This document shows positions 1-64,000 of a DNA stretch of 64,000 bases, one piece after another. This DNA comes from Takakia lepidozioides (Eukaryota > Plantae > Bryophyta). The notes beneath the pieces were generated by a model. The model had not been told where the DNA came from. It was given only the letters and a program-made list of their open reading frames with translations, and ran no database searches. The stretch covers positions 58,528,001 through 58,592,000 of the forward strand of contig CM060731.1 of the NCBI GenBank assembly GCA_030704615.1, in the 5' to 3' direction. Within the stretch, counting starts at the first letter, position 1. Every line of letters begins with the position of its first letter. Made by a program: the position numbers and the translations under genes.

Positions 1-1470
1 ACCGATGTCAAACCAAGGCAAATTGTCATGGGCAACAATACGAGTGTGATCTCATCAAAGGAAGGAGATGTGGTTTTGGGATGTGTTGCAGGAGTCAACT
101 ACACCTTGACCGATGTATGTGCCAAAAACCAGTAAGAACTTGATCTCTGTAAGCTCACTCACAGGCAAAGGTTTCGTGGTCAACTTTGGCCACACAGAAT
201 GTCAGATAGGTCAAGTAATCTGTAGGGCAATACAAGAGAGCAAGTTGTATAAGGTCCTTCGTCTATTGAGGAACATAGACTCTACTGCATTGGTAGGTTT
301 GGTCCCAGAAGACTCTAACGGGTTGAGTTTTCCATGAGCAGTGAGCAGGTTTTGCGGAGCAGTGCCGAACTTAAGGGAATATTCATGGAATATATGAAAT
401 ATCCAAAGAATATTCTCCTGAATCAGTGCCGAGCCTATGTGGAGGAATATTTTGTGAAAGAATATTCTTCCGAACCTGTTCCGAGCCTATGCCGAACCAG
501 TTCGGACCACTTTCGAACCTATGGCACTGTTCGGCGCCGAACTGTGCCGGCACCTACGTTTTCTAGAAAACAGTTTTTTTTTTTTTTTTTCCCCTTAAAT
601 GTTTTTTTTAGTGTATGAAATGGTGTTCGGTGCCGAACCTTCAACATTTGAGCGGTCATATACAACATAAATTTAGTAAAAATCTCATTTGGAATCCAAA
701 ATGGGAATATTCTATAAACCGAACCTATCCTGAACTTGGAAGTGGTTCGGCAAACAAGTCCGAGCGGTTCGATGACGTTCGGCAAAACGTGCTCACTGCT
801 CATGGATTTTCAGCCCCCGTGACGCGCACGAGGGTTGTAGGAACTCGTAAGTTTCTGGGTCAGTTGTTTGGAGGGGAAACAACATAAAACGCTGTTGCCT
901 AGCAAGCCTAAAAGTCAGGAACGTGACACTTTGGGACTGATTCACACATATGTGTGTGGTCCTATGATGTCACCAAGTATTGGAGGGGGGAGGTACTTTG
1001 TATCTTTAACAGATGACAAGATACGGAAAAGCTTTACGTACATAATGATGGAAAAATCAGAAGGCTCAACAAGTTGTAGCAGTTCATCGCAGACCTTAGA
1101 TTATCTGGTATATGCATGTGGGTTGCACATCAAAAAACTCTTCGGATGACTAATATCATGTTTTCGGGAGTTCCAAGCTTCACTCGGTGTCTTACTGCTC
1201 AAGGCCGTTGTTGGACTCAAAATTTCATAGGTAGGTTGCACTGTTGAGCGCCTCAGTCCAATACTCCTTGCCGAGGCCTGATTGTGCCAACATGCTTCTC
1301 GTTTTCTCCAACAACGTCATGTTGGGCCGCTCAGCAACACCGTTCTGTTAAGGACTGTTTCTTGCACTAAGCTGCAACTTGATACCTTTCTGTGCCAGAA
1401 ACACCTTCATAGCCTAGTTAACATACTCTCCTCCTCCGACCTTATGATTTTTGACTTTTAAGTCAAGTTC
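1..1470 (+). mobile_element. Decayed Ty1/copia pol fragment (post-protease region, GAG-pre-integrase, integrase core); 1063-1470 is inverted
   Basis: The + strand reads YVPKTSKNLISVSSL...CLEGKQHK...LGLIHTYVCGPM...GGGRYFVSLTDD...MEKSE. The - strand of 1063-1470 continues the integrase core (GGEY...QNGVAER...YWTEALNSATYL...KTPSEAW) with stops. Confidence 0.9.
333..804. mobile_element. Non-autonomous hAT-like MITE inserted in the copia pol
   Basis: TIRs CATGAGCAGTGAGCAggTTTTGC / GCAAAAcgTGCTCACTGCTCATG, with many internal CCGAAC motifs. Flanks are GAGTTTTC / GA-TTTTC (8-bp TSD with a 1-nt deletion). Copia sequence rejoins on removal. Confidence 0.8.
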
Positions 1471-1510
1471 CATATTAGTGGTATCTAAAAAAGTTACTAT
1501 TTTTTAAATC

Positions 1511-3095
1511 AAGCGACCACCCATATTGGCGGTCGCTTGTAATTTAATATTTTGTTAAATTAAGCGACCACCTATATTGGCGGTTGCTGGCAATTTATGA
1601 AGTTTTAAATGAAGCGACCGCCCATATTGGCGGTCGCTCGCAATTTACTATATTTTAAATTAAGTGACGGCCTATATTGGCGGTCGCTTGAAAATTATTA
1701 TTTTTAAAAATTAAGCGACCGCCCAGATTGGCAGTCGCTCGTAGTTTAAAAATATTTAAAAAAATGCAGCGACCGCCATTCGCAGGCCGTCGCATATTCT
1801 TATTTTTATTCTAAAATTAAGCGACCGCCGTTTGGCGGTCGCTTCTTTAAATTTTTTTTAAAAATACAGCGACCGCCATTGTTTTATTTTTGTAAATTTA
1901 GCGGCCGCCATTTAGCGGCAATTGCTCTTTTTTTGAAAAACTTTAAATGAAGCGACTGCAACTACGGCAGTCGCTCTTGTTTAAAAAATATATAAAGCAA
2001 CCGCCAATACGGCGGTCGCTCTTTTTCGGTTTTCAAAATAATGAAGCGACCGCCAATACGGCTGTCGCTGTTTTTTTTTTTTTTTTTTAATGAAGCGACC
2101 GCCCCTACGATGGTCGCTCATTTTCGTTTATTAATTTTAGAAATGAAGCGACCGCTATATGGGGGTCGCTCTTTTTTTCTTTTTTAGAAAACTGAAACGA
2201 CCGCCAATACGGCGGTCGCTCCTTTAAGTTTTTTTATGATTTTTATTTTCCAAAAAAAAAAAAGTCAAATTTTAGAATAAGTTTTTTTTAATTTTAAAAA
2301 AAATGAAGCGACTTCGCTTTTTAAGAAAGTGAAGCGACCACCAATACAGCGGTAGCTCCTTTAATTTATTTTTTAAATTATAAATTATTTGTTTTTAATG
2401 AATAAGTTTTTATTTCTTAAAAAAATCAAGCGACCGCTTGATGGCGGTAGCTCTTTTTCGCTTTTTAAGAAACTGAAGCGATTATTGGCGGTCGCTCCTA
2501 TAAGTTTTTTTCAAGAAAATAATAATAAATTTTTAGTATTTAAAAAATGAAAAAAATGAATCGACCGCCCTATGGCAGTCGCTCTTTTTCGATTTTTTAA
2601 AAAACGAAGTGACCGCCACTACGGCGGCCGATCCTTTAAAGTTTTTTTTAAAAAAAATAAAATAAAATAAATTTAATTGTTTTTATTTTTAAAAAAACAA
2701 AAAACAAACTGGAGGGACCGCCATACGGCGGTCGCTCTTCTTTGCTTTTTAAGAAACTGAAGCGACCGCCAATTTGGCGGTCGCTCATTTACGGTTTTTT
2801 TTGCAATTTCTTTAATTTATATATATAATTTAAAATGAAGCGACCGCCACTACGGCGGTCACTCTGTTAAGTTTTTCTGTAAAGTGAAGCGACCGCCCTA
2901 TGGCGGTCGTTCTTTTTTGTTTTTATTAAATGAAGTGACCGCCAATACGGCGGTCGCTCTTTTAGATATTTTTTTAAATGAAACGACCACCATATGGTGA
3001 TCGTTCTTTTTTATATTTATAAAAAATGATGCGACCGCCCAATGGCGATCGCTCTTTTTTGTTTTTTTTTTAATGAAGCAACCGCCTATACGACA
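1511..3095. repeat. Array of palindromic GCGACCGCC-N4-7-GGCGGTCGC units with AT-rich spacers (CACTA-type subterminal repeat region)
   Basis: Dozens of imperfect hairpin units with roughly 50-60 bp periodicity. Confidence 0.8.
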
Positions 3096-4159
3096 ACGTC
3101 ATGTTAGTGCATGATGCTGACCCTGAGTGGGGTCTGGAGAAAGGAGTGATAAAGATTTATCAGGTGGCCTGTAGTGTAATACTGTTGCGTCCAGTGAATT
3201 GACAAACTGCTAGTAGGAGGAACGCAACGATAAATACCATTTCGTCGACATCCCGAACACGTTTGGAACACCCCCGGCTATGATACTGGGCATGCCCGAG
3301 GTACCGGTGCAACAAGTATCTGGAACGTTAGAGGATGAACTGGTGGAAACAAAACAGCGAGTCTGAACCATGCAGGACCTTGTGGGATGACAAAGACTTC
3401 GCATAGCCGAATTGATGATACATTGCAAAACAAGCCTCGAAACAATGAAGGCACTGTCCATAATGATATTCTAACGAACGACGTAGATATGTCCGCGGAG
3501 TTTACAATGTCAGATCGCAGTATTGACCGCATCATTGTCGGAATTACGGACGTGTTTGATCCTCGTCACGTCGTGAGATTTTGCAAGAAAGTCAACTTTC
3601 GCCGCAAAATAAGCGGATGCTGGTCAAAATTGATCGCATTGACCACGAGATCACGGTCCGAGGCTCTCTGTATTGGCAGTGCAAATCAGGCCACAACATC
3701 GCATCCCTTGTCCCCCGGATAGTGACGACGAGGATTCGAATGAGTAGCAACGTAGTACATAGACAATGTGGATTTTTATTGTACCTTGAATTTCTGGAAC
3801 ACATTGATAGCACTCCGCCAATTTTGTATATGCACCAATTTTGTTAATACACATGTGCGGCACCTGCAAATTTCAATTGCATGAACAGCGTAACGCGTTT
3901 TCTTCCGATTTTGCAAGAAGTGGTTCACCCTCAAATTTACAATGATGTAATATTTGGTCATGACGTGTATGTGGGTATCTGCAATGAACTCCGAAAGATA
4001 GGCAACAAGAAAAATGGATGTTAATCAATAAGTTATAACGAGTTACGAACGCTCGTCTTCTTGACAATTTCGCCTAGTCTCATATTTCATAATCATGTCG
4101 AAAATTCGTCTACGTATGAAGAACATACCCACAAAGTTATCGAAGCACAATATAATTTC

Positions 4160-4995
4160 GATTGATCTCATATTACTCTAGGACCTGTCAGATGGTAGAT
4201 TGGACATATTGGCCAAGTCTCGAAGCGAACGAAATCATTTGGATAGGCAACCATCCATTAGTCTATTGGACGAATTTCGTTTCATCTCATATTACTTTGG
4301 GACCACTTAGATGGTACATTGAGCACACTGGCAAAGTCTGAAAGCGAACCAAAATCATTCGGATGGGCAACCATCCGTTCAGCCATCGAATGAATTTTGG
4401 ATTGATCTCATATTAGTCCGGGACCTGTGAAAGGGTGTACTAAACGTATTGGCAAAGTTTGAAAACAAACAAAAATGATTTGGATGGGCAACCATCCGTT
4501 CAACCGTTGGATGAATTCCGTTTGATATGCTATTACTCTGGGACCTGTTGGACGGTGTTTCGGGTGCACATGATTTATTTTTTCATTCCGTTTTTTAGTC
4601 ATATGTCTAATGACGGCATCTGCAACGTGCTGCCAAGTTTCATAGCGAACAAAAGTCATTAGGACCCAAAACCACAGTTTCTTCCCTAATTTTGCACTCC
4701 AAACTTCATTTGTCTTCTACTTCATGCACTCTTCATAGAGAGTTCTGCAATAGTGAGCAAAGTGAACACTTTAAAAAAAATAAAAAAATTGGTTTGGTCC
4801 AAAATTTTGTAAAGATGTAGCAGTGGGAAGATAGAAGCCAGAGAACAAGATTGAGCCAAAAATAAAATTGTTATATAGCAGAAAACCCCAATCAAATCCA
4901 ATGTAAACCTAATTATTTGCTTGAAATTCATTTACACTCATTTTAATTGTAAATTGGTGGAAGGGCGATAGCGTGGTTAGGGAGACAAATGTTTG
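4160..4995 (+). repeat. Left arm of an ~830-bp inverted repeat containing ~120-bp tandem subunits
   Basis: Reverse complement of ~7900-8750. ORF 4459+ and ORF 8232- give near-identical peptides. Confidence 0.85.
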
Positions 4996-5149
4996 TTTCA
5001 AGCTTCAATGCACCCTTGGCTATACTAGAAGTCTCCGTTACCATATAACCGTATGGCAAACAAGACTGGAAAGGTGTTCTTGGTGTGAGTTTGATCCACA
5101 GAATATCCTTTGGAATCCAATTCTTTACCAGAACAAGTTCCTCATGCAT

Positions 5150-7590
5150 ATGAGATCGAAGGGAGGGCCTTTACACGCCAGGGCGGCACCCGGTGCTCCA
5201 AAAAGAAAAATAGGTGCGACGGCACATGGCGGACAGATGACGACCTTTGATGGGGGTGTGCTTTAATTGCATGGAGACTAGACACGTGGCCAAAAAGTGC
5301 CAGTTGAACGTGACAACGGCGACCACGGAGCTTTCCGAAGACTCCATCAACCGCTTGGTGGAGGCAGTGGTCACCAAGACTTTGCAAGGTAGGCGACTAC
5401 ACGTGTGAACCGGTTCCAGGAGGCTGGAACATCACATAGCGGAAGCCACTTCATGCTCATAAAGTTTTCAACGAGCACGTTGGTTACCAACACTGGTTTA
5501 TGTGATAGCATTGCTATCCATTAAGCGAGTTGAGTTTGAAGGCTGGGAGGAAAAGAAGGTGAATGTTTATCTGTCGCCGTGTGGCTTATCCCATTTATTT
5601 TCCGACCAGAATCAATCACATTCCCGTCGGACCTTCTTGTGGTTCAGCTCCGTACGCCCCTGTCTTTCACCCCTAAGGACATCCAAGAAGCATTTAGCCA
5701 TTTCAACTCGTTCAAAGTCTTGGTGGCCTCTCCTCCAACTTCCGCCTAGCCCATGGGGCCAGTCCCGCCACAAAGTTGAAGACCATTTCTGGTTTTGTCA
5801 TGTCCGCGACTTCAAACAACAACATTGAAAGCCTAAACATATCCTCGAATATCATTTGTTTTGCTTCAAGTTCCTCATTTTATCCTAGGCAAGCCAGCAC
5901 GCGGTGAGAGGTACAAACTGTTTTTTCATTAGTTCCTTGAACTCACCCCAACTCAAGAGCTCAGGGTTTGGCCATTGGTTATTAAGACGCTTCTGCCACC
6001 ATTGTTGAGCATAGCCCCTCAAATAGGTGGGAATCACTTCCACCCGATCCTCGTCACTCAGCTTGGCCGCCCGGAAGTATTGCTCCAGCTCCAAGAGCCA
6101 AGTGTTGAGTGCCCTCCGATTTCGGACGCCCTCGAAGGTGTCGGGTTCCTTAGGTTTCACCTTAAACTTCGCCTTAGGTTGAAGTGGCATTAGCCGCCCT
6201 CATCACGTCTTTCAACGTCCCGCCAAACTGTCACTACAACAGATCGCGGTATTTAAGACTGTATATATGACTATTCTACAGTCATAAACGGTACATATGA
6301 CTTCTATGACTGTAAGTCGTGCAAACCAAGTGAATACAATGAGTACAGGATAGTACGGTCCGGAGGACTACAGTCAGATGAACCAAGTGATATCTCTCAC
6401 TGCAGTCATATATACCATACTGCAGTCGCCGCTGTCGCGCCACGTGGCGAGACGCAATTGATTAAAAAAATTAAAATTAAAATTAAAATTAAAAAATTAA
6501 AAACATATGTCAGACGCCGCGTCGCACCGCATTGTGCCACGTGGCATAATGCATTTTATAATAATGAAAAAACCACATGGCAACCCATCTAGGGTACCAC
6601 GTGCTATCCCCAGCTTGCCTACTAACCCTAGGGCCATCTTATCCATTTGATTATACTTAGAGGAGTTTGAACCTGCAACCTCTTTACTATAAGAGTTATA
6701 GTTCACTACCTGCTAACCAATACACCCATTAGTCATTCATGTGATCATATGGTATTTTAATTGTATTATACACACCAAATTACAAAATCCCCAGTAGTCA
6801 TCATGACTATGTAACCTCATCCATGTACACTGTAGTCATGGAAATGACTATGAATGGTGAGCTAAATCTGGTCAATTGCCGTTGACCAGCCTTCCGCCCG
6901 TTCCGGAGCCATGTAGTCATTTATATGACTACAGTCGTATGAACGACTGCGGGAGGTCAAATTCATATAAAAACATAGTGCAGTCATAACCATGACGACC
7001 ACGGTTTGGCAGTCATAACTACCGCGATCTGTTGTAATGTGCACCAGAAGGCCTTCCCAGAAAGTTGGTGGCATTAGCGGCATCTGTTGGAAGGGCGGGT
7101 CTCTCGGAGAGTCCTCAGGCTCCAACTCCCCAAATGTTTCTTGCTCTTGAGCGGCCTTGCTTTCAGAAGCATAAATAGCCTTTTTTGTTTGTCGCTCCGG
7201 CATCACGTCGGCCCCACCGAGCTCACTAGGATCATCGGCTTTCGGGCCGTTACGCTTTTGCTTGGTCTTGCTCGGCCCCATGGTGAGGCCAATCCCAAGG
7301 GCGATCGCATACTGAACTCTAGGCTCTGATATCAAGTGTTGCGCACCTCACTTTGGTAAACTCCCCTTCAAGTCATAGTTACTCGCTTTGATGCGCGTGT
7401 CTAACTCCCAACCTGGCCGTCGGGCCAACTCGGAGCTTCGACTTCTCACCAGGGCATAACGGTCCCTATTGCTCCGTCATAGGACCCTCAAACTATCGGG
7501 CCCAATGGAAATTCCCTTTGATTGATGGCAATCCGGAATAGCTCCCACACCTTGGTCGCTTACTCACTAGCTTTTGGTCACTCAATGGGC
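5150..7590 (-). mobile_element. Relic of a chromovirus (partial 5' LTR, PBS, gag) related to the element at 26212-33177
   Basis: KPKEPDTFEGVRNRRALNTWLLELEQYFRAAKLSDEDRVEV is nearly identical to the gag at ~32 kb. A degenerate Met-PBS (GCTCTGATATCA) lies at ~7323, with the LTR from 7337. Gag piece 5150-5460 is flipped to the + strand. Confidence 0.9.
6232..7039. mobile_element. Non-autonomous CACTA (En/Spm) element
   Basis: TIR CACTACAACAGATCGCGGT / ACCGCGATCTGTTGTAaTG. 3-bp TSD TGT/TGC. Subterminal TAGTCAT/ATGACTA repeats. It interrupts the chromovirus gag. Confidence 0.92.
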
Positions 7591-7599
7591 TTGCACTGT

Positions 7600-8910
7600 T
7601 CCAAATTCGTCCAGTGTGCCAACGGAGGGTTGCCTATCCAAATGATTTTCGTTCGTTTCGAGACTTGGCCAGTATGTCCAATGTACCATCTAACAGGTCC
7701 CAGAGTAATGTGAGATCAATCGAAATTTGTTCAATGGGCCAAGGCGATCACGTGTCATCCAATTTTGTTCATTGCGATAAAGAAATCATGTTATGGGTGA
7801 ACGGGTAATGCACCCATTGAACGGATGAGGTTGAGGCTCATCTTTTGCCCGCATGTGCTTGAATATGTGTGCAACACATGTGCGGAAAAACAAGAGAAGC
7901 AACAAACATTTGCCTCCCCAACCATGCTCTCGCCCTTCCACCAATTTGCAATTAAATTGAGTTTAAATAAATTTCAAACAAATAAATAGGTTTACATTGT
8001 CTTTGATTGGGGTTTTCTGCTACATAACAATTTTATTTTTTGCTCAATCTTATTCTTTTGCTTCAACCCTCTCACCGTTACATCCCTGCAAAAATTTGGA
8101 CCAAACAAAAATGATTTTTTTAAAAAGTGTTATCTTCGCTCACTATTGCAAAACTCTTTATAAAGAGTGCATGAAAAGAAGACAAATCAAATTTGGAGTG
8201 CAAATTAGAGAAGAAACTGTGGTTTTGGGTCCTAATGACTTTTGTTCGCTACGAAATTTGGCACGCACGTTGTATATGTCGTCATTAGACATATGGCTAA
8301 AAAATAAAATGAAAAAAAAATCATGTGCACCCGAAACACCGTCCAACAGGTCCCAAAGTAATAGCATATCAAACGGAATTCGTCCAACGGTTGAACGGAT
8401 GGTTGCCCATCCAAATCATTTTTGTTTGCTTTCAAACTTTGCTAGTACATTTGGTACATTTGGTACACCCTCTCACAGGTCCGGGACTAATATGAGATCA
8501 ATCGAAATTCATTCGATGGCTGAACGGATGGTTGCCCATCTGAACGATTTTGGTTCACTTTCAGACTTTGCCAATGTGCTCAATGTACCATCTAAGAGGT
8601 CCCAGAGTAATATGAGATGAAACGAAATTCTTCAAATGAGCCAACAGATGGTTGCTCATCCAAATGATTTTCGTTCGCTTCGAGATTTGGCCAGTACATC
8701 CAATGTACCATCTCACAGGTCCCAAAGTAATATGAGATCAATCGAAATTCATTCATTAGGCCAATGAGGTGATCACGTGTCATCCAATTTTGTTCATTGC
8801 GGAAAAAAAATCTTGTCATGGATGAACGACCAATGCACCCATCGAACGGATGAGGTTGAGGCCCATCTTTTGCCCGCATGTGCTTGAATATGTGTGCAAC
8901 ACATGTGCGG
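7600..8910 (-). repeat. Right arm of the inverted repeat, plus a direct duplication (7620-7890 vs 8640-8910)
   Basis: Direct visual alignment with 4160-4995 and within the region itself. Confidence 0.8.
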
Positions 8911-9728
8911 ATCAAGGTGTACGGGATTTAGCCTTTTAAGAGTGGTTCACCCCACAACGTGCAATACACCTCAGTCGCCCTATGTTGGAAATGCAAGTTC
9001 ATGCAAGACCTGAAGTCCGCACAATTGTTTCTGGTTTGCACCACATGCCTAGGTCTAGGCCACAATCGATTGATGTGACACCATTTCACGAATTTTTTGC
9101 ATCTCGTGCTCGGCTACCTGAACTCTTTCGGAAAATCCTCTCATCCATCTTCTGTTAGTATGTTAAAGTCATCATATACTTCCCAATTCAAGTCATGCCT
9201 TGACCATTTGATTTTCTTAGGGGGCAGTCCATGTTCATAAGGGTCATCTATTCCATGACGCTAATTGTCCTGGCCCTCTGCCATTTTGTAACAATTGGAG
9301 CAACCCTAAACGACGTTTAATAATAAGTAACGGAAAATTAAACACTATTAAAGCAAACGTGGAAATGACTAAGAATTAATGAACTGCGATCTCGATCGAA
9401 AAATTACAATTGACCCTAAACCCATAACACGAAACGGGTTTGCATAAGTGCCATAATAATTATTAAAAGCTAATTTTGTAGAATGAAATGTTCTCGTAGG
9501 CAGAGGAGGGGCTATAGGAGCATTCTGCAACGATTTCACATAAATTGCAGCAAAAAAATCCCCCCCAGCCAATGGTCTCCTTCTCCACGTGACTACGTGT
9601 CATGGAATAGTTACATGTCACGTACATATAAGTTGTGTGGAGAGGAAGTGAGGGGAGAATGAGCCTCCCTTGGCTTATCCCCCCCCCCCTTTCATTCATC
9701 GGTCCAAGCAGAAGGCACAACTTCTAGA

Positions 9729-11040
9729 AGCGACCGCTATCATGGCGGTTGCTACATTTAAAAAAAACAACAAAAAAACGACCGCCAGTAATAGCGGTCG
9801 CTCTATTTTTTTTTAAAAACAATAAAAGCCAGTAACGACGGTCGCTCTATTAAAATAAAAATTAAAAAAAAAACGACCGCCGTTACTGGCAGTCGCAACA
9901 TTTTTAGAAGTTAAAAATATACAAGCGACCACCAGTAATGGCGGTCGTTCTATTTAAATAAAAAAATAAAATAAAAGCGACCGCCATAACTGGCGGTCAC
10001 AGCATTTTCAGAAATTAAAAATATACAAGCGACCGCCAGTAATGGCCGTCGCACTATTTAAAAGAATAAAAAAACAAAAGCGACCGCCAATAATGGCGGT
10101 TGCTCTATTTTTGTTTTAACAAAAAAAATGCGACCGCCAATACTGGCGGTCGCTGCATTTTCAGAAATTAAAAATATACAAGCGACCGCCAGTAATGGTG
10201 ATCGGTCTATGTTTTTTTTTTTTTAAATGACCACCAATAATGGCAGGCGCTCTATTTTAAAAAATAAAAAATAAAAGTGATCGTCATCACTGGCGGTCGC
10301 TGCATTTTTAGAAATTAAAAATATACAAGCGACCGCCAGTAATGGCGGTCGCACTATTTATAAAAAATAAAAAATAAATGTGACCCAATTACTGGCGGTC
10401 GATGCATTTTCTGAAATTAACAGTATTTTTAATATTTTAAAATATTTTAAAATATTTTAAAATAAAGCGACCGCCATATTATGGCAGTCGCTGTTTTTTT
10501 CTTTTTTTCTTTTTTTTTCTTTTTAAATATATTTAAAATAAAGCGACCGCCATATTATGGCAGTTGCTGGTTTTTTTATTTTTAAAATAAAGCGACCGCC
10601 ATATTATGGCAGTCGCTGGTTTTTTTTAATATTTTTTTAAAATAAAGCAACCGCCATATTATGGCGGTCGCTTGCTTTTTATATATTATTGAAAACAAAC
10701 GAGTGTCAATTCTGGAGGTCGCTTGTTTTTTATATATTTTCAAAATTATGCGACCAATACGGAGGTCGTTATTTTTCTTTTTTAAATTAGACGACCGCCA
10801 ATGCGACCGCCAATTTTGTTTTTTTAATAATAAAAATTAAGCGAACGCCATGTTGGCGGTCGCTGTTATTTCTATAATTCCGAAATATAAAGCGATCGCC
10901 AAAATTGGCGGTCGCTCTTATTTCTAAATTTCCGAAATATAAAGCGACCGCCAGAATTGGCGGTCGCTTTCATTTTATTATTTTCCACGACGTGGCTGCT
11001 TAAGTGACAATATTTTACCTGGTACTTTTTTTTACTAGAA
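9729..11040. repeat. Second GCGACCGCC/GGCGGTCGC palindromic array ending in a degenerate CACTA-like terminus
   Basis: Same unit as 1511-3095. Ends TTTTTTTTACTAGaa, resembling the reverse complement of CACTAGTAAAA. Confidence 0.75.
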
Positions 11041-12800
11041 TATTCTCGGAACCTGACGTGATGGAGGTTCGTTAGCGTCAAGTCTGACGTGACCTGACGC
11101 TGACGGAAGGACGTGATGATGATAACCGGGCTTCACAAGGAAAGTACTCTCGAATCCAAACGGAAATACTTCGTTGTATTCCTTCGTGAGCCTTTTCTCC
11201 ATCTTCTCGCACTTTTCTTTGTCGAAAATCTCCCCAGCTTTGGGTCTCTTGTTATCTGTCATCAATGCTGGATCCCGATCCTCCTTCTGTTTCTTCTTTC
11301 TTGTGGAAGTCCCGGCCTCATTGTTATCATTCCCGGCAGTCGACAACTTGCGTTTTTTCTTCTTCGGCTTCGATGCTTCCTCCAGTGTTCGCTTCTTGCG
11401 AATGTCGTTCCCCATTGCATGCAGAAGATCCCGAAAAATACTCCAGGCCCTCGACAAACCTACGTCGGTAAATACTGACCCATCGTCGAGAAATCTAAAA
11501 CCCAGTCCAATGCATTCACATCAACGACTTGTTCAGACGACCCACCTCCACTTTGAAACCAAACGTCCTGGGGGTTTTCGCATCCTCATATAGGAACAAA
11601 ACCAACATCGGGTTTTCCTCTTCAGATTCAAGCTCTATATCGAGAGTTTCTGCGTATTTTAAGTCTGTTATTATAATAAAAATACAGCTTGTGATCAGGA
11701 GGTGTACCCACAGGGACGATGCCCCAATCTGTCACCTCTGGGTTTAGCTCAAAAATTGCGGTATGGTCAGTTTTGAAATTTCAGGACTTCCGGCATTTGA
11801 ATGCACCACAAATATCTCCAATCAATCCCGCGACGTAATCTGGTAGTGTAGGATGTCTTTTGTTACAATCATAGATAATCAAATAACAAGATCTCTCTTA
11901 CTAGTATCCATCATTCCAGTGGAGGTTCGTATGTACGAGGCTTTCTACATGAAAGGAGAAATCTTCCATATTATACAGATGTTGTAGAAAGAAACTTTAA
12001 TGAAAATGAGGCTCAGGAGCCATTGAATATGTCATCCTGCAACATGACAAATCTATAAATGAAATCTTTGAAACAAATTCCTCCAAAAAATACTCATGGA
12101 CTTCTCGCGCAGAATTCGTTTACTATATTCAAACAAGTCAAGGTTATATACCCAACAACTACAAAATGCTCCTTCTGATCTCCCTGAGTATATCAGGCGA
12201 ATAGCCTGGAGGGGTATATTTTTGGGATTCGGTGACACTATCAGGAGACGCAGGGGAGTATCCTGGAGATCCGGAGACTCTTAGGGTTCCAGGACTCCCT
12301 GTCTTGTTGCAGTGTCCAGAGAAAAGTTTGGAGGGTAATATCCTGCAAATCCTGTGGTGGATACAGGAGATGCGGGCGAGTAACCCGGAGATGTAGGAAA
12401 TCCAAAAACGGTCTCTCGTATCGCCGCCAATGTGTCCGAGGAATAGTCTGGAGGGGTGTATGTCGGATAATCTTGGTAATAGGACGGAGATCCGTAGACA
12501 TCAGTGTTTTCATGAACGCTATCTCTTATTTCCGTCAGGGTATCCTTGGAGTAGTCTTGAGGTCTATTGTTGGGAGATTCGGCTGCGTTTCGCGGGGATT
12601 GTACGGTCACATTTTCGTCAATCCCAGACACTTTGTTCGGCTCGGTAGACCCCCAACTGGATTTCTCATCTGCTTTCAAAACATCATGTTCTTGATCTAG
12701 ATGGTCCGCTTCCATCACGTCTACCGAACACCGTCTCTTGCTGCACTTTAAGCTGACGGTCTTGTACTCATCGTCAGACACCGGTCCCCACCCACGCTCA
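11035..12800 (-). pseudogene. Degenerate coding remnants of unknown, probably TE-borne protein(s) (Lys-rich NLS-like stretch; S/P/Y-rich segment)
   Basis: ORFs 11035-11457 (KPKKKKRK...FPFGFESTFLV) and 12281-12781 are protein-like but broken. No family recognised. Confidence 0.35.
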
Positions 12801-15800
12801 TCTTTCTCATACTGACAGAAAAATTAATCAGAGTGTGTAACTGGCTGACCCAAAGAAATATCAAACCTCCACTGGGTAGTGGAGGTTCCCAATTATCGTA
12901 TTCTAGTCTCGTTGGAAAGTATGTATCACACTTACAAAGTTACATATATGATTCCATTACTCGTTCTCACATCGTCTCACACTGATTTTCATTTTTCCCG
13001 GAATTATCCGATTTTGTCCTTACTTTAAAAAAATGCCTTTCAGCCCCATACATAATTCACGCGAACCTCCACTGGGTAGTGGAGGTTCCAATTTTATGTT
13101 CCTCATATGCATGACATGGGTCTACGAATAGTCTACTCAGGCCTGCACAAAACCTACTGTTAGCCTATGTCTAGTGTAGAATACAAGTAGACTAGGCTAT
13201 CGTGGTTTTTCATAATTGCCAAATTCGACAAAATTCGATAAGAAATGAAAATTTCCATTCAGAATCGAATTTGAATGGGAAGAAATGCATCAACTATTAA
13301 TTGACAAGAACAAACTAACGCTGGATTTGGAGATCAAGAAAATGGTTGAGAAATAAACATCCGGATATTTCCGAAACCACTGTCCTAAACAAAATCACCA
13401 CATTGAACAAAACAAGCAATACAACCAGCACGGTAATCTCCCACCACCCTAAACCATTACCCTAATTGACCAGAACAAGCACATACAAACCCTATTGCGC
13501 ACAAACCACTGTAGAGCAAAAAGAGGGCTCCTGCATATTCTTCTTGTTCAGTCATGCATTCAACATTGTGGTTAGTTGGATGACACAAGTGACACCGCAA
13601 CGGAATAGAAGATATCACCTACGCCATCTAGCATGCTATCCTAGAAACTGCAAGTATGTCTAGTTCTAGTGAGTTTCCTCTCTTATCCTATGTGTATCTC
13701 TCTACCCTACAAATTGAATTGAATGAGCATAAACAAGTGGCCAAGATCTATGCTACTTGCCATCATGATTCCAAGGGTTTTCCATCTGCATTGTAGATTA
13801 TGGAAATGAATCAAACACCTATAAGTTGCCGTGAGTATACTCTTGGTACGATTAACTATTTGTGCTCTAAGTGGCCATGATGCTTTCCCTCAAAACAATA
13901 ATTTGAAGATCTTGTCAGCAACCTGCTCTATTTCTGGCACAATCTGATGTGAACATGAGTAATTCTAAGTCCCTATCTCAAATTCAAACCCCTAATCCTT
14001 AAGCATCTGATCCGTTTATATGCCCCAAACATTGCATCTCAAGAGACAAGACCTTCGCCATATGCACCAAAGGATCACCATTTACTGCCCACTCAGTCTG
14101 GACTGTACCAACCCATCTCTCACACATTGCTCACAAGTCCAAGGTCCTGATTCATGCTTACTACTCGCTTATATTCTTCCCCGGTGCCCCTATCCACAGC
14201 GGATGGTGCACTGAGAGACTGCTAATTCCATGGCTAACCCATCGTTCTCGGCTTCTTTTATTTGGCAGATCACGGGTAATTATCCCCCTTTCGTCTATCC
14301 TGCACGCCAATAATACTCGTGCCCCCCTAGTTTTTCTGCAGCTACTTTTTTTCATCCATACGGATGCATAAGCACATCTTTCTATGCTAATTACCACCTT
14401 CATTCATCTGTCTGTCATCCAGCTATGCTTACTTATTCATCCACCCAGTGACGACCAACTGTCAAGTCCGTTCATCCACCCGTCATCCACGATCATCAAC
14501 TAGGTGTGCTCATTTTCCATCCATCAGCGCCCCTTTCATTCCTGCTTCATCTGTGAGGTGTATTGGCTTCCTCCCGACACTCCGACACTTAGCTTGAAAA
14601 TTGCAGCTCGCAAAACTCAATGTTGCCCTACACCACCACACAAAACCACCCTGCAAACCATCGGTGAATTGAAAAACAACAGTGAAGCAATGAAGCAAGA
14701 GTGCACTGAAGCAGATAATGGAGCAGGAGTGAAATGAATTGACAGAGAATGAAGCAGGAATGAAGCAAACAACGAAGCAGACAATGAAACAAAAACCTAA
14801 TGTGCACTGAAGCACAGACTGAAGCACTAAAGCAGAGATGAGAGTGCACTGAAGACAGTGCAGTGCAGCATAGAATGAAGCAAGACCAAACGAATTGAAT
14901 CGAGAGCAGGCCACATGAATCGAGAGCGGGCCAACACAAAACTGAAACAGAAGACGAAAAGAGAGACTTTTCAATGTTGTACCTGCTTGTGCCGGCCATT
15001 TTGGTGTCCCTGCAACCACAGTCTTTCGTTTGATACTCTCTTCCGCACCTCTGCCTGCCGGTAATTGCACTGTGCTCTCGCCTCTGCACTCGTCAATCTC
15101 CACTCGCCACTGTCATGTCTCTCCTCCCCGCTCTTCAAATTTTGCCTATTTCACTCTTTCACCTTTCACCCTCTTCTCTCTCTGCACTTGGCCAAATCTT
15201 CTTTCTCTCCAGTGTCTAGTCGCTGCAAAACGTGCTCGAAAACTCTTCTCTTTCACGCTCTCATTTCTCAACTGTCAAGCTCTCACTCGCGCAGTGCTTA
15301 CACGTAGAAAATGGGAAGCCCAAAGAGCGGGCTCAAAGAGCGCACCCCTTATAAGCGACCTTCAGGGATGATCTGAACCATTGCCTCCGTCCGAAATCGA
15401 ACGGTCGCGCGACCCAAATGGATGTTCTGCCCCATCCACGCAAACTAACATTAATACTGCCCATCCACACAGATGAAATTAGTTCAAAATTTGTTCCAAA
15501 TTGACAGACAAATGCACACACGTTTGGACAGACGACTGGACAGACGAATGAAAAACGGACAAAATGACTGTAATGATGCCATTGGTCAGACTCTGCAACC
15601 CTCACGCTTACAAAAATCTTAAAATAGATTCGAAGCCGCCAAACCTTAACCCACGCCCCAAACGCACATGTGACCACCCACGTGGCACGCCTAGGCAGTC
15701 GTTTCAAACGCAATCTGCCAGAGGACACATCGTTGTACCTACGGATTCGTCACACAGTATAATCATTGTCTCATTATGAGCCGTCCACAATCACTTTCGG

Positions 15801-18379
15801 CTGTTAGCCGCCGGGCGTCAATATTCCCTGACAACACCCGCAAGTGTCATGTGACATATGGCTTTAAGGATAATAGATGGCCCCTCGAGGGACTACCCAT
15901 TTATCGAGGGATACCCGACACAAGGGTCCATCCCTACATTAAACATGTGCAAGCAAGCAAGGCACGACAGAGCATTCCGCACACCTGTAATGCACCGCCC
16001 TCGCTGTCCAATGCAATGCGCCGGCATGTAATGCCCCGCCCTGCCCAAGTGTTTTATTCACTGTAACAGCACGATAAATATAAACAAAAAAATCTCAAAG
16101 TGCTTTATGGTTCACCTCCAGATTCCTCCCAGCTTATAGTGATCGATTGTTAACGTGCAATCCAGAATTAGTTGTGGCAATTAGCCGCATGACTTCATTT
16201 CTCCCGACCACTTGTCAGAATCGGCATCCTTCACGCTTATTCCAGAGTCTGCTGTCAGAGCCGCACAATAATGATGCCAGACATGTAGTCCTACTAACGT
16301 ACAAGTATGATAGAATTCAGTCTGATCGTGGCCGTTATCGTTTGTTCGATAATTAATGTGACAATGGCTGTTGTCAATAAATGGAAAATTGTGCACACTT
16401 TCAATGAAGCCGTGATTTCACGAGTTGAAATAAGCCGTTCGATTCCGTCTTAATCCACGGTGGCCACAATCGATCCGGGAGAGAAAGCATACCACACTTC
16501 AAGATGAAAGTTACTTGTCACCTCTATATAATGTCCGACTCCACATAGCACCAACTTCCCCCTACGAACCTCTCACTTGCTTCTTTTCTCTCGCGCACCT
16601 CTCTGGACATCCTGCACCTCTCTTGACAACGTGCACCTCTTTGCCTGTCCTACACCACTCTGCCCATAGGGTACTTCTAAAGCAGCCTCTGAGTCTCTCT
16701 CTGCTTCCTTAGTCTCGGGTGTCAACTGCACATTTCTCATGTAGGATAATATGATATATATATATATTTTTGTACTCTCCATGTGCACCAGCTAAACTTG
16801 CTTTTGTTTGTCTAAAGTTACTCCCAAACCTCCACTGGGCAGTCGCCACATTATTATTCATCCCTAGAATCAATTTCTCATCTATAGAGGGCCTCTTCAT
16901 TATCTATTGTTTATCCATGTGGTTGATTTCATCAACAGATATCATCCAACCTCCACTGTCCAGTGGAGGTTGGCATTTGTGACTTCTTCTGACAGTTCAG
17001 ATAGATGTAGTCACATTGTTCTATACTCCGCCCTTGTACTCCACTTCAATTCCAATTGTCTTTTATCAGTCTTGGGATAGATCCAAACATTGACTATACT
17101 TTTTCAAACCATATTGTTTTTCTCATTCAAAACCGTTGAAAAAGTTCTACTTCAACTCCTCCTTTCGGTGGCACGACGTTCTTTCCTTCAGTTAATCTTC
17201 CTTCCCGTAATCCGATTTTATTGAATCTCCACTGCCCAGTGGGGGTTACTAAATTCATGGGGTTCCAAGTAGGCCAAAAGGTGTTTCTGTCGCTTCCTGG
17301 ACCTCCGTCAGTGGTTGCATTAGGAGATTGCCTGAATGTCTTTGAGGAAGGAACTTGCCACAGTCACCACTTGTGTTCGTCTACCATCACCCCTTCCCGC
17401 ATTATTTGCTCATACGTATCCAAAGCCTCTATACCACGCCTCGTTGTGCATATCCTCTCCCTTCCTGCATCATTTGCTCAAGAATAAGCTCAAGGAAGGT
17501 GCATCAGTTGCTCAAGAATATGTCACAAAGCCTCAATCCCACGCCCCTGCATTGCATATCTTGCGATCATCCCGTTCCATGACACAAGTTCTCACTACTT
17601 CAGCTCAATACTACGAAAACATATGGTAGCACGGGAGACAAAAGGAGGCTAAGTCCCAGCCCTATGTGTTCACGGCTGAACGTGGGCAACCCTAAAGCAA
17701 CTTCTTAAAAAATTTAACCTTTTGCACTTTGTGTCATTCCATTGACGCAAGTGCTTAGATGGATTAGGTCATCCAATAGATGAACCCATTCGTGTACATG
17801 CCTTAAGATGCCACGTGTAGTGATGTAGTCATATAAACATAGTTGTGAAACCTCGTGTAGTCATGTAGTCATAAGCTTCTATGGCATGTTATCAATGCGT
17901 AGTAATGATGTAGTCATTTAGTCATAAGCTTATATGGCACGTGTTTGACGTGTAGTAGTGCGTCTGACTACTAGTTATATAAACCAAGCCTATGTGTTTG
18001 GTCAACAATGTTTGATCTCAGCTCCTAGTCATGTAGTAATATGTATGACTTCATTAGATTAAAATATATTAAAATGCGCCCAACAATGGGTTTCATCACT
18101 ATGTAGTCACATATATAGTCATGATTACCAAGGTTTATATCACCCGTAGTCATAAAAACGACAATCTGTACTCAGTGCTTGCACTTGACTCAAGCCAAGT
18201 CTCCAACTGTGGTATTCCACTAAGAGGACCCTTACCCTATCATTATTGCCATACTTTTCAATTTGTCACTCCTTAACTTATACCTCTCATGTTCTCTTCC
18301 TTTTCCTGGACCTCTAAGCAAGTCTATGTCTAGCGACAAATGGTCTTCCATGTTTGTTTGTCCATTTCTAACTTAAACC

Positions 18380-19700
18380 AAAACCCCTACCTTAGTAAAC
18401 CTTATCCTAGTAAAATCCTTTACCCTAAACCCTTTAGTAACCCTAAAAGACCCTTAAGCATTTATCCCTAGACCCTTACCATTCCTTTTGCAAATTGGAT
18501 TGTACTATCCATACTATAACCAATAATGGTTATGGACCTTATGGTAATCCAAATCTCTTCTCCATTCTTTTTGCGCTACTTTTCTCGTTTGTTTTGGATT
18601 CACATGCACTTAATACCAAGTTTATATACTATTGTGTTTTCTATGTATCTTAAGACCAAGTTCCAACGACGAGTCATTAATTTAAATACTTGCACAATTG
18701 TCCGTCTCAATGACTCTTCCATAATATATATATATATATATATTTTCATTTTTTTACCATAATTATACACACCAAGATCTAGTGAGTGCGAGTCTTCCAT
18801 ATTTGTTTGTCCATTTATACCTTTACCATCACCCCTAAACCCTTACCCTTCACTTTACGCTTCCCTTAACCCTTCCATAGGCTTAAGCCGGACCCTTAGT
18901 ACCCTAAACCATTACTCTTACCATATACCAAAAACCTTTGTGTACTACTATAAATCCAAACCCTAAACCCTTACCCTGGCCTTAATCCTTACCCTAAGCT
19001 TAGCCTGACACTTACTACCCTAAACCATTACTCTTACCATATACCAAAAACCAGGTTAGTGTACTATCCTACTTACACTCCAAATCAAGTTATTGTACTA
19101 CCATGTGTAAGTCTACATATTTGTTTGTCCCTTTCTACCCTAAACCCCTACCTTTCCCTTTACCCTTGCCTTAATCCTTACCCTAAGCTTAAGCCTAACA
19201 CTTACTACCCTAAACCATTAGTACTCTTATCATATACCAAAAAACCAGGTTAGTGTACTACCCTACTTACACTCCAAACCAAGTTATTGTACTACCATGT
19301 GTCAGTCTTCCATATTTGTTTGTCCCTTTCTACCCTAAATCCAAACCCTAAACCCTTACCCTTCCCTTTATCCTTCCCTTAATCCTTACCATAAGCTTAA
19401 GCGTGATCCTTAGCACTCTAAACCATTACTCTTACCATATACCAAAAACCTTAGTGTAGTACCCTACTTAAACTCCAAACCTTATTGTACTACCATGTTA
19501 CCTCTTGTTAAATTTGTATCATTCTCTTTTAATGTTTTCTTTAATTTTGTTGCATAACGTATGATAAAATGATTACATAAATATCAAATTCCCCTTACAT
19601 TTTTTACATTCTACGGAGGTGAGTCTTCCATATTTGTTTCTCTCTTTCTACCCTAAACCCTTTAAAACCCTAAATCCTTCTCCGAATCACCACAAATTTG
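18380..19700. repeat. Telomere-like CCCTAAA-rich degenerate tandem duplications
   Basis: Repeated ACCCTAAACCC / CCCTTACC motifs in duplicated ~120-200-bp blocks. Confidence 0.7.
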
Positions 19701-20199
19701 GATCTTATTGCACTTATAGTTACACCCCAAACCTTATTTTACTACCCTAGTAGGTCATCTTCCTAATGTTTCAAACTATTTTAATATTTTACTGCCCTTC
19801 TCCCACCCAAAACATCCAATGGCATTGCCTCTGAATATTGTGCTTGTCAACATGAAGATTCAATCAAAATTACTATCAAGTTATATCGAGTATGGTAGAG
19901 TATGAGTCTACCCCATGTTCGATTCGACACAGTTGTTTATCGTGATTACATAATGTAATATTACATCATTTGACTTCCCAGTGGACGTTCAATGAATTGT
20001 TCAGTACTGCAACTTCACAAGCACTTCAATGTCAAATGGACATCTTATATGTCACATTTTGAAGCAAGTATGACATCATTTGTAATTTCACAAAGTTCAA
20101 TCACACATTACACCATGATATTATTAATATTTGAATCAATTTTAATTCAAATATGTATTAAGTTTGGTCCGGATTTAAGCCAAAAGTCCAGAATTAGTT

Positions 20200-20719
20200 A
20201 AAATGGGGTTGATTGGGAAATTCACCAAATGGACGTGAAGACAGCCTTCCTCTACGGTGATTTGCATGAAGAAATCTTTATGTGTCAACCTAAAGGATTT
20301 GAGGACGGTGAGAAAGTATGGCCGTTGAAGAAGTCATTATACGGCTTAAAGCAAGCCTCCCGAAGTTGGTATGAAAAAATCGATGCATACTTGATTTCCA
20401 AAATGTTCATAAGAGGAGAGGCAGACCACATCGTCTACTTCAAAACGGGGAGAGACATGTTCATCATCTTGTTCGTGGATGATTTGATATTGGGCAAAAG
20501 CTTAGACAAGATGAACGTGGTGAATGAGGAATTGAGTCGGGCTTTTGAGATGGTCGATTTGGGTGTAGTGAGTTTCATACTAGGAATTCAGATTTTCAGA
20601 AATCGAGAGAAGAAGGAGATTCGGCTAAGCCAAACTCGCTACATCAAGAAGATCCTTGCTAGATTGAACATGGAGGAATCCAAAGCGGTCGCTACACCAA
20701 TGGAGGTTGGAAGCAGATT
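20200..20719 (+). mobile_element. Ty1/copia reverse transcriptase, 5' part (interrupted by the SDR element)
   Basis: WEIHQMDVKTAFLYGDL...LKKSLYGLKQASRSWY...LFVDDL...ATPMEVGSR. Confidence 0.95.
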
Positions 20720-21046
20720 TGTCAAGTTATTTTACCACTAGTGTGAAACTAGCTAGGAAATAGCTAGCTTTTACATATTGACATTTGGGATTGGCCCAAG
20801 TGTCAATCCAGGGGTCAAGGCAGATTTAGGCCCTGGAGTGGTTATCTTCACGGCAAGCGCGGAAGGCTCATCTTTCTCGAGTTGAGCCTCACCGCGCCTA
20901 GCTATGGCGCCGTAGTGTGGATTCCCCATGGCGTGGGGTGCACTTGGCTTGACTTGTATTTGAGTGATGAGGTTATATATGCATGAGTTTATGCTTCAGC
21001 TTTGTGAGCTCGCATGAGCTTGTGCTTGTATTCTTCTTTTTTATCA
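20720..21046 (+). repeat. Terminal repeat A1 (327 bp)
   Basis: Matches 36383-36709 with about 3 differences by eye. Confidence 0.95.
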
Positions 21047-21062
21047 CTCGAGAAAGATGAGC
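21046..21062 (+). promoter_or_regulatory. Putative self-priming primer-binding site
   Basis: ACTCGAGAAAGATGAGC is the exact reverse complement of 20866-20882 inside A1. There is no TGG tRNA-type PBS. Confidence 0.8.
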
Positions 21063-22469
21063 TCGTATCTGTGAGTGCCAAATACGAGTTAGTTGTAGCA
21101 CTTGTGGTTTTTGCTTGAGAATGAGAGAAACCAAGTTGTTATGCAAGGAGCACCGTGGAGCTCTTGGTTGTTAGAAGCGGAGGCGATGTGGGTTACGAGG
21201 TGGTAGACCTTGGCATTCGATCTTCAGCTTCAGAGATGAAAGCACCATGCTGCAGGTAATTCCAGAGCACCTTGATGGTTTCAGATTGTGTACATGCATG
21301 AGCAAGCACGATTGGGAAGAGGACCAGTCAAGAACAGATTATAGTGGCTTTGGTGGCAAAACTGAGAACTGGACTTGGGAATGCGAGCTTTCATTGTGTG
21401 AAGGATTGCAAGACCAAGCGAAAGGGCTGATTTGGTTTGGGGCAAATCAGTGCACTTTGTGGAGTATGGTGAGATTGGGTTTCAATCTCGAGCTTCAGCA
21501 TTGAGAGGGCTCTTGTCATGGCAAGAGCAGGGCAGGAACAGGAGCTAAGAGGTGCGGTAAGGCCATGGAATGTGCACCTAGGGTTTCAGAGCTTGGAAGA
21601 AGAGCTCTTGCACCACAAGAGAAGTGTCTTGTGGCTGGAAATGTAAGCCTTAGGGTTTCAGGAGCTTGGCAAAGGCTGTGGAGTGCTTAGTCTTGTCTTA
21701 GAGAGCATCAAGGAGCCAAGGAGCCAAGATAGGGGGCTGATATCTCTTGTGTGAAGAGGTTGCATGTGTGGAGCATGTATTCAGCTCATTGAAGCTTCCA
21801 TCTTCAAGCTAGGAGGGCAAGCAAGGAAGTGGGAAAGGCTGACTTCCCTTATGCGAGGGCAATGCATGTGTGGAGCATGCTATCAGCCTGATGAAGGCTT
21901 GCACTTTCAGGTTTGTGGGTGCAAGAAATGAAGCAAAGGAGCTGATTCTCTTATGGTGAGAGTGGGGCATGTGTGGAGCATGCCTTCAGCCCATTGAGGC
22001 TCTTGTTTTCAAGCTTTAGAGAGCTAGAACAGAAGGTCTAGGGCTGGTTTCCACTTGGAGTGAAAGAAAAGCACTTGTAGGGCCTATGTGAGTTGGGGTT
22101 TCAACTTCAAGCTTGAAGGGAGCGCAACTCTTGAAGCAGCAGGTGTAGGGGGCCGAAATAGGCTCTAAGACAGATGTTATGGCCAAGGAGAGTGCTTGAA
22201 TGAGTGCTCACAAGGGCTGGGAACCAGCAGGGCTTGGTTGTTTGCCATTGAGTTTAGTGGCGTGTTTGGGGAGGCTAAGTGAGAAAGAAGGCTTGGTTTG
22301 TGGCAACCACCTCATGGCTTAGGGCTACTATGGTGGTGTGTGGGAGCCGAAAGAGCAAGAATACCTTGTTGATTTCCTCACAGCCGCCATAGCTCGGTGG
22401 AAAGAAGCCTAGAGTCCAAGAGACACAAACCCTAGCTTGGCGTGGCTAAACTGCTAGAGCGGCCATGGA

Positions 22470-24480
22470 TGGGGCTGTGACGGGCTGTGACGGGCTGTGT
22501 CAGGCCGTGCCTGAGGCCTGTGGGGCTGTGAGGGGCTGTGAGGGGCTGTGACAAGCTGTGCCAGTAGCATGTGGGGCTGTGACGGGCTGTGGCGGGCTGT
22601 GCCCTGTGGCCTGTGGGGCTGTGACGGGCTGTGCGGGGCTGTGACAAGCTGTGCCCAGTGGCCTGTGGGGCTGTGACGGACTGTGCGGGGCTGTGACAGG
22701 CTGTGCCCAGTGGCCTGTGGGGCTGTGAGGGGCTGTGAGGGGCTGTGACAGGCCGTGCCTAAGGCCTTTGGGGCTGTGATGGGCTGTGAGGGGCTGTGAC
22801 AGGCCGTGCCTGAGGCCTTTGAGGCTGTGACGGGCTGTGACGGGCTGTGACAGGCCGTGCCTGAGGCCTTTGGGGCTGTGACGGGCTGTGAGGGGCTGTG
22901 ACAGGCCGTGCCTGAGGCCTTTGGGGCTGTGATGGGCTATGAGGGGCTGTGTCAGGCCGTGCCTGAGGCCTGTGGGGCTGTGACGGGCTGTGAGGGGCTG
23001 TGACAGGCTGTGCCCGTGGCCTTTGGGGCTGTGAGGGCTGTGACAGGCTGTGCCCAGTGGCCTGTGGGGCTGTGACGGGCTGTGCGGGGCTGTGACAGGC
23101 TATGCCCAGTGGCCTGTGGGGCTGTGACGGGCTGTGCGGGGCTGTGACAGGCTGTGCCCAGTGGCCTGTGGGGCTGTGACGGGCTGCGAGGGGCTGTGAC
23201 AGGCCGTGCCCATGGCCTTTGGGGCTGTGACGGGCTGTGAGGGGCTGTGACAGGCCGTGCCTGAGGCCTTTGGGGCTGTGACGGGCTGTGACGGGCTGTG
23301 ACAGGCCGTGCTTGAGGCCTTTGGGGCTGTGTCGGGCTGCGCCGGTGGCCTTCGGGGTCGTGACGGGTTGTGAGGGCCTGTGACGGGCTACGCCGGTGGC
23401 CTTGGGGGCTGTGAGGGGCTGTGACAGGCCGTGCCTGAGGCCTTTGGGGCTGTGACGGGTTGTGAGGGGCTGTGACAGGCCGTGCCTGAGGCCTTTGGGG
23501 CTGTGACGGGCTGTGAGGGGCTGTGTCAGGCCGTGCCTGAGGCCTTTGGGGCTGTGACGGGCTGTGACGGGCTGTGACAGGCCGTGCTTGAGGCCTTTGG
23601 GGCTGTGTCGGGCTGCGCCGGTGGCCTTCGGGGTCGTGATGGTTGTGAGGGCCTGTGACGGGCTACGCCGGTGGCCTTGGGGGCTGTGAGGGGCTGTGAC
23701 AGGCCGTGCCTGAGGCCTTTGGGGCTGTGACGGGTTGTGAGGGGCTGTGACAGGCCGTGCCTGAGGCCTTTGGGGCTGTGACGGGCTGTGAGGGGCTGTG
23801 TCAGGCCGTGCCTGAGGCCTTTGGGGCTGTGACGGGCTGTGAGGGGCTGTGTCAGGCCGTGCCTGAGGCCTTTGGGGCTGTGACGGGCTGTGACGGGCTG
23901 TGACAGGCCGTGCTTGAGGCCTTTGGGCTGTGTCGGGCTGCGCCGGTGGCCTTCGGGGTCGTGACGGGTTGTGAGGGCCTGTGACGGGCTACGCCGGTGG
24001 CCTTGGGGGCTGTGAGGGCTGTGACAGGCCGTGCCTGAGGCCTTTGGGGCTGTGACGGGTTGTGAGGGCTGTGACAGGCCGTGCCTGAGGCCTTTGGGGC
24101 TGTGACGGGCTGTGAGGGGCTGTGTCAGGCCGTGCCTGAGGCCTGTGGGGCTGTGACGGGCTGTGAGGGGCTGTGACAGGCTGTGCCCGTGGCCTTTGGG
24201 GCTGTGAGGGGCTGTGACAGGCTGTGCCCGTGGCCTTTGGGGCTGTGAGGGGTTGTGACAGGCTGTGCCCATGGCCTTTGGGGCTGTGACGGGCTGTGAG
24301 GGGCTGTGTCAAGCCGTGCCTGAGGCCTTTGGGGCTGTGAGGGGCTGTGACAGGCTGTGCCCAGTGGCCTATGGGGCTGTGACGGGCTGTGACAGGCTGT
24401 GGCGAGCTGTGACGGGCTTTGAGGGGCTGTGACAGGCTGTGCCCAGTGGCCTGTGGGACTGTGACGGCTGTGACCAGTGA
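22470..24480 (+). repeat. G-rich minisatellite (GGGCTGTGAC/G decamer; ~40-50-bp higher-order units)
   Basis: About 2 kb of tandem units in the 5' leader of the SDR element. Confidence 0.97.
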
Positions 24481-25196
24481 GCTGGTCTGTGGTGGCCCGT
24501 GTTGACCTGTGGACGGCCTGTGCTGACTCGTGGAGGCACTGGTGGACTGCCTAAGGACTAGCATGTGGTCTGGAAGGCCGAATTTCGAAGCTCGTGGAGG
24601 GCGGTTTGAGGAGTATCTTCATGATATTCCCATGGTCATGCAAGTGAGGGAAGAGAGGAGAGGAAGAGGGTTGGGATGAGGGCATGCTGGGGTTAGGCAT
24701 TGCTTTAGCTTCTCTTCCTTGTAGTTTCCACCCTCTCATTAGGCCAAGACCTTTCCGTAGGTGGAGGCAAGAGTCAGTCCGGGTTTGGGCTGGGGTGTCC
24801 TTGCAGGAGCAACACCGTGGAGTTGTTTTTGGTGTGGGGGAGTTATCGTTCTGATTTCTTGTGTTTGGATCCCCTCCATACCTGCATGCTTGACTGTGCG
24901 CCATGCTAGTTTTGTGTGGGCGCTTGTTTTTATAGGTGATTGGTCCGGATTTGATCACCGGCCAGTCCTAGAGCATGCTGTCGATGGTGAGGCTGGGGTG
25001 ATGACCAGCTAGACCATCATTGTTTCTCCTGTGGTGAGGTTGGAGGTGATGACCAGCCAACCATAGGAGTGCTTGCGGTGGATGCAGGTAAAGGTGTAGG
25101 CTATGTTAGGAACTTTGTATTCCAAACCATAAGCCGCAACAGGTTCTCTACCCGGTTACCTTGTGGAGAGGGGGTTAGGGACATGTTCATGACCGG

Positions 25197-26211
25197 TTGA
25201 GTGTCAATACGGAGGTGCCACTAGTTGCTGGGGACAGTGCCGGTTCGAGCACTAGCGATACTAGTGGGTACACAAGACGAGGTGTGCGGTTTAGGCCACC
25301 TTCACCTCCTGTGTCTTCCACGGAAGGTTCTGATTCGGATTGTGAATCAGGAGGACTCATACCGGCGGTGCAAGTTGTTTATTTGCCATTGTTGTGGGAC
25401 ACAATGGAGGAGATGTATGGAGCTACCAAGGGGCCACGAAGGTACTCTGGGGCGGTGGGCACCATCGAGTTGGATGATTTTATCCAAGAGTTTGATAGTT
25501 GGTGTGATTTGCAGCAAATGCGCAATCCACAACTATTTACGCTGTTCATGGCATGGAAAGGGCTGTTTCAGCACCTTGAGGGGCCGCCTATGGATGATTA
25601 CCATGAGTTCAGGCAGGGGCATGAGGATGAGATCGAGGAGTGGAGGATGTACTGGTCACCCGACTATGTCTCCATCACTAGGGCACTAGAGCCACGAGGG
25701 CAGTGGCTACACCTGCCGCTGCACCGGCAACTTCAGCAAGTAGCAGAGGGACTAGTGGGACTGGTGGTACAGTAGCTACGACGTCCACCCAAGCCACTAC
25801 CGCACCAGCACTAGTACCCGTGCCTGCCTTCAACCATGTTGTGGAGTTCTTCGAAGAGTTGAGAGGGAACTACCAAGGGGTGAGGACAGAGAAGTTGCGG
25901 AGCTTGCAAGAGTTCCAACGGAAGCCGACCGAGAGCTTGAGGGAGGCTTTCACTCGCATGAGGCGCTTGATAAATGTAACCCAAGGGGTTACGGAAGCTC
26001 AGGCAGTCCAATTCTGGTATGGGATATTGGACAAGGAGCTGAGGAGAAGGGTGCGGGATGCAACTCTCCTACAAGCGGCCCAACCCACCTTAGCAAATGT
26101 GTTTTTGCTGGCAGAGCGGATAGAACTCAACATGGTGGAGGAACGAGTGGTCATGGTGGGATTTGCTAAGGAGACACCATGGGGTAGTGGTGCTCCTAGC
26201 CAACCACTACC
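25197..26211 (+). pseudogene. gag, 5' part, of the SDR element (frameshifted)
   Basis: ELDDFIQEFDSWC...LRSLQEFQRKPTESLREAFTRMRRL is a retrotransposon capsid-like motif. Confidence 0.75.
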
Positions 26212-26934
26212 TGTCGTGCACCTCCCTTCGGTAAGCTCCCCTTCACGTCATAGTTACTCGCTTGATGCGCGCGCCTGACTCCCAACCTGGCCGCCGGGCC
26301 AACTTGGAGCTTCGGTTGCTCACCGGGACATAACGGTCCCCCTTCGCTTCCCACTAAACCCTCCACCTATTTGGGACTAGTGAAATTCCCTTTGGTAGAT
26401 GGCAGTCTGGAACAGCTCCCCACTCTTTGGTCGCTTTCCGGCTCGCTCGCTTACTCATTAGTTTTTGGTCACCAACAGGCTTGCACCGTTCTCGGGGTTA
26501 CTACTCCCTATATATACTTCTGTAGCTGTCCGCGGGGGTTTCACAACCAGCCATGCCATTTTATGGCGAACCACCACGAAAACCCTCGACTCCCGGTGAT
26601 GAGTCGCGGTGAGTCTTGGCCCACTCACCATGGCCCTTATGGACCGTGATGAGTCCCAAGACTCCCCACGACTCCCACCACGAGGTCTCCGCCCCCATGG
26701 TGAGTCCTATGCCACCCCCACTAAGTCCCACTAAGCTACCACCACCCCTTGTGGAGCCACCCCCACCGCAACCCGGTGTGCGGGGCTCCACCTAGTGAGC
26801 GCCTCCGCCTCCTTGAGTGCCTTGGGCACTCAAGGGTGCTTCAGCCCCCCATACCTATCGCTGCCGCTGCCCCACCACAGGGGCAGCTCCTCATGTGTCC
26901 CGACCCCCTGCCCTCAAGGCAAAGGGCCGCGACA
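26212..26934 (-). repeat. Chromovirus 3' LTR
   Basis: Direct repeat of 32450-33177. Confidence 0.95.
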
Positions 26935-27784
26935 CACACCCCTACCAACAGGGAGTCGATGTCCTCATCGACTTGTCCATTTTGTAGAAACGAACATCCA
27001 AGTTGTGGCGTCCCACATCAAGGAGTTTGTTTCCGCACCATGGCGTCCCATGGCAAAGAACCAAACCCCACACTTGACTCTACTCTCCACTAGCTAGTTC
27101 GGCCGACTTCCTCCAAGTCCCGGCCAAGGGTGGAGCCTCTCCAGCTCCTCCCAGTGCACTCTTCTTGGCCTACTTCAAGGCCAAGGAACGATCCTCCCCG
27201 AGGATCGAATCGCCTTACTGCAACAACATTGCTTGCGATCGCTCATGATGCCGCTTTTGGCATCACCTTGAGCAAGGGTTCCCTGGAACCCTCTTTGACT
27301 AGGAAGATAACCTTGAACCAACCGTGCGCCCCAATCACTACAATTGGGTCCGCCTTGGAATGTTGGCCTGAGGTACGGGAACACGCCGAAGCCGCACTAC
27401 GACTTCGTCCCGAGGCTACACGATTATAGTACGTGAACGGAAGCACGTAGCTTCCGCGTTAGCCCGCACTACAAGGCAACCCCCTCGGTAGCGCAGTTAT
27501 AGTACGCGCACGCGCCAGGTGCGCACTAGCATGTGAACTCCCAAAGAAGTCGCAAGTTTCCTTGCCCCTTGGATGGGGGTCACCCGATTTTGGCACTACG
27601 CAAACACACGATTAACCCAATTTACCTCTCCCACTTTTATAAGCTAGCATGCATTCTACACACTAGCCAACCATACCATGCATCACCATTCCAAACAAAA
27701 TAGGACGTACAATATTTGGAACCCATTTCTTTTTTAACAAATTTTTGTACAATACAAGTTTTTGTAATCGGATTCCTAAGCTAG

Positions 27785-30700
27785 CTAAGCCGGGCTAAGC
27801 ATGCATTTCCTCCCCCACGCTCCAAGGTTGATGTCCCCATCAACGCTTCTTCCGCTTTTGAGGTCGCCCTTCGAAAACTGCACCGCCTCGGATGCGTTTC
27901 CCATTTCTGAGGCACGCACCCAAGATGCCTCCACATGATGATAGCCCTTCCATTTGACGAGATACTCCGTTTCTCGGTTCCTGAACCTCCTCGACTTAAG
28001 TATTGCCTCCACCTCGTACTCAGGTTCATTCTCATGATCCAACAGCATAGGTGGCGGACGCAACACTTGATGCCGATTCGGACGCGCTTCATCTTTGAAG
28101 TAAGGCTTCAAAAGGGAGACATGAAATACTGGGTGCACCTTGCTGTTTGCCGGTAGCTCCAATTCATACACATCCTCATTCATAACCTTCCGAATGCGAA
28201 AGGGTCCCGCATACGGAGGTACGAACTTTGGACTCACTTCCGGAGGTAGTCGGAAATTCTTGATGTTCAACCAGACCTCTGTGTCTGCCTCAAACTTTCA
28301 CTTCCCTCCGCTTCCGATTCGCCTGCCTTTCATACCGTTTCCTGGCTTTGGCAATGTTGTACTTTGCGAGCTTCAACAAACGCTCGCGTTCTTCCAATAC
28401 CGCCGCTACTGCCGGTTCTTCGACGTCCTGGGCGGCCCAACTTGTCGGCACCATAGGTGCTTTTCCATAGACCAATACGAAAGGGGAAACTCCCGTTGCG
28501 GAGTGTTCTGTGTTATTATAACAGAACTCTGCCGCGTCTAAGTGTTCCACCCAGTCTGTTTGGTCTGCCGACACGTAATTCCGCAAGATCTGCTTCACTA
28601 CGGAATTCACTCTTTCTGTTTGGCCGTCGGTCGTAGGTCGGAAGGCGGTGCTCATCTTCAGCCTCGTCCCCATCTTCTTCCAAAGTTGCCTTCCAAAATT
28701 TACTCGTAAACTTTGGATCGCGGTCCGAGACAATATCCTTCGGGACTCCATGATGCTTTAAGACGTGGGCGAAGTAAAGTCGCCCTGTCTCCTGCGCCGT
28801 TGCCGTCTCCTTGGTGGGGATGAAATGGCCCATTTTACTGAACCTATCCACCACCACCATGATTGCATCGAATCCTTTTGATAGCGGCATAGCAGTCATG
28901 AAATCCATCGAGACGCTTTCCCAAGTCCCCTCTGGAATCGGCAAGGGTTGTAACAGCCCCGCTTGCTTTTTGTACTCGCTCCGGTTTTGTTGGCATGTGG
29001 TGCATGTCTTGACATACTCCTCTGCCTCCTCCCTCAGTTTGGGCCAGAAATACTCTTTCTTCAAGAGTGCCGCAGTGCGCTTGGCTCCGCCGTGGCCCGC
29101 AAGCGGGCTATCATGGCATTCTCTCAAGAGGCTATCTCTGATCCCTCCCTTCGGCACGTAGAGACGTTTTTGCTTATACCGGAGCAGTCCATTTTGCAAG
29201 TGGAACTGCGATTTAACCCCCATCCTCAAGTCCTGCATCACGGACTTCGCCAGCTCATCCTTCCGGCAAGCCTTCCGGATCTTCCTTTGGAGCGCCGTCT
29301 CGCCCTTGTACACCAACAAGAGCTGCTGCTTTCTACTTAAAGCATCGGCCACCACGTTGTCTCGTCCCGGTTTGTACTGGATATCCACGTCGAACACTGC
29401 CAAAGTATCTTGCCACCTAAGTTGTTTTGGGGACAACTTGGGCTGCGTGGCAAAATATTCACCGTGACATTGTCCGTGAACACCTTCACTGGGTTGAAAC
29501 CAACATAGTGGCGCCAAAGCTCAAGACAATGCACCACCGCCTTCATCTCTTTTTCGTGCGTCGGCCACCGTCGCTCCACTTCATTCAGTTTCTTACTTTC
29601 GTAAGCCACTGGACGTCCATCTTGCATCAGTACACCCCCAATCGCGAAGTCCGACGCATCTGTATGTATCTCGAACGGACGATCGAACTCCGGGATTTTC
29701 AAGACTGGAGCTTCCGCCATCCGCTGCTTCAATTCAGCAAAAGCTTGGCCACAAAAGTGTTCCATGCCCAGACTTTAGATTTACACAGAAGGTCTGACAG
29801 CGGCCCCGCATCTTGGCAAAATTTCTCACATACTTCCGGTAATAGGAGGCGAGTCCTAGGAAGGATCGCACTCCCGGGACCGAAGTCGGAGGCTCCCAGT
29901 CCAAGATCGCCCTCACCTTTCTGTCATCCATTTTGATCCCATCCTGTGTAATCACATGCCCCAAGAACTCCACTTTCGTGACCCCGAATTCGCATTTGAA
30001 GCTTTGGCATACAGCTTCCCTTCCCGCAACTTTTGGAACACCCTTTTGAGGTGCTCCAGGTGTTCCTCCTTTTTTTCGAGTACACCAAGATGTCGTCGAT
30101 GTACACGATCACAAAGTCATCCAACCACTCCTGAAAAAGGCTGTTCATCAGCGTGCTAAAGGTCGCCGGTGCATTAGTGAGCCCAAAAGGCATCACCAAG
30201 AACTCATAAGAACCATACCTTGTCCTGCACGCGGTCTTCTCCTCATCTCCTTCCGCCACCCGAATTTGATGATAGCCGGAGCGCAAGTCGATCCGGCTGA
30301 AATACTTCGCTCCTGCCAACCGGTCGAAAAGGTCGTCGATCCTTGGCAAAGGGTACCGGTTTTTAATAGTCACCTTATTCAAAGCCCTATAATCGACACA
30401 CATCCGCAGCGTCCCATCCTTCTTGTCTGCGAATAGCACCGGGGCTCCGTAAGGTGACTTACTCGGCCGGATGTACCCCTTTGACATTAGATCCTTGAGC
30501 TGAGTTTTCAGCTCGACCAACTCCTGTGGCTCAACCGGTAGGGTGCCTTGGCAGGCGGTTCCGATCCCGGTATCACCTCAATCTTGTGGTCAACTCCTCT
30601 TCGCGGTGGCAAGCCGCTTGGTAAATCCTCCGGCATCACATCCTGGTATTTCTCCAAGATCCCCTTGATCCAATCTGGGCTCGGCTCCCCATCGCCTTCT

Positions 30701-32394
30701 CCCTTCACTTCTCTAATGTAAAGCAAAAACTGGGGCTCGTGTGCCTCCTCCACGGCCCACTCCCTTGCTGACAGAAGGTTTATTCGCCCTCCCACGGATT
30801 TGGGCGTTTCCGACACTCGTAAGGCCTCGCCACCATTCCCACATGGCAGCGTGACTACTCTCTTGCGGCCATCTATGACCGCTCCGGATTTGCTAAAAAG
30901 GTCATCCCCAAAATGAGATCCACTCCATCGATCTCGCAGATGGTGAAGTTCTCACGTCCCTCCCAACTCCCCAGTTGAAGAGGAACATCAAACGCCAACC
31001 TTGTCGCCAACTGTGGTTCTCCTTTGGCAGAACACACCTCAATAGAGGCCCCCACGTCACTTGTCGGGAGTCCCAACTTTCGCGCCGCCGCCGGCGTCAT
31101 GAAGGAGTACGACGCTCCTGTGTCCACCAACAACGACACGTTAGTTCCGGATAGTATCCCATCCACGAACAATAACTGACTCCCTTTACGCAGGGCGCCA
31201 GTTTCCTGATGCAACTCACAAGAATAGTTGCTTACCTTGCAAGTCCTGGCAACCACCGCTTCCACAAGCGACTGATGGTATCTTCCGACAGCTCCGTGGT
31301 TGCCCGAGTCATGTTCAATTGTCGAGGTTTCGTGCACTTCTTGGCCATGTGCCCGGCTCCCCGCAATTGAAACACACTCCATCAAAGGTTGCCTTCTGTC
31401 CGCCATAAGCCGCTCCACCCGCTTTTCCTTTCGAAGCACCGGGTGCCGCCTTGACGTGTGAAGGCCCTCCCTTCAATTTCCACGTGCCATTGTCGCCGCG
31501 TGGCCTATCCCACTTCTTTTCCGGTCGGAAGGAGTCACCTTCCCGCCGGGTCTTCTTGTGGTTCAGCTCCGTACGGCCTTGTCTCTCACCCCTAGGGACA
31601 TCCGAGAAACATTCAGCCCTCTCAATTGCCTCGTTCAAAGTCTTGGGTGGCTTCTCCTCCAACTTCCGCCTGGCCCATGGGGCCAGTTCCACCACAAAGT
31701 TGAAGACCATTTCTGGTTCTGCCATGTCCGCGACTTCGAGCAACAGCACATTGAAAGCCTGGACATACCCCCGAATGTCATCTGTTTGCTTCAAATTCCT
31801 TATCTTGTCCCGGGCAAGCCAGGACGCGTTGAGGGGCACAAACTGTCTCTTCATCAATTCCTTGAACCCACTCCAGTTCAAGGTTTCCGGGCTTGGGCCT
31901 CGGTCGTGAAGGCGTTTCTGCCACCATTATTGAGCATAGCCTCTCAAATAGGTGGGAGCCACTTCCACCCGATCCTCGTCACTCAACTTGGCCGCCCGGA
32001 AGTACTGCTCTAGCTCCAGGAGCCAGGTGTTGAGTGCCTTCCGATTTCGGACGACCTCGAAGGTGCCGGGTTCCTTAGGCTTCACTTTAAACTTTGCCTT
32101 AGTGGAAGTGGCATTAGCCGCCTTCAACACGTCTTTCAACGTCCCGCCAAACTGCGCCAACAACCCTTCCCAAAAGGCTGCCGGCATGGGAGGCATCTGT
32201 TGGTCGGTCGGAGCTCTCACGGTTTCCTCGGGCTCCGACTCCTCGGATTCCTCCCGCACTTGAGCGGCCTCGCTTTCAGAAACCTGCGTCGCTTCCTCAA
32301 ACGGCCGCTTCGGTGACACGTCGCCCCCATCGGGCTCACCAGGATCATCATCTTTTGGGCCGTTCCGCTTTCGCTTTGGCTTGCCCGACCCCAT
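27785..32394 (-). pseudogene. Chromovirus gag-pol (frameshifted)
   Basis: CFNCGEPG knuckle, LVDTGAS protease, YIDDIL RT, TDASDFAIG RNase H, H..GH..C..C and SMDF integrase, GPF motif, YEVEAILKSR...YLVKWKGY chromodomain. Confidence 0.95.
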
Positions 32395-32449
32395 GATGAG
32401 GCCAATCCTAAGGACGATCGCGTACTGAACTCTAAGCTCTGATACCAAG

Positions 32450-33177
32450 TGTCGCGCACCTCCCTTCGGTAAGCTCCCCTTCACGTCATAGTTACTCGCT
32501 TGATGCGCGCGCCTGACTCCCAACCTAGCCGCCGGACCAACTTGGAGCTTCGGCTGCTCACCGGGACATAACGGTCCCCCTTCGCTTCCCACTAAAACCC
32601 TCCACCTATTTGGGACTAGTGGAATTCCCTTTGGTAGATGGCAGTCCGGAACAGCTCCCTACTCTTTGGTCGCTTTCCGGCTCGCTCGCTTACTCACTAG
32701 TTTTTGGTCACCAACGGGCTTGCACCGTTCTCGGGGTTACTACTCCCTATATATACTTCTGTAGCTTTCCGCGGGGGTTTCACAACCAGCCATGCCATTT
32801 TATGGCGAACCACCACGAAAACAATCGACTCCCGGTGATGAGTCGCGGTGAGTCTTGGCCCACTCACCACGGCCCTTATGGACCGTGATGAGTCCCAAGA
32901 CTCCCCACGACTCCCACCACGAGGTCTCCGCCCCCATGGTGAGTCCTATGCCACCCCCACTAAGTCCCGCTAAGCTACCACCACCCCTTGTGGAGCCACC
33001 CCCACCGCAAACCCGGTGTGCGGGGCTCCACCTAGTGAGCGCCTCCGCCTCCTTGAGTGCCTTGGGCACTCAAGGGTGCTTCAGCCCCCCATACCTATCG
33101 CTGCCGCTGCCCCCACCACCACAGGGCAGCTCCTCATGTGTCCCGACCCCCTGCCCTCAAGGCAAAGGCCCGCGACA
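32450..33177 (-). repeat. Chromovirus 5' LTR
   Basis: Adjacent to the Met PBS; direct repeat of 26212-26934. Confidence 0.95.
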
Positions 33178-33684
33178 CTATCTCAACGTGCTCAAGGCAA
33201 CAAGGGGGCTCAGGTGAAGCTCAGGGAAGGGCAGAGAGGACCTCAGATGCAGGGGTCTCTCCCTTCATTTGCTGGCCAACAACGGGCGGAGGTGGTGTGC
33301 TGGACATGTGGAGGACCCCATGTCAAGAAGGATTGCCCAGAGGGAGGCAAAGGATCGGCACATGCACAGCCTGCACAGTTGCAGTGTGGGCATTGTGGCA
33401 AGCACGGGCATGGAGAGGCCCAGTGTTATGGTTTGCATCCTGAGTTGCGCCCAGGCCAGTTCCAAGGGAACAATGGTGGCCGGGGGCGAGGTGGAGCAGC
33501 CCAGAGAGGACGAGGTGGCCAGCCACGAGGCCAAGGGCAAGCTCAACGTGGCCAAGGACGCGGAGGTCAGGGTGTTGACGAAGGCATGGCCAACCGGCTT
33601 CAGCAGCTAGAGCAGAGGCTCGCTGCCATGGCTACAGCTCAGGTCATACCCTCTAAGGCCGGATGGTCCACCTCCTGCTCCTGA
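33178..33684 (+). pseudogene. gag, 3' part, of the SDR element (two CCHC zinc knuckles, RGG-rich)
   Basis: CWTCGGPHVKKDC and CGHCGKHGHGEAQC, followed by GGRGRGG repeats. Confidence 0.85.
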
Positions 33685-34228
33685 GGGAGGAGATATGGGA
33701 GGCATGGGATTCATGTGTGGAGCAGCACTACCACTAGTGCAGGTGGAGTCTGCTGCAGCCGTGACTCGAGGAGCAGCACGAGTTCCTGAGCCACGAGGTG
33801 CAGAGGTGGAGTTGGATCCACAGCGTGGGGAGGCAATCCGTCAGGCTAGGCTTCCTCAGTCATTCACATTGGCGGGACAGTGTCGACGCCATCCATGGCA
33901 CCTAGTTCTCGCCCGACAGTTATCGAGGCGGAGGTTACTATGCCATTGGGGAGAGCTATACGGGTAGCACCACTACCTAGTGTTGCCAAGGCTGCGGCAG
34001 CTAGTGTGCTGCTAGGAGCGGCCACATCTGTGTGCCAGGCTCCATTGTTCTCGGCTACCATGATTGCGACGCCAGGGGTAAAACCAGCTGAGGTGTTCAG
34101 TCTGGCAGCTACACTCTGTGAGAGTGGGGAGGTTACTTCATCTTCTGTGGAGATAGTGGGAGGTGTAGTGCCGGAGGGATCCTCGGATTTGAGGGTCAAG
34201 ACTGCCATGGCAAGCTGCAGCTGCCAGG

Positions 34229-34700
34229 TTGATGGAGCTGCCAGCTAGGCCAGCCATTGAGCGCGCCATGGTGACACCTGGAGTTGTCATGTTAGACAAC
34301 CAGGATGGCATTTTCTGTTTGAGTGGACCGGCAGGCAAGAGGTACCGGCCACTGCGGGTCTTGTTGGACTCGGGAGCTCAGCCATTGATGCTGGGCAGAG
34401 CTGCTATTGCAGGCTTGGGCCTCACGGAGGCGGATATGGAGCCTTGTCATTTTCAGATACAGACGTCTCTGGGAGGATCGGAGCAGGCTCGGGGCATGAC
34501 ACGGCGTGAGTTGGCTATCAGACTACGGCCGGATCACCCTACAGATGGCTCAGTGATGCGAGCCAAGGCCATTGTGACAGACGCGGTCTCATACGATGTC
34601 CTGGTTGGTGGGGCAGTGTTGTATCCTATGGGCTTCACCCTGGATTTTTGGGAGGAGTCAGCTTCCTATAGGTCTGCATGGCAGTCAGGGAAGGGTCGGC
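34229..34700 (+). pseudogene. Retroviral-type aspartic protease of the SDR element
   Basis: VLLDSGAQPLML catalytic motif and YDVLVGG C-terminal motif. Confidence 0.85.
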
Positions 34701-35072
34701 GTGTGCAGCTTCCTATGACGTTCATAGGAGGAGTTGCGGTTGCCCAGCGAGACAAGATGCCGACACTAGCAGCATTCACAGCGGCAGTGAGTTGGCCTAG
34801 AGAGTTGCTTGAGGGCAATGCTCATTCAGAGGATGTACCACCTCCGGAGAGCAGGATGACATGTATGGTATGGCGGAGTTGCCTACCATGGTTTGCTCAG
34901 ACTCCATTGTGGGGCACGAGCAAGGATTTGCAGCGGGATGCTGATCGACGGGTGCAACAAGCCTGGGTGAGGCTTTTGTACCGTCAGGAGAGGAGGAGAG
35001 TGTGGGGATTGCACCAGGACCACCTCAATTGTTTCCATTGGACACCACACCTAATTGTGTGGCAGTATCCGG

Positions 35073-35457
35073 ATGAAGGCATTTGTCTTCTGGACTTGTT
35101 TGGCGGGATCAGCACCGGATTGGCTGCTGTGTTACAAGCAGGTGTACGAGTTCGGTGTTACCTGTATGTGGAGAGGGATGAGACTGCATGACGCGTTTCA
35201 CTTCGTCATGTTGCTCAGTTGGTGCAGCGGTACCCTGAGTTGTTGTCGGTGTCTGCAATTCGTGGATATCAGCAGGCCTTGCCAGCAGACATTTCGTTGC
35301 TGGGGGCGCAGGATTTGGAGCGGGTTGGCTCCATTGATCTGGTAGTGGCAGGTTGGCCCTGCCAAGGGCATTCATCAGCCGGGCATGGCAATGGATTGCG
35401 AGACTCGAGGTCGGGTCTGTTTTGGGAGATGGTGCGGGTTTTGCGCTACTTGCAGCT
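35073..35457 (+). pseudogene. Dnmt3-like DNA cytosine-5 methyltransferase domain (N-terminal half) in pol
   Basis: Motif I LDLFGGISTG, motif II YVERD, motif IV DLVVAGWPCQGHS (catalytic PC), motif V GLRDSRSGLFWE. One in-frame TGA at 35189. Truncated before motif VI. Confidence 0.9.
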
Positions 35458-35987
35458 TCGAGAAAGTCATGCCCATGGCTTTTGAGAATCTTGCCATTGC
35501 ACAGCACCGTGATACGTTGAGGTATGCCACTATACGTGGTGGAGGATATCGTCCTGGGGTTCGGAGGTTTAGCCCTGGTGACTATGTTTATTTGCAGCAG
35601 ACTGCTCCTACGACTCTGGATGTTACTGCAGGGCGTGTTATTCTGAGGGTTCGAGAGGTGTTGCCCTCAGGGGTCCTGATCTTAGAAGGTCGGGATGGCA
35701 TGACTTGGAAGGACCATGTGCGTAATTGTGCGCCATGTCACTTTCCCAATGTCAATGGCAGAGTTGACCCAAATTTGGCAGTGGTACCTGCAGGTTTGAG
35801 GTGCATGCTCTGTGGGTCTGCCAAAGGGGCAACCACCATGCCGGTGTGTGATCGATGCTCAAGGGGTTGGCATATGGGATGCTTGACACCACCTCTTGAG
35901 AAGGTTGGTTGTGTCCACACTGCTTGGGATAGTGGCAGTGGACATGACTGGAGGCAGCTAACAAGACATGGGAGGCCAAGCTCATAG
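35458..35987 (+). pseudogene. Integrase C-terminal region plus PHD finger
   Basis: AFENLAIAQHRD...RRFSPGDYVYL resembles the gypsy post-integrase region. CMLC...CDRCSRGWHMGCLTPPLEKV continues as WLCPHC in a shifted frame, completing a C4HC3 finger. Confidence 0.85.
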
Positions 35988-36181
35988 GAGTCAATACATG
36001 AGATCCCAAGCTCAAGTTCACAGGTTGCAAGACGGCGACTAACGATGGGGTAACTCTTGCACCCGGCCTCTTGATCTATCGAGTTTGAGTGTAGTAGGGA
36101 TAGTGGTGGAGGACTTAGTGAGGCTATGGTCACTATTACATCTTGTGGCTACCTGGACTTAGAGGGACCTAAGCACCAGCT

Positions 36182-36191
36182 AGGGGGGCGA
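36182..36191 (+). promoter_or_regulatory. Polypurine tract of the SDR element
   Basis: AGGGGGGCGA immediately precedes repeat B1. Confidence 0.75.
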
Positions 36192-36898
36192 TTGTGTGGA
36201 CTAGTGACTGCCATAGTGGGCAGCATAGTGGCAGCCTAGTGACTGACTAGTTGTAGCCTAGTGGTTGGACTAGTGGCTGGACTAGTGGTGGACTAGTGGT
36301 ATACTAGTGTGTGGTGTGCACATGTGTTGTGTGGTTTTGGACAACGATGTAGTTGTGTAGCGATATGTATGCGCACGACAGCTGTCAAGTTATTTTATCA
36401 CTAGTGTGAAACTAGCTAGGAAATAGCTAGCTTTTACATATTGACATTTGGGATTGGCCCAAGTGTCAATCCAGGGGTCAAGGCAGAGTTAGGCCCTGGA
36501 GTGGTTATCTTCACGGCAAGCGCGGAAGGCTCATCTTTCTCGAGTTGAGCCTCACCGCGCCTAGCTATGGCGCCGTAGTGTGGATTCCCCATGGCGTGGG
36601 GTGCACTTGGCTTGACTTGTATTTGAGTGATGAGGTTATATATGCATGAGTTTATGCTTCAGCTTTGTGAGCTCGCATGAGCTTGTGCTTGTATTCTTCT
36701 TCTTTATCATTGTGTGGACTAGTGACTGCCATAGTGGGCAGCATAGTGGCAGCCTAGTGACTGACTAGTTGTAGCCTAGTGGTTGAACTAGTGGCTGGAC
36801 TAGTGGTGGACTAGTGGTATACTAGTGTGTGGTGTGTACATTTGTTGTGTGGTTTTGGACAGCGATGTAGTTGTGTAGCGATATGTATGCGCACGACA
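36192..36898 (+). repeat. Terminal repeats B1 (36192-36380), GC, A2 (36383-36709), B2 (36710-36898)
   Basis: B1 and B2 are both 189 bp with about 4 differences by eye. A2 matches A1. Confidence 0.95.
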
Positions 36899-37562
36899 GA
36901 TTCAACAAGGAGATGGAACCAAAAACAACGAAGAAGAACGATGAAATGAAAAATGTTCCGTACAAGTGTGGAGTTGGAAGCCTCATGTATGCGATGGTGG
37001 CTACAAAACCAGACATTGCATTTCCAGTGAGTACTTGGGAGGTACATGCAGAATCCTGGCAAGGAACTCTGGCAAGGAGTTAAAAGGGTGCTTCGCTATT
37101 TGAAAGGTACACAAGAAGTGTGCCTTACGTACAAAAGAATTGATTGTGGTGAAAACCTGATCGTAGAGGGTTACAGTGATACAGACTGGGGAGGGGATCT
37201 TGACGAAAGAATATCTACTTCTGGATATTGCTTTCTACTTTGCGGAGGAGCTGTAAGTTGGAATAGTAAACGCCAAGCTACAGTAGCACTGTCGTTGACT
37301 GAGGCGGAGTATATGGCCGTGACATATGCAACGAAGGAAGCTATGTGGTTGCGAAAGTTGCTTGCAGACTTGGGTTTCACTCAAAAGGAAACCAACAAGA
37401 TTATTAGTTGACAACCATGGCAGTATACAACTCGCGCGAAACCTTGTACACCATGTTCGGACGAAGCATATAGATATTCGACACCATTTCATCAGGGAAA
37501 AGCTCGAGACAGAAAGTATATGGGCGTTCGTTTGAACAATCTGAACAGTACTTGAGTGGGAG
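36899..37562 (+). mobile_element. Copia RT C-terminus, RNase H and PPT (frameshifted)
   Basis: PYKCGVGSLMYAMVATKPDIAF...GYSDTDWGGDLDERISTSGY...[28 protein letters not shown]. Confidence 0.95.
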
Positions 37563-38214
37563 TGTTGGAATTCCAATCCAGATCAAGTTGATTAATTAGC
37601 TCATGCACTGGCTAATGTTGCTTAGCCTAATTGAGATTTGGGCTAGTAGAAGATTAGCCACGATCATAAGGATTAAGGGCCGCTTTACACTAGGGCCCAA
37701 GCCCAAGACCAAGTGAGAATGGAGCATTCCCATTGGCGGAGGCCTAAAAATTGGACCCAACCGCTTTACACTATAGCCCGAGCCCAAGAAAATGGAAGTG
37801 GATCATTTGCCTACATGGCACAAGTTTTGGCGCCAACTTCTTGGGCCGGACCAAGAAAAAGGAACCCTCCTAGAATGGAGAGCTCTTGGGCCCAAGAAGT
37901 TTGGTATTAAAATAGACTATTTTTGTGCGATCATGACCATTGAAGTTGGCCCAAGACCAGCCCAAGAGTGGTAGAGCTCTCCACTTAGACGAATTTTCCT
38001 GCGTTGAAAGCATCATGGCCAGTAGAGGAACCTAGGTATAAGATAGGCTGAGACTGCATATACTTATCGTGGTGATAGTTGAGCGATCAGACTGATGGAT
38101 GCATAGCAGAGACACACAGCTTGTTGTTGATGTTCATCGAGTCTTCACACTTAGTGGGTGTGATAGTTCATTCTCAATACAAATTTCATATCTCTGACTG
38201 ATTATGTCTTAACA
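37563..38214 (+). repeat. Copia 3' LTR (with an internal insertion)
   Basis: Starts TGTTGG right after the PPT. A plausible end is TTAACA at 38214. No partner LTR in the window. Confidence 0.6.
37677..37970. mobile_element. Truncated PIF/Harbinger-like MITE inside the copia LTR
   Basis: TAA|GGGCCGCTTTACAC start with repeated GGCCCAAG motifs. The second TIR was not found. Confidence 0.4.
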
Positions 38215-39269
38215 TGTCCAACCTTGAGGACCCGACTGGCGATCTGAAAAGTTTCTCTCTCTTTTCTCGGTCCAACTATGACCAATTTCAGGCGCTTTGC
38301 TTGTTTTGCTATTCACAAGGAATTTATTAGAATCCCAAAGAAAACTGTTTGCTTGATTGCGTCCAACAGGAAAATCAACAACAATGCCAAAGGCACTTCT
38401 CTCTTTGTAACCATAGGGCCTCAATTCAATTCAAAAGCAGTATGGACCTAAGGTAACCAGCCTCTCTTATTCCAGTCACAATTCTTTGACTCACATCATA
38501 ACATAGATCATTCTAGTCCAACGATCGTTCAGCCCTGATCTTCGCCAGTGTATTCACAAGCCTTAAAGCGAACCTTTCTTGTTCCAAACAGTGACTGGAA
38601 TCAAGTCTAAACTGTCCCTCTTCAAATCAACTCTTGATGAAACCTTAGTCATAGGATTTACACCATCACTCTGTACAAAAGAGAAATCACAGTCCCTGCT
38701 GCTGCAAGCCACGAAAGGCCAGTGACGTCTATTCCAACATCAACCTACAACTCTGTAAGCACAGCACCGGTTACAGCATCCGGTCCACCCAACCACCAAG
38801 CCATGCTACACAATCAAATTTCCTGCCCATTCAGATTTGCTCAAGGCGCCTATACACCATCATCTCTACTCCAACCGTCTTGCCTTGTCCACAACCCCCA
38901 TCCAAAATCCCTAGTCCAGCATCATCTTCATGCACTCTAGCCTGCTCCACTTAAAATGCAACTGTCAGTTCGGCGATATTCTAGCAGTCTCTTGTCATTC
39001 CAAACTGGTTGACAGGTCGATCTTCATTCCTGGCACCTAACACTATCTGCCAGGGAGAAGCGCACATCTTGGCGGTCTGGTTATGTTCCAGATGGAGTTC
39101 CAGATTCCGCTCCAGTTTGGGTATGTATACAAAGCCATGGGCCTCCATGAATCGACATGAATTTACAGTGAATGGACCAGAAATGGGAAAAGAAGAACGG
39201 GTCATTCAATGAGGTATATGGGGCAACCCCGCAATCCAGACAAAACCGCTGGTGCTCAAGCCTGAAAAT

Positions 39270-39690
39270 TCCCACTTGTTGCGATAGTTGCGACCGACAT
39301 TGACGTAGAAGAGAGCAGGTTCTTTTATTTCATTCAAGGTCTTTGTGTTCTGAACGATTTTGAGACCCCCAAATATATATTCCAAAGCTTATAGTGGCCA
39401 GGCTTGTCTTCCCCACAGTTGTGTGAGGCAGAGGCATGGAACTGTCAAAGTAATCACTGTACATGGACATCCCTCGCTTCGACTCACATACAGGTAGAGC
39501 TAATCTCACCACTGGGTCCTTCGCATTCTTCGCCTGGATTTTTTTGTCCGTATGCTGCTCCAGTGGTAGAGTCGACTTCTCTATCAACCTATCCCACCCT
39601 ACTATTACCACAAGGCATGTATCTCGTTTAGGTGGGCATAATGAACTCAAGTAACTACTTTGTTCTCATTATGTGGCATGGAAAAGGTGG
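39270..39690 (-). pseudogene. Frameshifted fragment copy of exon 3 of the gene at 58152-60420
   Basis: VIVGWDRLIEK...QHTDKKI.A...KDPVVR...ESKRGM...PHTTVGKTSLA is near-identical to ~58590-58990. Confidence 0.9.
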
Positions 39691-41105
39691 GGTTCGTCAC
39701 GACGGTATAGCATAGGTCTCCAGGATTGAGAAAGCATAAGATCTGATCTATTGCGAATTCCTTTGCCGTTACTTGGTTGACAACTCATTGGGACACAGCT
39801 TGCGGGAGTCGCACTCCCTTCTTTGTGTTTCCAGCTATTGTACACCCGGAGTTCGTGCACTATCTATGCCAATTTTCGGTTGTTGGGCTTCGTGTTGTTT
39901 CCGAGCTCGTGGTCCCAACCTGATACCTGTACATGCCGCGCTCAACGTAGAAACTGACGTTGCTGGCCAGCCCGCGTTAAAATGTCTGCTAAGTCTTAGG
40001 ATGTGACTCTTGTCACTCTTGTCAGTGCACTTTCTACATTCAATCTCATGTTACCATGCGGAAGAGGAAGAGTTTCCCTATATGGTTACATGCATCCTTT
40101 CTTCCGATCTGCTTTAGCACAGCGGTAGCAGCGGGCATAGTAAACGGGAGTTGCATGTTGACGGATGCAGCAATGCTCGTTAGCGCTCAACGGCAGATTA
40201 ATGCTTGATCTTGAGCTACTCGATATCAGCTGCTGGATGGTTTGATGGCTGCGGATTAGTGCGTGCACGGATGTGTGGTGTCAGTGATATTGTTAGCACA
40301 TCGGGTGTCTTTCCTGGTGGGAGCATGGAGAGTATTGTCAGGTTCCCGCTACGATTATGTGTTCCATAATGGAATATAATGCCATTGAGAGTGGTCATGG
40401 ACTTATCTGGGTTGTGGCTGTGTGCTGTAAGTATGTACTTCGGCTCTCCGTTCACCGTCGCTGTCTTGTTGAGCTGGGATCTTCGCCACTCCATGCCTCC
40501 GACTGCATAGCGGGAGGATGTTAATCTGAGATGTTTCTTCTTGAGAGCTGCGGTCTGGCCACATCTTGCCATATGCTAAACACTGGCGCTATTGAGCTTC
40601 ACAGCCCATTCCTGTTTACTGAGAAAGAAAACATGTGAGACCTGTGTCCACGCGAGTACTGCTCATGCGCCTACTATTCAGATCCACCATGCCAAAAACA
40701 AGCAAGCGCTGCAGTCTACGAGGAGCAAACGAGCAAATACAAACAAGGCTGCTGAGGATACGATGCCTGGCAGTCCACCAGTACTGACGGGATGGATCCG
40801 CTCCGTTCATTCAACGGACGAACTCTGTTGAGGAATTTTGCTCTACAAGATGAAGACCATGAGTGAAACTATCAGCCGCGCGGTCACTGTTGGACGCTGT
40901 TGAAGGGACCGCGCGGTCTGTCGTCTTCCCCACCAAATCCTCAGACATCCCCACCAATTCTCGGGCACAAGCGATGCAATTTGTGATGGTGGTGAGATGG
41001 TGTGGTATGGTGTAGAGATTTGGGCTTACTTCTAGTGTGGTATGCAAATGTGGAGGAAGGGTATGTGTTGGTGCATTTGGGTTGCGGGCAGAGCTTAGGG
41101 GAACC

Positions 41106-44100
41106 ATGGCTCTCACAAGCCTTGCCTGCACCTTCTCTCTACGGGAAAAGGATTCATTCGGCTCTCGTTATCCTCATCAGACTTGCAGGGATGCTGGGAA
41201 CCTACTTGGCAATGCCTCTCGTCCATCGTCAGCATTGCATCCTCAATATTATGTGTGCAAAGTGGTCTGTCAAAATCCACTTCATTGTATACACAGGTGT
41301 AGGCTATCACACACAGCATTGCGAGGCGTGTCTCAGAGAGTGAAAAGAAGAGGACGAGGGGACTATGCTGCGGGTAGACTGGTTGTCGTCAAAGCTCAAG
41401 AGGCGGGGGCAGGTGGCCCGGATATGCCTGTTGATGGTCCAGCCGAGAAAGAAATCGCAAAAGGCAGCGAGGGCGTGGGTACAGCTGGAACAGAAAAAGT
41501 TGGAGTTGCGGCACGGATCCAGAGGGCTTTTAGCACAGGTTGTGCGCGATACTTCGAAAATTTGGCAAAGGAAGCTAAGACGGAGGCCGGTGTGGATATC
41601 GCAAGTGTGAAGGAACAAGCAGGTGCACAATTGACGGCCTTAAAAGAGGTGGCAGGTAAGACAGCGGGAGTGGCAAGGGCGCGCTCTCACGAGCTTCTCG
41701 AAAGGATTTACATAGCTAAGGAGCAGGCCGAAAAGGCCGTTGGGGCAGTCCGACAAAGGTTTTGGCCACAGTTCGTCTCATGGAATCGCTGGGAGCTGTG
41801 GCAGGTGAGTTTACAATATCAACGCAGAGGCAGTAGTTATAACCCGTTCCTATTGGTAATGAAGAGGGATGGGTTGAATTCTGGATCAGCGGAAGTTATG
41901 TCCTGCAGGGCGAATCAATCGGGCGTCCTTGAATGCTCAATGCAGCACTCTGGATGTGCGGATGCCGGGATTTTACTAAACCCTAATTCCTGGAATCTCA
42001 CCTTGGAACCCAATCCAAGACTGGTATATATGCAAGCATCTAGTATGGTAGACAAGTAAGAATACATCTCCGTGCGAATGTCTTAATGGCTAGATTCACC
42101 CTCATTGGTTCAAACACATACTTATACAGGACACAGGCAGTTGTGAACTTAGAAAGGCATTCATGTCTGAGCTGTCTGGGAAGTGAACGGTGTGTGGCTA
42201 GACTGGGAATCACTTTGAATTGTATTGGAACAGGATGTGAAGAAATGGGATGCACAGCGTGTGGGTGCCCTGATTCTGTATGCGCTGCTTTTGGGAGCTT
42301 CAATTCGAGGTGCTTACACCATGGTGACAACGCCCCGGTTGACCAAGGCCATGGTTGAGAAGCTGGCTGATGAATATATGGAGTCGGTAATTCCGGAGCC
42401 CACAGAGAAGAATCTTCAGAAGTAAACATTTTCCCTTGTCAAGAGCTTGCTATTTTGTTCTCGTTTAGTCTGTGCACCAAAGGGTACCCTTGTTGCAAAG
42501 AGGCTGACAAGGAGAGGGTTGGGTGCAGGTTCAAGAAGAGGCTCTGGCGTGAGCAGATGCCAGAGGGGTTGCGGGTTCGGAAACATACACTTGGGCCTGA
42601 TGGAGAGTATCGACGGGATCCAACTTATGTGGGAGAGAATCCCTGGGCGGACAGTGACGATGAGGATGAACCTGTGGAGAAGATCATTGAGTCGTCAGAC
42701 CTTACAGCAGAGGAGAAGGAAGAGTTATGGGAGATCATTGCTGAGGCTCGGGCTGCTAGAGGTTCGGGTGGGGCTAGCACAAATACAAATGATGAAGTTA
42801 AAAACAAAGCTAGCATCAGTGCAGGGGATGAAGCTAAAAATGGTCAGTTATTCTCCACATTTATTTGGAAACCACTTAAATGAACAAATTTTCTTGTCTT
42901 TTATCAGGTCGGCTCAAACCGGTTTCATCAAATACTGAATTGTCCATGGACTGTGCTCTCCCTTTCTCTCTCTCTTTCTCAGAGATACATATTCCATGTG
43001 TTGTGTGGCTTGTTCTGCAGAAAGTCCAGTAAGTGTACCTGCATTTGGACAAATTGATGGTGTAGGGGAACCGGTAGAGACTTCAGAAGTCCCACAAACG
43101 CAGACCTGGCAGGAAAGGCTGGCAGCATGGGAAAAACTCCTTGCAAGAGAAAAGGTCAAGGACCTAGTTGATCAACAAACCAGCAAATTTGTTGTTCCTT
43201 TGAGTCACCATGAAATCCGACGCAATTTTCCTGAAGAGCAGGCAGAGAGAGAATTACAGGCCAACAAGAAATGGGCATTCTGGGTGGCTCGGCGCTGGTG
43301 GAAGTACCGGCCAAAACTGCCCTATACATATTTTCTGGCGAAAGTGGAGAACTTAGAGGTACCCTATCTTATGGCTGACAGAGCAATTATGCATGGCATC
43401 TGTATTTAGGAATGACCTGTGAACATAACGAGGAGGCTGCAGTCTTCTGACAGAAAGTCATGCCTCATAAAAACACACTCCATTGTACAATGAATGTAGG
43501 TCTGAAACTGGCATACTTCACCTCAACTGCACCGCTCTTTTATTCTGCTTTGCATTGCAAAGAAGTATGAGCTTGTTAGATTCTCTGTTTCTCTTGTGAT
43601 TTGTATGGCCGGCTGTGTCCTGTAGTCTTCATAAGTTTCTTGGCTTGGCAGACTTGTCATAAGCTGTGTGGTATATTTCTAAGTCGAGTTTTTTTTAAAG
43701 CATTCTATTTTGTTGCGGGGGTCTCCAGTTTCAAGCATTTTACTCCAGCTTAATCGTGCTCATTTTTCAGTTGTACTGGTTGACCAGGTGGAGGCGGCAG
43801 TTTATAGCTGTGACACAAGGAAGCTGTATGTAACCATGAAGGATGGGTTTCCTTCTGAGTTTGTGGTGTGTGAGCTTTTCTCCAGTACTCCCTTGCTGCA
43901 ATCCAAAGTTCTCTTCCCCTTGAGTCTCATGGCCTTTAGTCCATTGTGGATGCAGTCAGCGATTTTTGGAGTTGAACTGTTTTGGCCCAAGTATCCCCCA
44001 ACAAGATTCTCATTTTGCTTCCCTTTTTCCTGTTGTACAGGTGGATATTCCAGTGGACCCCTACTTGTACCAGATGCTGAAAGGTTGTGGGGTAGAGACC

Positions 44101-47100
44101 GATGTCCTGCCGAAGAGCAATTTTTCATTTTACGGGCGTGCTTTTTTGGCACTGCTCCCAAGTGTGCTTATCATTTTCTACATCCGAGCATGGCAGTACC
44201 GTGCTAAAGAAAAATTTTCTGAGAAAATTTACGACCTCCTCAAGATGAACCGGGAGCATCTCATTCTGGTAGCACACTTGCTCCATCCATGTGTGGGTTT
44301 ACCATGAGTTGGGAATAGAGGGGAGTGTGTTTTTCAAAGACGACAAAGAGAGTTTCTCCTGCACACTCCGTAATTTTCCAGAGAAACAGTTTGTTTGGGC
44401 TTTCCAGATATTCTCTGGAAAGCCCTTCACACAAGCATCAATCTGCTGTGTCTGAGCAGCCCAAAAATTAGACCCTGGACCCAAAGACCCCACACAGTTT
44501 GCACGGAACAAAAGGGAACAATTGGTATAAACAATTGGTTCGGGCTTTCCCGATTCCCTCCAGAAATTCCTTTGCTCAAGCATCGATCTGCTGTGTGTGA
44601 GCTGCCCAGTAATTAAACCCCGTTAAGGCTTTATGCTCTGCCTTGCGATTTTGAAGTTGGTGAAGAGAGAAAGAGACCCCACGCCCAGTTTGGACCGAGC
44701 AAAAGGGAACAGACATTACCTTTGTGAGGGGCTCACTCCGGTAGCAGGACTTACCTTGGTATAAACAATAAGTTCAGGCTTTCCAGATATCCTCTAGAGA
44801 TCCCTTCATACAAGCATCAACCTTTTGTGCAGGAGCTGCTCACCTATTAGACCCCAACAACGGCAGGGCTTTAGGCTCAGCCACGAGATTTCAAAGTTGG
44901 TGAACAGAGGTGCAGTAACAATGTTCTTGATGTTCCTGAAGAGATTGTACTCATAAGACTTTGTTTGCCTTTCTTGATGTTCCCAAGAGAATGTACTCAT
45001 AAGACGTTGTTTGCCGTAGCCTTGTGGCCATTGACCCCGCGCCCAGTTTGAGCGGAACACAAAGGGGCTGACGCCGGTAGTAAGACTTACCTTGGAATAA
45101 ACAATTGATCCAGGTTTTCCAGATATCCTCTAGGAATCTCTTTACACAAGCATCAACCTGCTGTGTATGGTTTGCCCAAAAACTAGGCCCCAAAAGGGCC
45201 TGGGCTTTTGGCTCAGCCTCCAGACTTTCAAAGTTGGTAAACAGAGGTACAGGCACAATTCGCTTGATAGATTTCATAAGAGCATCTCTCTGGTGAGAGA
45301 ACCCCGAGAGATTGTACTCATAAGACGTTGTTTGCCGTAGCCTTGTGGCCATTGACCCCGCGCCCAGTTTGAGCGGGAAACCAGTTTGAGAGAACCCCGA
45401 GAGAGAGAGAGAGAAAAAGAGAGACGTCCTGTCACGACTTGTCCAGTCCTAGATCATTTGGATCTAGTCCTGTTTTGCATAATACATCTGGACATGATCC
45501 AGCTCCTTCAGCACAGACACTAGCATTTACATAGAAACCTCATAAGATCTTCCAAACTCAGATTGTGAACATGTGTGCTTACAAATCTTGCAATTGCTTA
45601 CTATAAGGTGCCATCATATGCAAGCAAGGGTTTGACCATAACGTCCCTTCCTAGTTTCCATAAATAGAGTTGTCCATAGACTCATACTAGAACACTTTCA
45701 GTAGAATCTCTGGAGGAGTCAAAATGCAGCTATTAGAAAGCCATAGCTCAGCCGTTAGGAGATTGGTTTAATGAAGCCCGCGTGGGGCCCAACAAAGCAT
45801 TGCTACGTGGTTGATTGTGGCTGTAGTCATATGCTTTTCTCAAAGATTAAGCCTTACATGTGTAAGTATAATCTCGTGTAGTGTGAAACTGCGAATGGGT
45901 CATTAAATCAGGTATAGTTTCTCTTATGGTACCTTGCTACTCGGATAACTGTAGTAATTCTAGAGCTAATACATGCACCAATTCCCGACTTCTGGAAGTG
46001 TGTGGTCACCCTCCATGAGCCCAATAGTAGACCCCCTGGTTTTTAGACAGTTCTACATGTGTCATGCCACCTCCAATCAGCCTCCTTTAAATGCTGACAT
46101 GTCAGCAGCATTTATTTTGCTGAGCCCCTTGGAGGTTATAGTGTCAAAGTTAATCCATGTAGCCATCTACCTATTTCAAGGTAGGCATGAAGATTACACA
46201 GTAGTGGTATTCTTGTCAAAGGGATCAGCATGGCAAGGCTGCCACTGGTGATCAAATCCTAGGATAGTGTACAGTCCATAAATTTTCTGAGAATAGCACA
46301 AACAAGTGTTTACTCTCAACACCATGCCACACCAAGCATCAGGCAGCATGAAGGCTTCCCTTACCCCCTTTCTTTCCTTTTCACAATCCAAGTGTGTGTA
46401 CCCTCGAAAGCAAGTGAAGCTGCCCCACCTGGTCCCATTATGCACACCCTCCAACGGGAAGGGTTTTCCCTAGGTCCTAATCTAATGCATCTGCCCTATA
46501 TGGTCAGAAGAGAGGCTGCCTTGTGTGGTTAGAAGCGGAAGACAAACAGGCAAGAGCTAAAGGAGCAGTCACCTTACTGCTGAACTACCATGGTAGTTGT
46601 CCCAAAGGAAGTTGTTACCAAGTACTCAAACAAGGGCACATATAGGGTGAATACCTTGCCTGTTCTGTTCTACGGAATGACTCCCAACAGAATGAAGGGG
46701 TTAGGCAATTTTTGAGTGGTGTTACCAAGAATTTAGCCACCATCAAGATAAGAGATTGTACTCATAAGACGTTGTTTGCCGTAGCCTTGTGGCCATTGAC
46801 CACAATCACCATCAAGATAAGAGAGAGTGAGAGAGAGAGAGAGAGATGAATTGAAATGGTGCTTCATCCGCGGGAGGCTCAAAGAGCGTATGGGGAAAGA
46901 GAAACAAACAAACAAGAAAGAGAGAGGTGCCCTCCACAAGCAGAACAAAAGCAACTATTGTTCAAGAGTTTGTCTAGAGTCAACGACTCATGCAGGTAAG
47001 CTGCCAAGTATTTCTGATGCTCGGAATAGATTGCCTCTGAGAGTTTGGGTATCACGGAATAGACAATTAGATCTGTCACGGATCTCATAGTAGAAAGGGC

Positions 47101-50100
47101 AGTGAAAGAAGAAGTGTTCTTCACTTTCGATTTCCCTGTTGTTCCCAGTGCAAGTGGGGTAGAGGCGGTCCTCACGATGCAGGTTGACCCACCTACCAGT
47201 CTCTATCTGCAGACAGTGGAAGCCCACCCTGAACCTTTCCCAATGTCCTTAGAAGAGAGGGAGATATAGCTGCAGACAGGTAAATGAGCCGCAAGATTCT
47301 GTCTTCACGGAGGACCAAGAATGTCTCTCATAGAACTGCAGTTCTGTTGTAACGTTGGCTGGTTTCCATGTCCGCCTGACACAAAGTTCCGTAGTTTCTC
47401 GTCTGATGCATCTATTACGGTCCTGTATGGACGTAATTTCCACTCCCTCTGTATCTTGTGGCAGTAGGGAAGTAATAGAGAGTGCACTGTGCTCAAAATA
47501 GTAGGACACACAAGACAGAGATTGCTATAGCTGTGTGGCAACGTAAAAGGCTTGGACTTGCTGGAGCTAGCATATGATGTTCTCCTTTAGCCTAAGTGAG
47601 AGAGGTAATCTGCAAATGTAACCAGCAACTTTCAAATGAGTTGACTGTATGGCAGGCACCAAGCTTGAAACATCTTCGTTCACATTGGACTAAGTATTGG
47701 AATATCGGAATGTTGGGGTGTTAGCCAGAGGATGCAGCAGAGAAGGCTCGGTCAGAGTACAAGGATGTTGTGGTAGGGGGAGATGTGTGGATGGTTCTGG
47801 AAGAGATCATGACTTACATGCGGAATCCAATGAAATACCACAGCAAGCGTGTCAAGATTCCCCGGGTAACAGCTCAATCCCACCCAGTATCTGCCAGAGC
47901 ATGTTAGATTGCCAGGGAAAACGGTGAAAATGATTACCACGGCTGATTCTCATTCGATCCAAGTAGCAAATCATGTATGCATTTATTGAGTAGGTTAATG
48001 TGCAAAATGGTTGAAGAATTCTAACGTTGTCATCATTGAAACTAACAGAAATGAAGAGAATGGAGTCACTACTTCCTCCTACTTCCAGGATTGTAGTCAT
48101 TCTATGTTTTTCCTACCTATCCTTTTTGTTGTTCTCATCGTGAGGGTTTGTAAAACTGGACCCTTAATCTTCCAGGAGGATTTTCTTTGATTCTATTAGC
48201 TCCCAAAATTATATAGATCTGCCCAGGATGTAGGAGAGTTTATGGGTGGTTGGTATGACAGGGGATTTTGATAAGTGGACCTCCTGGCACTGGTAAGACA
48301 TTACTTGCACGTGCCATCGCCAGGGAAAGTGGGCTCCCTTTTGTTTTTGCATCTGGAGCCGAGTTTGTTGAATCGAGCACTGGGAATGGTTCTGACAAAA
48401 TCTTCGAAATTTTTTTCACGGCAAGAGCTAATGTAAGCATCCAAACTCTGTTTTTAGGCTATGTTTACAGCATATCAAGTTGGTTGTTGTCAAACCAGCT
48501 TGACCATTTGTAAGGTTTCCCTGTTTGCAGCTAATCTTGGTTTGTTGTAACTGCTTTTTGAAGTCCATGTACATGTATATGAAGACTGCGTTTGGGGGCT
48601 GGTCTTTGTAGGCACCTGCATTCATTTTCATTGATGAGATAGACGCGCTGGCTGGTAAGAATGTGAATGACGATGCTGAACGGAGGGCCACCTTCCAACA
48701 GCTGTTGGCAGAGCTTGACGGCGAGTAGGTGTCTCTCTCACATTCGATCTCCTCCTTGAACCAGCTGGACCTGAACTTTTGTAGTGAAGATAAACCGTTG
48801 GACTGTGCGTGCTAGTCATTAACAACCAACATATGCTCAGAGCAATTAACCATATGTCGAATTTAGCGTCACATTCAGGCCAGATGGTTCATCTTAATTG
48901 TGAGTGTGGCATGACATGTAGCATTCTCAAATTGATCATTGTGATAATCAATGCAGGCCAGATGATACAGACGTGGATAGATTCTCATCGCGCCAAGCAG
49001 TGGTCCTCATATGTGCAACAAATCGTCCGGATGAGCTGGATGAGAGCTTTAGGCGTCCAGGTCGCATTGACCGTGAGATCCACATTGGACTTCCTGGCGA
49101 AAAGGAGCGCATATCCATTTTTGGGGTTCACAGTAAAGGCTCACGTTTGGCAAATGATGTCAACTTCAGCAGGGTTGGTGGTTTCTCCCTTGCTCTTACT
49201 TCTTGGGTTTGGACGTATCATCTTGCACGGCACTCAGGGCCATCTGGTAAGTTGTGCACATGCAGTGCACTAGCCCAGTTGTCAATTCTCTAATAGTCAG
49301 CACTGGGTGGTTCTAAAAACCGGCGCCTCTTTATGACCCCGTAGCACAGCTGTGCTGGTCTTTTCCAAGTTGCTATCACAATGGTGACATGGTTTTGCAT
49401 GGCAGCTTGTGTATCGGACAATCGGATATTCAGGAGCAGACATCCGCAACCTAATCAATGAGGCAGGCATCATGGCGGTAGGTCACATCCACCAGTTTGC
49501 ACAAAGAAAAATTTGGCAGAAATGTAGTCTACTGCTCTGACACATCTGCAGAAGGGGGTTTATCAATTAGTCTCGCAGACCAATTGTTGAATCTACCTGA
49601 TCACCCAAATCAAATTTCTCTGTTTTTTAAACAAACACAAACACCTTGAAAGTCAAAGCCACAATTCTCTTGATCCCAAGGTTCTTATGCAGGCCTGTTG
49701 CATTGCCAATTGGTGGTGGGTGATCAGGTACGAAATGGTCATGAAGAGGTAACACAGAAAGACTTCATAGATGTGCTTGATAAGCAGCTCTTTGACGGTT
49801 TGGGTATGTCTCTCACAGAAGATGAGCAACTACGGGCCCAGAAACTGGTAGGCTTCAATTTAATTATGTCTATTTTACTTAGGCAAGATGCTGACAGATT
49901 TGTAGATGCCAAGATGAAGGACTTCACCCTTGTGAGCAAACTTCAGATTCAAGGGGGTGACTATGAAGCAGATGATTCAACATCTTGGAATTGACAAAGA
50001 ATGGGTGTGTGTCTGGAGGAGCCTACTCCCATGTAGCATCTCCTGCCAAGCTCGGAAGTACCGACTCATCATCTACGTCTTAATAGCTTTGTTGAGATAA

Positions 50101-53100
50101 GCTTTGTTGCATATAACATGAGGCCTGTCAGGACTATCCTTCTGGTGGAATTCTTGTATCATGATTTGTGTGTGGCTATGGTTTTCTTGAGCAGATTCCA
50201 GAGGACAACGTGAAACTGATGGCTGTGCACGAAGCCGGGCATATACTGTTGGCCCATCTGTACCCACGTTTTGACTGGCATGCCTTTACTCACCTCCTCC
50301 CAGGGGGTTCTGTAAGTCTCTCTCAACCTTATAGTGTACTTAATGTTAACGAATTGGATTGCTGGAATTTGTAACAGAATACTAGAAACAATTGTGGTGT
50401 ATACCATTTGAACATATGCATTCAAATGGGGAGTAGATTGCTGTATATCGCAAAATGACTTAATGTTCTAGAAAGAGGGAAGACCATGCTGCAAACATAA
50501 ATCTCAACACCCAAAACTGCAATAATGTTTTGCTGGCAGAACTACACCTGAAAGTGAGATACTGAAGTCATGACAGTAACCTGAGTGCTTTGCCTGGCAT
50601 CGTCAGCTCTATGTTCCCTCACCCCTTCCTCTCTAGATGAACTTGTTGGCAGCACTTCTCTAAGGGCCTCCCTCAACCACCCAAAGGTGGAGCAGACTAT
50701 GGCAATAAAGTTGTTAATCGTTGACTTAACAGATCTCCACCTAAAAGGATCCCATTTATCTTTGTTAAGTGTAACCTGGCCTTGCAGGAGCATGCACTGA
50801 CAGTGTTTTATCCAAGGCAAGAGGTGGCCCAACAGGGTTACACTACGCTGGGCTATCTACGTATGCAAATGGTGGTCGCTCATGGTGGTCGGTGTGCTGA
50901 GCGTGTCATATTTGGGGAGGAAGTGTCCGATGGAGGTCAAGACGATCTGGCCAAAATTACTGGGGTTTGTATTGCCATGAAAAACTGGTCTTGAAGGAAT
51001 ATATTTAAACTGGTTATGAGGTAATTTTAGCATCTACAAGCTAAATGGCTAGTTTTCTGCTACATCAACATGAGAAAGTGTAAAGAGAAGTCTCCCACAC
51101 CTCCTTCCCTTTCTCTTGCTAAGGCAGGGGCAGTCTTATTCCTGAATGATGCTGAACATAAGTATAATGGAGGGCAAGATGTCCTGAGGTGGAGCCTAGT
51201 CTGTGCAGATAGCTCGGGAAATTAGCATCAGCTCCGCCAATCGCCGTTTAGGCCTGCTTCCAATGTGGACACAAGACACACTTGACCCACCCAAGCACCC
51301 TGATGAAGTGGACCTCATCCCCAATAAGGTGGATCTCCTCCTCCCTCTCCTCTCCTTCTCTCCCTCTCTCTAACTCTTTGGTGACCACCACCAAAGAGTC
51401 ACCCTCTTCATGAACATCAAGCATATAGTTCCGACACATCTGTTCACCAACTTCCAAAATCTCGAGGCTGAGCCTAAAGCTCTGGCCCTGTTGGGGTCAA
51501 ACTTTTGGGCTACTCACACAGCAGATTGGCGGTTGTGTGAAGGGCTTTCTAGAGATTTGTCTGTACCAAGGTAAGTCGATCTACCGGAGTGAGCCCCTCA
51601 GTCTTATGAGGACATTCTTTGAAGAAAGGTACCTACTGATCCCAGCCTTTGATGAACAAATGAAATTTGAGGACTACCTGGCCTGTGTTGGGTCTGGTAG
51701 CCTGGGTTGGTGGATTTTTAGTCCTTTTCTCGTCATACCATCTCGGTTGAGTTGGCTGTGTTATCATCCATTTCTTTGGTTGAATGTATGTAAGAATACC
51801 CATCTCTGCCTAATACATGGATTTGTCAAAGATACATAATGGTCAGACATTCTTCTTCACCTTTGCCTGTGGTTGAATCCTTCAATATCGTCGGCGCTAT
51901 TAGTCCAGTGTTTTCTGCACAACTGACCTCCCATTTGGTGTGCTCCTGATCTTCACTGCCGCTTGGGTGCAGTGGAACAAGCCAGGCACACAAATTGTTA
52001 ACATGACACCAGAGCTGTCAGAACTGTTCACGCGGGAAGTAACTAGAGTAAGTGCATGCGACCTCTAGTTATTTCTTCTCCTTGCTTTCTCCATGTATTG
52101 ATTGGCATTCTCTGAGGTTTGGTGTCGGATGAGGTGGGGCGGTTTTTTCTACCTGGTTGTTATGAAGCCAGGGCCAAAAACTTTCATAGGCACTGCTGTA
52201 CAGACTCTGGTGAGTATTGGGGTGGAAAGACGAATGAAAGAGAAGGGCAGGGAGGGATATGTACAACTTAAATGAGTTCAACTAAGCAGAGCTCTTATGC
52301 ATGTTTCTGGGTGTGCACAGTACATCGACGAGACAGAAGACCAGGCTATGGAAGCATTGATCAAAAACCGTCATATATTAGAACAGCTTGCCGATGAGCT
52401 TTTGGTCAAGATAAAAATGAGTGGATTTGTAAGTCTTTGCCTTTCATTTTTGTGGGTATAGCTAATGGACACTGTTTCAACTCTAGATGCTCCTGGTTGA
52501 AAATCCAATGTAACCTATTTTGCGAGTGCCGCTCAGTGGTCCACCCATCTAGGGGGTAGATCTTTGCTGTGCCAGGCTAGGTACCCAGGAATCTACAAGT
52601 TGCTAGAAAGAATCAAGAAGCGAGAATGACCTGCTGTCAGCAGTATCAAGACAGTAACCAGCCTTGAGGAAGGTAGTAACCCTGAGATACTGATGGATAC
52701 GTAGGTGCTTCAGCCACCTGCATTTGCCATGTCAAAGCTTTCACATTGAAAATCGGCTTTTCTTTTCTGTTAAAGTCATGGCCAGTTGAGAGATGATCAC
52801 AGAATTGTTGATGATATCAAGGAGAGATACACCCACCTTATCAGTTTTATGCACAGGGTCCTTTGTGTCACAGAAGAGAGACTATTCCCCCAAAAACTGC
52901 ACAATGCACGGCCCTCCAGCCAGCCTGGAACGGCTTACTTGCTCTGTGCACCGATTTGTTCCTGGAACCAGCTCTGAGATTGATAACTATGGATTGTAAG
53001 TTGATTGAATTTGATGACAAAGACTTGTTGGCATGAGCAGGAAGCAGAGGACTTCATACGGTCGATGGACCCAATCATGATGCCAGACCCCTTGGCAGTA

Positions 53101-53579
53101 CCTGAGGTTGACGATGATGAAAATGTGGTATGTATTATCTGTACCTCATAGTACTTTCTGCTCAAATAGAGAGACTGAAACTCAGTGTGATACTTTCCAA
53201 TATCATTCCAAGGACAGTCCAAAATTTGACAGTCAATCCTGGATTGTTGTGAGCAACCTAGTACAGTCCGCCTTAGTTTCACTTTGATGAGTTGAAACCT
53301 GCTAGCATTGGGGAGAGGTAGTATCCCGGGCGAACAGTACCCTCAAGGTACCTCATACCCAGGAGAAATTACTGTGTAGAAAATTTGCAGAACTTAATTG
53401 TGGTACCATCATGGAGAACTGTGGATTATAGCTCCTTTCCTTCTGTGCCCCCAACCAGACGCGAGTGTATTTCTGACATTATTCTGGGATTTCGTTTACA
53501 GGAAGGGACTGTGACCATCAACCACCCGGGTCTGTATGAAGAGTTAGTGATCTACCCGGCCCCTCTCCACCGGTGTTGA
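41106..53579 (+). CDS. FTSH12: Chloroplast ATP-dependent zinc metalloprotease FtsH12-like, 19 predicted exons: 41106-41804, 42234-42422, 42528-42842, 43021-43358, 43788-43866, 44041-44268, 47725-47865, 48262-48432, 48611-48724, 48957-49173, 49406-49477, 49728-49847, 50195-50311, 50788-50965, 51209-51328, 51973-52047, 52321-52428, 53041-53127, 53502-53579 (boundaries +/- a few nt)
   Basis: Walker A GPPGTGKT, Walker B FIDEID, SRH ATNRPDELD, HEAGH zinc motif. Motifs recalled as FtsH12-typical: RWWKYRPKLPYTYFL and C-terminal YPAPLHRC. GT-AG junctions throughout. Confidence 0.92.
44330..45420 (-). mobile_element. Cluster of ~4 short non-LTR (SINE / truncated-LINE-like) repeats in FtsH intron 6
   Basis: Repeated CTTTCCAGATAT.CTCT.GA...CACAAGCATCAA block and shared tail GAGATTGTACTCATAAGACGTTGTTTGCC. 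Another copy at ~51455-51600 is in the opposite orientation. Confidence 0.65.
45804..45998 (+). pseudogene. Decayed 5' fragment of 18S rRNA in an FtsH intron
   Basis: GTAGTCATATGCTT.TCTCAAAGATTAAGCC...GTGAAACTGCGAATGG.TCATTAAATCAG...GTAGTAATTCTAGAGCTAATAC matches the conserved start of eukaryotic SSU rRNA, with many substitutions. Confidence 0.93.
46807..47560 (-). mobile_element. 3' fragment of a CR1/L2/RTE-X-type LINE with a (TC)n tail
   Basis: HCLQIETGRW...TC....IESEEHFFFHCPFY is the C-terminal CCHC-like motif of LINE ORF2. Confidence 0.75.
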
Positions 53580-54189
53580 GAAACCAGTTTATGCCCTCCC
53601 AGCCTTGTATTGCTGATTAGCAACCTCTGGCTTCGTACCAACGGTTTCTCTTCCAAATTTTGTAGGTGTCTATGCCGGAAGTAGCAAATATGGCTTAGTA
53701 GAATAGCATGTTGGACCTGGATTGTTCATCAGTGACTTACCAGTAGAATTTGAAACAAGGATCTGATCATAGATCTTACCTGTTTTTAGGATGAGCTCAT
53801 AGGAGCTGTAATTTGGTACACACCAAACTTAATATACTCATGGCAGAATTTGAGGGCAACTCTGTAGTTTGATATAGAGAAATCATAAAGTGGTCACAAG
53901 TCTATAAGCTCTCCAGCAGAGAGATGAGGGACATGTGGCTCCATTGTCCCTTAGTGCTTATCATGGAAAATGTCAACACAGCTGTTGCTAACACGATGGT
54001 TTTCCCCGGTGTATGAAAGTGAAGGTACAGAAGTACTCTTTTTGCATGCGTTTCAGTGATGAATGTGATACCTTGAAATTACTATACCAAGGCAACGCTA
54101 CTAGCATGCATCCATTACTCGTCAACAGAGAACATATAATACTTAACTTTGTAAAAAGTTTTGCAGGATAGAAAGGGAAAAGGTCGGCG

Positions 54190-55372
54190 AAGGTTTCAGG
54201 ATTCCTTTGGGAAGCTCACCCACCGCATTCTGCCTGTTGGGGCTCGGATTTCTGACCCTCCCTCTCTTTGCAAGATGTGTTCCTTGGGCTGTGCTGAGAC
54301 TCTAGAACACAGTCTTTCTCATTGCAACTTTGCTTCATTGGTTTGGTCTAAAGTTCGGTCTTTTTACACTCCTTGGAGCTCAGTGAACTCTGGAATTGCG
54401 TCTGTGCACTTGTTGAATGTCCTTGACGGTAAGCGTTGGAATTCTTGCCAGGTATGGGCAAGCATCAGGGCTCTCACACTCTGGCACATCTGGACATCTC
54501 TTCTGGTTGAGGGTAAGAAGGCTTGGGGGGTTATTGGGACAGCTATTCGCCGATGTTCTGAGGAAAGAAGACTCCAGCTACTTCAGGAATTCGACTCCTC
54601 ATGGGCGTGGAGGAACATCATATGCTGCAGGATTGGGGAATCATGCATCTTCAAGTCTTCCTTCCCCTTTACCGGCTGACCTGCCTTCCAATTGGCCCTC
54701 ACCTTTGGAGGTGGATGAGGACATTAACTGGAAGCATAGGAAAAATAGGAATTCTAAAATAAAGGCTCACCTGAACTTTGAGCCCCTGCGCAGGAAGAAA
54801 TAGCTACTTGCTTCTTCTCCCCTGCTTTCTTTGCTCTACTTTGCTGTGACAGCTCGGGGCTTCTAGACGATTGGACTTCTTGTCTCTGTTTGTAAGCCTT
54901 GGTTTTTTACTTACAGATTGGTCCAATGCTAGGCTGTTTTTTACGGTGGACCTTTCTTAGTGGCTAGCTGCCCATTGTGGACGTCATGGGAGGATCCCCA
55001 TGGTTGTATTGCCTTGTGGCCCTGTCGAGGTTATTTTCTCCTTGCTTTTCGAATTTGATTAACAGGGCCTCCGTTGTGGAGAACTAGAGAAGTACAGCAG
55101 TCAAGCATACATGAAATAGAGAAAAGGAACTCTATGTGGTATTACAATAGAAACAACAACAACACCCTTGGGGTGTACACAATGTACTTATATAGGTAAC
55201 AACTACCTTCTAACGACTATAGGCACAGAATGAGCGCCAAAACCACATTCAAACTTGGATGTCCCAATGTGCCATGTGTGCCACATGTTTACCATGCACT
55301 GACTATTCAATCAAAATCTACAGTGTAATCTGCAGCTTACAACATCCGTCCCCTTTCTATTAAAAAAAAAAA
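54190..55372 (+). mobile_element. 5'-truncated L1-type LINE (zf-RVT) ending in poly(A)
   Basis: LCKMC...ETLEHSLSHCNFASLVW...TLWHIW; A-tail at ~55362. Confidence 0.8.
55075..55344. mobile_element. Solo LTR (270 bp) in the L1 3' UTR
   Basis: TG...CA flanked by a perfect 5-bp TSD TCCGT. Confidence 0.8.
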
Positions 55373-56129
55373 CAGATATTCCAAGATGAAAGAAAAGAGG
55401 CTGTGAAAGGGAGTGGATGGCTGTCTGCCTCTGCCTGTCTGCTCTGAGTTACTTATGGTTTATAGTTGCTGTGCAGCCCTGCCTGGGAGGCCCTGTAAGC
55501 CCACAAGGTTAATTTTTCCTTGTTGAACATGATCCACAGGGCTCCCTCCAAGGCCCTTTCCATTTAAAAACATAAAAATACAGCAAATAACTTTGCTGTA
55601 TAGAGCTAACACATCATCCACAGTTGGGCGTATGTGGCACTTGCTGAGCCTTCCACACCAAACCGCATTTGTCTGGTGACAGAGCCTCTGTATCAAAGAG
55701 AAAGAACGTGAATGAAGCCACACAGATTCTATGGAGGATCTGGTGTGCTTTGTCTCTCTCTTCTCAGCCAGGTGGAGTTCCACGTCTAGAGCTTGCCAAC
55801 CGTTAGATGAGAAATTATCTTACTCCGAAATCCGAAACAGCGACTCTTGCGTTAGAGGAGGAGAGATGAGGAGCACGCCCTCTGTAGTATATTCTTGTGT
55901 AGTTTCTCAGCTTGTTGTGATTATCGGCGTTGTTTGTAGACACATCACTACGAGTTTCGAGTTGGGTTATTTTGTGATTTGGACCTCCGGTTCAGTGGAT
56001 GGTACAATCTCCTTCTCAGATTGTGAGGTTTACGAAAATGCTGTCCTAAGTTCTGCTTCACCTTTCTCTGCGTTTTCTTCGAAATTGGAATAAATTCAAG
56101 CACCGAGATTCATAATTTCATCGCTTGAA

Positions 56130-57629
56130 ATGGCAACCTGCTCAATGTGCGGGACATTGGTTCCAGCTGTGCTCGAAGCGTCGTCTTCCTCTATTTGTGG
56201 AGGTAGGCTACACGTATCATCTGCCACACTGCCACAATCATTTTCTAGATGTGTTGTGGTAAAAGCAGCTGGACAGGAGAAGGGAGATAAAGGGGACGAG
56301 AAGAAGGAAAACAAACAGTCGCTCTTCACTAGTCTCACAGATGCGTTAGACTTCGCACAAGTGCGATCCCAGGAGGACGCCAACCTTCTTGAGGATGCGC
56401 GGGAGGCAACCCAGTCAGGGGAGAAGATGTCGCGTGAGCAGGTCACTGTCCTCTCTCTCTCTTTCTTCTATTATTTTCATGGCCATATTTGGGAGAGCTA
56501 TGGCAGTTACATAACGAGATTCAAGCTGTTTAGATGAGTTAAGCGTGAAACGGCTCCAGGATCTGTACAGTGTTCTGAGATCCCGATAAATCCGACCGTA
56601 TCTGCATATGAATTCGACTTACCCGATATCCTTGCGGTATTGTGGTGAAGGGCAAACTGTCGGCTTTATGTGGATCCCCCTTGTTTGTAGATGACTGTTC
56701 TACCTGGCAGTGCTGCGTGGTTAGTGTTCCAATATATGGAGTATTGGGGAGGTCCATCGTTGCATGGAATTCTAGCCTTTGCTCTCTTTAGCTACATTGA
56801 GATGTAGCTAATTTAGCTACAGTGGGATGTTTGAATGCAAAGGTCTATCACATCACAAACAAGTGAATTTAATGTTTTCGATATCGGATATTGTTTCTGT
56901 TTCTCTTCTATCTTCCTCTATGGTCCAATCAGCACTTTGGAGCGTAAGTTCGTACCAGATTTGTGTGTCGTGGGCACTTGGAAGTGGAAAGGAGGACGGG
57001 GGAATAACTAGAAATGTAAAGGTGTACGATGAATATGCCACACATTACAGTGTACTAGGTTGCCATACAAATGCCATACTTTCTGAGAATATTTCTGAGG
57101 TGGCTGGCATGGTGTACTGTGGTATGATGCAGTATGCAGCACTGAGGAGAAAGATAGGGGGCACCTACAGGGATTTCTTCAAAGACTCTATTGATGGTAT
57201 GCTTATTTGTGCTTAGCTAGGTCCGAACTGAGGGATTCATGGGTTTTGGAGTGGCCTCAAGGTTCATAGGCCTGTGTAATCCAGAGGAATTGTTTTTCCT
57301 AGTCCCCACATTGCAAAGTATAGCTTGCTACATTCACAAGTGGCAGTGAGGTGGTGTTTTCTATTGGAAGTATTGGCAGGGTTTATACAAATCATGCATT
57401 ATGCATGAACATGTACATGAATTGAATGGAAACTACATTGGACTTGTTGGGTGCAGTGGATGGAGTCTATGTGGATGATGGCTGGGTAGACAAAACCTGC
57501 AGGTTTTGCAGAAAAGATACAGGGGCCTCACCCCGCACTGTTGACAGACTAGGGCGCTATGCCCATGTTGCTTGCTCAGAAAATAGAGCTACCTCTGGAA
57601 ACTTTTTCACCCGCCTGTTCGGCAGATAG
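56130..57629 (+). CDS. Conserved plant putative plastid protein of unknown function with a CxxC...HxxC motif; exons 56130-56441, 57133-57196, 57456-57629
   Basis: Transit-peptide-like N-terminus, then SLFTSLTDALDFAQVRS...QYAALRRKIGGTYRDFF...GWVDKTCRFC...YAHVAC...GNFFTRLFG. In-frame GT-AG splicing. Confidence 0.85.
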
Positions 57630-58151
57630 GCATGAGCTCTTGGTGCTGTTCTGCTGAAACCAATTTAAGTCATCAATTGGGTGTGCAGCTCTGTCCCTAC
57701 CTCCTGGTGCAAGACATTTTGCTCGACCATTGATGTGTTGCTTGAGGGTTTACTCTCAGGTTTAATTGAAGGTTCCTGGCACCTACATGATCCCTGCTAC
57801 CACAGCCAATCCAATGCAGAATCGCCTGGTCAGGGCTTCCAGTTTCGATTACTTGAAGCTCTGCTATTCACATGTATTTGGAATTTATCATTAATCAAGT
57901 TGTTGTATGTTCATCTTTGACATTTGAGTAAAGCTCTGATTACCTCCACTCATGTGGAACATCTGGTTGAATCCAGTCTGGGATGCGATCCTATACAACT
58001 GGTAGCTTTCGTGGGTGTGTTTTCTGTTTGGTGTTAAGATTATATTACATTCTTTGGTTCAAGACAGAACTACTAGTGCGCATCACATGTTCTAGCTATG
58101 CTGTCCCAAGTTGCCTATGTGTCTCTCACAGATTTTGGTCGTTGAACCTTT

Positions 58152-60420
58152 CTATGGATGTGTCAGAAAGTTGGGCTCGTAGACAGCATCACACATGAGG
58201 AAGTTCTCACGCTGTGTACTCTCTTGCATTGGAAAGTGTGATTGGGACCAGCGTCTCGTGGGGACGCTGTAGAAAGCAACATAGCTGCGAGCTTCACCCT
58301 CACTATGGGTTCTGAAGGCAACCATCCCATCATCGCTAGTTACCTCATAAGCCTTCTCAGGCGCGTCAGCAAACAGAGCCTGAAAAATTTCCTTAGGCAT
58401 GGTGTCCACTGCCCTGAATTCCCCAGTGGGTTCCCCACTCTCGCTATGAAGCAGGACTTCCACAATCAGAAGTGTGGTGGGGCGTGTGCTGGCTGATCTG
58501 GTCATCGCCATCACTCTGCCCGCACCACCTTGGACCACCTTGGGGGCCTGAAGTGCCTTATGACCGTGCACACTGAAGGCAAACCACTTGTTGCGATAGT
58601 TGCGACCAACATTGAAGTAGAAGAGAGCAGGTGCTTTTATTTCATTCAGGGTCTTTGTGTTCTGAACGATTTTGAGACCCCCAAAGTATATTCCAGAGCT
58701 TATGACGGCCAGGCTTGTCTTCCCCACAGTTGTGTGAGGTATAGGCAAGGAATTTTCAACGTAATCACTGTAAATGTACATCCCTCGCTTCGACTCATAC
58801 ACAACTAGAGCTATTCTCACCACAGGGTCCTTCACATCCCTGGCCCGGATTTTTTTGTCCGTATGCTGTAGTGGTAGAGTCACTTTCTCTATCAATCTAT
58901 CCCACCCAACTATTACCAGAAGGTATGTATCTCGTTGAGGTGGCATAATGAACTTCACTACTTTGTCTCTCATTAAGTGGCATGGAAAGGGGGGCAGTAG
59001 TCTATAGTGCTGCGTTAGGGGGTTAGTCACGAACACCATGTCCTGGCCAGCAGCTGCGAGATAGTCGTCTTGTAACCAGAATGGCTCATTGGGAATTTGC
59101 ATTCGCCCCCACAGATTTATGGCCTCCCCTTTCCCTTGCTTACCAGCCGCGACAACCAATAGTCCTGCGCACATTTCCTTCATGCGGATTCTCATTTAAT
59201 CGAACAATGATGCCTTGTTCAAGCCTTCCTATATAAACCTCTGAACTTCTTATACAAACATAAATGAAAGCAACCCATGTGCAAAAGAAACTCACCTGCT
59301 GCGCCACCGATGATTTTGCAGTTGTCCAGACTCCTGTATGTAGGAAGGTAGTCGATGGTGGGCAAGGAGACCCAGTCCCTGTCCGGGTTATTAGTCCCAT
59401 GCTGATCGTTGAATCCCACCAGAAACCATGTTTTTTCTTTGACTTCCAGGATTAGAGGGTGGTAGCGGAAGTACTTCCGTTGTTGTGGGTCTCCCTTGAA
59501 CGTGGTGCCAGGCCCCCATATGTTGAGTCCAGGTGGAGAGAGCTCTCCCGTGTCTCTATAGTTAAACATCGAACTCATCTTCCTTCTTCCTTTATAATTG
59601 ACTGAGAGGTCTGTCACAGTCCTCCAGGCGGTGTCCATGTCTGGACCAGCCGGCATTGCCTGAACCAAACTTATGATGCATCATAATCTTCAGTTTTTGT
59701 GTACAACACTATGCCAGGGTGCAATATAAGCATAAGTATATGCGCTCATGGACATATATCAGCGTTGCTCAAGGACTGTCTACTAGAGCTAATTAGTATC
59801 ATGTTCAAACGAAAGCAAACCTGAAATGCTATGCCCAAGTTGGTAGGGCTCATTAGCCGTCGAGCATTGACAAATGCCAATTGCTCCACAAGGCCCCTCC
59901 ATGCCTCCTGGCCAGGCACATCAACTTGTGGCTGATAGGTTGCATCCATAGGGAATTCGGCTATCCAGTCTGGAATGTTGTCATCTGGAAGATTATAAGA
60001 ACCTGGAGGTGCAGGTTCCCATTCCCCTGCTTGTACCTTATCATACCACTCATCGAGATCAACTTGTGGCTGCTCCTGGCCTGGTACAGCAGGCTGCATT
60101 GCATCGACTTGAGGCTGCTGGGATTCATTCTCAGGTAATCCGGGTGTCCAATCTGGCACGTCAGCTAAGTTATGTGGAATCAACTTATCGATACTTTCTG
60201 GCAGACCGAAAATAGCTGGAATTAGTAAGTCCGACTCTACAGGCAGTAGGCCTGGATCGGTTGTGCGCTTTGCATACCAGTCAGCGAAATCCTTCATTAA
60301 CTCTGCAGTTGTATTTGGTCGTGGAGGAAGTTTGATCTCTATCTTTGGAATCTTAGTTCTGGACGAAGAACCTGCAGGCTCCATCTTTTTAATCCTAATC
60401 TTCTGAGGACTTGAATTCAT
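58152..60420 (-). CDS. F-box/kelch-associated beta-propeller-like protein, paralogue 1; exons 60420-59821, 59659-59296, 59164-58152
   Basis: Open spliced frame. AGLLVV...VTNPLTQHYRLLPP and C-terminal YEPNF resemble plant F-box beta-propeller proteins. Confidence 0.72.
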
Positions 60421-61848
60421 GTTAGCCACTCGAGGTTAGTAATTTATAGTCAGGTTGTTGGAGACATGAAAGGAAGAGTACTGGTCTTGAAGATTTTCCC
60501 TGTAGCGCAAAGTAAGAACCAAGCTATCCAAAGCTAGATACTATCTGGAATGATACTGAGTGCACAATACAGTCGTAACTTGGCGGTCCCGATAAAGGTC
60601 AGCGCCACCAGCACACAGTAATTCACAAGTGCTCTATTCTTCTAACCATTGGTGAACAATATATAATTAATGACACCGATCGACGTGGGGTCGACGGATT
60701 GTTCATTCTGATTTCTCCAAACAGTAAACGTGATCGAGGCCCCAGATCAGTCAGAATCTCAGATGATGAACCTGAAAATGAGAGTAACAACTGGCCTGCG
60801 ACAACAGAACAAGCTCTACATCTTGAACAATAATATCGAAATCAGGCGTCAGTAAATGACCACATTTTGTTTGGTCTGCTGTTTGTCTTCCTAACTCACT
60901 AATGTGAGTCTTTGTATTCAAGAAGATCTGTACAGGTATCAATACTGCAATATTAGCTTTGGGTTGACCATCCTTGATGATATTTCAGATGTTGTCATCA
61001 AGGGAGCATCAAGAAAACAGATTCCAAGCTCTGCTCAATATACACTATCTAGGATTCATGATCTGAACTTAATTATATATGCTGTTGTAACTTGACTCGG
61101 TGCTCATGGGAGCTCCATTTCCAGATGACGCGTGTTTAAGCAAACCCAAAAACTTCGACATTTTCTTATCTGCTTCCGAAACTCGCAAACTTTGCAGCCT
61201 CGTCATGCAGTCGGTATTGAACTCTTTGAAGATACCCCTGCAGCATATTTGCAACGTGGGTTCACACAGATCTATATAGAGAGGGTCGTTGAAGGTGAGT
61301 TGTGTGTGTCAACGATGAGTTCTATGAGAAATCAGGAATTCTTACAAGGAAAGTTATTGCTGTGGAGAGCCCAGAGAAAGAGCAGCGGAGATCAATTTGG
61401 CAATCAATGTTGTGCTCACAAGGCTATTAATGCAAATGATAATACAGTACCGAAAGGTTGTGTCCCTTCCGTTGAACATTTGAGAGACTACCAAAGGTCA
61501 CATTGAACCCAACTGAAATCTCTTTTTGTTTACCCACTTAATTGGATCCGCTAATCCATGAGGACAGTCGAATATTAAAACTTTATTGCAAACTTCCGTT
61601 CTGGCAGATGGGCGCTGTAACCAGAGGGCACCAGTGTGGTGAAGGAATCTGATTTTTCTGACCTCTGGGATTTCCAAAAGCTTGCACAATGTTGGCAGTG
61701 CTGAGCATCTTAAAATTGAGCGCCCAGAACCAATACGATACAATATTCCTTCGCAAGAAGAACTGTATATATTTCATGTGATCTGTGGAAAACCAAGTTG
61801 TAGTGGTGGTCAAGCCCAAGTACATGTAATATGTCTGCCTTTGTGAGA

Positions 61849-63582
61849 TCAGGGTCTTGCAAGGAAGTTGGGTTCATAGACAGCATCGCACAATGCGAAG
61901 GTAGTTTGGTTGGCTTGGCGAGGAAACACGGCGGTGTGCCACTGATAGTGATACAAGTCGTACATGACAATGCGGTTGCTATCTCCACTGACTTTGAAGC
62001 TAACCACACCATCGCTGCCATGACAATCATACACTGCCAAAGCCTCCCTTGCGGACGGAAACAACAATTGGAAAAGTGGGACAGGCATAACACCATTTGT
62101 AACAGGGGAAAAAGTGCCTGTCGGGGTCCCGTCGCGGTGCAACAGAACCTCTACAAGCCATATGATAGTGGGAAGCTCGGCATACCTGGTCGTGGCGTAC
62201 ACTCTGCTCGCACCTGCTTGCACTACTTTGGGAGGCTGGACAAGGCGCCCCGCAATACCCACAAGAGCGAAGTCAAAACATAAGCTTTGTTTGCGGTTTT
62301 TACTGATGTTGAAGTAGTAGATTGCAGGGATTTTGAAGTCGCCAGCTGCTTTCTGATCATTCCTTGGGACAACGCGAACACCCCCGAAGTAAACGCCATA
62401 GTTTATACTCGCCATGCCCGTCCGTCCACACAGATGATAAGGGAGAGGTCGGGCTCTTTCGATATAGTTTGCGCTGATGAAATTCTGTCTCTGGGAGGAG
62501 TACACAATTATACACAAGAGTTCTTCGAGCCTGTCCTCGTGATTTCTCTTGGTGTCCCAGCCTGCAATGACCAAGTGATAGCTGGTGCGTGCATAATCGT
62601 GATGTATGAATCTTGCGATTTTATCGTTTATCCTAAAACGAGGTACGGGAGGCAGCAAGATGTACTCGCGCGTCAGGGGGTTTGTTACGCACACCATACT
62701 TTGGCCGCCGGTTGCCTTGCGCACTTTGTGTTTTACCCAATGCCTTTCGTTAGGGATTTGCCATCTCCCCCATATCAAGATTGGAGCTCTCCCTGGTTGC
62801 TCACCGCCATCCACAACGAGAAGACCTTGTAGATCCACACCTCACACTCATTACTTCACGATTGAACACAACCCACACAGAGAAGCAAGAAGGGAGATGA
62901 AGAAGAAAAGATCATGCACCTGCAGACCCGGCGATAACTCTATCACAGTTAAGTGGGAGGTAATTAAGCGGCGGCATTGCAAGCCAATTGTTGTTCCAAT
63001 GCTTGACGCCAGGATACTTGGTATACTTATCGAATGCAATCACCATGTAGGTCTTGTTTGCTGTTTCCATCACAACGGGGTGGTATCGGTGGTACATTCG
63101 ACGTTCAACATCCGCAAACCTGGTTGGGGTCCACTCCCGCAACCATGTGTTGAGTGAGATTTCCTTCTGCGTTGGTGGTGCCTTGCATGCTGATGAAACA
63201 ATGTCCCACGCTCTTTCCAATTGGTATATCGGACATCTCTGCACGCAGCGAAAATCAGTTCTTGGACATCTCTACTCATCTCTACAAACAACATTTGCTG
63301 AAATTCTCTCTCAGCAGATGCAAGGATATGTCAGACTGCATGGTGGCACTAGTTTTAATCTGGCAGTAGCTATGGGGGAATCAAATTTACATAGAACATT
63401 GCACCGATGTTGACAGGAGTCATCAAGTGTCTGGCATTTGGATGGCGCAAGAACTCCAAAATGTTTGGCCCTGATTCGTCCATCCATGGCGATGGTTTCT
63501 CCACTACACTTTTTTCTTTCTCCCCGTCCTTGGCTGGCTCTTTGGCCCGATCTGGAGGCCTTGCAGTTCCAGACGCCGCCAT
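61849..63582 (-). CDS. F-box/kelch-associated beta-propeller-like protein, paralogue 2; exons 63582-63391, 63238-62920, 62825-61849
   Basis: Same intron positions and motifs as paralogue 1 (NARHLMTP, RYHP, GLLVV, VTNPLTR, PKVVQ, CDAVYEPNFL). Confidence 0.72.
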
Positions 63583-64000
63583 TCTTACCAGCTTTAGATG
63601 GTGCCTATATCTGTGTGTGCCACCGACTCACAGGAAAAAAATGGCACAGCAGCCATGGCGGGATTGACATCGCATCAAAGAAGCTCCACCACAATACTAG
63701 AATATTACGAGAGAGTACGGAATCCAGTTGGAGGGCCCGACAGGAAGCATCATACTCTGCTGTCCTGCACCTTGGCTACCATTTCATCTTCAGCTATAAC
63801 AACCCATCATGTTTGATAGCCATAATGTTCTCAAGTGCATTGGAATACATTGTTGATCCCTCTGGAACTGGAGCACACCTACCGGCATGCCCATGCGAAA
63901 CACAACGCTGCCGTAACATTTTGCTCAATTGTCGCATTTTGAAGAGGAAAGCAAGGAGACGTCAAAGCTCTGCTGTATGCATTCGTGAAGAACAGGGCGC

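What the first reader, a model, noticed from the sequence alone, without database searches (positions are those of the whole stretch)
20865..21062. tRNA-independent self-priming signal with an alternative hairpin
Seen: the 17 nt at the A1 boundary (21046-21062) are perfectly complementary to 20866-20882, oriented so the 3' end points into the repeat. The same segment also sits in a competing stem-loop, AGGCTCA-[12 nt]-TGAGCCT. Established: Tf1/sushi-type elements self-prime using the transcript 5' end. Inference: transcription starts near 20866, and the two folds may form a priming switch.
Basis: partly seen in the sequence, partly recalled or inferred. Interest (0 to 1): 0.72.

Follow-up and report, generated by a model that had tools for sequence, protein, structure and literature searches.

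The report
Self-priming split-repeat Gypsy retrotransposon
This plant jumping gene and a distant moss relative each carry a primer site that pairs with their own terminal repeat using different letters, so the lineage likely starts copying itself with its own RNA instead of a tRNA, a known trick not found in print for this lineage, while the proposed hairpin switch is not supported.

Summary
The 17-nt complement (20866-82 / 21046-62) and the hairpin are real (0 of 3000 shuffles reach 17 nt). They lie in the left repeat of a non-autonomous, DNMT3- and PHD-carrying Gypsy element with split repeats (A…PPT-B-GC-A-B, 4-bp TSD), kin of KnitGypsy-Dnmt3, not a chromovirus. Self-priming is well supported: no TGG tRNA site; a moss family whose repeat does not align by BLASTN keeps its own primer/PBS pair, with 6 of 12 columns changed, all compensated. 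The needed duplex is probably 12 nt (20870-81 with 21047-58), not 17: about 19-26% of family depth breaks pair 13 uncompensated, and moss copies break at pair 12 of an 11-nt core that starts 29-31 nt after a TATA. The start site is inferred; no RNA data. The switch is not supported: the priming fold wins by about 12 kcal/mol, and the hairpin's 5' arm lies upstream of the inferred start. Self-priming is known (Tf1, Tcn1, TAR); I found no report for this lineage. The scan described the split-repeat layout before on other DNA; no note I saw covered its priming.

The parts
20720..21046 (+). Repeat A1 (TG...CA): left end of the element; holds the inferred promoter end, R and U5
   Evidence: 99% identical to 36383-36709; family contigs show varied flanks or B-GC before 20720
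20870..20881 (+). Inferred self-primer (12 nt, predicted 5' end of the RNA); complementarity in this copy runs 20866-20882
   Evidence: start site inferred, not measured
21047..21058 (+). Primer-binding site abutting A1 with no gap; complementarity in this copy runs to 21062
   Evidence: no TGG; 21059 varies uncompensated in 19-26% of depth
20857..20897 (+). Local hairpin (arms 20857-70 and 20883-97) with most of the self-primer in its 12-nt loop; 5' arm upstream of the inferred start
   Evidence: commoner family alleles at 20863-64 pair better
20946..20953 (+). GGCTTGAC: predicted partner of TGAGCC (20883-88), the second helix of the priming fold
   Evidence: in the minimum-energy folds of both families; motif in 16 of 21 moss loci; no covariation seen
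22450..24480 (+). Tandem array of about 51-nt units in the long 5' leader (limits approximate)
   Evidence: families D1-D3
25404..26211 (+). gag, 5' part (frameshifted), interrupted by the nested element
   Evidence: tblastn 71-76% to Marchantia protein P0003; Retrotrans_gag E 8.5e-4
26212..33177 (-). Nested chromovirus (separate element) with an ordinary TGGTATCAGAGC primer site
   Evidence: Chromo, RVT_1, rve hits; PBS; near-matching 5-bp TSD
33179..35482 (+). gag 3' part with zinc knuckles, aspartyl protease, truncated C5 cytosine methyltransferase (DNMT3-like)
   Evidence: PF00145 E 1.1e-10; 54% to P0003 over 438 columns
35430..35906 (+). Integrase C-terminal part with PHD finger; RT, RNase H and integrase core are missing from this copy
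   Evidence: PHD E 3e-5; 72% to P0027 residues 437-597; no RT hit in the host element
36182..36191 (+). Polypurine tract AGGGGGGCGA, same in the moss family
36192..36380 (+). Repeat B1
   Evidence: 186 of 189 identical to B2
36377..36386 (.). Palindrome GACA-GC-TGTC at the B1/A2 junction, the likely integrase attachment site
   Evidence: same junction in the moss family
36383..36709 (+). Repeat A2, with a second copy of primer (36533-44) and hairpin but no PBS after it
36710..36898 (+). Repeat B2: right end of the element; joined to A2 as CA plus the first base after the PPT
   Evidence: 40 contigs with varied flanks after the B end
20716..20719 (+). Target-site duplication GATT (second copy 36899-36902) inside a copia RT gene
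   Evidence: RVT_2 E 2e-43

Best explanation
The finding is the likely self-priming signal of a split-repeat, DNMT3/PHD-carrying Gypsy lineage: the RNA is predicted to start at about A20870, and its first 12 or so bases would pair with the site right after repeat A1 and be cut free to prime reverse transcription without a tRNA. Inferred steps: the leader folds as a three-way junction (primer:PBS, TGAGCC:GGCTTG, U5 stem); RNase H from an intact relative cuts near G20881/U20882 as in Tf1; minus-strand DNA begins at the terminal A of A1 and transfers to A2; plus strand begins after the PPT. The copy's repeat is therefore B-GC-A, and the A2/B2 junction is the joined pair of cDNA ends. The local hairpin is real but mostly needs bases upstream of the inferred start, so it is unlikely to act as a switch on the genomic RNA's 5' end.
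For: Shown: 17-nt match, 0 of 3000 shuffles. No TGG within 8 nt of the repeat end, while the nested chromovirus has one. Moss family, 21 distinct loci: PBS positions 1-11 match the family's own LTR primer in 17-20 of 21 each, 17 of 21 loci have at most one mismatch, position 12 matches in 4 of 21. Between families 6 of 12 columns differ and all are compensated; own duplexes -16.6 and -13.5, swapped -3.3 and -5.0 kcal/mol; the two A repeats give no BLASTN hit to each other. Own family: 21059 G>C at 19%, 26%, 21% of depth in three runs of one sample, no matching change listed at 20869. TATA to primer start 29-31 nt in all 10 moss loci where both motifs were found. A2/B2 junction has no PBS and resumes at the first base after the PPT in the window and 7 of 7 assessable moss loci; one rearranged moss insertion keeps 9-11 PBS bases there (L035 = L049). 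Established: Tf1 uses its first 11 bases, cut by RNase H (PMC7175516, passages).
Against: No RNA evidence: the one raw RNA run laid gave 0 reads and the guessed-RNA contigs show no start. Only two independent families were compared. In the moss family PBS positions 13-16 and 18-20 (TG plus a T run) also pair with the LTR in 13-19 of 21 loci, so a 20-nt leader is possible and primer length is not settled. The window has no good TATA (TATCTTC, 27 nt before A20870). Most copies of the window's family keep 16 pairs, more than a 12-nt primer needs. 16 variant rows were hidden. Host tRNAs and small RNAs could not be screened. This copy lacks RT and RNase H.
Confidence: 0.8

Rival explanations
1. Self-priming plus a regulatory hairpin: transcripts that start upstream of about 20857 fold the local hairpin first and are held off, or delayed, from priming; only transcripts from the proper start prime.
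For: A strong hairpin overlapping the primer exists in both families (1 and 8 of 1000 shuffles). The commoner alleles at 20863-64 pair better than this copy (-32.5 vs -27.6 kcal/mol for the majority allele). GGYTYA is kept in 18 of 21 moss loci. It would form before the PBS is transcribed. Start-site control of priming is shown for Tf2 (PMC5341516, passages).
Against: The PBS fold wins by 11.6-12.9 kcal/mol and dominates for all nine starts tried. The primer sits in the open loop here, and upstream sequence hides it no more than shuffled sequence does (126 of 300; moss 11 of 300). The register differs between families (loop here, 3' arm in moss). The 3' arm's conservation is also explained by its pairing with GGCTTG in the priming fold. 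No covariation in the stem.
Confidence: 0.1
2. The pairing is structural (packaging, dimerisation or strand transfer) and a host RNA, such as a tRNA fragment or small RNA, is the real primer. The loop's palindrome CTCGAG could serve as a kissing-loop dimer signal.
For: Host tRNAs and small RNAs were not screened; the loop holds a 6-nt palindrome.
Against: The PBS letters differ between families and track each family's own repeat, which a shared host primer would not give. No TGG. No Rfam match beyond E 2.4. The moss primer has no CTCGAG palindrome.
Confidence: 0.06
3. The complement is a relic of a template-switch or inverted-duplication event with no role in priming.
For: Loop inversions and deletions in this hairpin region occur in several moss copies (L021, L034, L049, L056).
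Against: Same position, zero gap to the repeat end, same GAGT-TGAGCC frame and compensated changes in two unalignable families; no other primer site is present.
Confidence: 0.04

Closest known systems
Tf1/Tf2 (S. pombe), Tj1 (S. japonicus) and the Tf1/sushi group (PMC7175516, PMC4600332, PMC5341516; passages read)
   Same: PBS abuts the 5' repeat and pairs with 11-12 bases inside it; no tRNA site; further helices next to the primer duplex (the Tf1 U5 stem papers were seen only as titles in a reference list).
   Different: Not a chromovirus: PHD finger, DNMT3-like domain, split repeats, 4-bp TSD; clade RT outside the sampled chromoviruses. Priming is shown by experiment for Tf1, only inferred here.
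KnitGypsy-Dnmt3 of Klebsormidium nitens (de Mendoza 2018, PMC5890265; term passages incl. most of section 9 and the Fig. 4 legend; figures and supplements not seen)
   Same: Gypsy domains with a Dnmt3-like methyltransferase and DIRS-like repeat order; Klebsormidium proteins fall in the same RT clade (100/97).
   Different: The paper's main text has no occurrence of 'primer binding', 'PBS', 'self-prim' or 'polypurine'. This copy is from a land-plant-type lineage (closest named proteins Marchantia, Calypogeia, Sphagnum) and lacks RT/RNase H/integrase core.
Plant Tcn1 (Ty3/gypsy) and TAR (Ty1/copia) lineages (Neumann 2019, PMC6317226; passages, section 9, supplement 3 read)
   Same: Self-priming predicted by the same criterion (at least 10 nt complement starting 0-5 nt after the LTR): 83% of Tcn1, 89% of TAR.
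   Different: Tcn1 has a chromodomain in 100% and 5-bp TSDs; TAR is copia. No non-chromovirus Gypsy lineage in that table is listed as self-priming (Phygy tRNA-Trp, Selgy tRNA-Ala).
Gypsy-7a_cRei of Chlamydomonas reinhardtii (PMC9940879; passages)
   Same: Active Gypsy with a PHD finger and sub-divided LTRs.
   Different: No priming site is discussed ('PBS' and 'primer' 0 occurrences); its sequence was not compared here.

Membership tests
Self-primed LTR retrotransposons (mechanism) | PBS within 0-5 nt of the 5' repeat and complementary to at least 10 nt inside it | tested here: met
   0-nt gap, 16 nt after the repeat end
Self-primed LTR retrotransposons (mechanism) | No tRNA 3'-end site (TGG) after the repeat | tested here: met
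Self-primed LTR retrotransposons (mechanism) | No match to a half-tRNA or other host small RNA | not testable with these tools
   no host genome; no tRNA in the window; Rfam only chance hits
Self-primed LTR retrotransposons (mechanism) | Complementarity kept through sequence change | tested here: met
   6 of 12 columns changed, all compensated, but only two families
Self-primed LTR retrotransposons (mechanism) | Primer is the 5' end of the transcript | tested here: inconclusive
   TATA spacing fits in moss; no RNA starts obtained
Self-primed LTR retrotransposons (mechanism) | RNase H cut frees the primer, which is extended | not testable with these tools
   needs biochemistry
Tf1/sushi group and Tcn1 (chromoviruses) | Chromodomain at the integrase C-terminus | tested here: not met
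   PHD, no chromodomain, in the window and in 4 of 6 relatives scanned; none of the 6 has a chromodomain
Tf1/sushi group and Tcn1 (chromoviruses) | RT inside the chromovirus clade | tested here: inconclusive
   25 clade RTs form their own group (100/97) apart from 18 plant and algal chromovirus RTs (98/95), but Tf1, sushi and Tcn1 were not sampled and the window's own RT is deleted
Tf1/sushi group and Tcn1 (chromoviruses) | Two full LTRs and a 5-bp TSD | tested here: not met
   A...B-GC-A-B with 4-bp TSD
KnitGypsy-Dnmt3-like clade | Dnmt3-like C5 methyltransferase in a Gypsy polyprotein | tested here: met
   PF00145 E 1.1e-10, truncated
KnitGypsy-Dnmt3-like clade | Repeat order A-coding-B-A-B | tested here: met
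   family-wide ends in contigs
KnitGypsy-Dnmt3-like clade | RT groups with Klebsormidium members | tested here: met
   by proxy: moss relative's RT groups with P0084 and P0115; gag-PR-DNMT links the window to that relative
DIRS/PAT/Ngaro split-repeat elements | Tyrosine recombinase instead of DDE integrase | tested here: not met
   6 of 6 relatives scanned carry rve and H2C2 integrase domains, none a recombinase

The most novel reading that the evidence does not exclude
A green-lineage Gypsy clade outside the chromoviruses evolved self-priming on its own; clean removal of its self-primer yields joinable cDNA ends that integrase ignores in favour of an internal palindrome, and a hairpin straddling the start site lets only correctly started transcripts prime, while read-through transcripts are kinetically trapped.
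Probability: 0.12. Interest if true: 0.75.

Novelty: new variant of a known kind. Interest (0 to 1): 0.45.

Why it matters
Self-priming itself is not new: it is proven for Tf1 and predicted for 12% of surveyed plant elements. What this adds is the primer for a lineage whose replication has not been described in the papers I could search: DNMT3-carrying Gypsy elements with split repeats. Fixing the primer site and the PPT fixes where the cDNA should end, which shows that the true repeat is B-GC-A and that the A2/B2 junction is a join of cDNA ends. That makes the circle-integration model testable with exact sequence predictions. It is also probably one more independent origin of tRNA-free priming, here in a non-chromovirus Gypsy.

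Tried and rejected
No host genome is held, so copies could not be surveyed whole. No RNA holder was listed; the raw RNA run X13 gave 0 reads, which is no test; X12 contigs (RNA only a guess) show no start. Searches for further families failed: viral contigs gave nothing for three protein queries; a motif scan gave 28 loci, 0 with a primer/PBS pair; one search gave 63 loci, 4 unrelated gypsy-type (checked) and 59 weaker, 29-35% identical hits that I took for plant pararetroviruses by size and identity (7 used only as tree outgroup); genome contigs gave 2 bacterial methylase hits. All 80 metagenome loci that had an A repeat belonged to one family, so covariation rests on n = 2. My own idea that the hairpin hides the 3' copy of the primer was tested and not supported here (126 of 300 shuffles) and only weakly in moss (11 of 300). 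A one-off re-insertion was rejected: the split ends are family-wide. A generic inverted-repeat scan of the loci mostly returned chance pairs. The Tf1 U5-stem paper was not held.

Full report
Observation. The two 17-nt segments, 20866-20882 and 21046-21062, are perfectly complementary. Repeat A1 runs 20720-21046 and recurs at 36383-36709 with 3 mismatches, so A21046 is the repeat's last base and the site after it starts at 21047 with no gap. With the repeat shuffled, 0 of 3000 trials gave 17 nt beside the end (best 15, once). The stem-loop is present and extends to 20857-20897.

The element. The order is A1, primer site, a leader with a 51-nt tandem array, gag (cut by a nested chromovirus at 26212-33177), protease, a truncated C5 methyltransferase (PF00145, E 1.1e-10), an integrase C-terminus with a PHD finger, PPT, then B1-GC-A2-B2, with a GATT duplication inside a copia RT gene. 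RT, RNase H and the integrase core are missing, so the copy is non-autonomous. The closest named proteins are from Marchantia, Calypogeia and Sphagnum. The split ends are the family norm: 40 contigs leave the B end into varied flanks, and 15-30 contigs enter the A start from varied flanks or from B-GC. De Mendoza 2018 (PMC5890265; passages and the Fig. 4 legend seen, figures and supplements not) drew this repeat order for KnitGypsy-Dnmt3. It is the only paper in the library holding that name, and its main text does not mention a primer site. Its supplement, which I did not open, could bear on this. The scan has described the layout many times on other DNA; I had written the circle reading before seeing those notes, and they are not independent support.

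Test of self-priming in a second family. A metagenome scan gave 80 loci. The 24 with an A1 repeat (21 after dropping 3 duplicates: L003, L057, L072) are one moss-type family whose RT is identical to a Sphagnum protein over the part aligned. Its A repeat gives no BLASTN hit to the window's, yet it has the same frame: primer ending GAG, then T-TGAGCC, and a PBS starting CTC straight after the repeat's CA. PBS positions 1-11 match the family's own primer in 17-20 of 21 loci each; 11 of 21 loci are exact and 17 of 21 have at most one mismatch; position 12 matches in 4 of 21. Against the window, 6 of 12 columns differ and each change is compensated; own duplexes are -16.6 and -13.5 kcal/mol, swapped ones -3.3 and -5.0. 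Neither family has TGG at the site, while the nested chromovirus does. This is two independent families, not a survey; four further scans found no others (motif scan 53).

Primer length and start. In the window's own family 21059 G>C makes up 19%, 26% and 21% of contig depth in three runs of one sample, with no matching change listed at its partner 20869; no variant was listed for 21047-21058, though 16 rows were hidden. Loose ends show two more PBS forms that break after 12 and 14 nt. So the kept duplex is 21047-21058 with 20870-20881. In moss the 11-nt core begins at an A after a T, 29-31 nt from the TATA in all 10 loci where both motifs were found, like Tf1's 11-nt primer (PMC7175516, passages). 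Against: the window has no good TATA; most copies keep 16 pairs; and in moss PBS positions 13-16 and 18-20 (TG plus a T run) also pair in 13-19 of 21 loci, so a 20-nt leader from the A of GGCTCA is possible. No RNA start was obtained.

Ends of the cDNA. In the window and in 7 of 7 assessable moss loci the A2/B2 junction carries no PBS and resumes at the first base after the shared PPT. That is what joining of a cDNA bounded by this PBS and this PPT would give, so the copied repeat is B-GC-A. One rearranged insertion keeps 9-11 PBS bases at that junction (n = 1, suggestive only). Exact 4-bp TSDs are seen in L029, L034, L049, L056, L072 and L074.

The hairpin. It is stable (1 of 1000 shuffles here, 8 of 1000 in moss; segments chosen post hoc), and the commoner alleles at 20863-64 pair better than this copy, so it may be maintained. 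But it does not behave as a switch in the tests I could run. The PBS fold had pair probability of at least 0.98 at the pairs tested for all nine starts from 20820 to 20870, and forcing the hairpin cost 11.6-12.9 kcal/mol. The register differs between families. The 3' arm TGAGCC is also used in the priming fold, pairing with GGCTTG in U5 in both families (motif in 16 of 21 moss loci; no covariation). Hiding of the 3' primer copy was not supported here (126 of 300) and weak in moss (11 of 300). A kinetic trap on read-through transcripts is not excluded; start-site control of priming is known for Tf2 (PMC5341516, passages).

Membership. It works like Tf1 but is not a Tf1/sushi or Tcn1 member: no chromodomain, split repeats, 4-bp TSD. 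In an RT tree of 53 rows (220 columns, none dropped) 25 clade RTs including Klebsormidium form one group (100/97) apart from 18 chromovirus RTs (98/95); Tf1, sushi, Tcn1 and Athila/Tat were not sampled and the window's RT is represented by the moss relative, so independent origin is likely, not shown. Neumann 2019 (PMC6317226; passages, section 9, supplement 3) predicts self-priming for 12% of plant elements, in Tcn1 (83%) and TAR (89%), and lists no non-chromovirus Gypsy lineage with it. Paper searches listed no report of priming in this clade; most subscription papers are outside the library. Also seen as passages: PMC4600332, PMC9940879, PMC2864245.

Verdict. Observation confirmed. Self-priming likely (0.8), with a shorter primer than stated; switch unlikely (0.1). 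A known mechanism in a lineage where it was not found in print, useful because it pins the cDNA ends of an element with unexplained split repeats. Interest 0.45.

Noticed in passing
window 26212-33177 (-): Nested chromovirus with about 725-nt LTRs (97% alike), a chromodomain and an ordinary Met-tRNA-type PBS (tRNA label recalled), inserted in the gag of the host element.
   Followed up: partly
window 20202-20719 and 36903-37411 (+): Copia RT/RNase H gene split by the insertion; the frame reads on across the GATT duplication.
   Followed up: partly
window 20875-20880: The hairpin loop holds the palindrome CTCGAG, like a kissing-loop dimer signal; not kept in the moss family.
   Followed up: partly
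L049:15785-16066 and L035:5538-5819: One rearranged moss insertion (same locus in two assemblies, TSD CACA) keeps 9-11 bases of PBS sequence between A and the terminal B, as expected if the primer was copied before the ends joined; n = 1 and the copy has an inversion.
   Followed up: partly
L010, L016, L034, L056, L074: Moss copies with only A...PPT-B and no A2-B2; L034, L056 and L074 have exact 4-bp TSDs. Either one-repeat circles or B1/B2 recombination.
   Followed up: partly
window 1440-3080 and 9730-11000: Arrays of about 50-nt units with the palindromic core GCGACCGCC...GGCGGTCGC in AT-rich sequence; perhaps ends of a DNA transposon.
   Followed up: no
window 22450-24480: GC-rich tandem array of 51-nt units (10-nt subunits) in the element's 5' leader; the moss relatives have a much shorter leader (about 1.2 kb from A1 end to gag in L004, L029).
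   Followed up: no
window 5572-7561 and 39272-39692 / 58584-58994: An older fragment related to the nested chromovirus (79-86%), and an 88% alike repeat pair 19 kb apart that may be LTRs of another element.
   Followed up: no

Follow-up and report, generated by a model that had tools for sequence, protein, structure and literature searches.

One question is raised by the locus studied here: why should a Gypsy retrotransposon carry, inside one of its own ends, a short palindrome made of its two tips set head to head? The window (the whole stretch of 64,000 nucleotides that was analysed, positions 58,528,001 to 58,592,000 of contig CM060731.1 in assembly GCA_030704615.1 of Takakia lepidozioides) contains at 36377-36386 the sequence GACAGCTGTC, a perfect 10-bp palindrome which cannot be extended further and which consists of the right tip GACA, a 2-bp spacer GC (36381-36382) and the left tip TGTC. 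We counted 100 perfect 10-bp palindromes in the window; as a mere palindrome GACAGCTGTC is no more than chance would give. Its position in the element is not chance. It is the sole occurrence of GACA-nn-TGTC in the window, and the case for it rests on position and conservation. The left end of the insertion reads GATT-TGTC and the right end GACA-GATT, the GC being missing at both and present only at the inner junction. The preliminary description had read the palindrome in this way, as right and left terminus around a GC absent from the integrated ends, and both the sequence and a comparison of the window with itself bear it out.

The element is 16.2 kb long (20720 to 36898), lies inside a copia RT gene and has the order A1-internal-B1-GC-A2-B2, with a 4-bp duplication on either side (Table 1). 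When the window is compared with itself by BLAST, the two A repeats show 3 differences in 327 positions and the two B repeats 4 in 190; at the A2/B2 joint one A can be assigned to either side. The nested chromovirus serves as an internal control, and no internal palindrome is found in it. A deletion at about 35470 took RT, RNase H and the integrase core from the window copy, which is non-autonomous and would need these enzymes in trans. A 5-bp duplication (AGATT, with the element ending at GAC) also fits the window copy; it was rejected, an exact 5-bp duplication being found in none of the seven both-ended relatives. The LTRs of the nested chromovirus are about 3.0% diverged, against 1.4% for the repeats of its host element (7 differences in 517). 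If this excess is not due to chance, the 16-kb defective unit would have been copied in trans at a time when it already contained the nested element.

Table 1. Features of the element and of its insertion site, in positions of the window
Feature	Position	Strand	Basis or remark
Left TSD copy GATT	20716..20719	+	In copia RT gene (RVT_2 at 20202-20738); 4-bp length set by relatives
Repeat A1, begins with left tip TGTC	20720..21046	+	Self-comparison
Predicted self-primer at transcript 5' end, complementary to PBS	20866..20881	+	16-nt perfect complement
Predicted primer-binding site (PBS), adjoins A1; self-priming type, without TGG start	21047..21062	+	
GC-rich tandem array, 51-bp period, in 5' untranslated part	22470..24470	+	
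gag, frameshifted	25416..26209	+	Retrotrans_gag E 8.5e-4, below curated cut-off
Nested ordinary chromovirus with two whole LTRs, 5-bp TSD (CTACC/CTATC)	26212..33177	-	
gag zinc knuckles, beyond nested element	33180-33411	+	Continuation of gag at 25416..26209
Protease (LDSGA motif at 34361) and N-terminal half of cytosine methyltransferase, broken	34193..35470	+	
Methyltransferase motifs	35087 and 35351	+	Domain is PF00145 in intact relative L081
Integrase C-terminal part and PHD finger	35475..35918	+	
Polypurine tract (PPT, G run), directly 5' of B1	36182..36191	+	Same place in related families
Repeat B1, right-tip sequence GACA at end	36191..36380	+	Self-comparison
GACA-GC-TGTC tip-to-tip junction	36377..36386	.	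Sequence, contig ends, related loci
Repeat A2	36383..36709	+	Self-comparison
A2/B2 joint, PBS-side end fused to PPT-side end, no added base	36709..36710	+	
Repeat B2, right tip GACA at end	36709..36898	+	Self-comparison
Right TSD copy GATT; copia RT resumes beyond	36899..36902	+	

To what class does the element belong? The integrase C-terminus has 22 longer relatives, with source names including Marchantia polymorpha and Calypogeia fissa, which carry varying subsets of RT, RNase H, integrase zinc finger, rve and PHD, and the DDE residues of the integrase are present in their alignment. No tyrosine recombinase domain was found among these 22 relatives, nor in the four ORFs scanned of L081, an intact relative which encodes gag-protease-methyltransferase and then RT-RNase H-integrase-PHD. 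The appeal made earlier to an integrase of retroviral type is well founded in this respect. The best PDB match of the L081 pol is Ty3 Gag-Pol (E 6.7e-100, which is a match score and not a tree). The Ty3/Gypsy domain order gag-protease-RT-RNase H-integrase is that of L081; the window copy keeps gag, protease and the integrase C-terminus, its middle being deleted. The DDE integrase, the TG...CA tips and a TSD within 4-6 bp are likewise those of Ty3/Gypsy elements. Two whole LTRs at the ends of the insert, bounded by PBS and PPT, are not found. Since the PBS follows A, the PPT precedes B and the tips lie inside B-GC-A, the element is a variant of Ty3/Gypsy and not a standard member. Troyka was dropped as a candidate (CG...CG tips and a 3-bp TSD in the portion of its description available, PMC12440569), and among the viral contigs searched no relative appeared.

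Ngaro and PAT elements have split direct repeats in the order A-coding-B-A-B, as in the window element, and use a tyrosine recombinase. One may then suppose an element of DIRS/Ngaro type, with a tyrosine recombinase acting in cis or in trans on the B/A junction: the order of the repeats is the same as in Ngaro/PAT and SymbioDIRS. Elements of the DIRS/Ngaro/PAT group have a tyrosine recombinase and no DDE integrase, whereas in the present lineage that domain is absent from the 22 relatives and the four L081 ORFs and the DDE integrase is intact. The CA tips, the loss of the spacer and the 4-bp duplication of varied targets also speak against such a recombinase, and we give this explanation next to no credence.

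Two side observations concern the intact relative. In L081 (3-6635), the stop of gag-protease-methyltransferase is followed directly, in the same frame, by RT-RNase H-integrase-PHD, which suggests stop read-through. The record that holds the intact element of the lineage (L081, L082) is titled as a cyanobacterial genome assembly, where eukaryotic contamination is likely.

We then asked how far the junction is conserved. The sample consisted of 82 loci, the best 80 of 502 metagenome matches and two from genome contigs; the junction is intact in 30 of them and 22 stop at the first B, while the remaining 30 (too short, B truncated or deleted, or no B found) were set aside. Assemblies of metagenomes can skip or fuse repeats, and the metagenome loci are to be read with this caveat. 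The spacer is 2 bp long in all 30 intact junctions. A scan allowing 0-8 bp gave 24 matches at 2 bp and four at 0 bp, three of the latter being flanks which happen to begin TGTTA and one being off-site. At 97% identity the 30 junctions form 23 clusters, or about 20 insertions after merging of shared flanks; by cluster, the spacer is GC in 11, AC in 10, GT in one and AT in one. The length of the spacer is thus fixed, while perfect symmetry may not be needed, since AC occurs in 10 of the 23 clusters, including all six of one family. The conservation of palindrome and 2-bp spacer across copies and families, put forward as a check in the preliminary description, holds without exception in these junctions for the length of the spacer; the perfect palindrome is not universal. 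The A repeats of the three related families and of the window family have no BLAST match to one another, and in the B repeats only the last 40 bases match, between two of the families.

Could an ordinary LTR element have been rearranged after insertion, by tandem insertion, recombination or an error of assembly, with the palindrome as a by-product? The window copy is decayed, with a nested element and a large deletion, and 10-bp palindromes are common. The same junction with the same length of spacer is nevertheless found in 30 loci of three related families, in the window copy and in a curated algal library, and TSDs flank the A...B unit. Rearrangement is refuted already by this conservation across families, and we hold it to be very improbable.

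Of 36 deviations from the 14-bp core, 34 are C>T or G>A. Both spacer bases at 36381-36382 sit in CAG/CTG (CHG) contexts and, given these contexts and a decay made almost wholly of C>T or G>A, the junction is likely to be methylated in chromosomes. The element family itself encodes a cytosine methyltransferase.

The tips lie where the preliminary description had placed them: flanks of contigs diverge there, and the TSD is 4 bp long in each of the seven both-ended copies of the main family (five exact, two with one mismatch). Copies in the window's own genome were examined through contigs of public sequencing runs. In four runs, three of which come from one sample, the contigs over 36120-37000 run out into flanks of differing sequence precisely at 36380, 36383 and 36898 (15-22 contigs at each of these loose ends, with an agreement of about 0.4), and at 36709 they pass into the internal region. 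A run from another study has loose ends again at 36380 and 36383. No substitution or indel at 3% or more was seen inside the palindrome or at the A2/B2 joint, a weak result as contigs break at the tips; 23 substitutions and 7 indels are listed elsewhere in this 881-bp stretch. Contig depths in one small run are about 75 at the PPT/B1 boundary, 72 near A2/B2 and 142-157 in the bodies of B and A, as would be expected if two A and two B were present in most copies, but depth is not a measure of copy number.

Where would reverse transcription put the LTR of such an element? Directly after A1, 16 bases are perfectly complementary to positions 147-162 of A, while the best of 2000 control stretches reaches 10 nt. 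Pairing between PBS and primer is predicted, with differing sequences, in L003 (16 nt), L019 (15), L081 (12) and L075 (11), and the predicted PBS and primer co-vary in four families; in some decayed copies the pairing is shorter or lost (0-11 nt). A G-run polypurine tract lies 5' of B1 in every family. The left end that reverse transcription would define varies (TT, GT, CT and GT in four families); the internal site is conserved. In the standard scheme, a PBS and a PPT so placed give a cDNA of the form B-GC-A-internal-B-GC-A. From the predicted self-priming site after A and the polypurine tract before B, we infer that the LTR of reverse transcription is B-GC-A, with the tips in its middle. Self-priming is known in Tf1/Sushi and Tcn1 elements, where the PBS likewise pairs with the LTR of the element itself instead of a tRNA; in these elements both ends carry whole LTRs and there is a chromodomain, whereas the window lineage has a PHD finger (PMC6317226, in the portions available). 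As described in those portions, the survey needed two whole LTRs for detection and could have missed the present layout.

We consider it rather probable that the cDNA is joined end to end before it is cut, and that the palindrome is the tip junction inside the LTR and the site at which the integrase cuts. Judging from the positions of PBS and PPT, self-priming after A and plus-strand synthesis from before B would give linear B-GC-A-internal-B-GC-A. Its outer ends, A and B, would then be fused precisely, as in a 2-LTR circle; here the joint is observed and its cause is supposed. A DDE integrase would next nick after CA on both strands of the palindrome of the left LTR, which would yield two processed ends at once, with 2-nt 5' overhangs. 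The geometry proposed earlier, a cut after CA on each strand leaving CA-3'OH ends and 2-nt 5' overhangs, follows from the sequence. Insertion with a 4-bp stagger and loss of the GC overhangs would give A-internal-B-GC-A-B, the product observed; in sequence, the inserted copy is equal to what an end-joined cDNA opened at the left-LTR palindrome would be. The second palindrome would be retained in that part of the 3' LTR which would template both LTRs in the next round, and its being kept is accounted for if, as predicted, both tips of the next generation are copied from it. The left site is perhaps favoured, the left LTR being the one which would become double-stranded first, which is speculative.

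There are precedents in other systems. According to the accessible portions of the papers concerned, the integrase of prototype foamy virus cuts its own LTR-LTR palindrome in vitro in this manner, the DDE enzyme nicking after CA with 2-nt 5' overhangs (PMC1180852), 2-LTR circles of HIV-1 can feed integration (PMC4372172), and end-end junctions with short spacers are what copy-out/paste-in transposases insert (PMC7780238).

The joint between A and B deserves attention in this respect. In the main family 10 of 11 copies agree in its length; L010 carries an additional base there, and in L082 one base is apparently missing. B1 and B2 show no fixed difference across seven copies, and their distance within a copy (0.073) is slightly smaller than between copies (0.075-0.090), which is what recopying of B2 from B1 would give. 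Ordinary ends, as defined by RT, were met in none of the loci examined. Against our reading by cutting of an end-joined cDNA we counted the missing mirror layout A-B-GC-A-internal-B, which random opening of a 2-LTR circle should give just as frequently: none of 12 distinct left ends shows it and, among both-ended copies, it stands at 0 against 5 of the present layout (one-sided p 0.03). An asymmetry must therefore be added to the model of a free circle. The joint lengths of L010 and L082, the family with AC only, an extra gc in a Chlamydomonas consensus (Gypsy-18_cRei) and the insertions that lack the junction were counted against it as well.

The missing mirror layout would be accounted for if the left palindrome of a linear cDNA were cut and both new ends inserted, A and B being joined later by host repair, or B being recopied by a jump of RT from the right end to the left end. 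This explanation also accounts for L026 (3246-3878, the same locus as L027, 1297-1929), where the sequence ends B-GC-A-PBS followed by an inverted A (179 to 1) which stops exactly at the tip CA, and which was inserted without an A/B joint at that LTR. This single locus fits plus strong-stop DNA folding back at the self-primer site and then being cut at the internal tip, and so speaks for our own reading too. Moreover, 17 distinct insertions have the form A-internal-B, or at any rate stop at the first B, as expected from two cuts on linear DNA; they also fit a 1-LTR circle or later recombination between B1 and B2. A crude proxy of age does not separate copies with the junction from those without it (0.917 against 0.918, p 0.86). 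Host end-joining in the chromosome should, however, leave indels, and the constancy of the joint in 10 of 11 copies goes against it, while the products of a jump of RT would be those of the circle, and sequence does not distinguish the two. We regard the cutting of linear cDNA as unlikely, and prefer to it the cutting of cDNA already joined.

The trimming of a 2-bp extension off CA ends is ordinary integrase chemistry. The tips could have arisen during reverse transcription, through priming or a stop at the palindrome, with B2 taken from the 3' end of the RNA as in the template models for Ngaro/PAT, and the integrase would trim no more than 2 nt from ordinary linear ends; the layout is that of split direct repeats (PMC5890265, legend of Fig. 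4c). The conserved PBS after A and PPT before B, found in four families and in Gypsy-18_cRei, are not at the tips, and B1 and B2 are not separate lineages. Such an origin of the tips seems quite improbable to us.

Does the site retained in the inserted copy promote secondary cleavage or rearrangement, as had been suggested? Re-cutting and re-insertion should give unmatched TSDs, and TSDs match in five of the six junction-less copies with both ends, so that the suggestion finds no support. A small deletion across the palindrome in L046/L047 and unmatched flanks in L075, a copy of another family, are found at one locus each and have ordinary explanations.

A library of Chlamydomonas repeats contains comparable elements, among them Gypsy-7a_cRei and Gypsy-18_cRei of Chlamydomonas reinhardtii (Craig et al. 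2023, PMC9940879, its accessible portion, inspected by eye). Nine of the 11 palindrome matches listed there lie directly 3' of a G run. The layout A...B-gc-A-B is complete in Gypsy-18_cRei, with a PBS after A and a PPT before B; for the extra gc which its consensus carries beyond the right GACA we found no explanation. Gypsy-7a_cRei has the same layout with a B of 8 bp, against 190 bp in the window element, and is active, with 86 new insertions in one laboratory strain. Both are PHD-bearing Gypsy elements with a G run, a short B, a GACA-gc-TG junction and then A; according to the legend for Gypsy-7a_cRei, the right LTR ends in 8 bp which are missing from the left one. This element differs from ours also in its junction, GACA-gc-TGTG, and in a PBS which begins TGG. 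It is classed as an LTR element and, in that portion, no mechanism is proposed.

A methyltransferase domain of the PF00145 family was found in L081 and P0017, with methyltransferase motifs in the window copy; we take the enzyme to belong to the Dnmt3 class, from its motifs and from the paper on KnitGypsy-Dnmt3, not from a tree. As in KnitGypsy-Dnmt3, a Dnmt3-like domain in a Gypsy polyprotein goes together with DIRS-like repeats. The latter element, from Klebsormidium nitens, combines Gypsy domains with a Dnmt3-like methyltransferase, and its legend gives a DIRS repeat structure (A-coding-B-A-B), here compared by description only; tips, TSD, palindrome, primer sites and mechanism are not described in the accessible part of the paper (de Mendoza et al. 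2018, PMC5890265). A 2026 preprint names a streptophyte Gypsy-DNMT3 and, in its available part, does not discuss repeats. As far as these accessible parts go, the layout is known already from the KnitGypsy-Dnmt3 legend, and partly from Gypsy-7a_cRei. What is new is the conserved Ty3/Gypsy junction, with att sites which would have been relocated by the mechanism we infer. No naming of the junction or of the route for these elements was met in the published literature searched; one may exist in subscription papers, Repbase reports, theses, supplements or figures.

In foamy virus and HIV-1, the palindrome is the joint of the circle and belongs to a side route (PMC1180852, PMC4372172, as far as accessible); in the window lineage the palindrome lies within the LTR as an inherited site of its own, and the joint of the circle is kept in the inserted copy. 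IS3/IS911, IS30 and IS256 resemble the lineage in that a DDE enzyme integrates a circle by cutting a short-spaced end-end junction. Their copy-out/paste-in transposase builds this junction from flanking DNA and the spacer varies (PMC7780238, accessible part), whereas the junction studied here is part of the element's own sequence, keeps a spacer of 2 bp and is copied by reverse transcription. The lineage differs from Ngaro/PAT by its DDE integrase, CA tips and 4-bp TSD. We lean slightly towards a still broader view, in which an old Gypsy lineage of green plants and algae would have end-joined cDNA, resembling a 2-LTR circle, as its obligatory substrate of integration, att sites moved off the cDNA ends to an encoded LTR junction with a 2-bp spacing, and a retroviral-type integrase working in the manner of an IS-circle transposase.

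Whether 2-LTR circles are precursors of integration is an old question of retrovirology, and they are regarded as dead ends or as a reserve (PMC4372172, in its accessible portion). The inserted copies of this lineage keep the end-to-end joint and bear on that question. The activity of Gypsy-7a_cRei in laboratory Chlamydomonas makes it testable by genetics and with oligonucleotide substrates of 10-14 bp. If our reading is true, it would show an integrase moving from the processing of ends to the opening of a junction, and would link LTR elements to the chemistry of IS circles. LTR finders which need two whole LTRs could mis-annotate or miss such elements in algae and seed-free plants.

Finally, some other features of the window may be noted. 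At 1490-3090 and 9720-10980 lie AT-rich arrays of units of about 50 bp, each with the hairpin GCGACCGCC, accompanied by long inverted repeats at 4154-4997 and 7901-8749; these arrays may be subterminal repeats of a DNA transposon. Older rearranged fragments at 5152-7601 resemble the nested chromovirus to 75-86%, in its gag and LTR region, and at 18790-19500 there are degenerate CCCTAAA-type repeats resembling interstitial plant telomere sequence.
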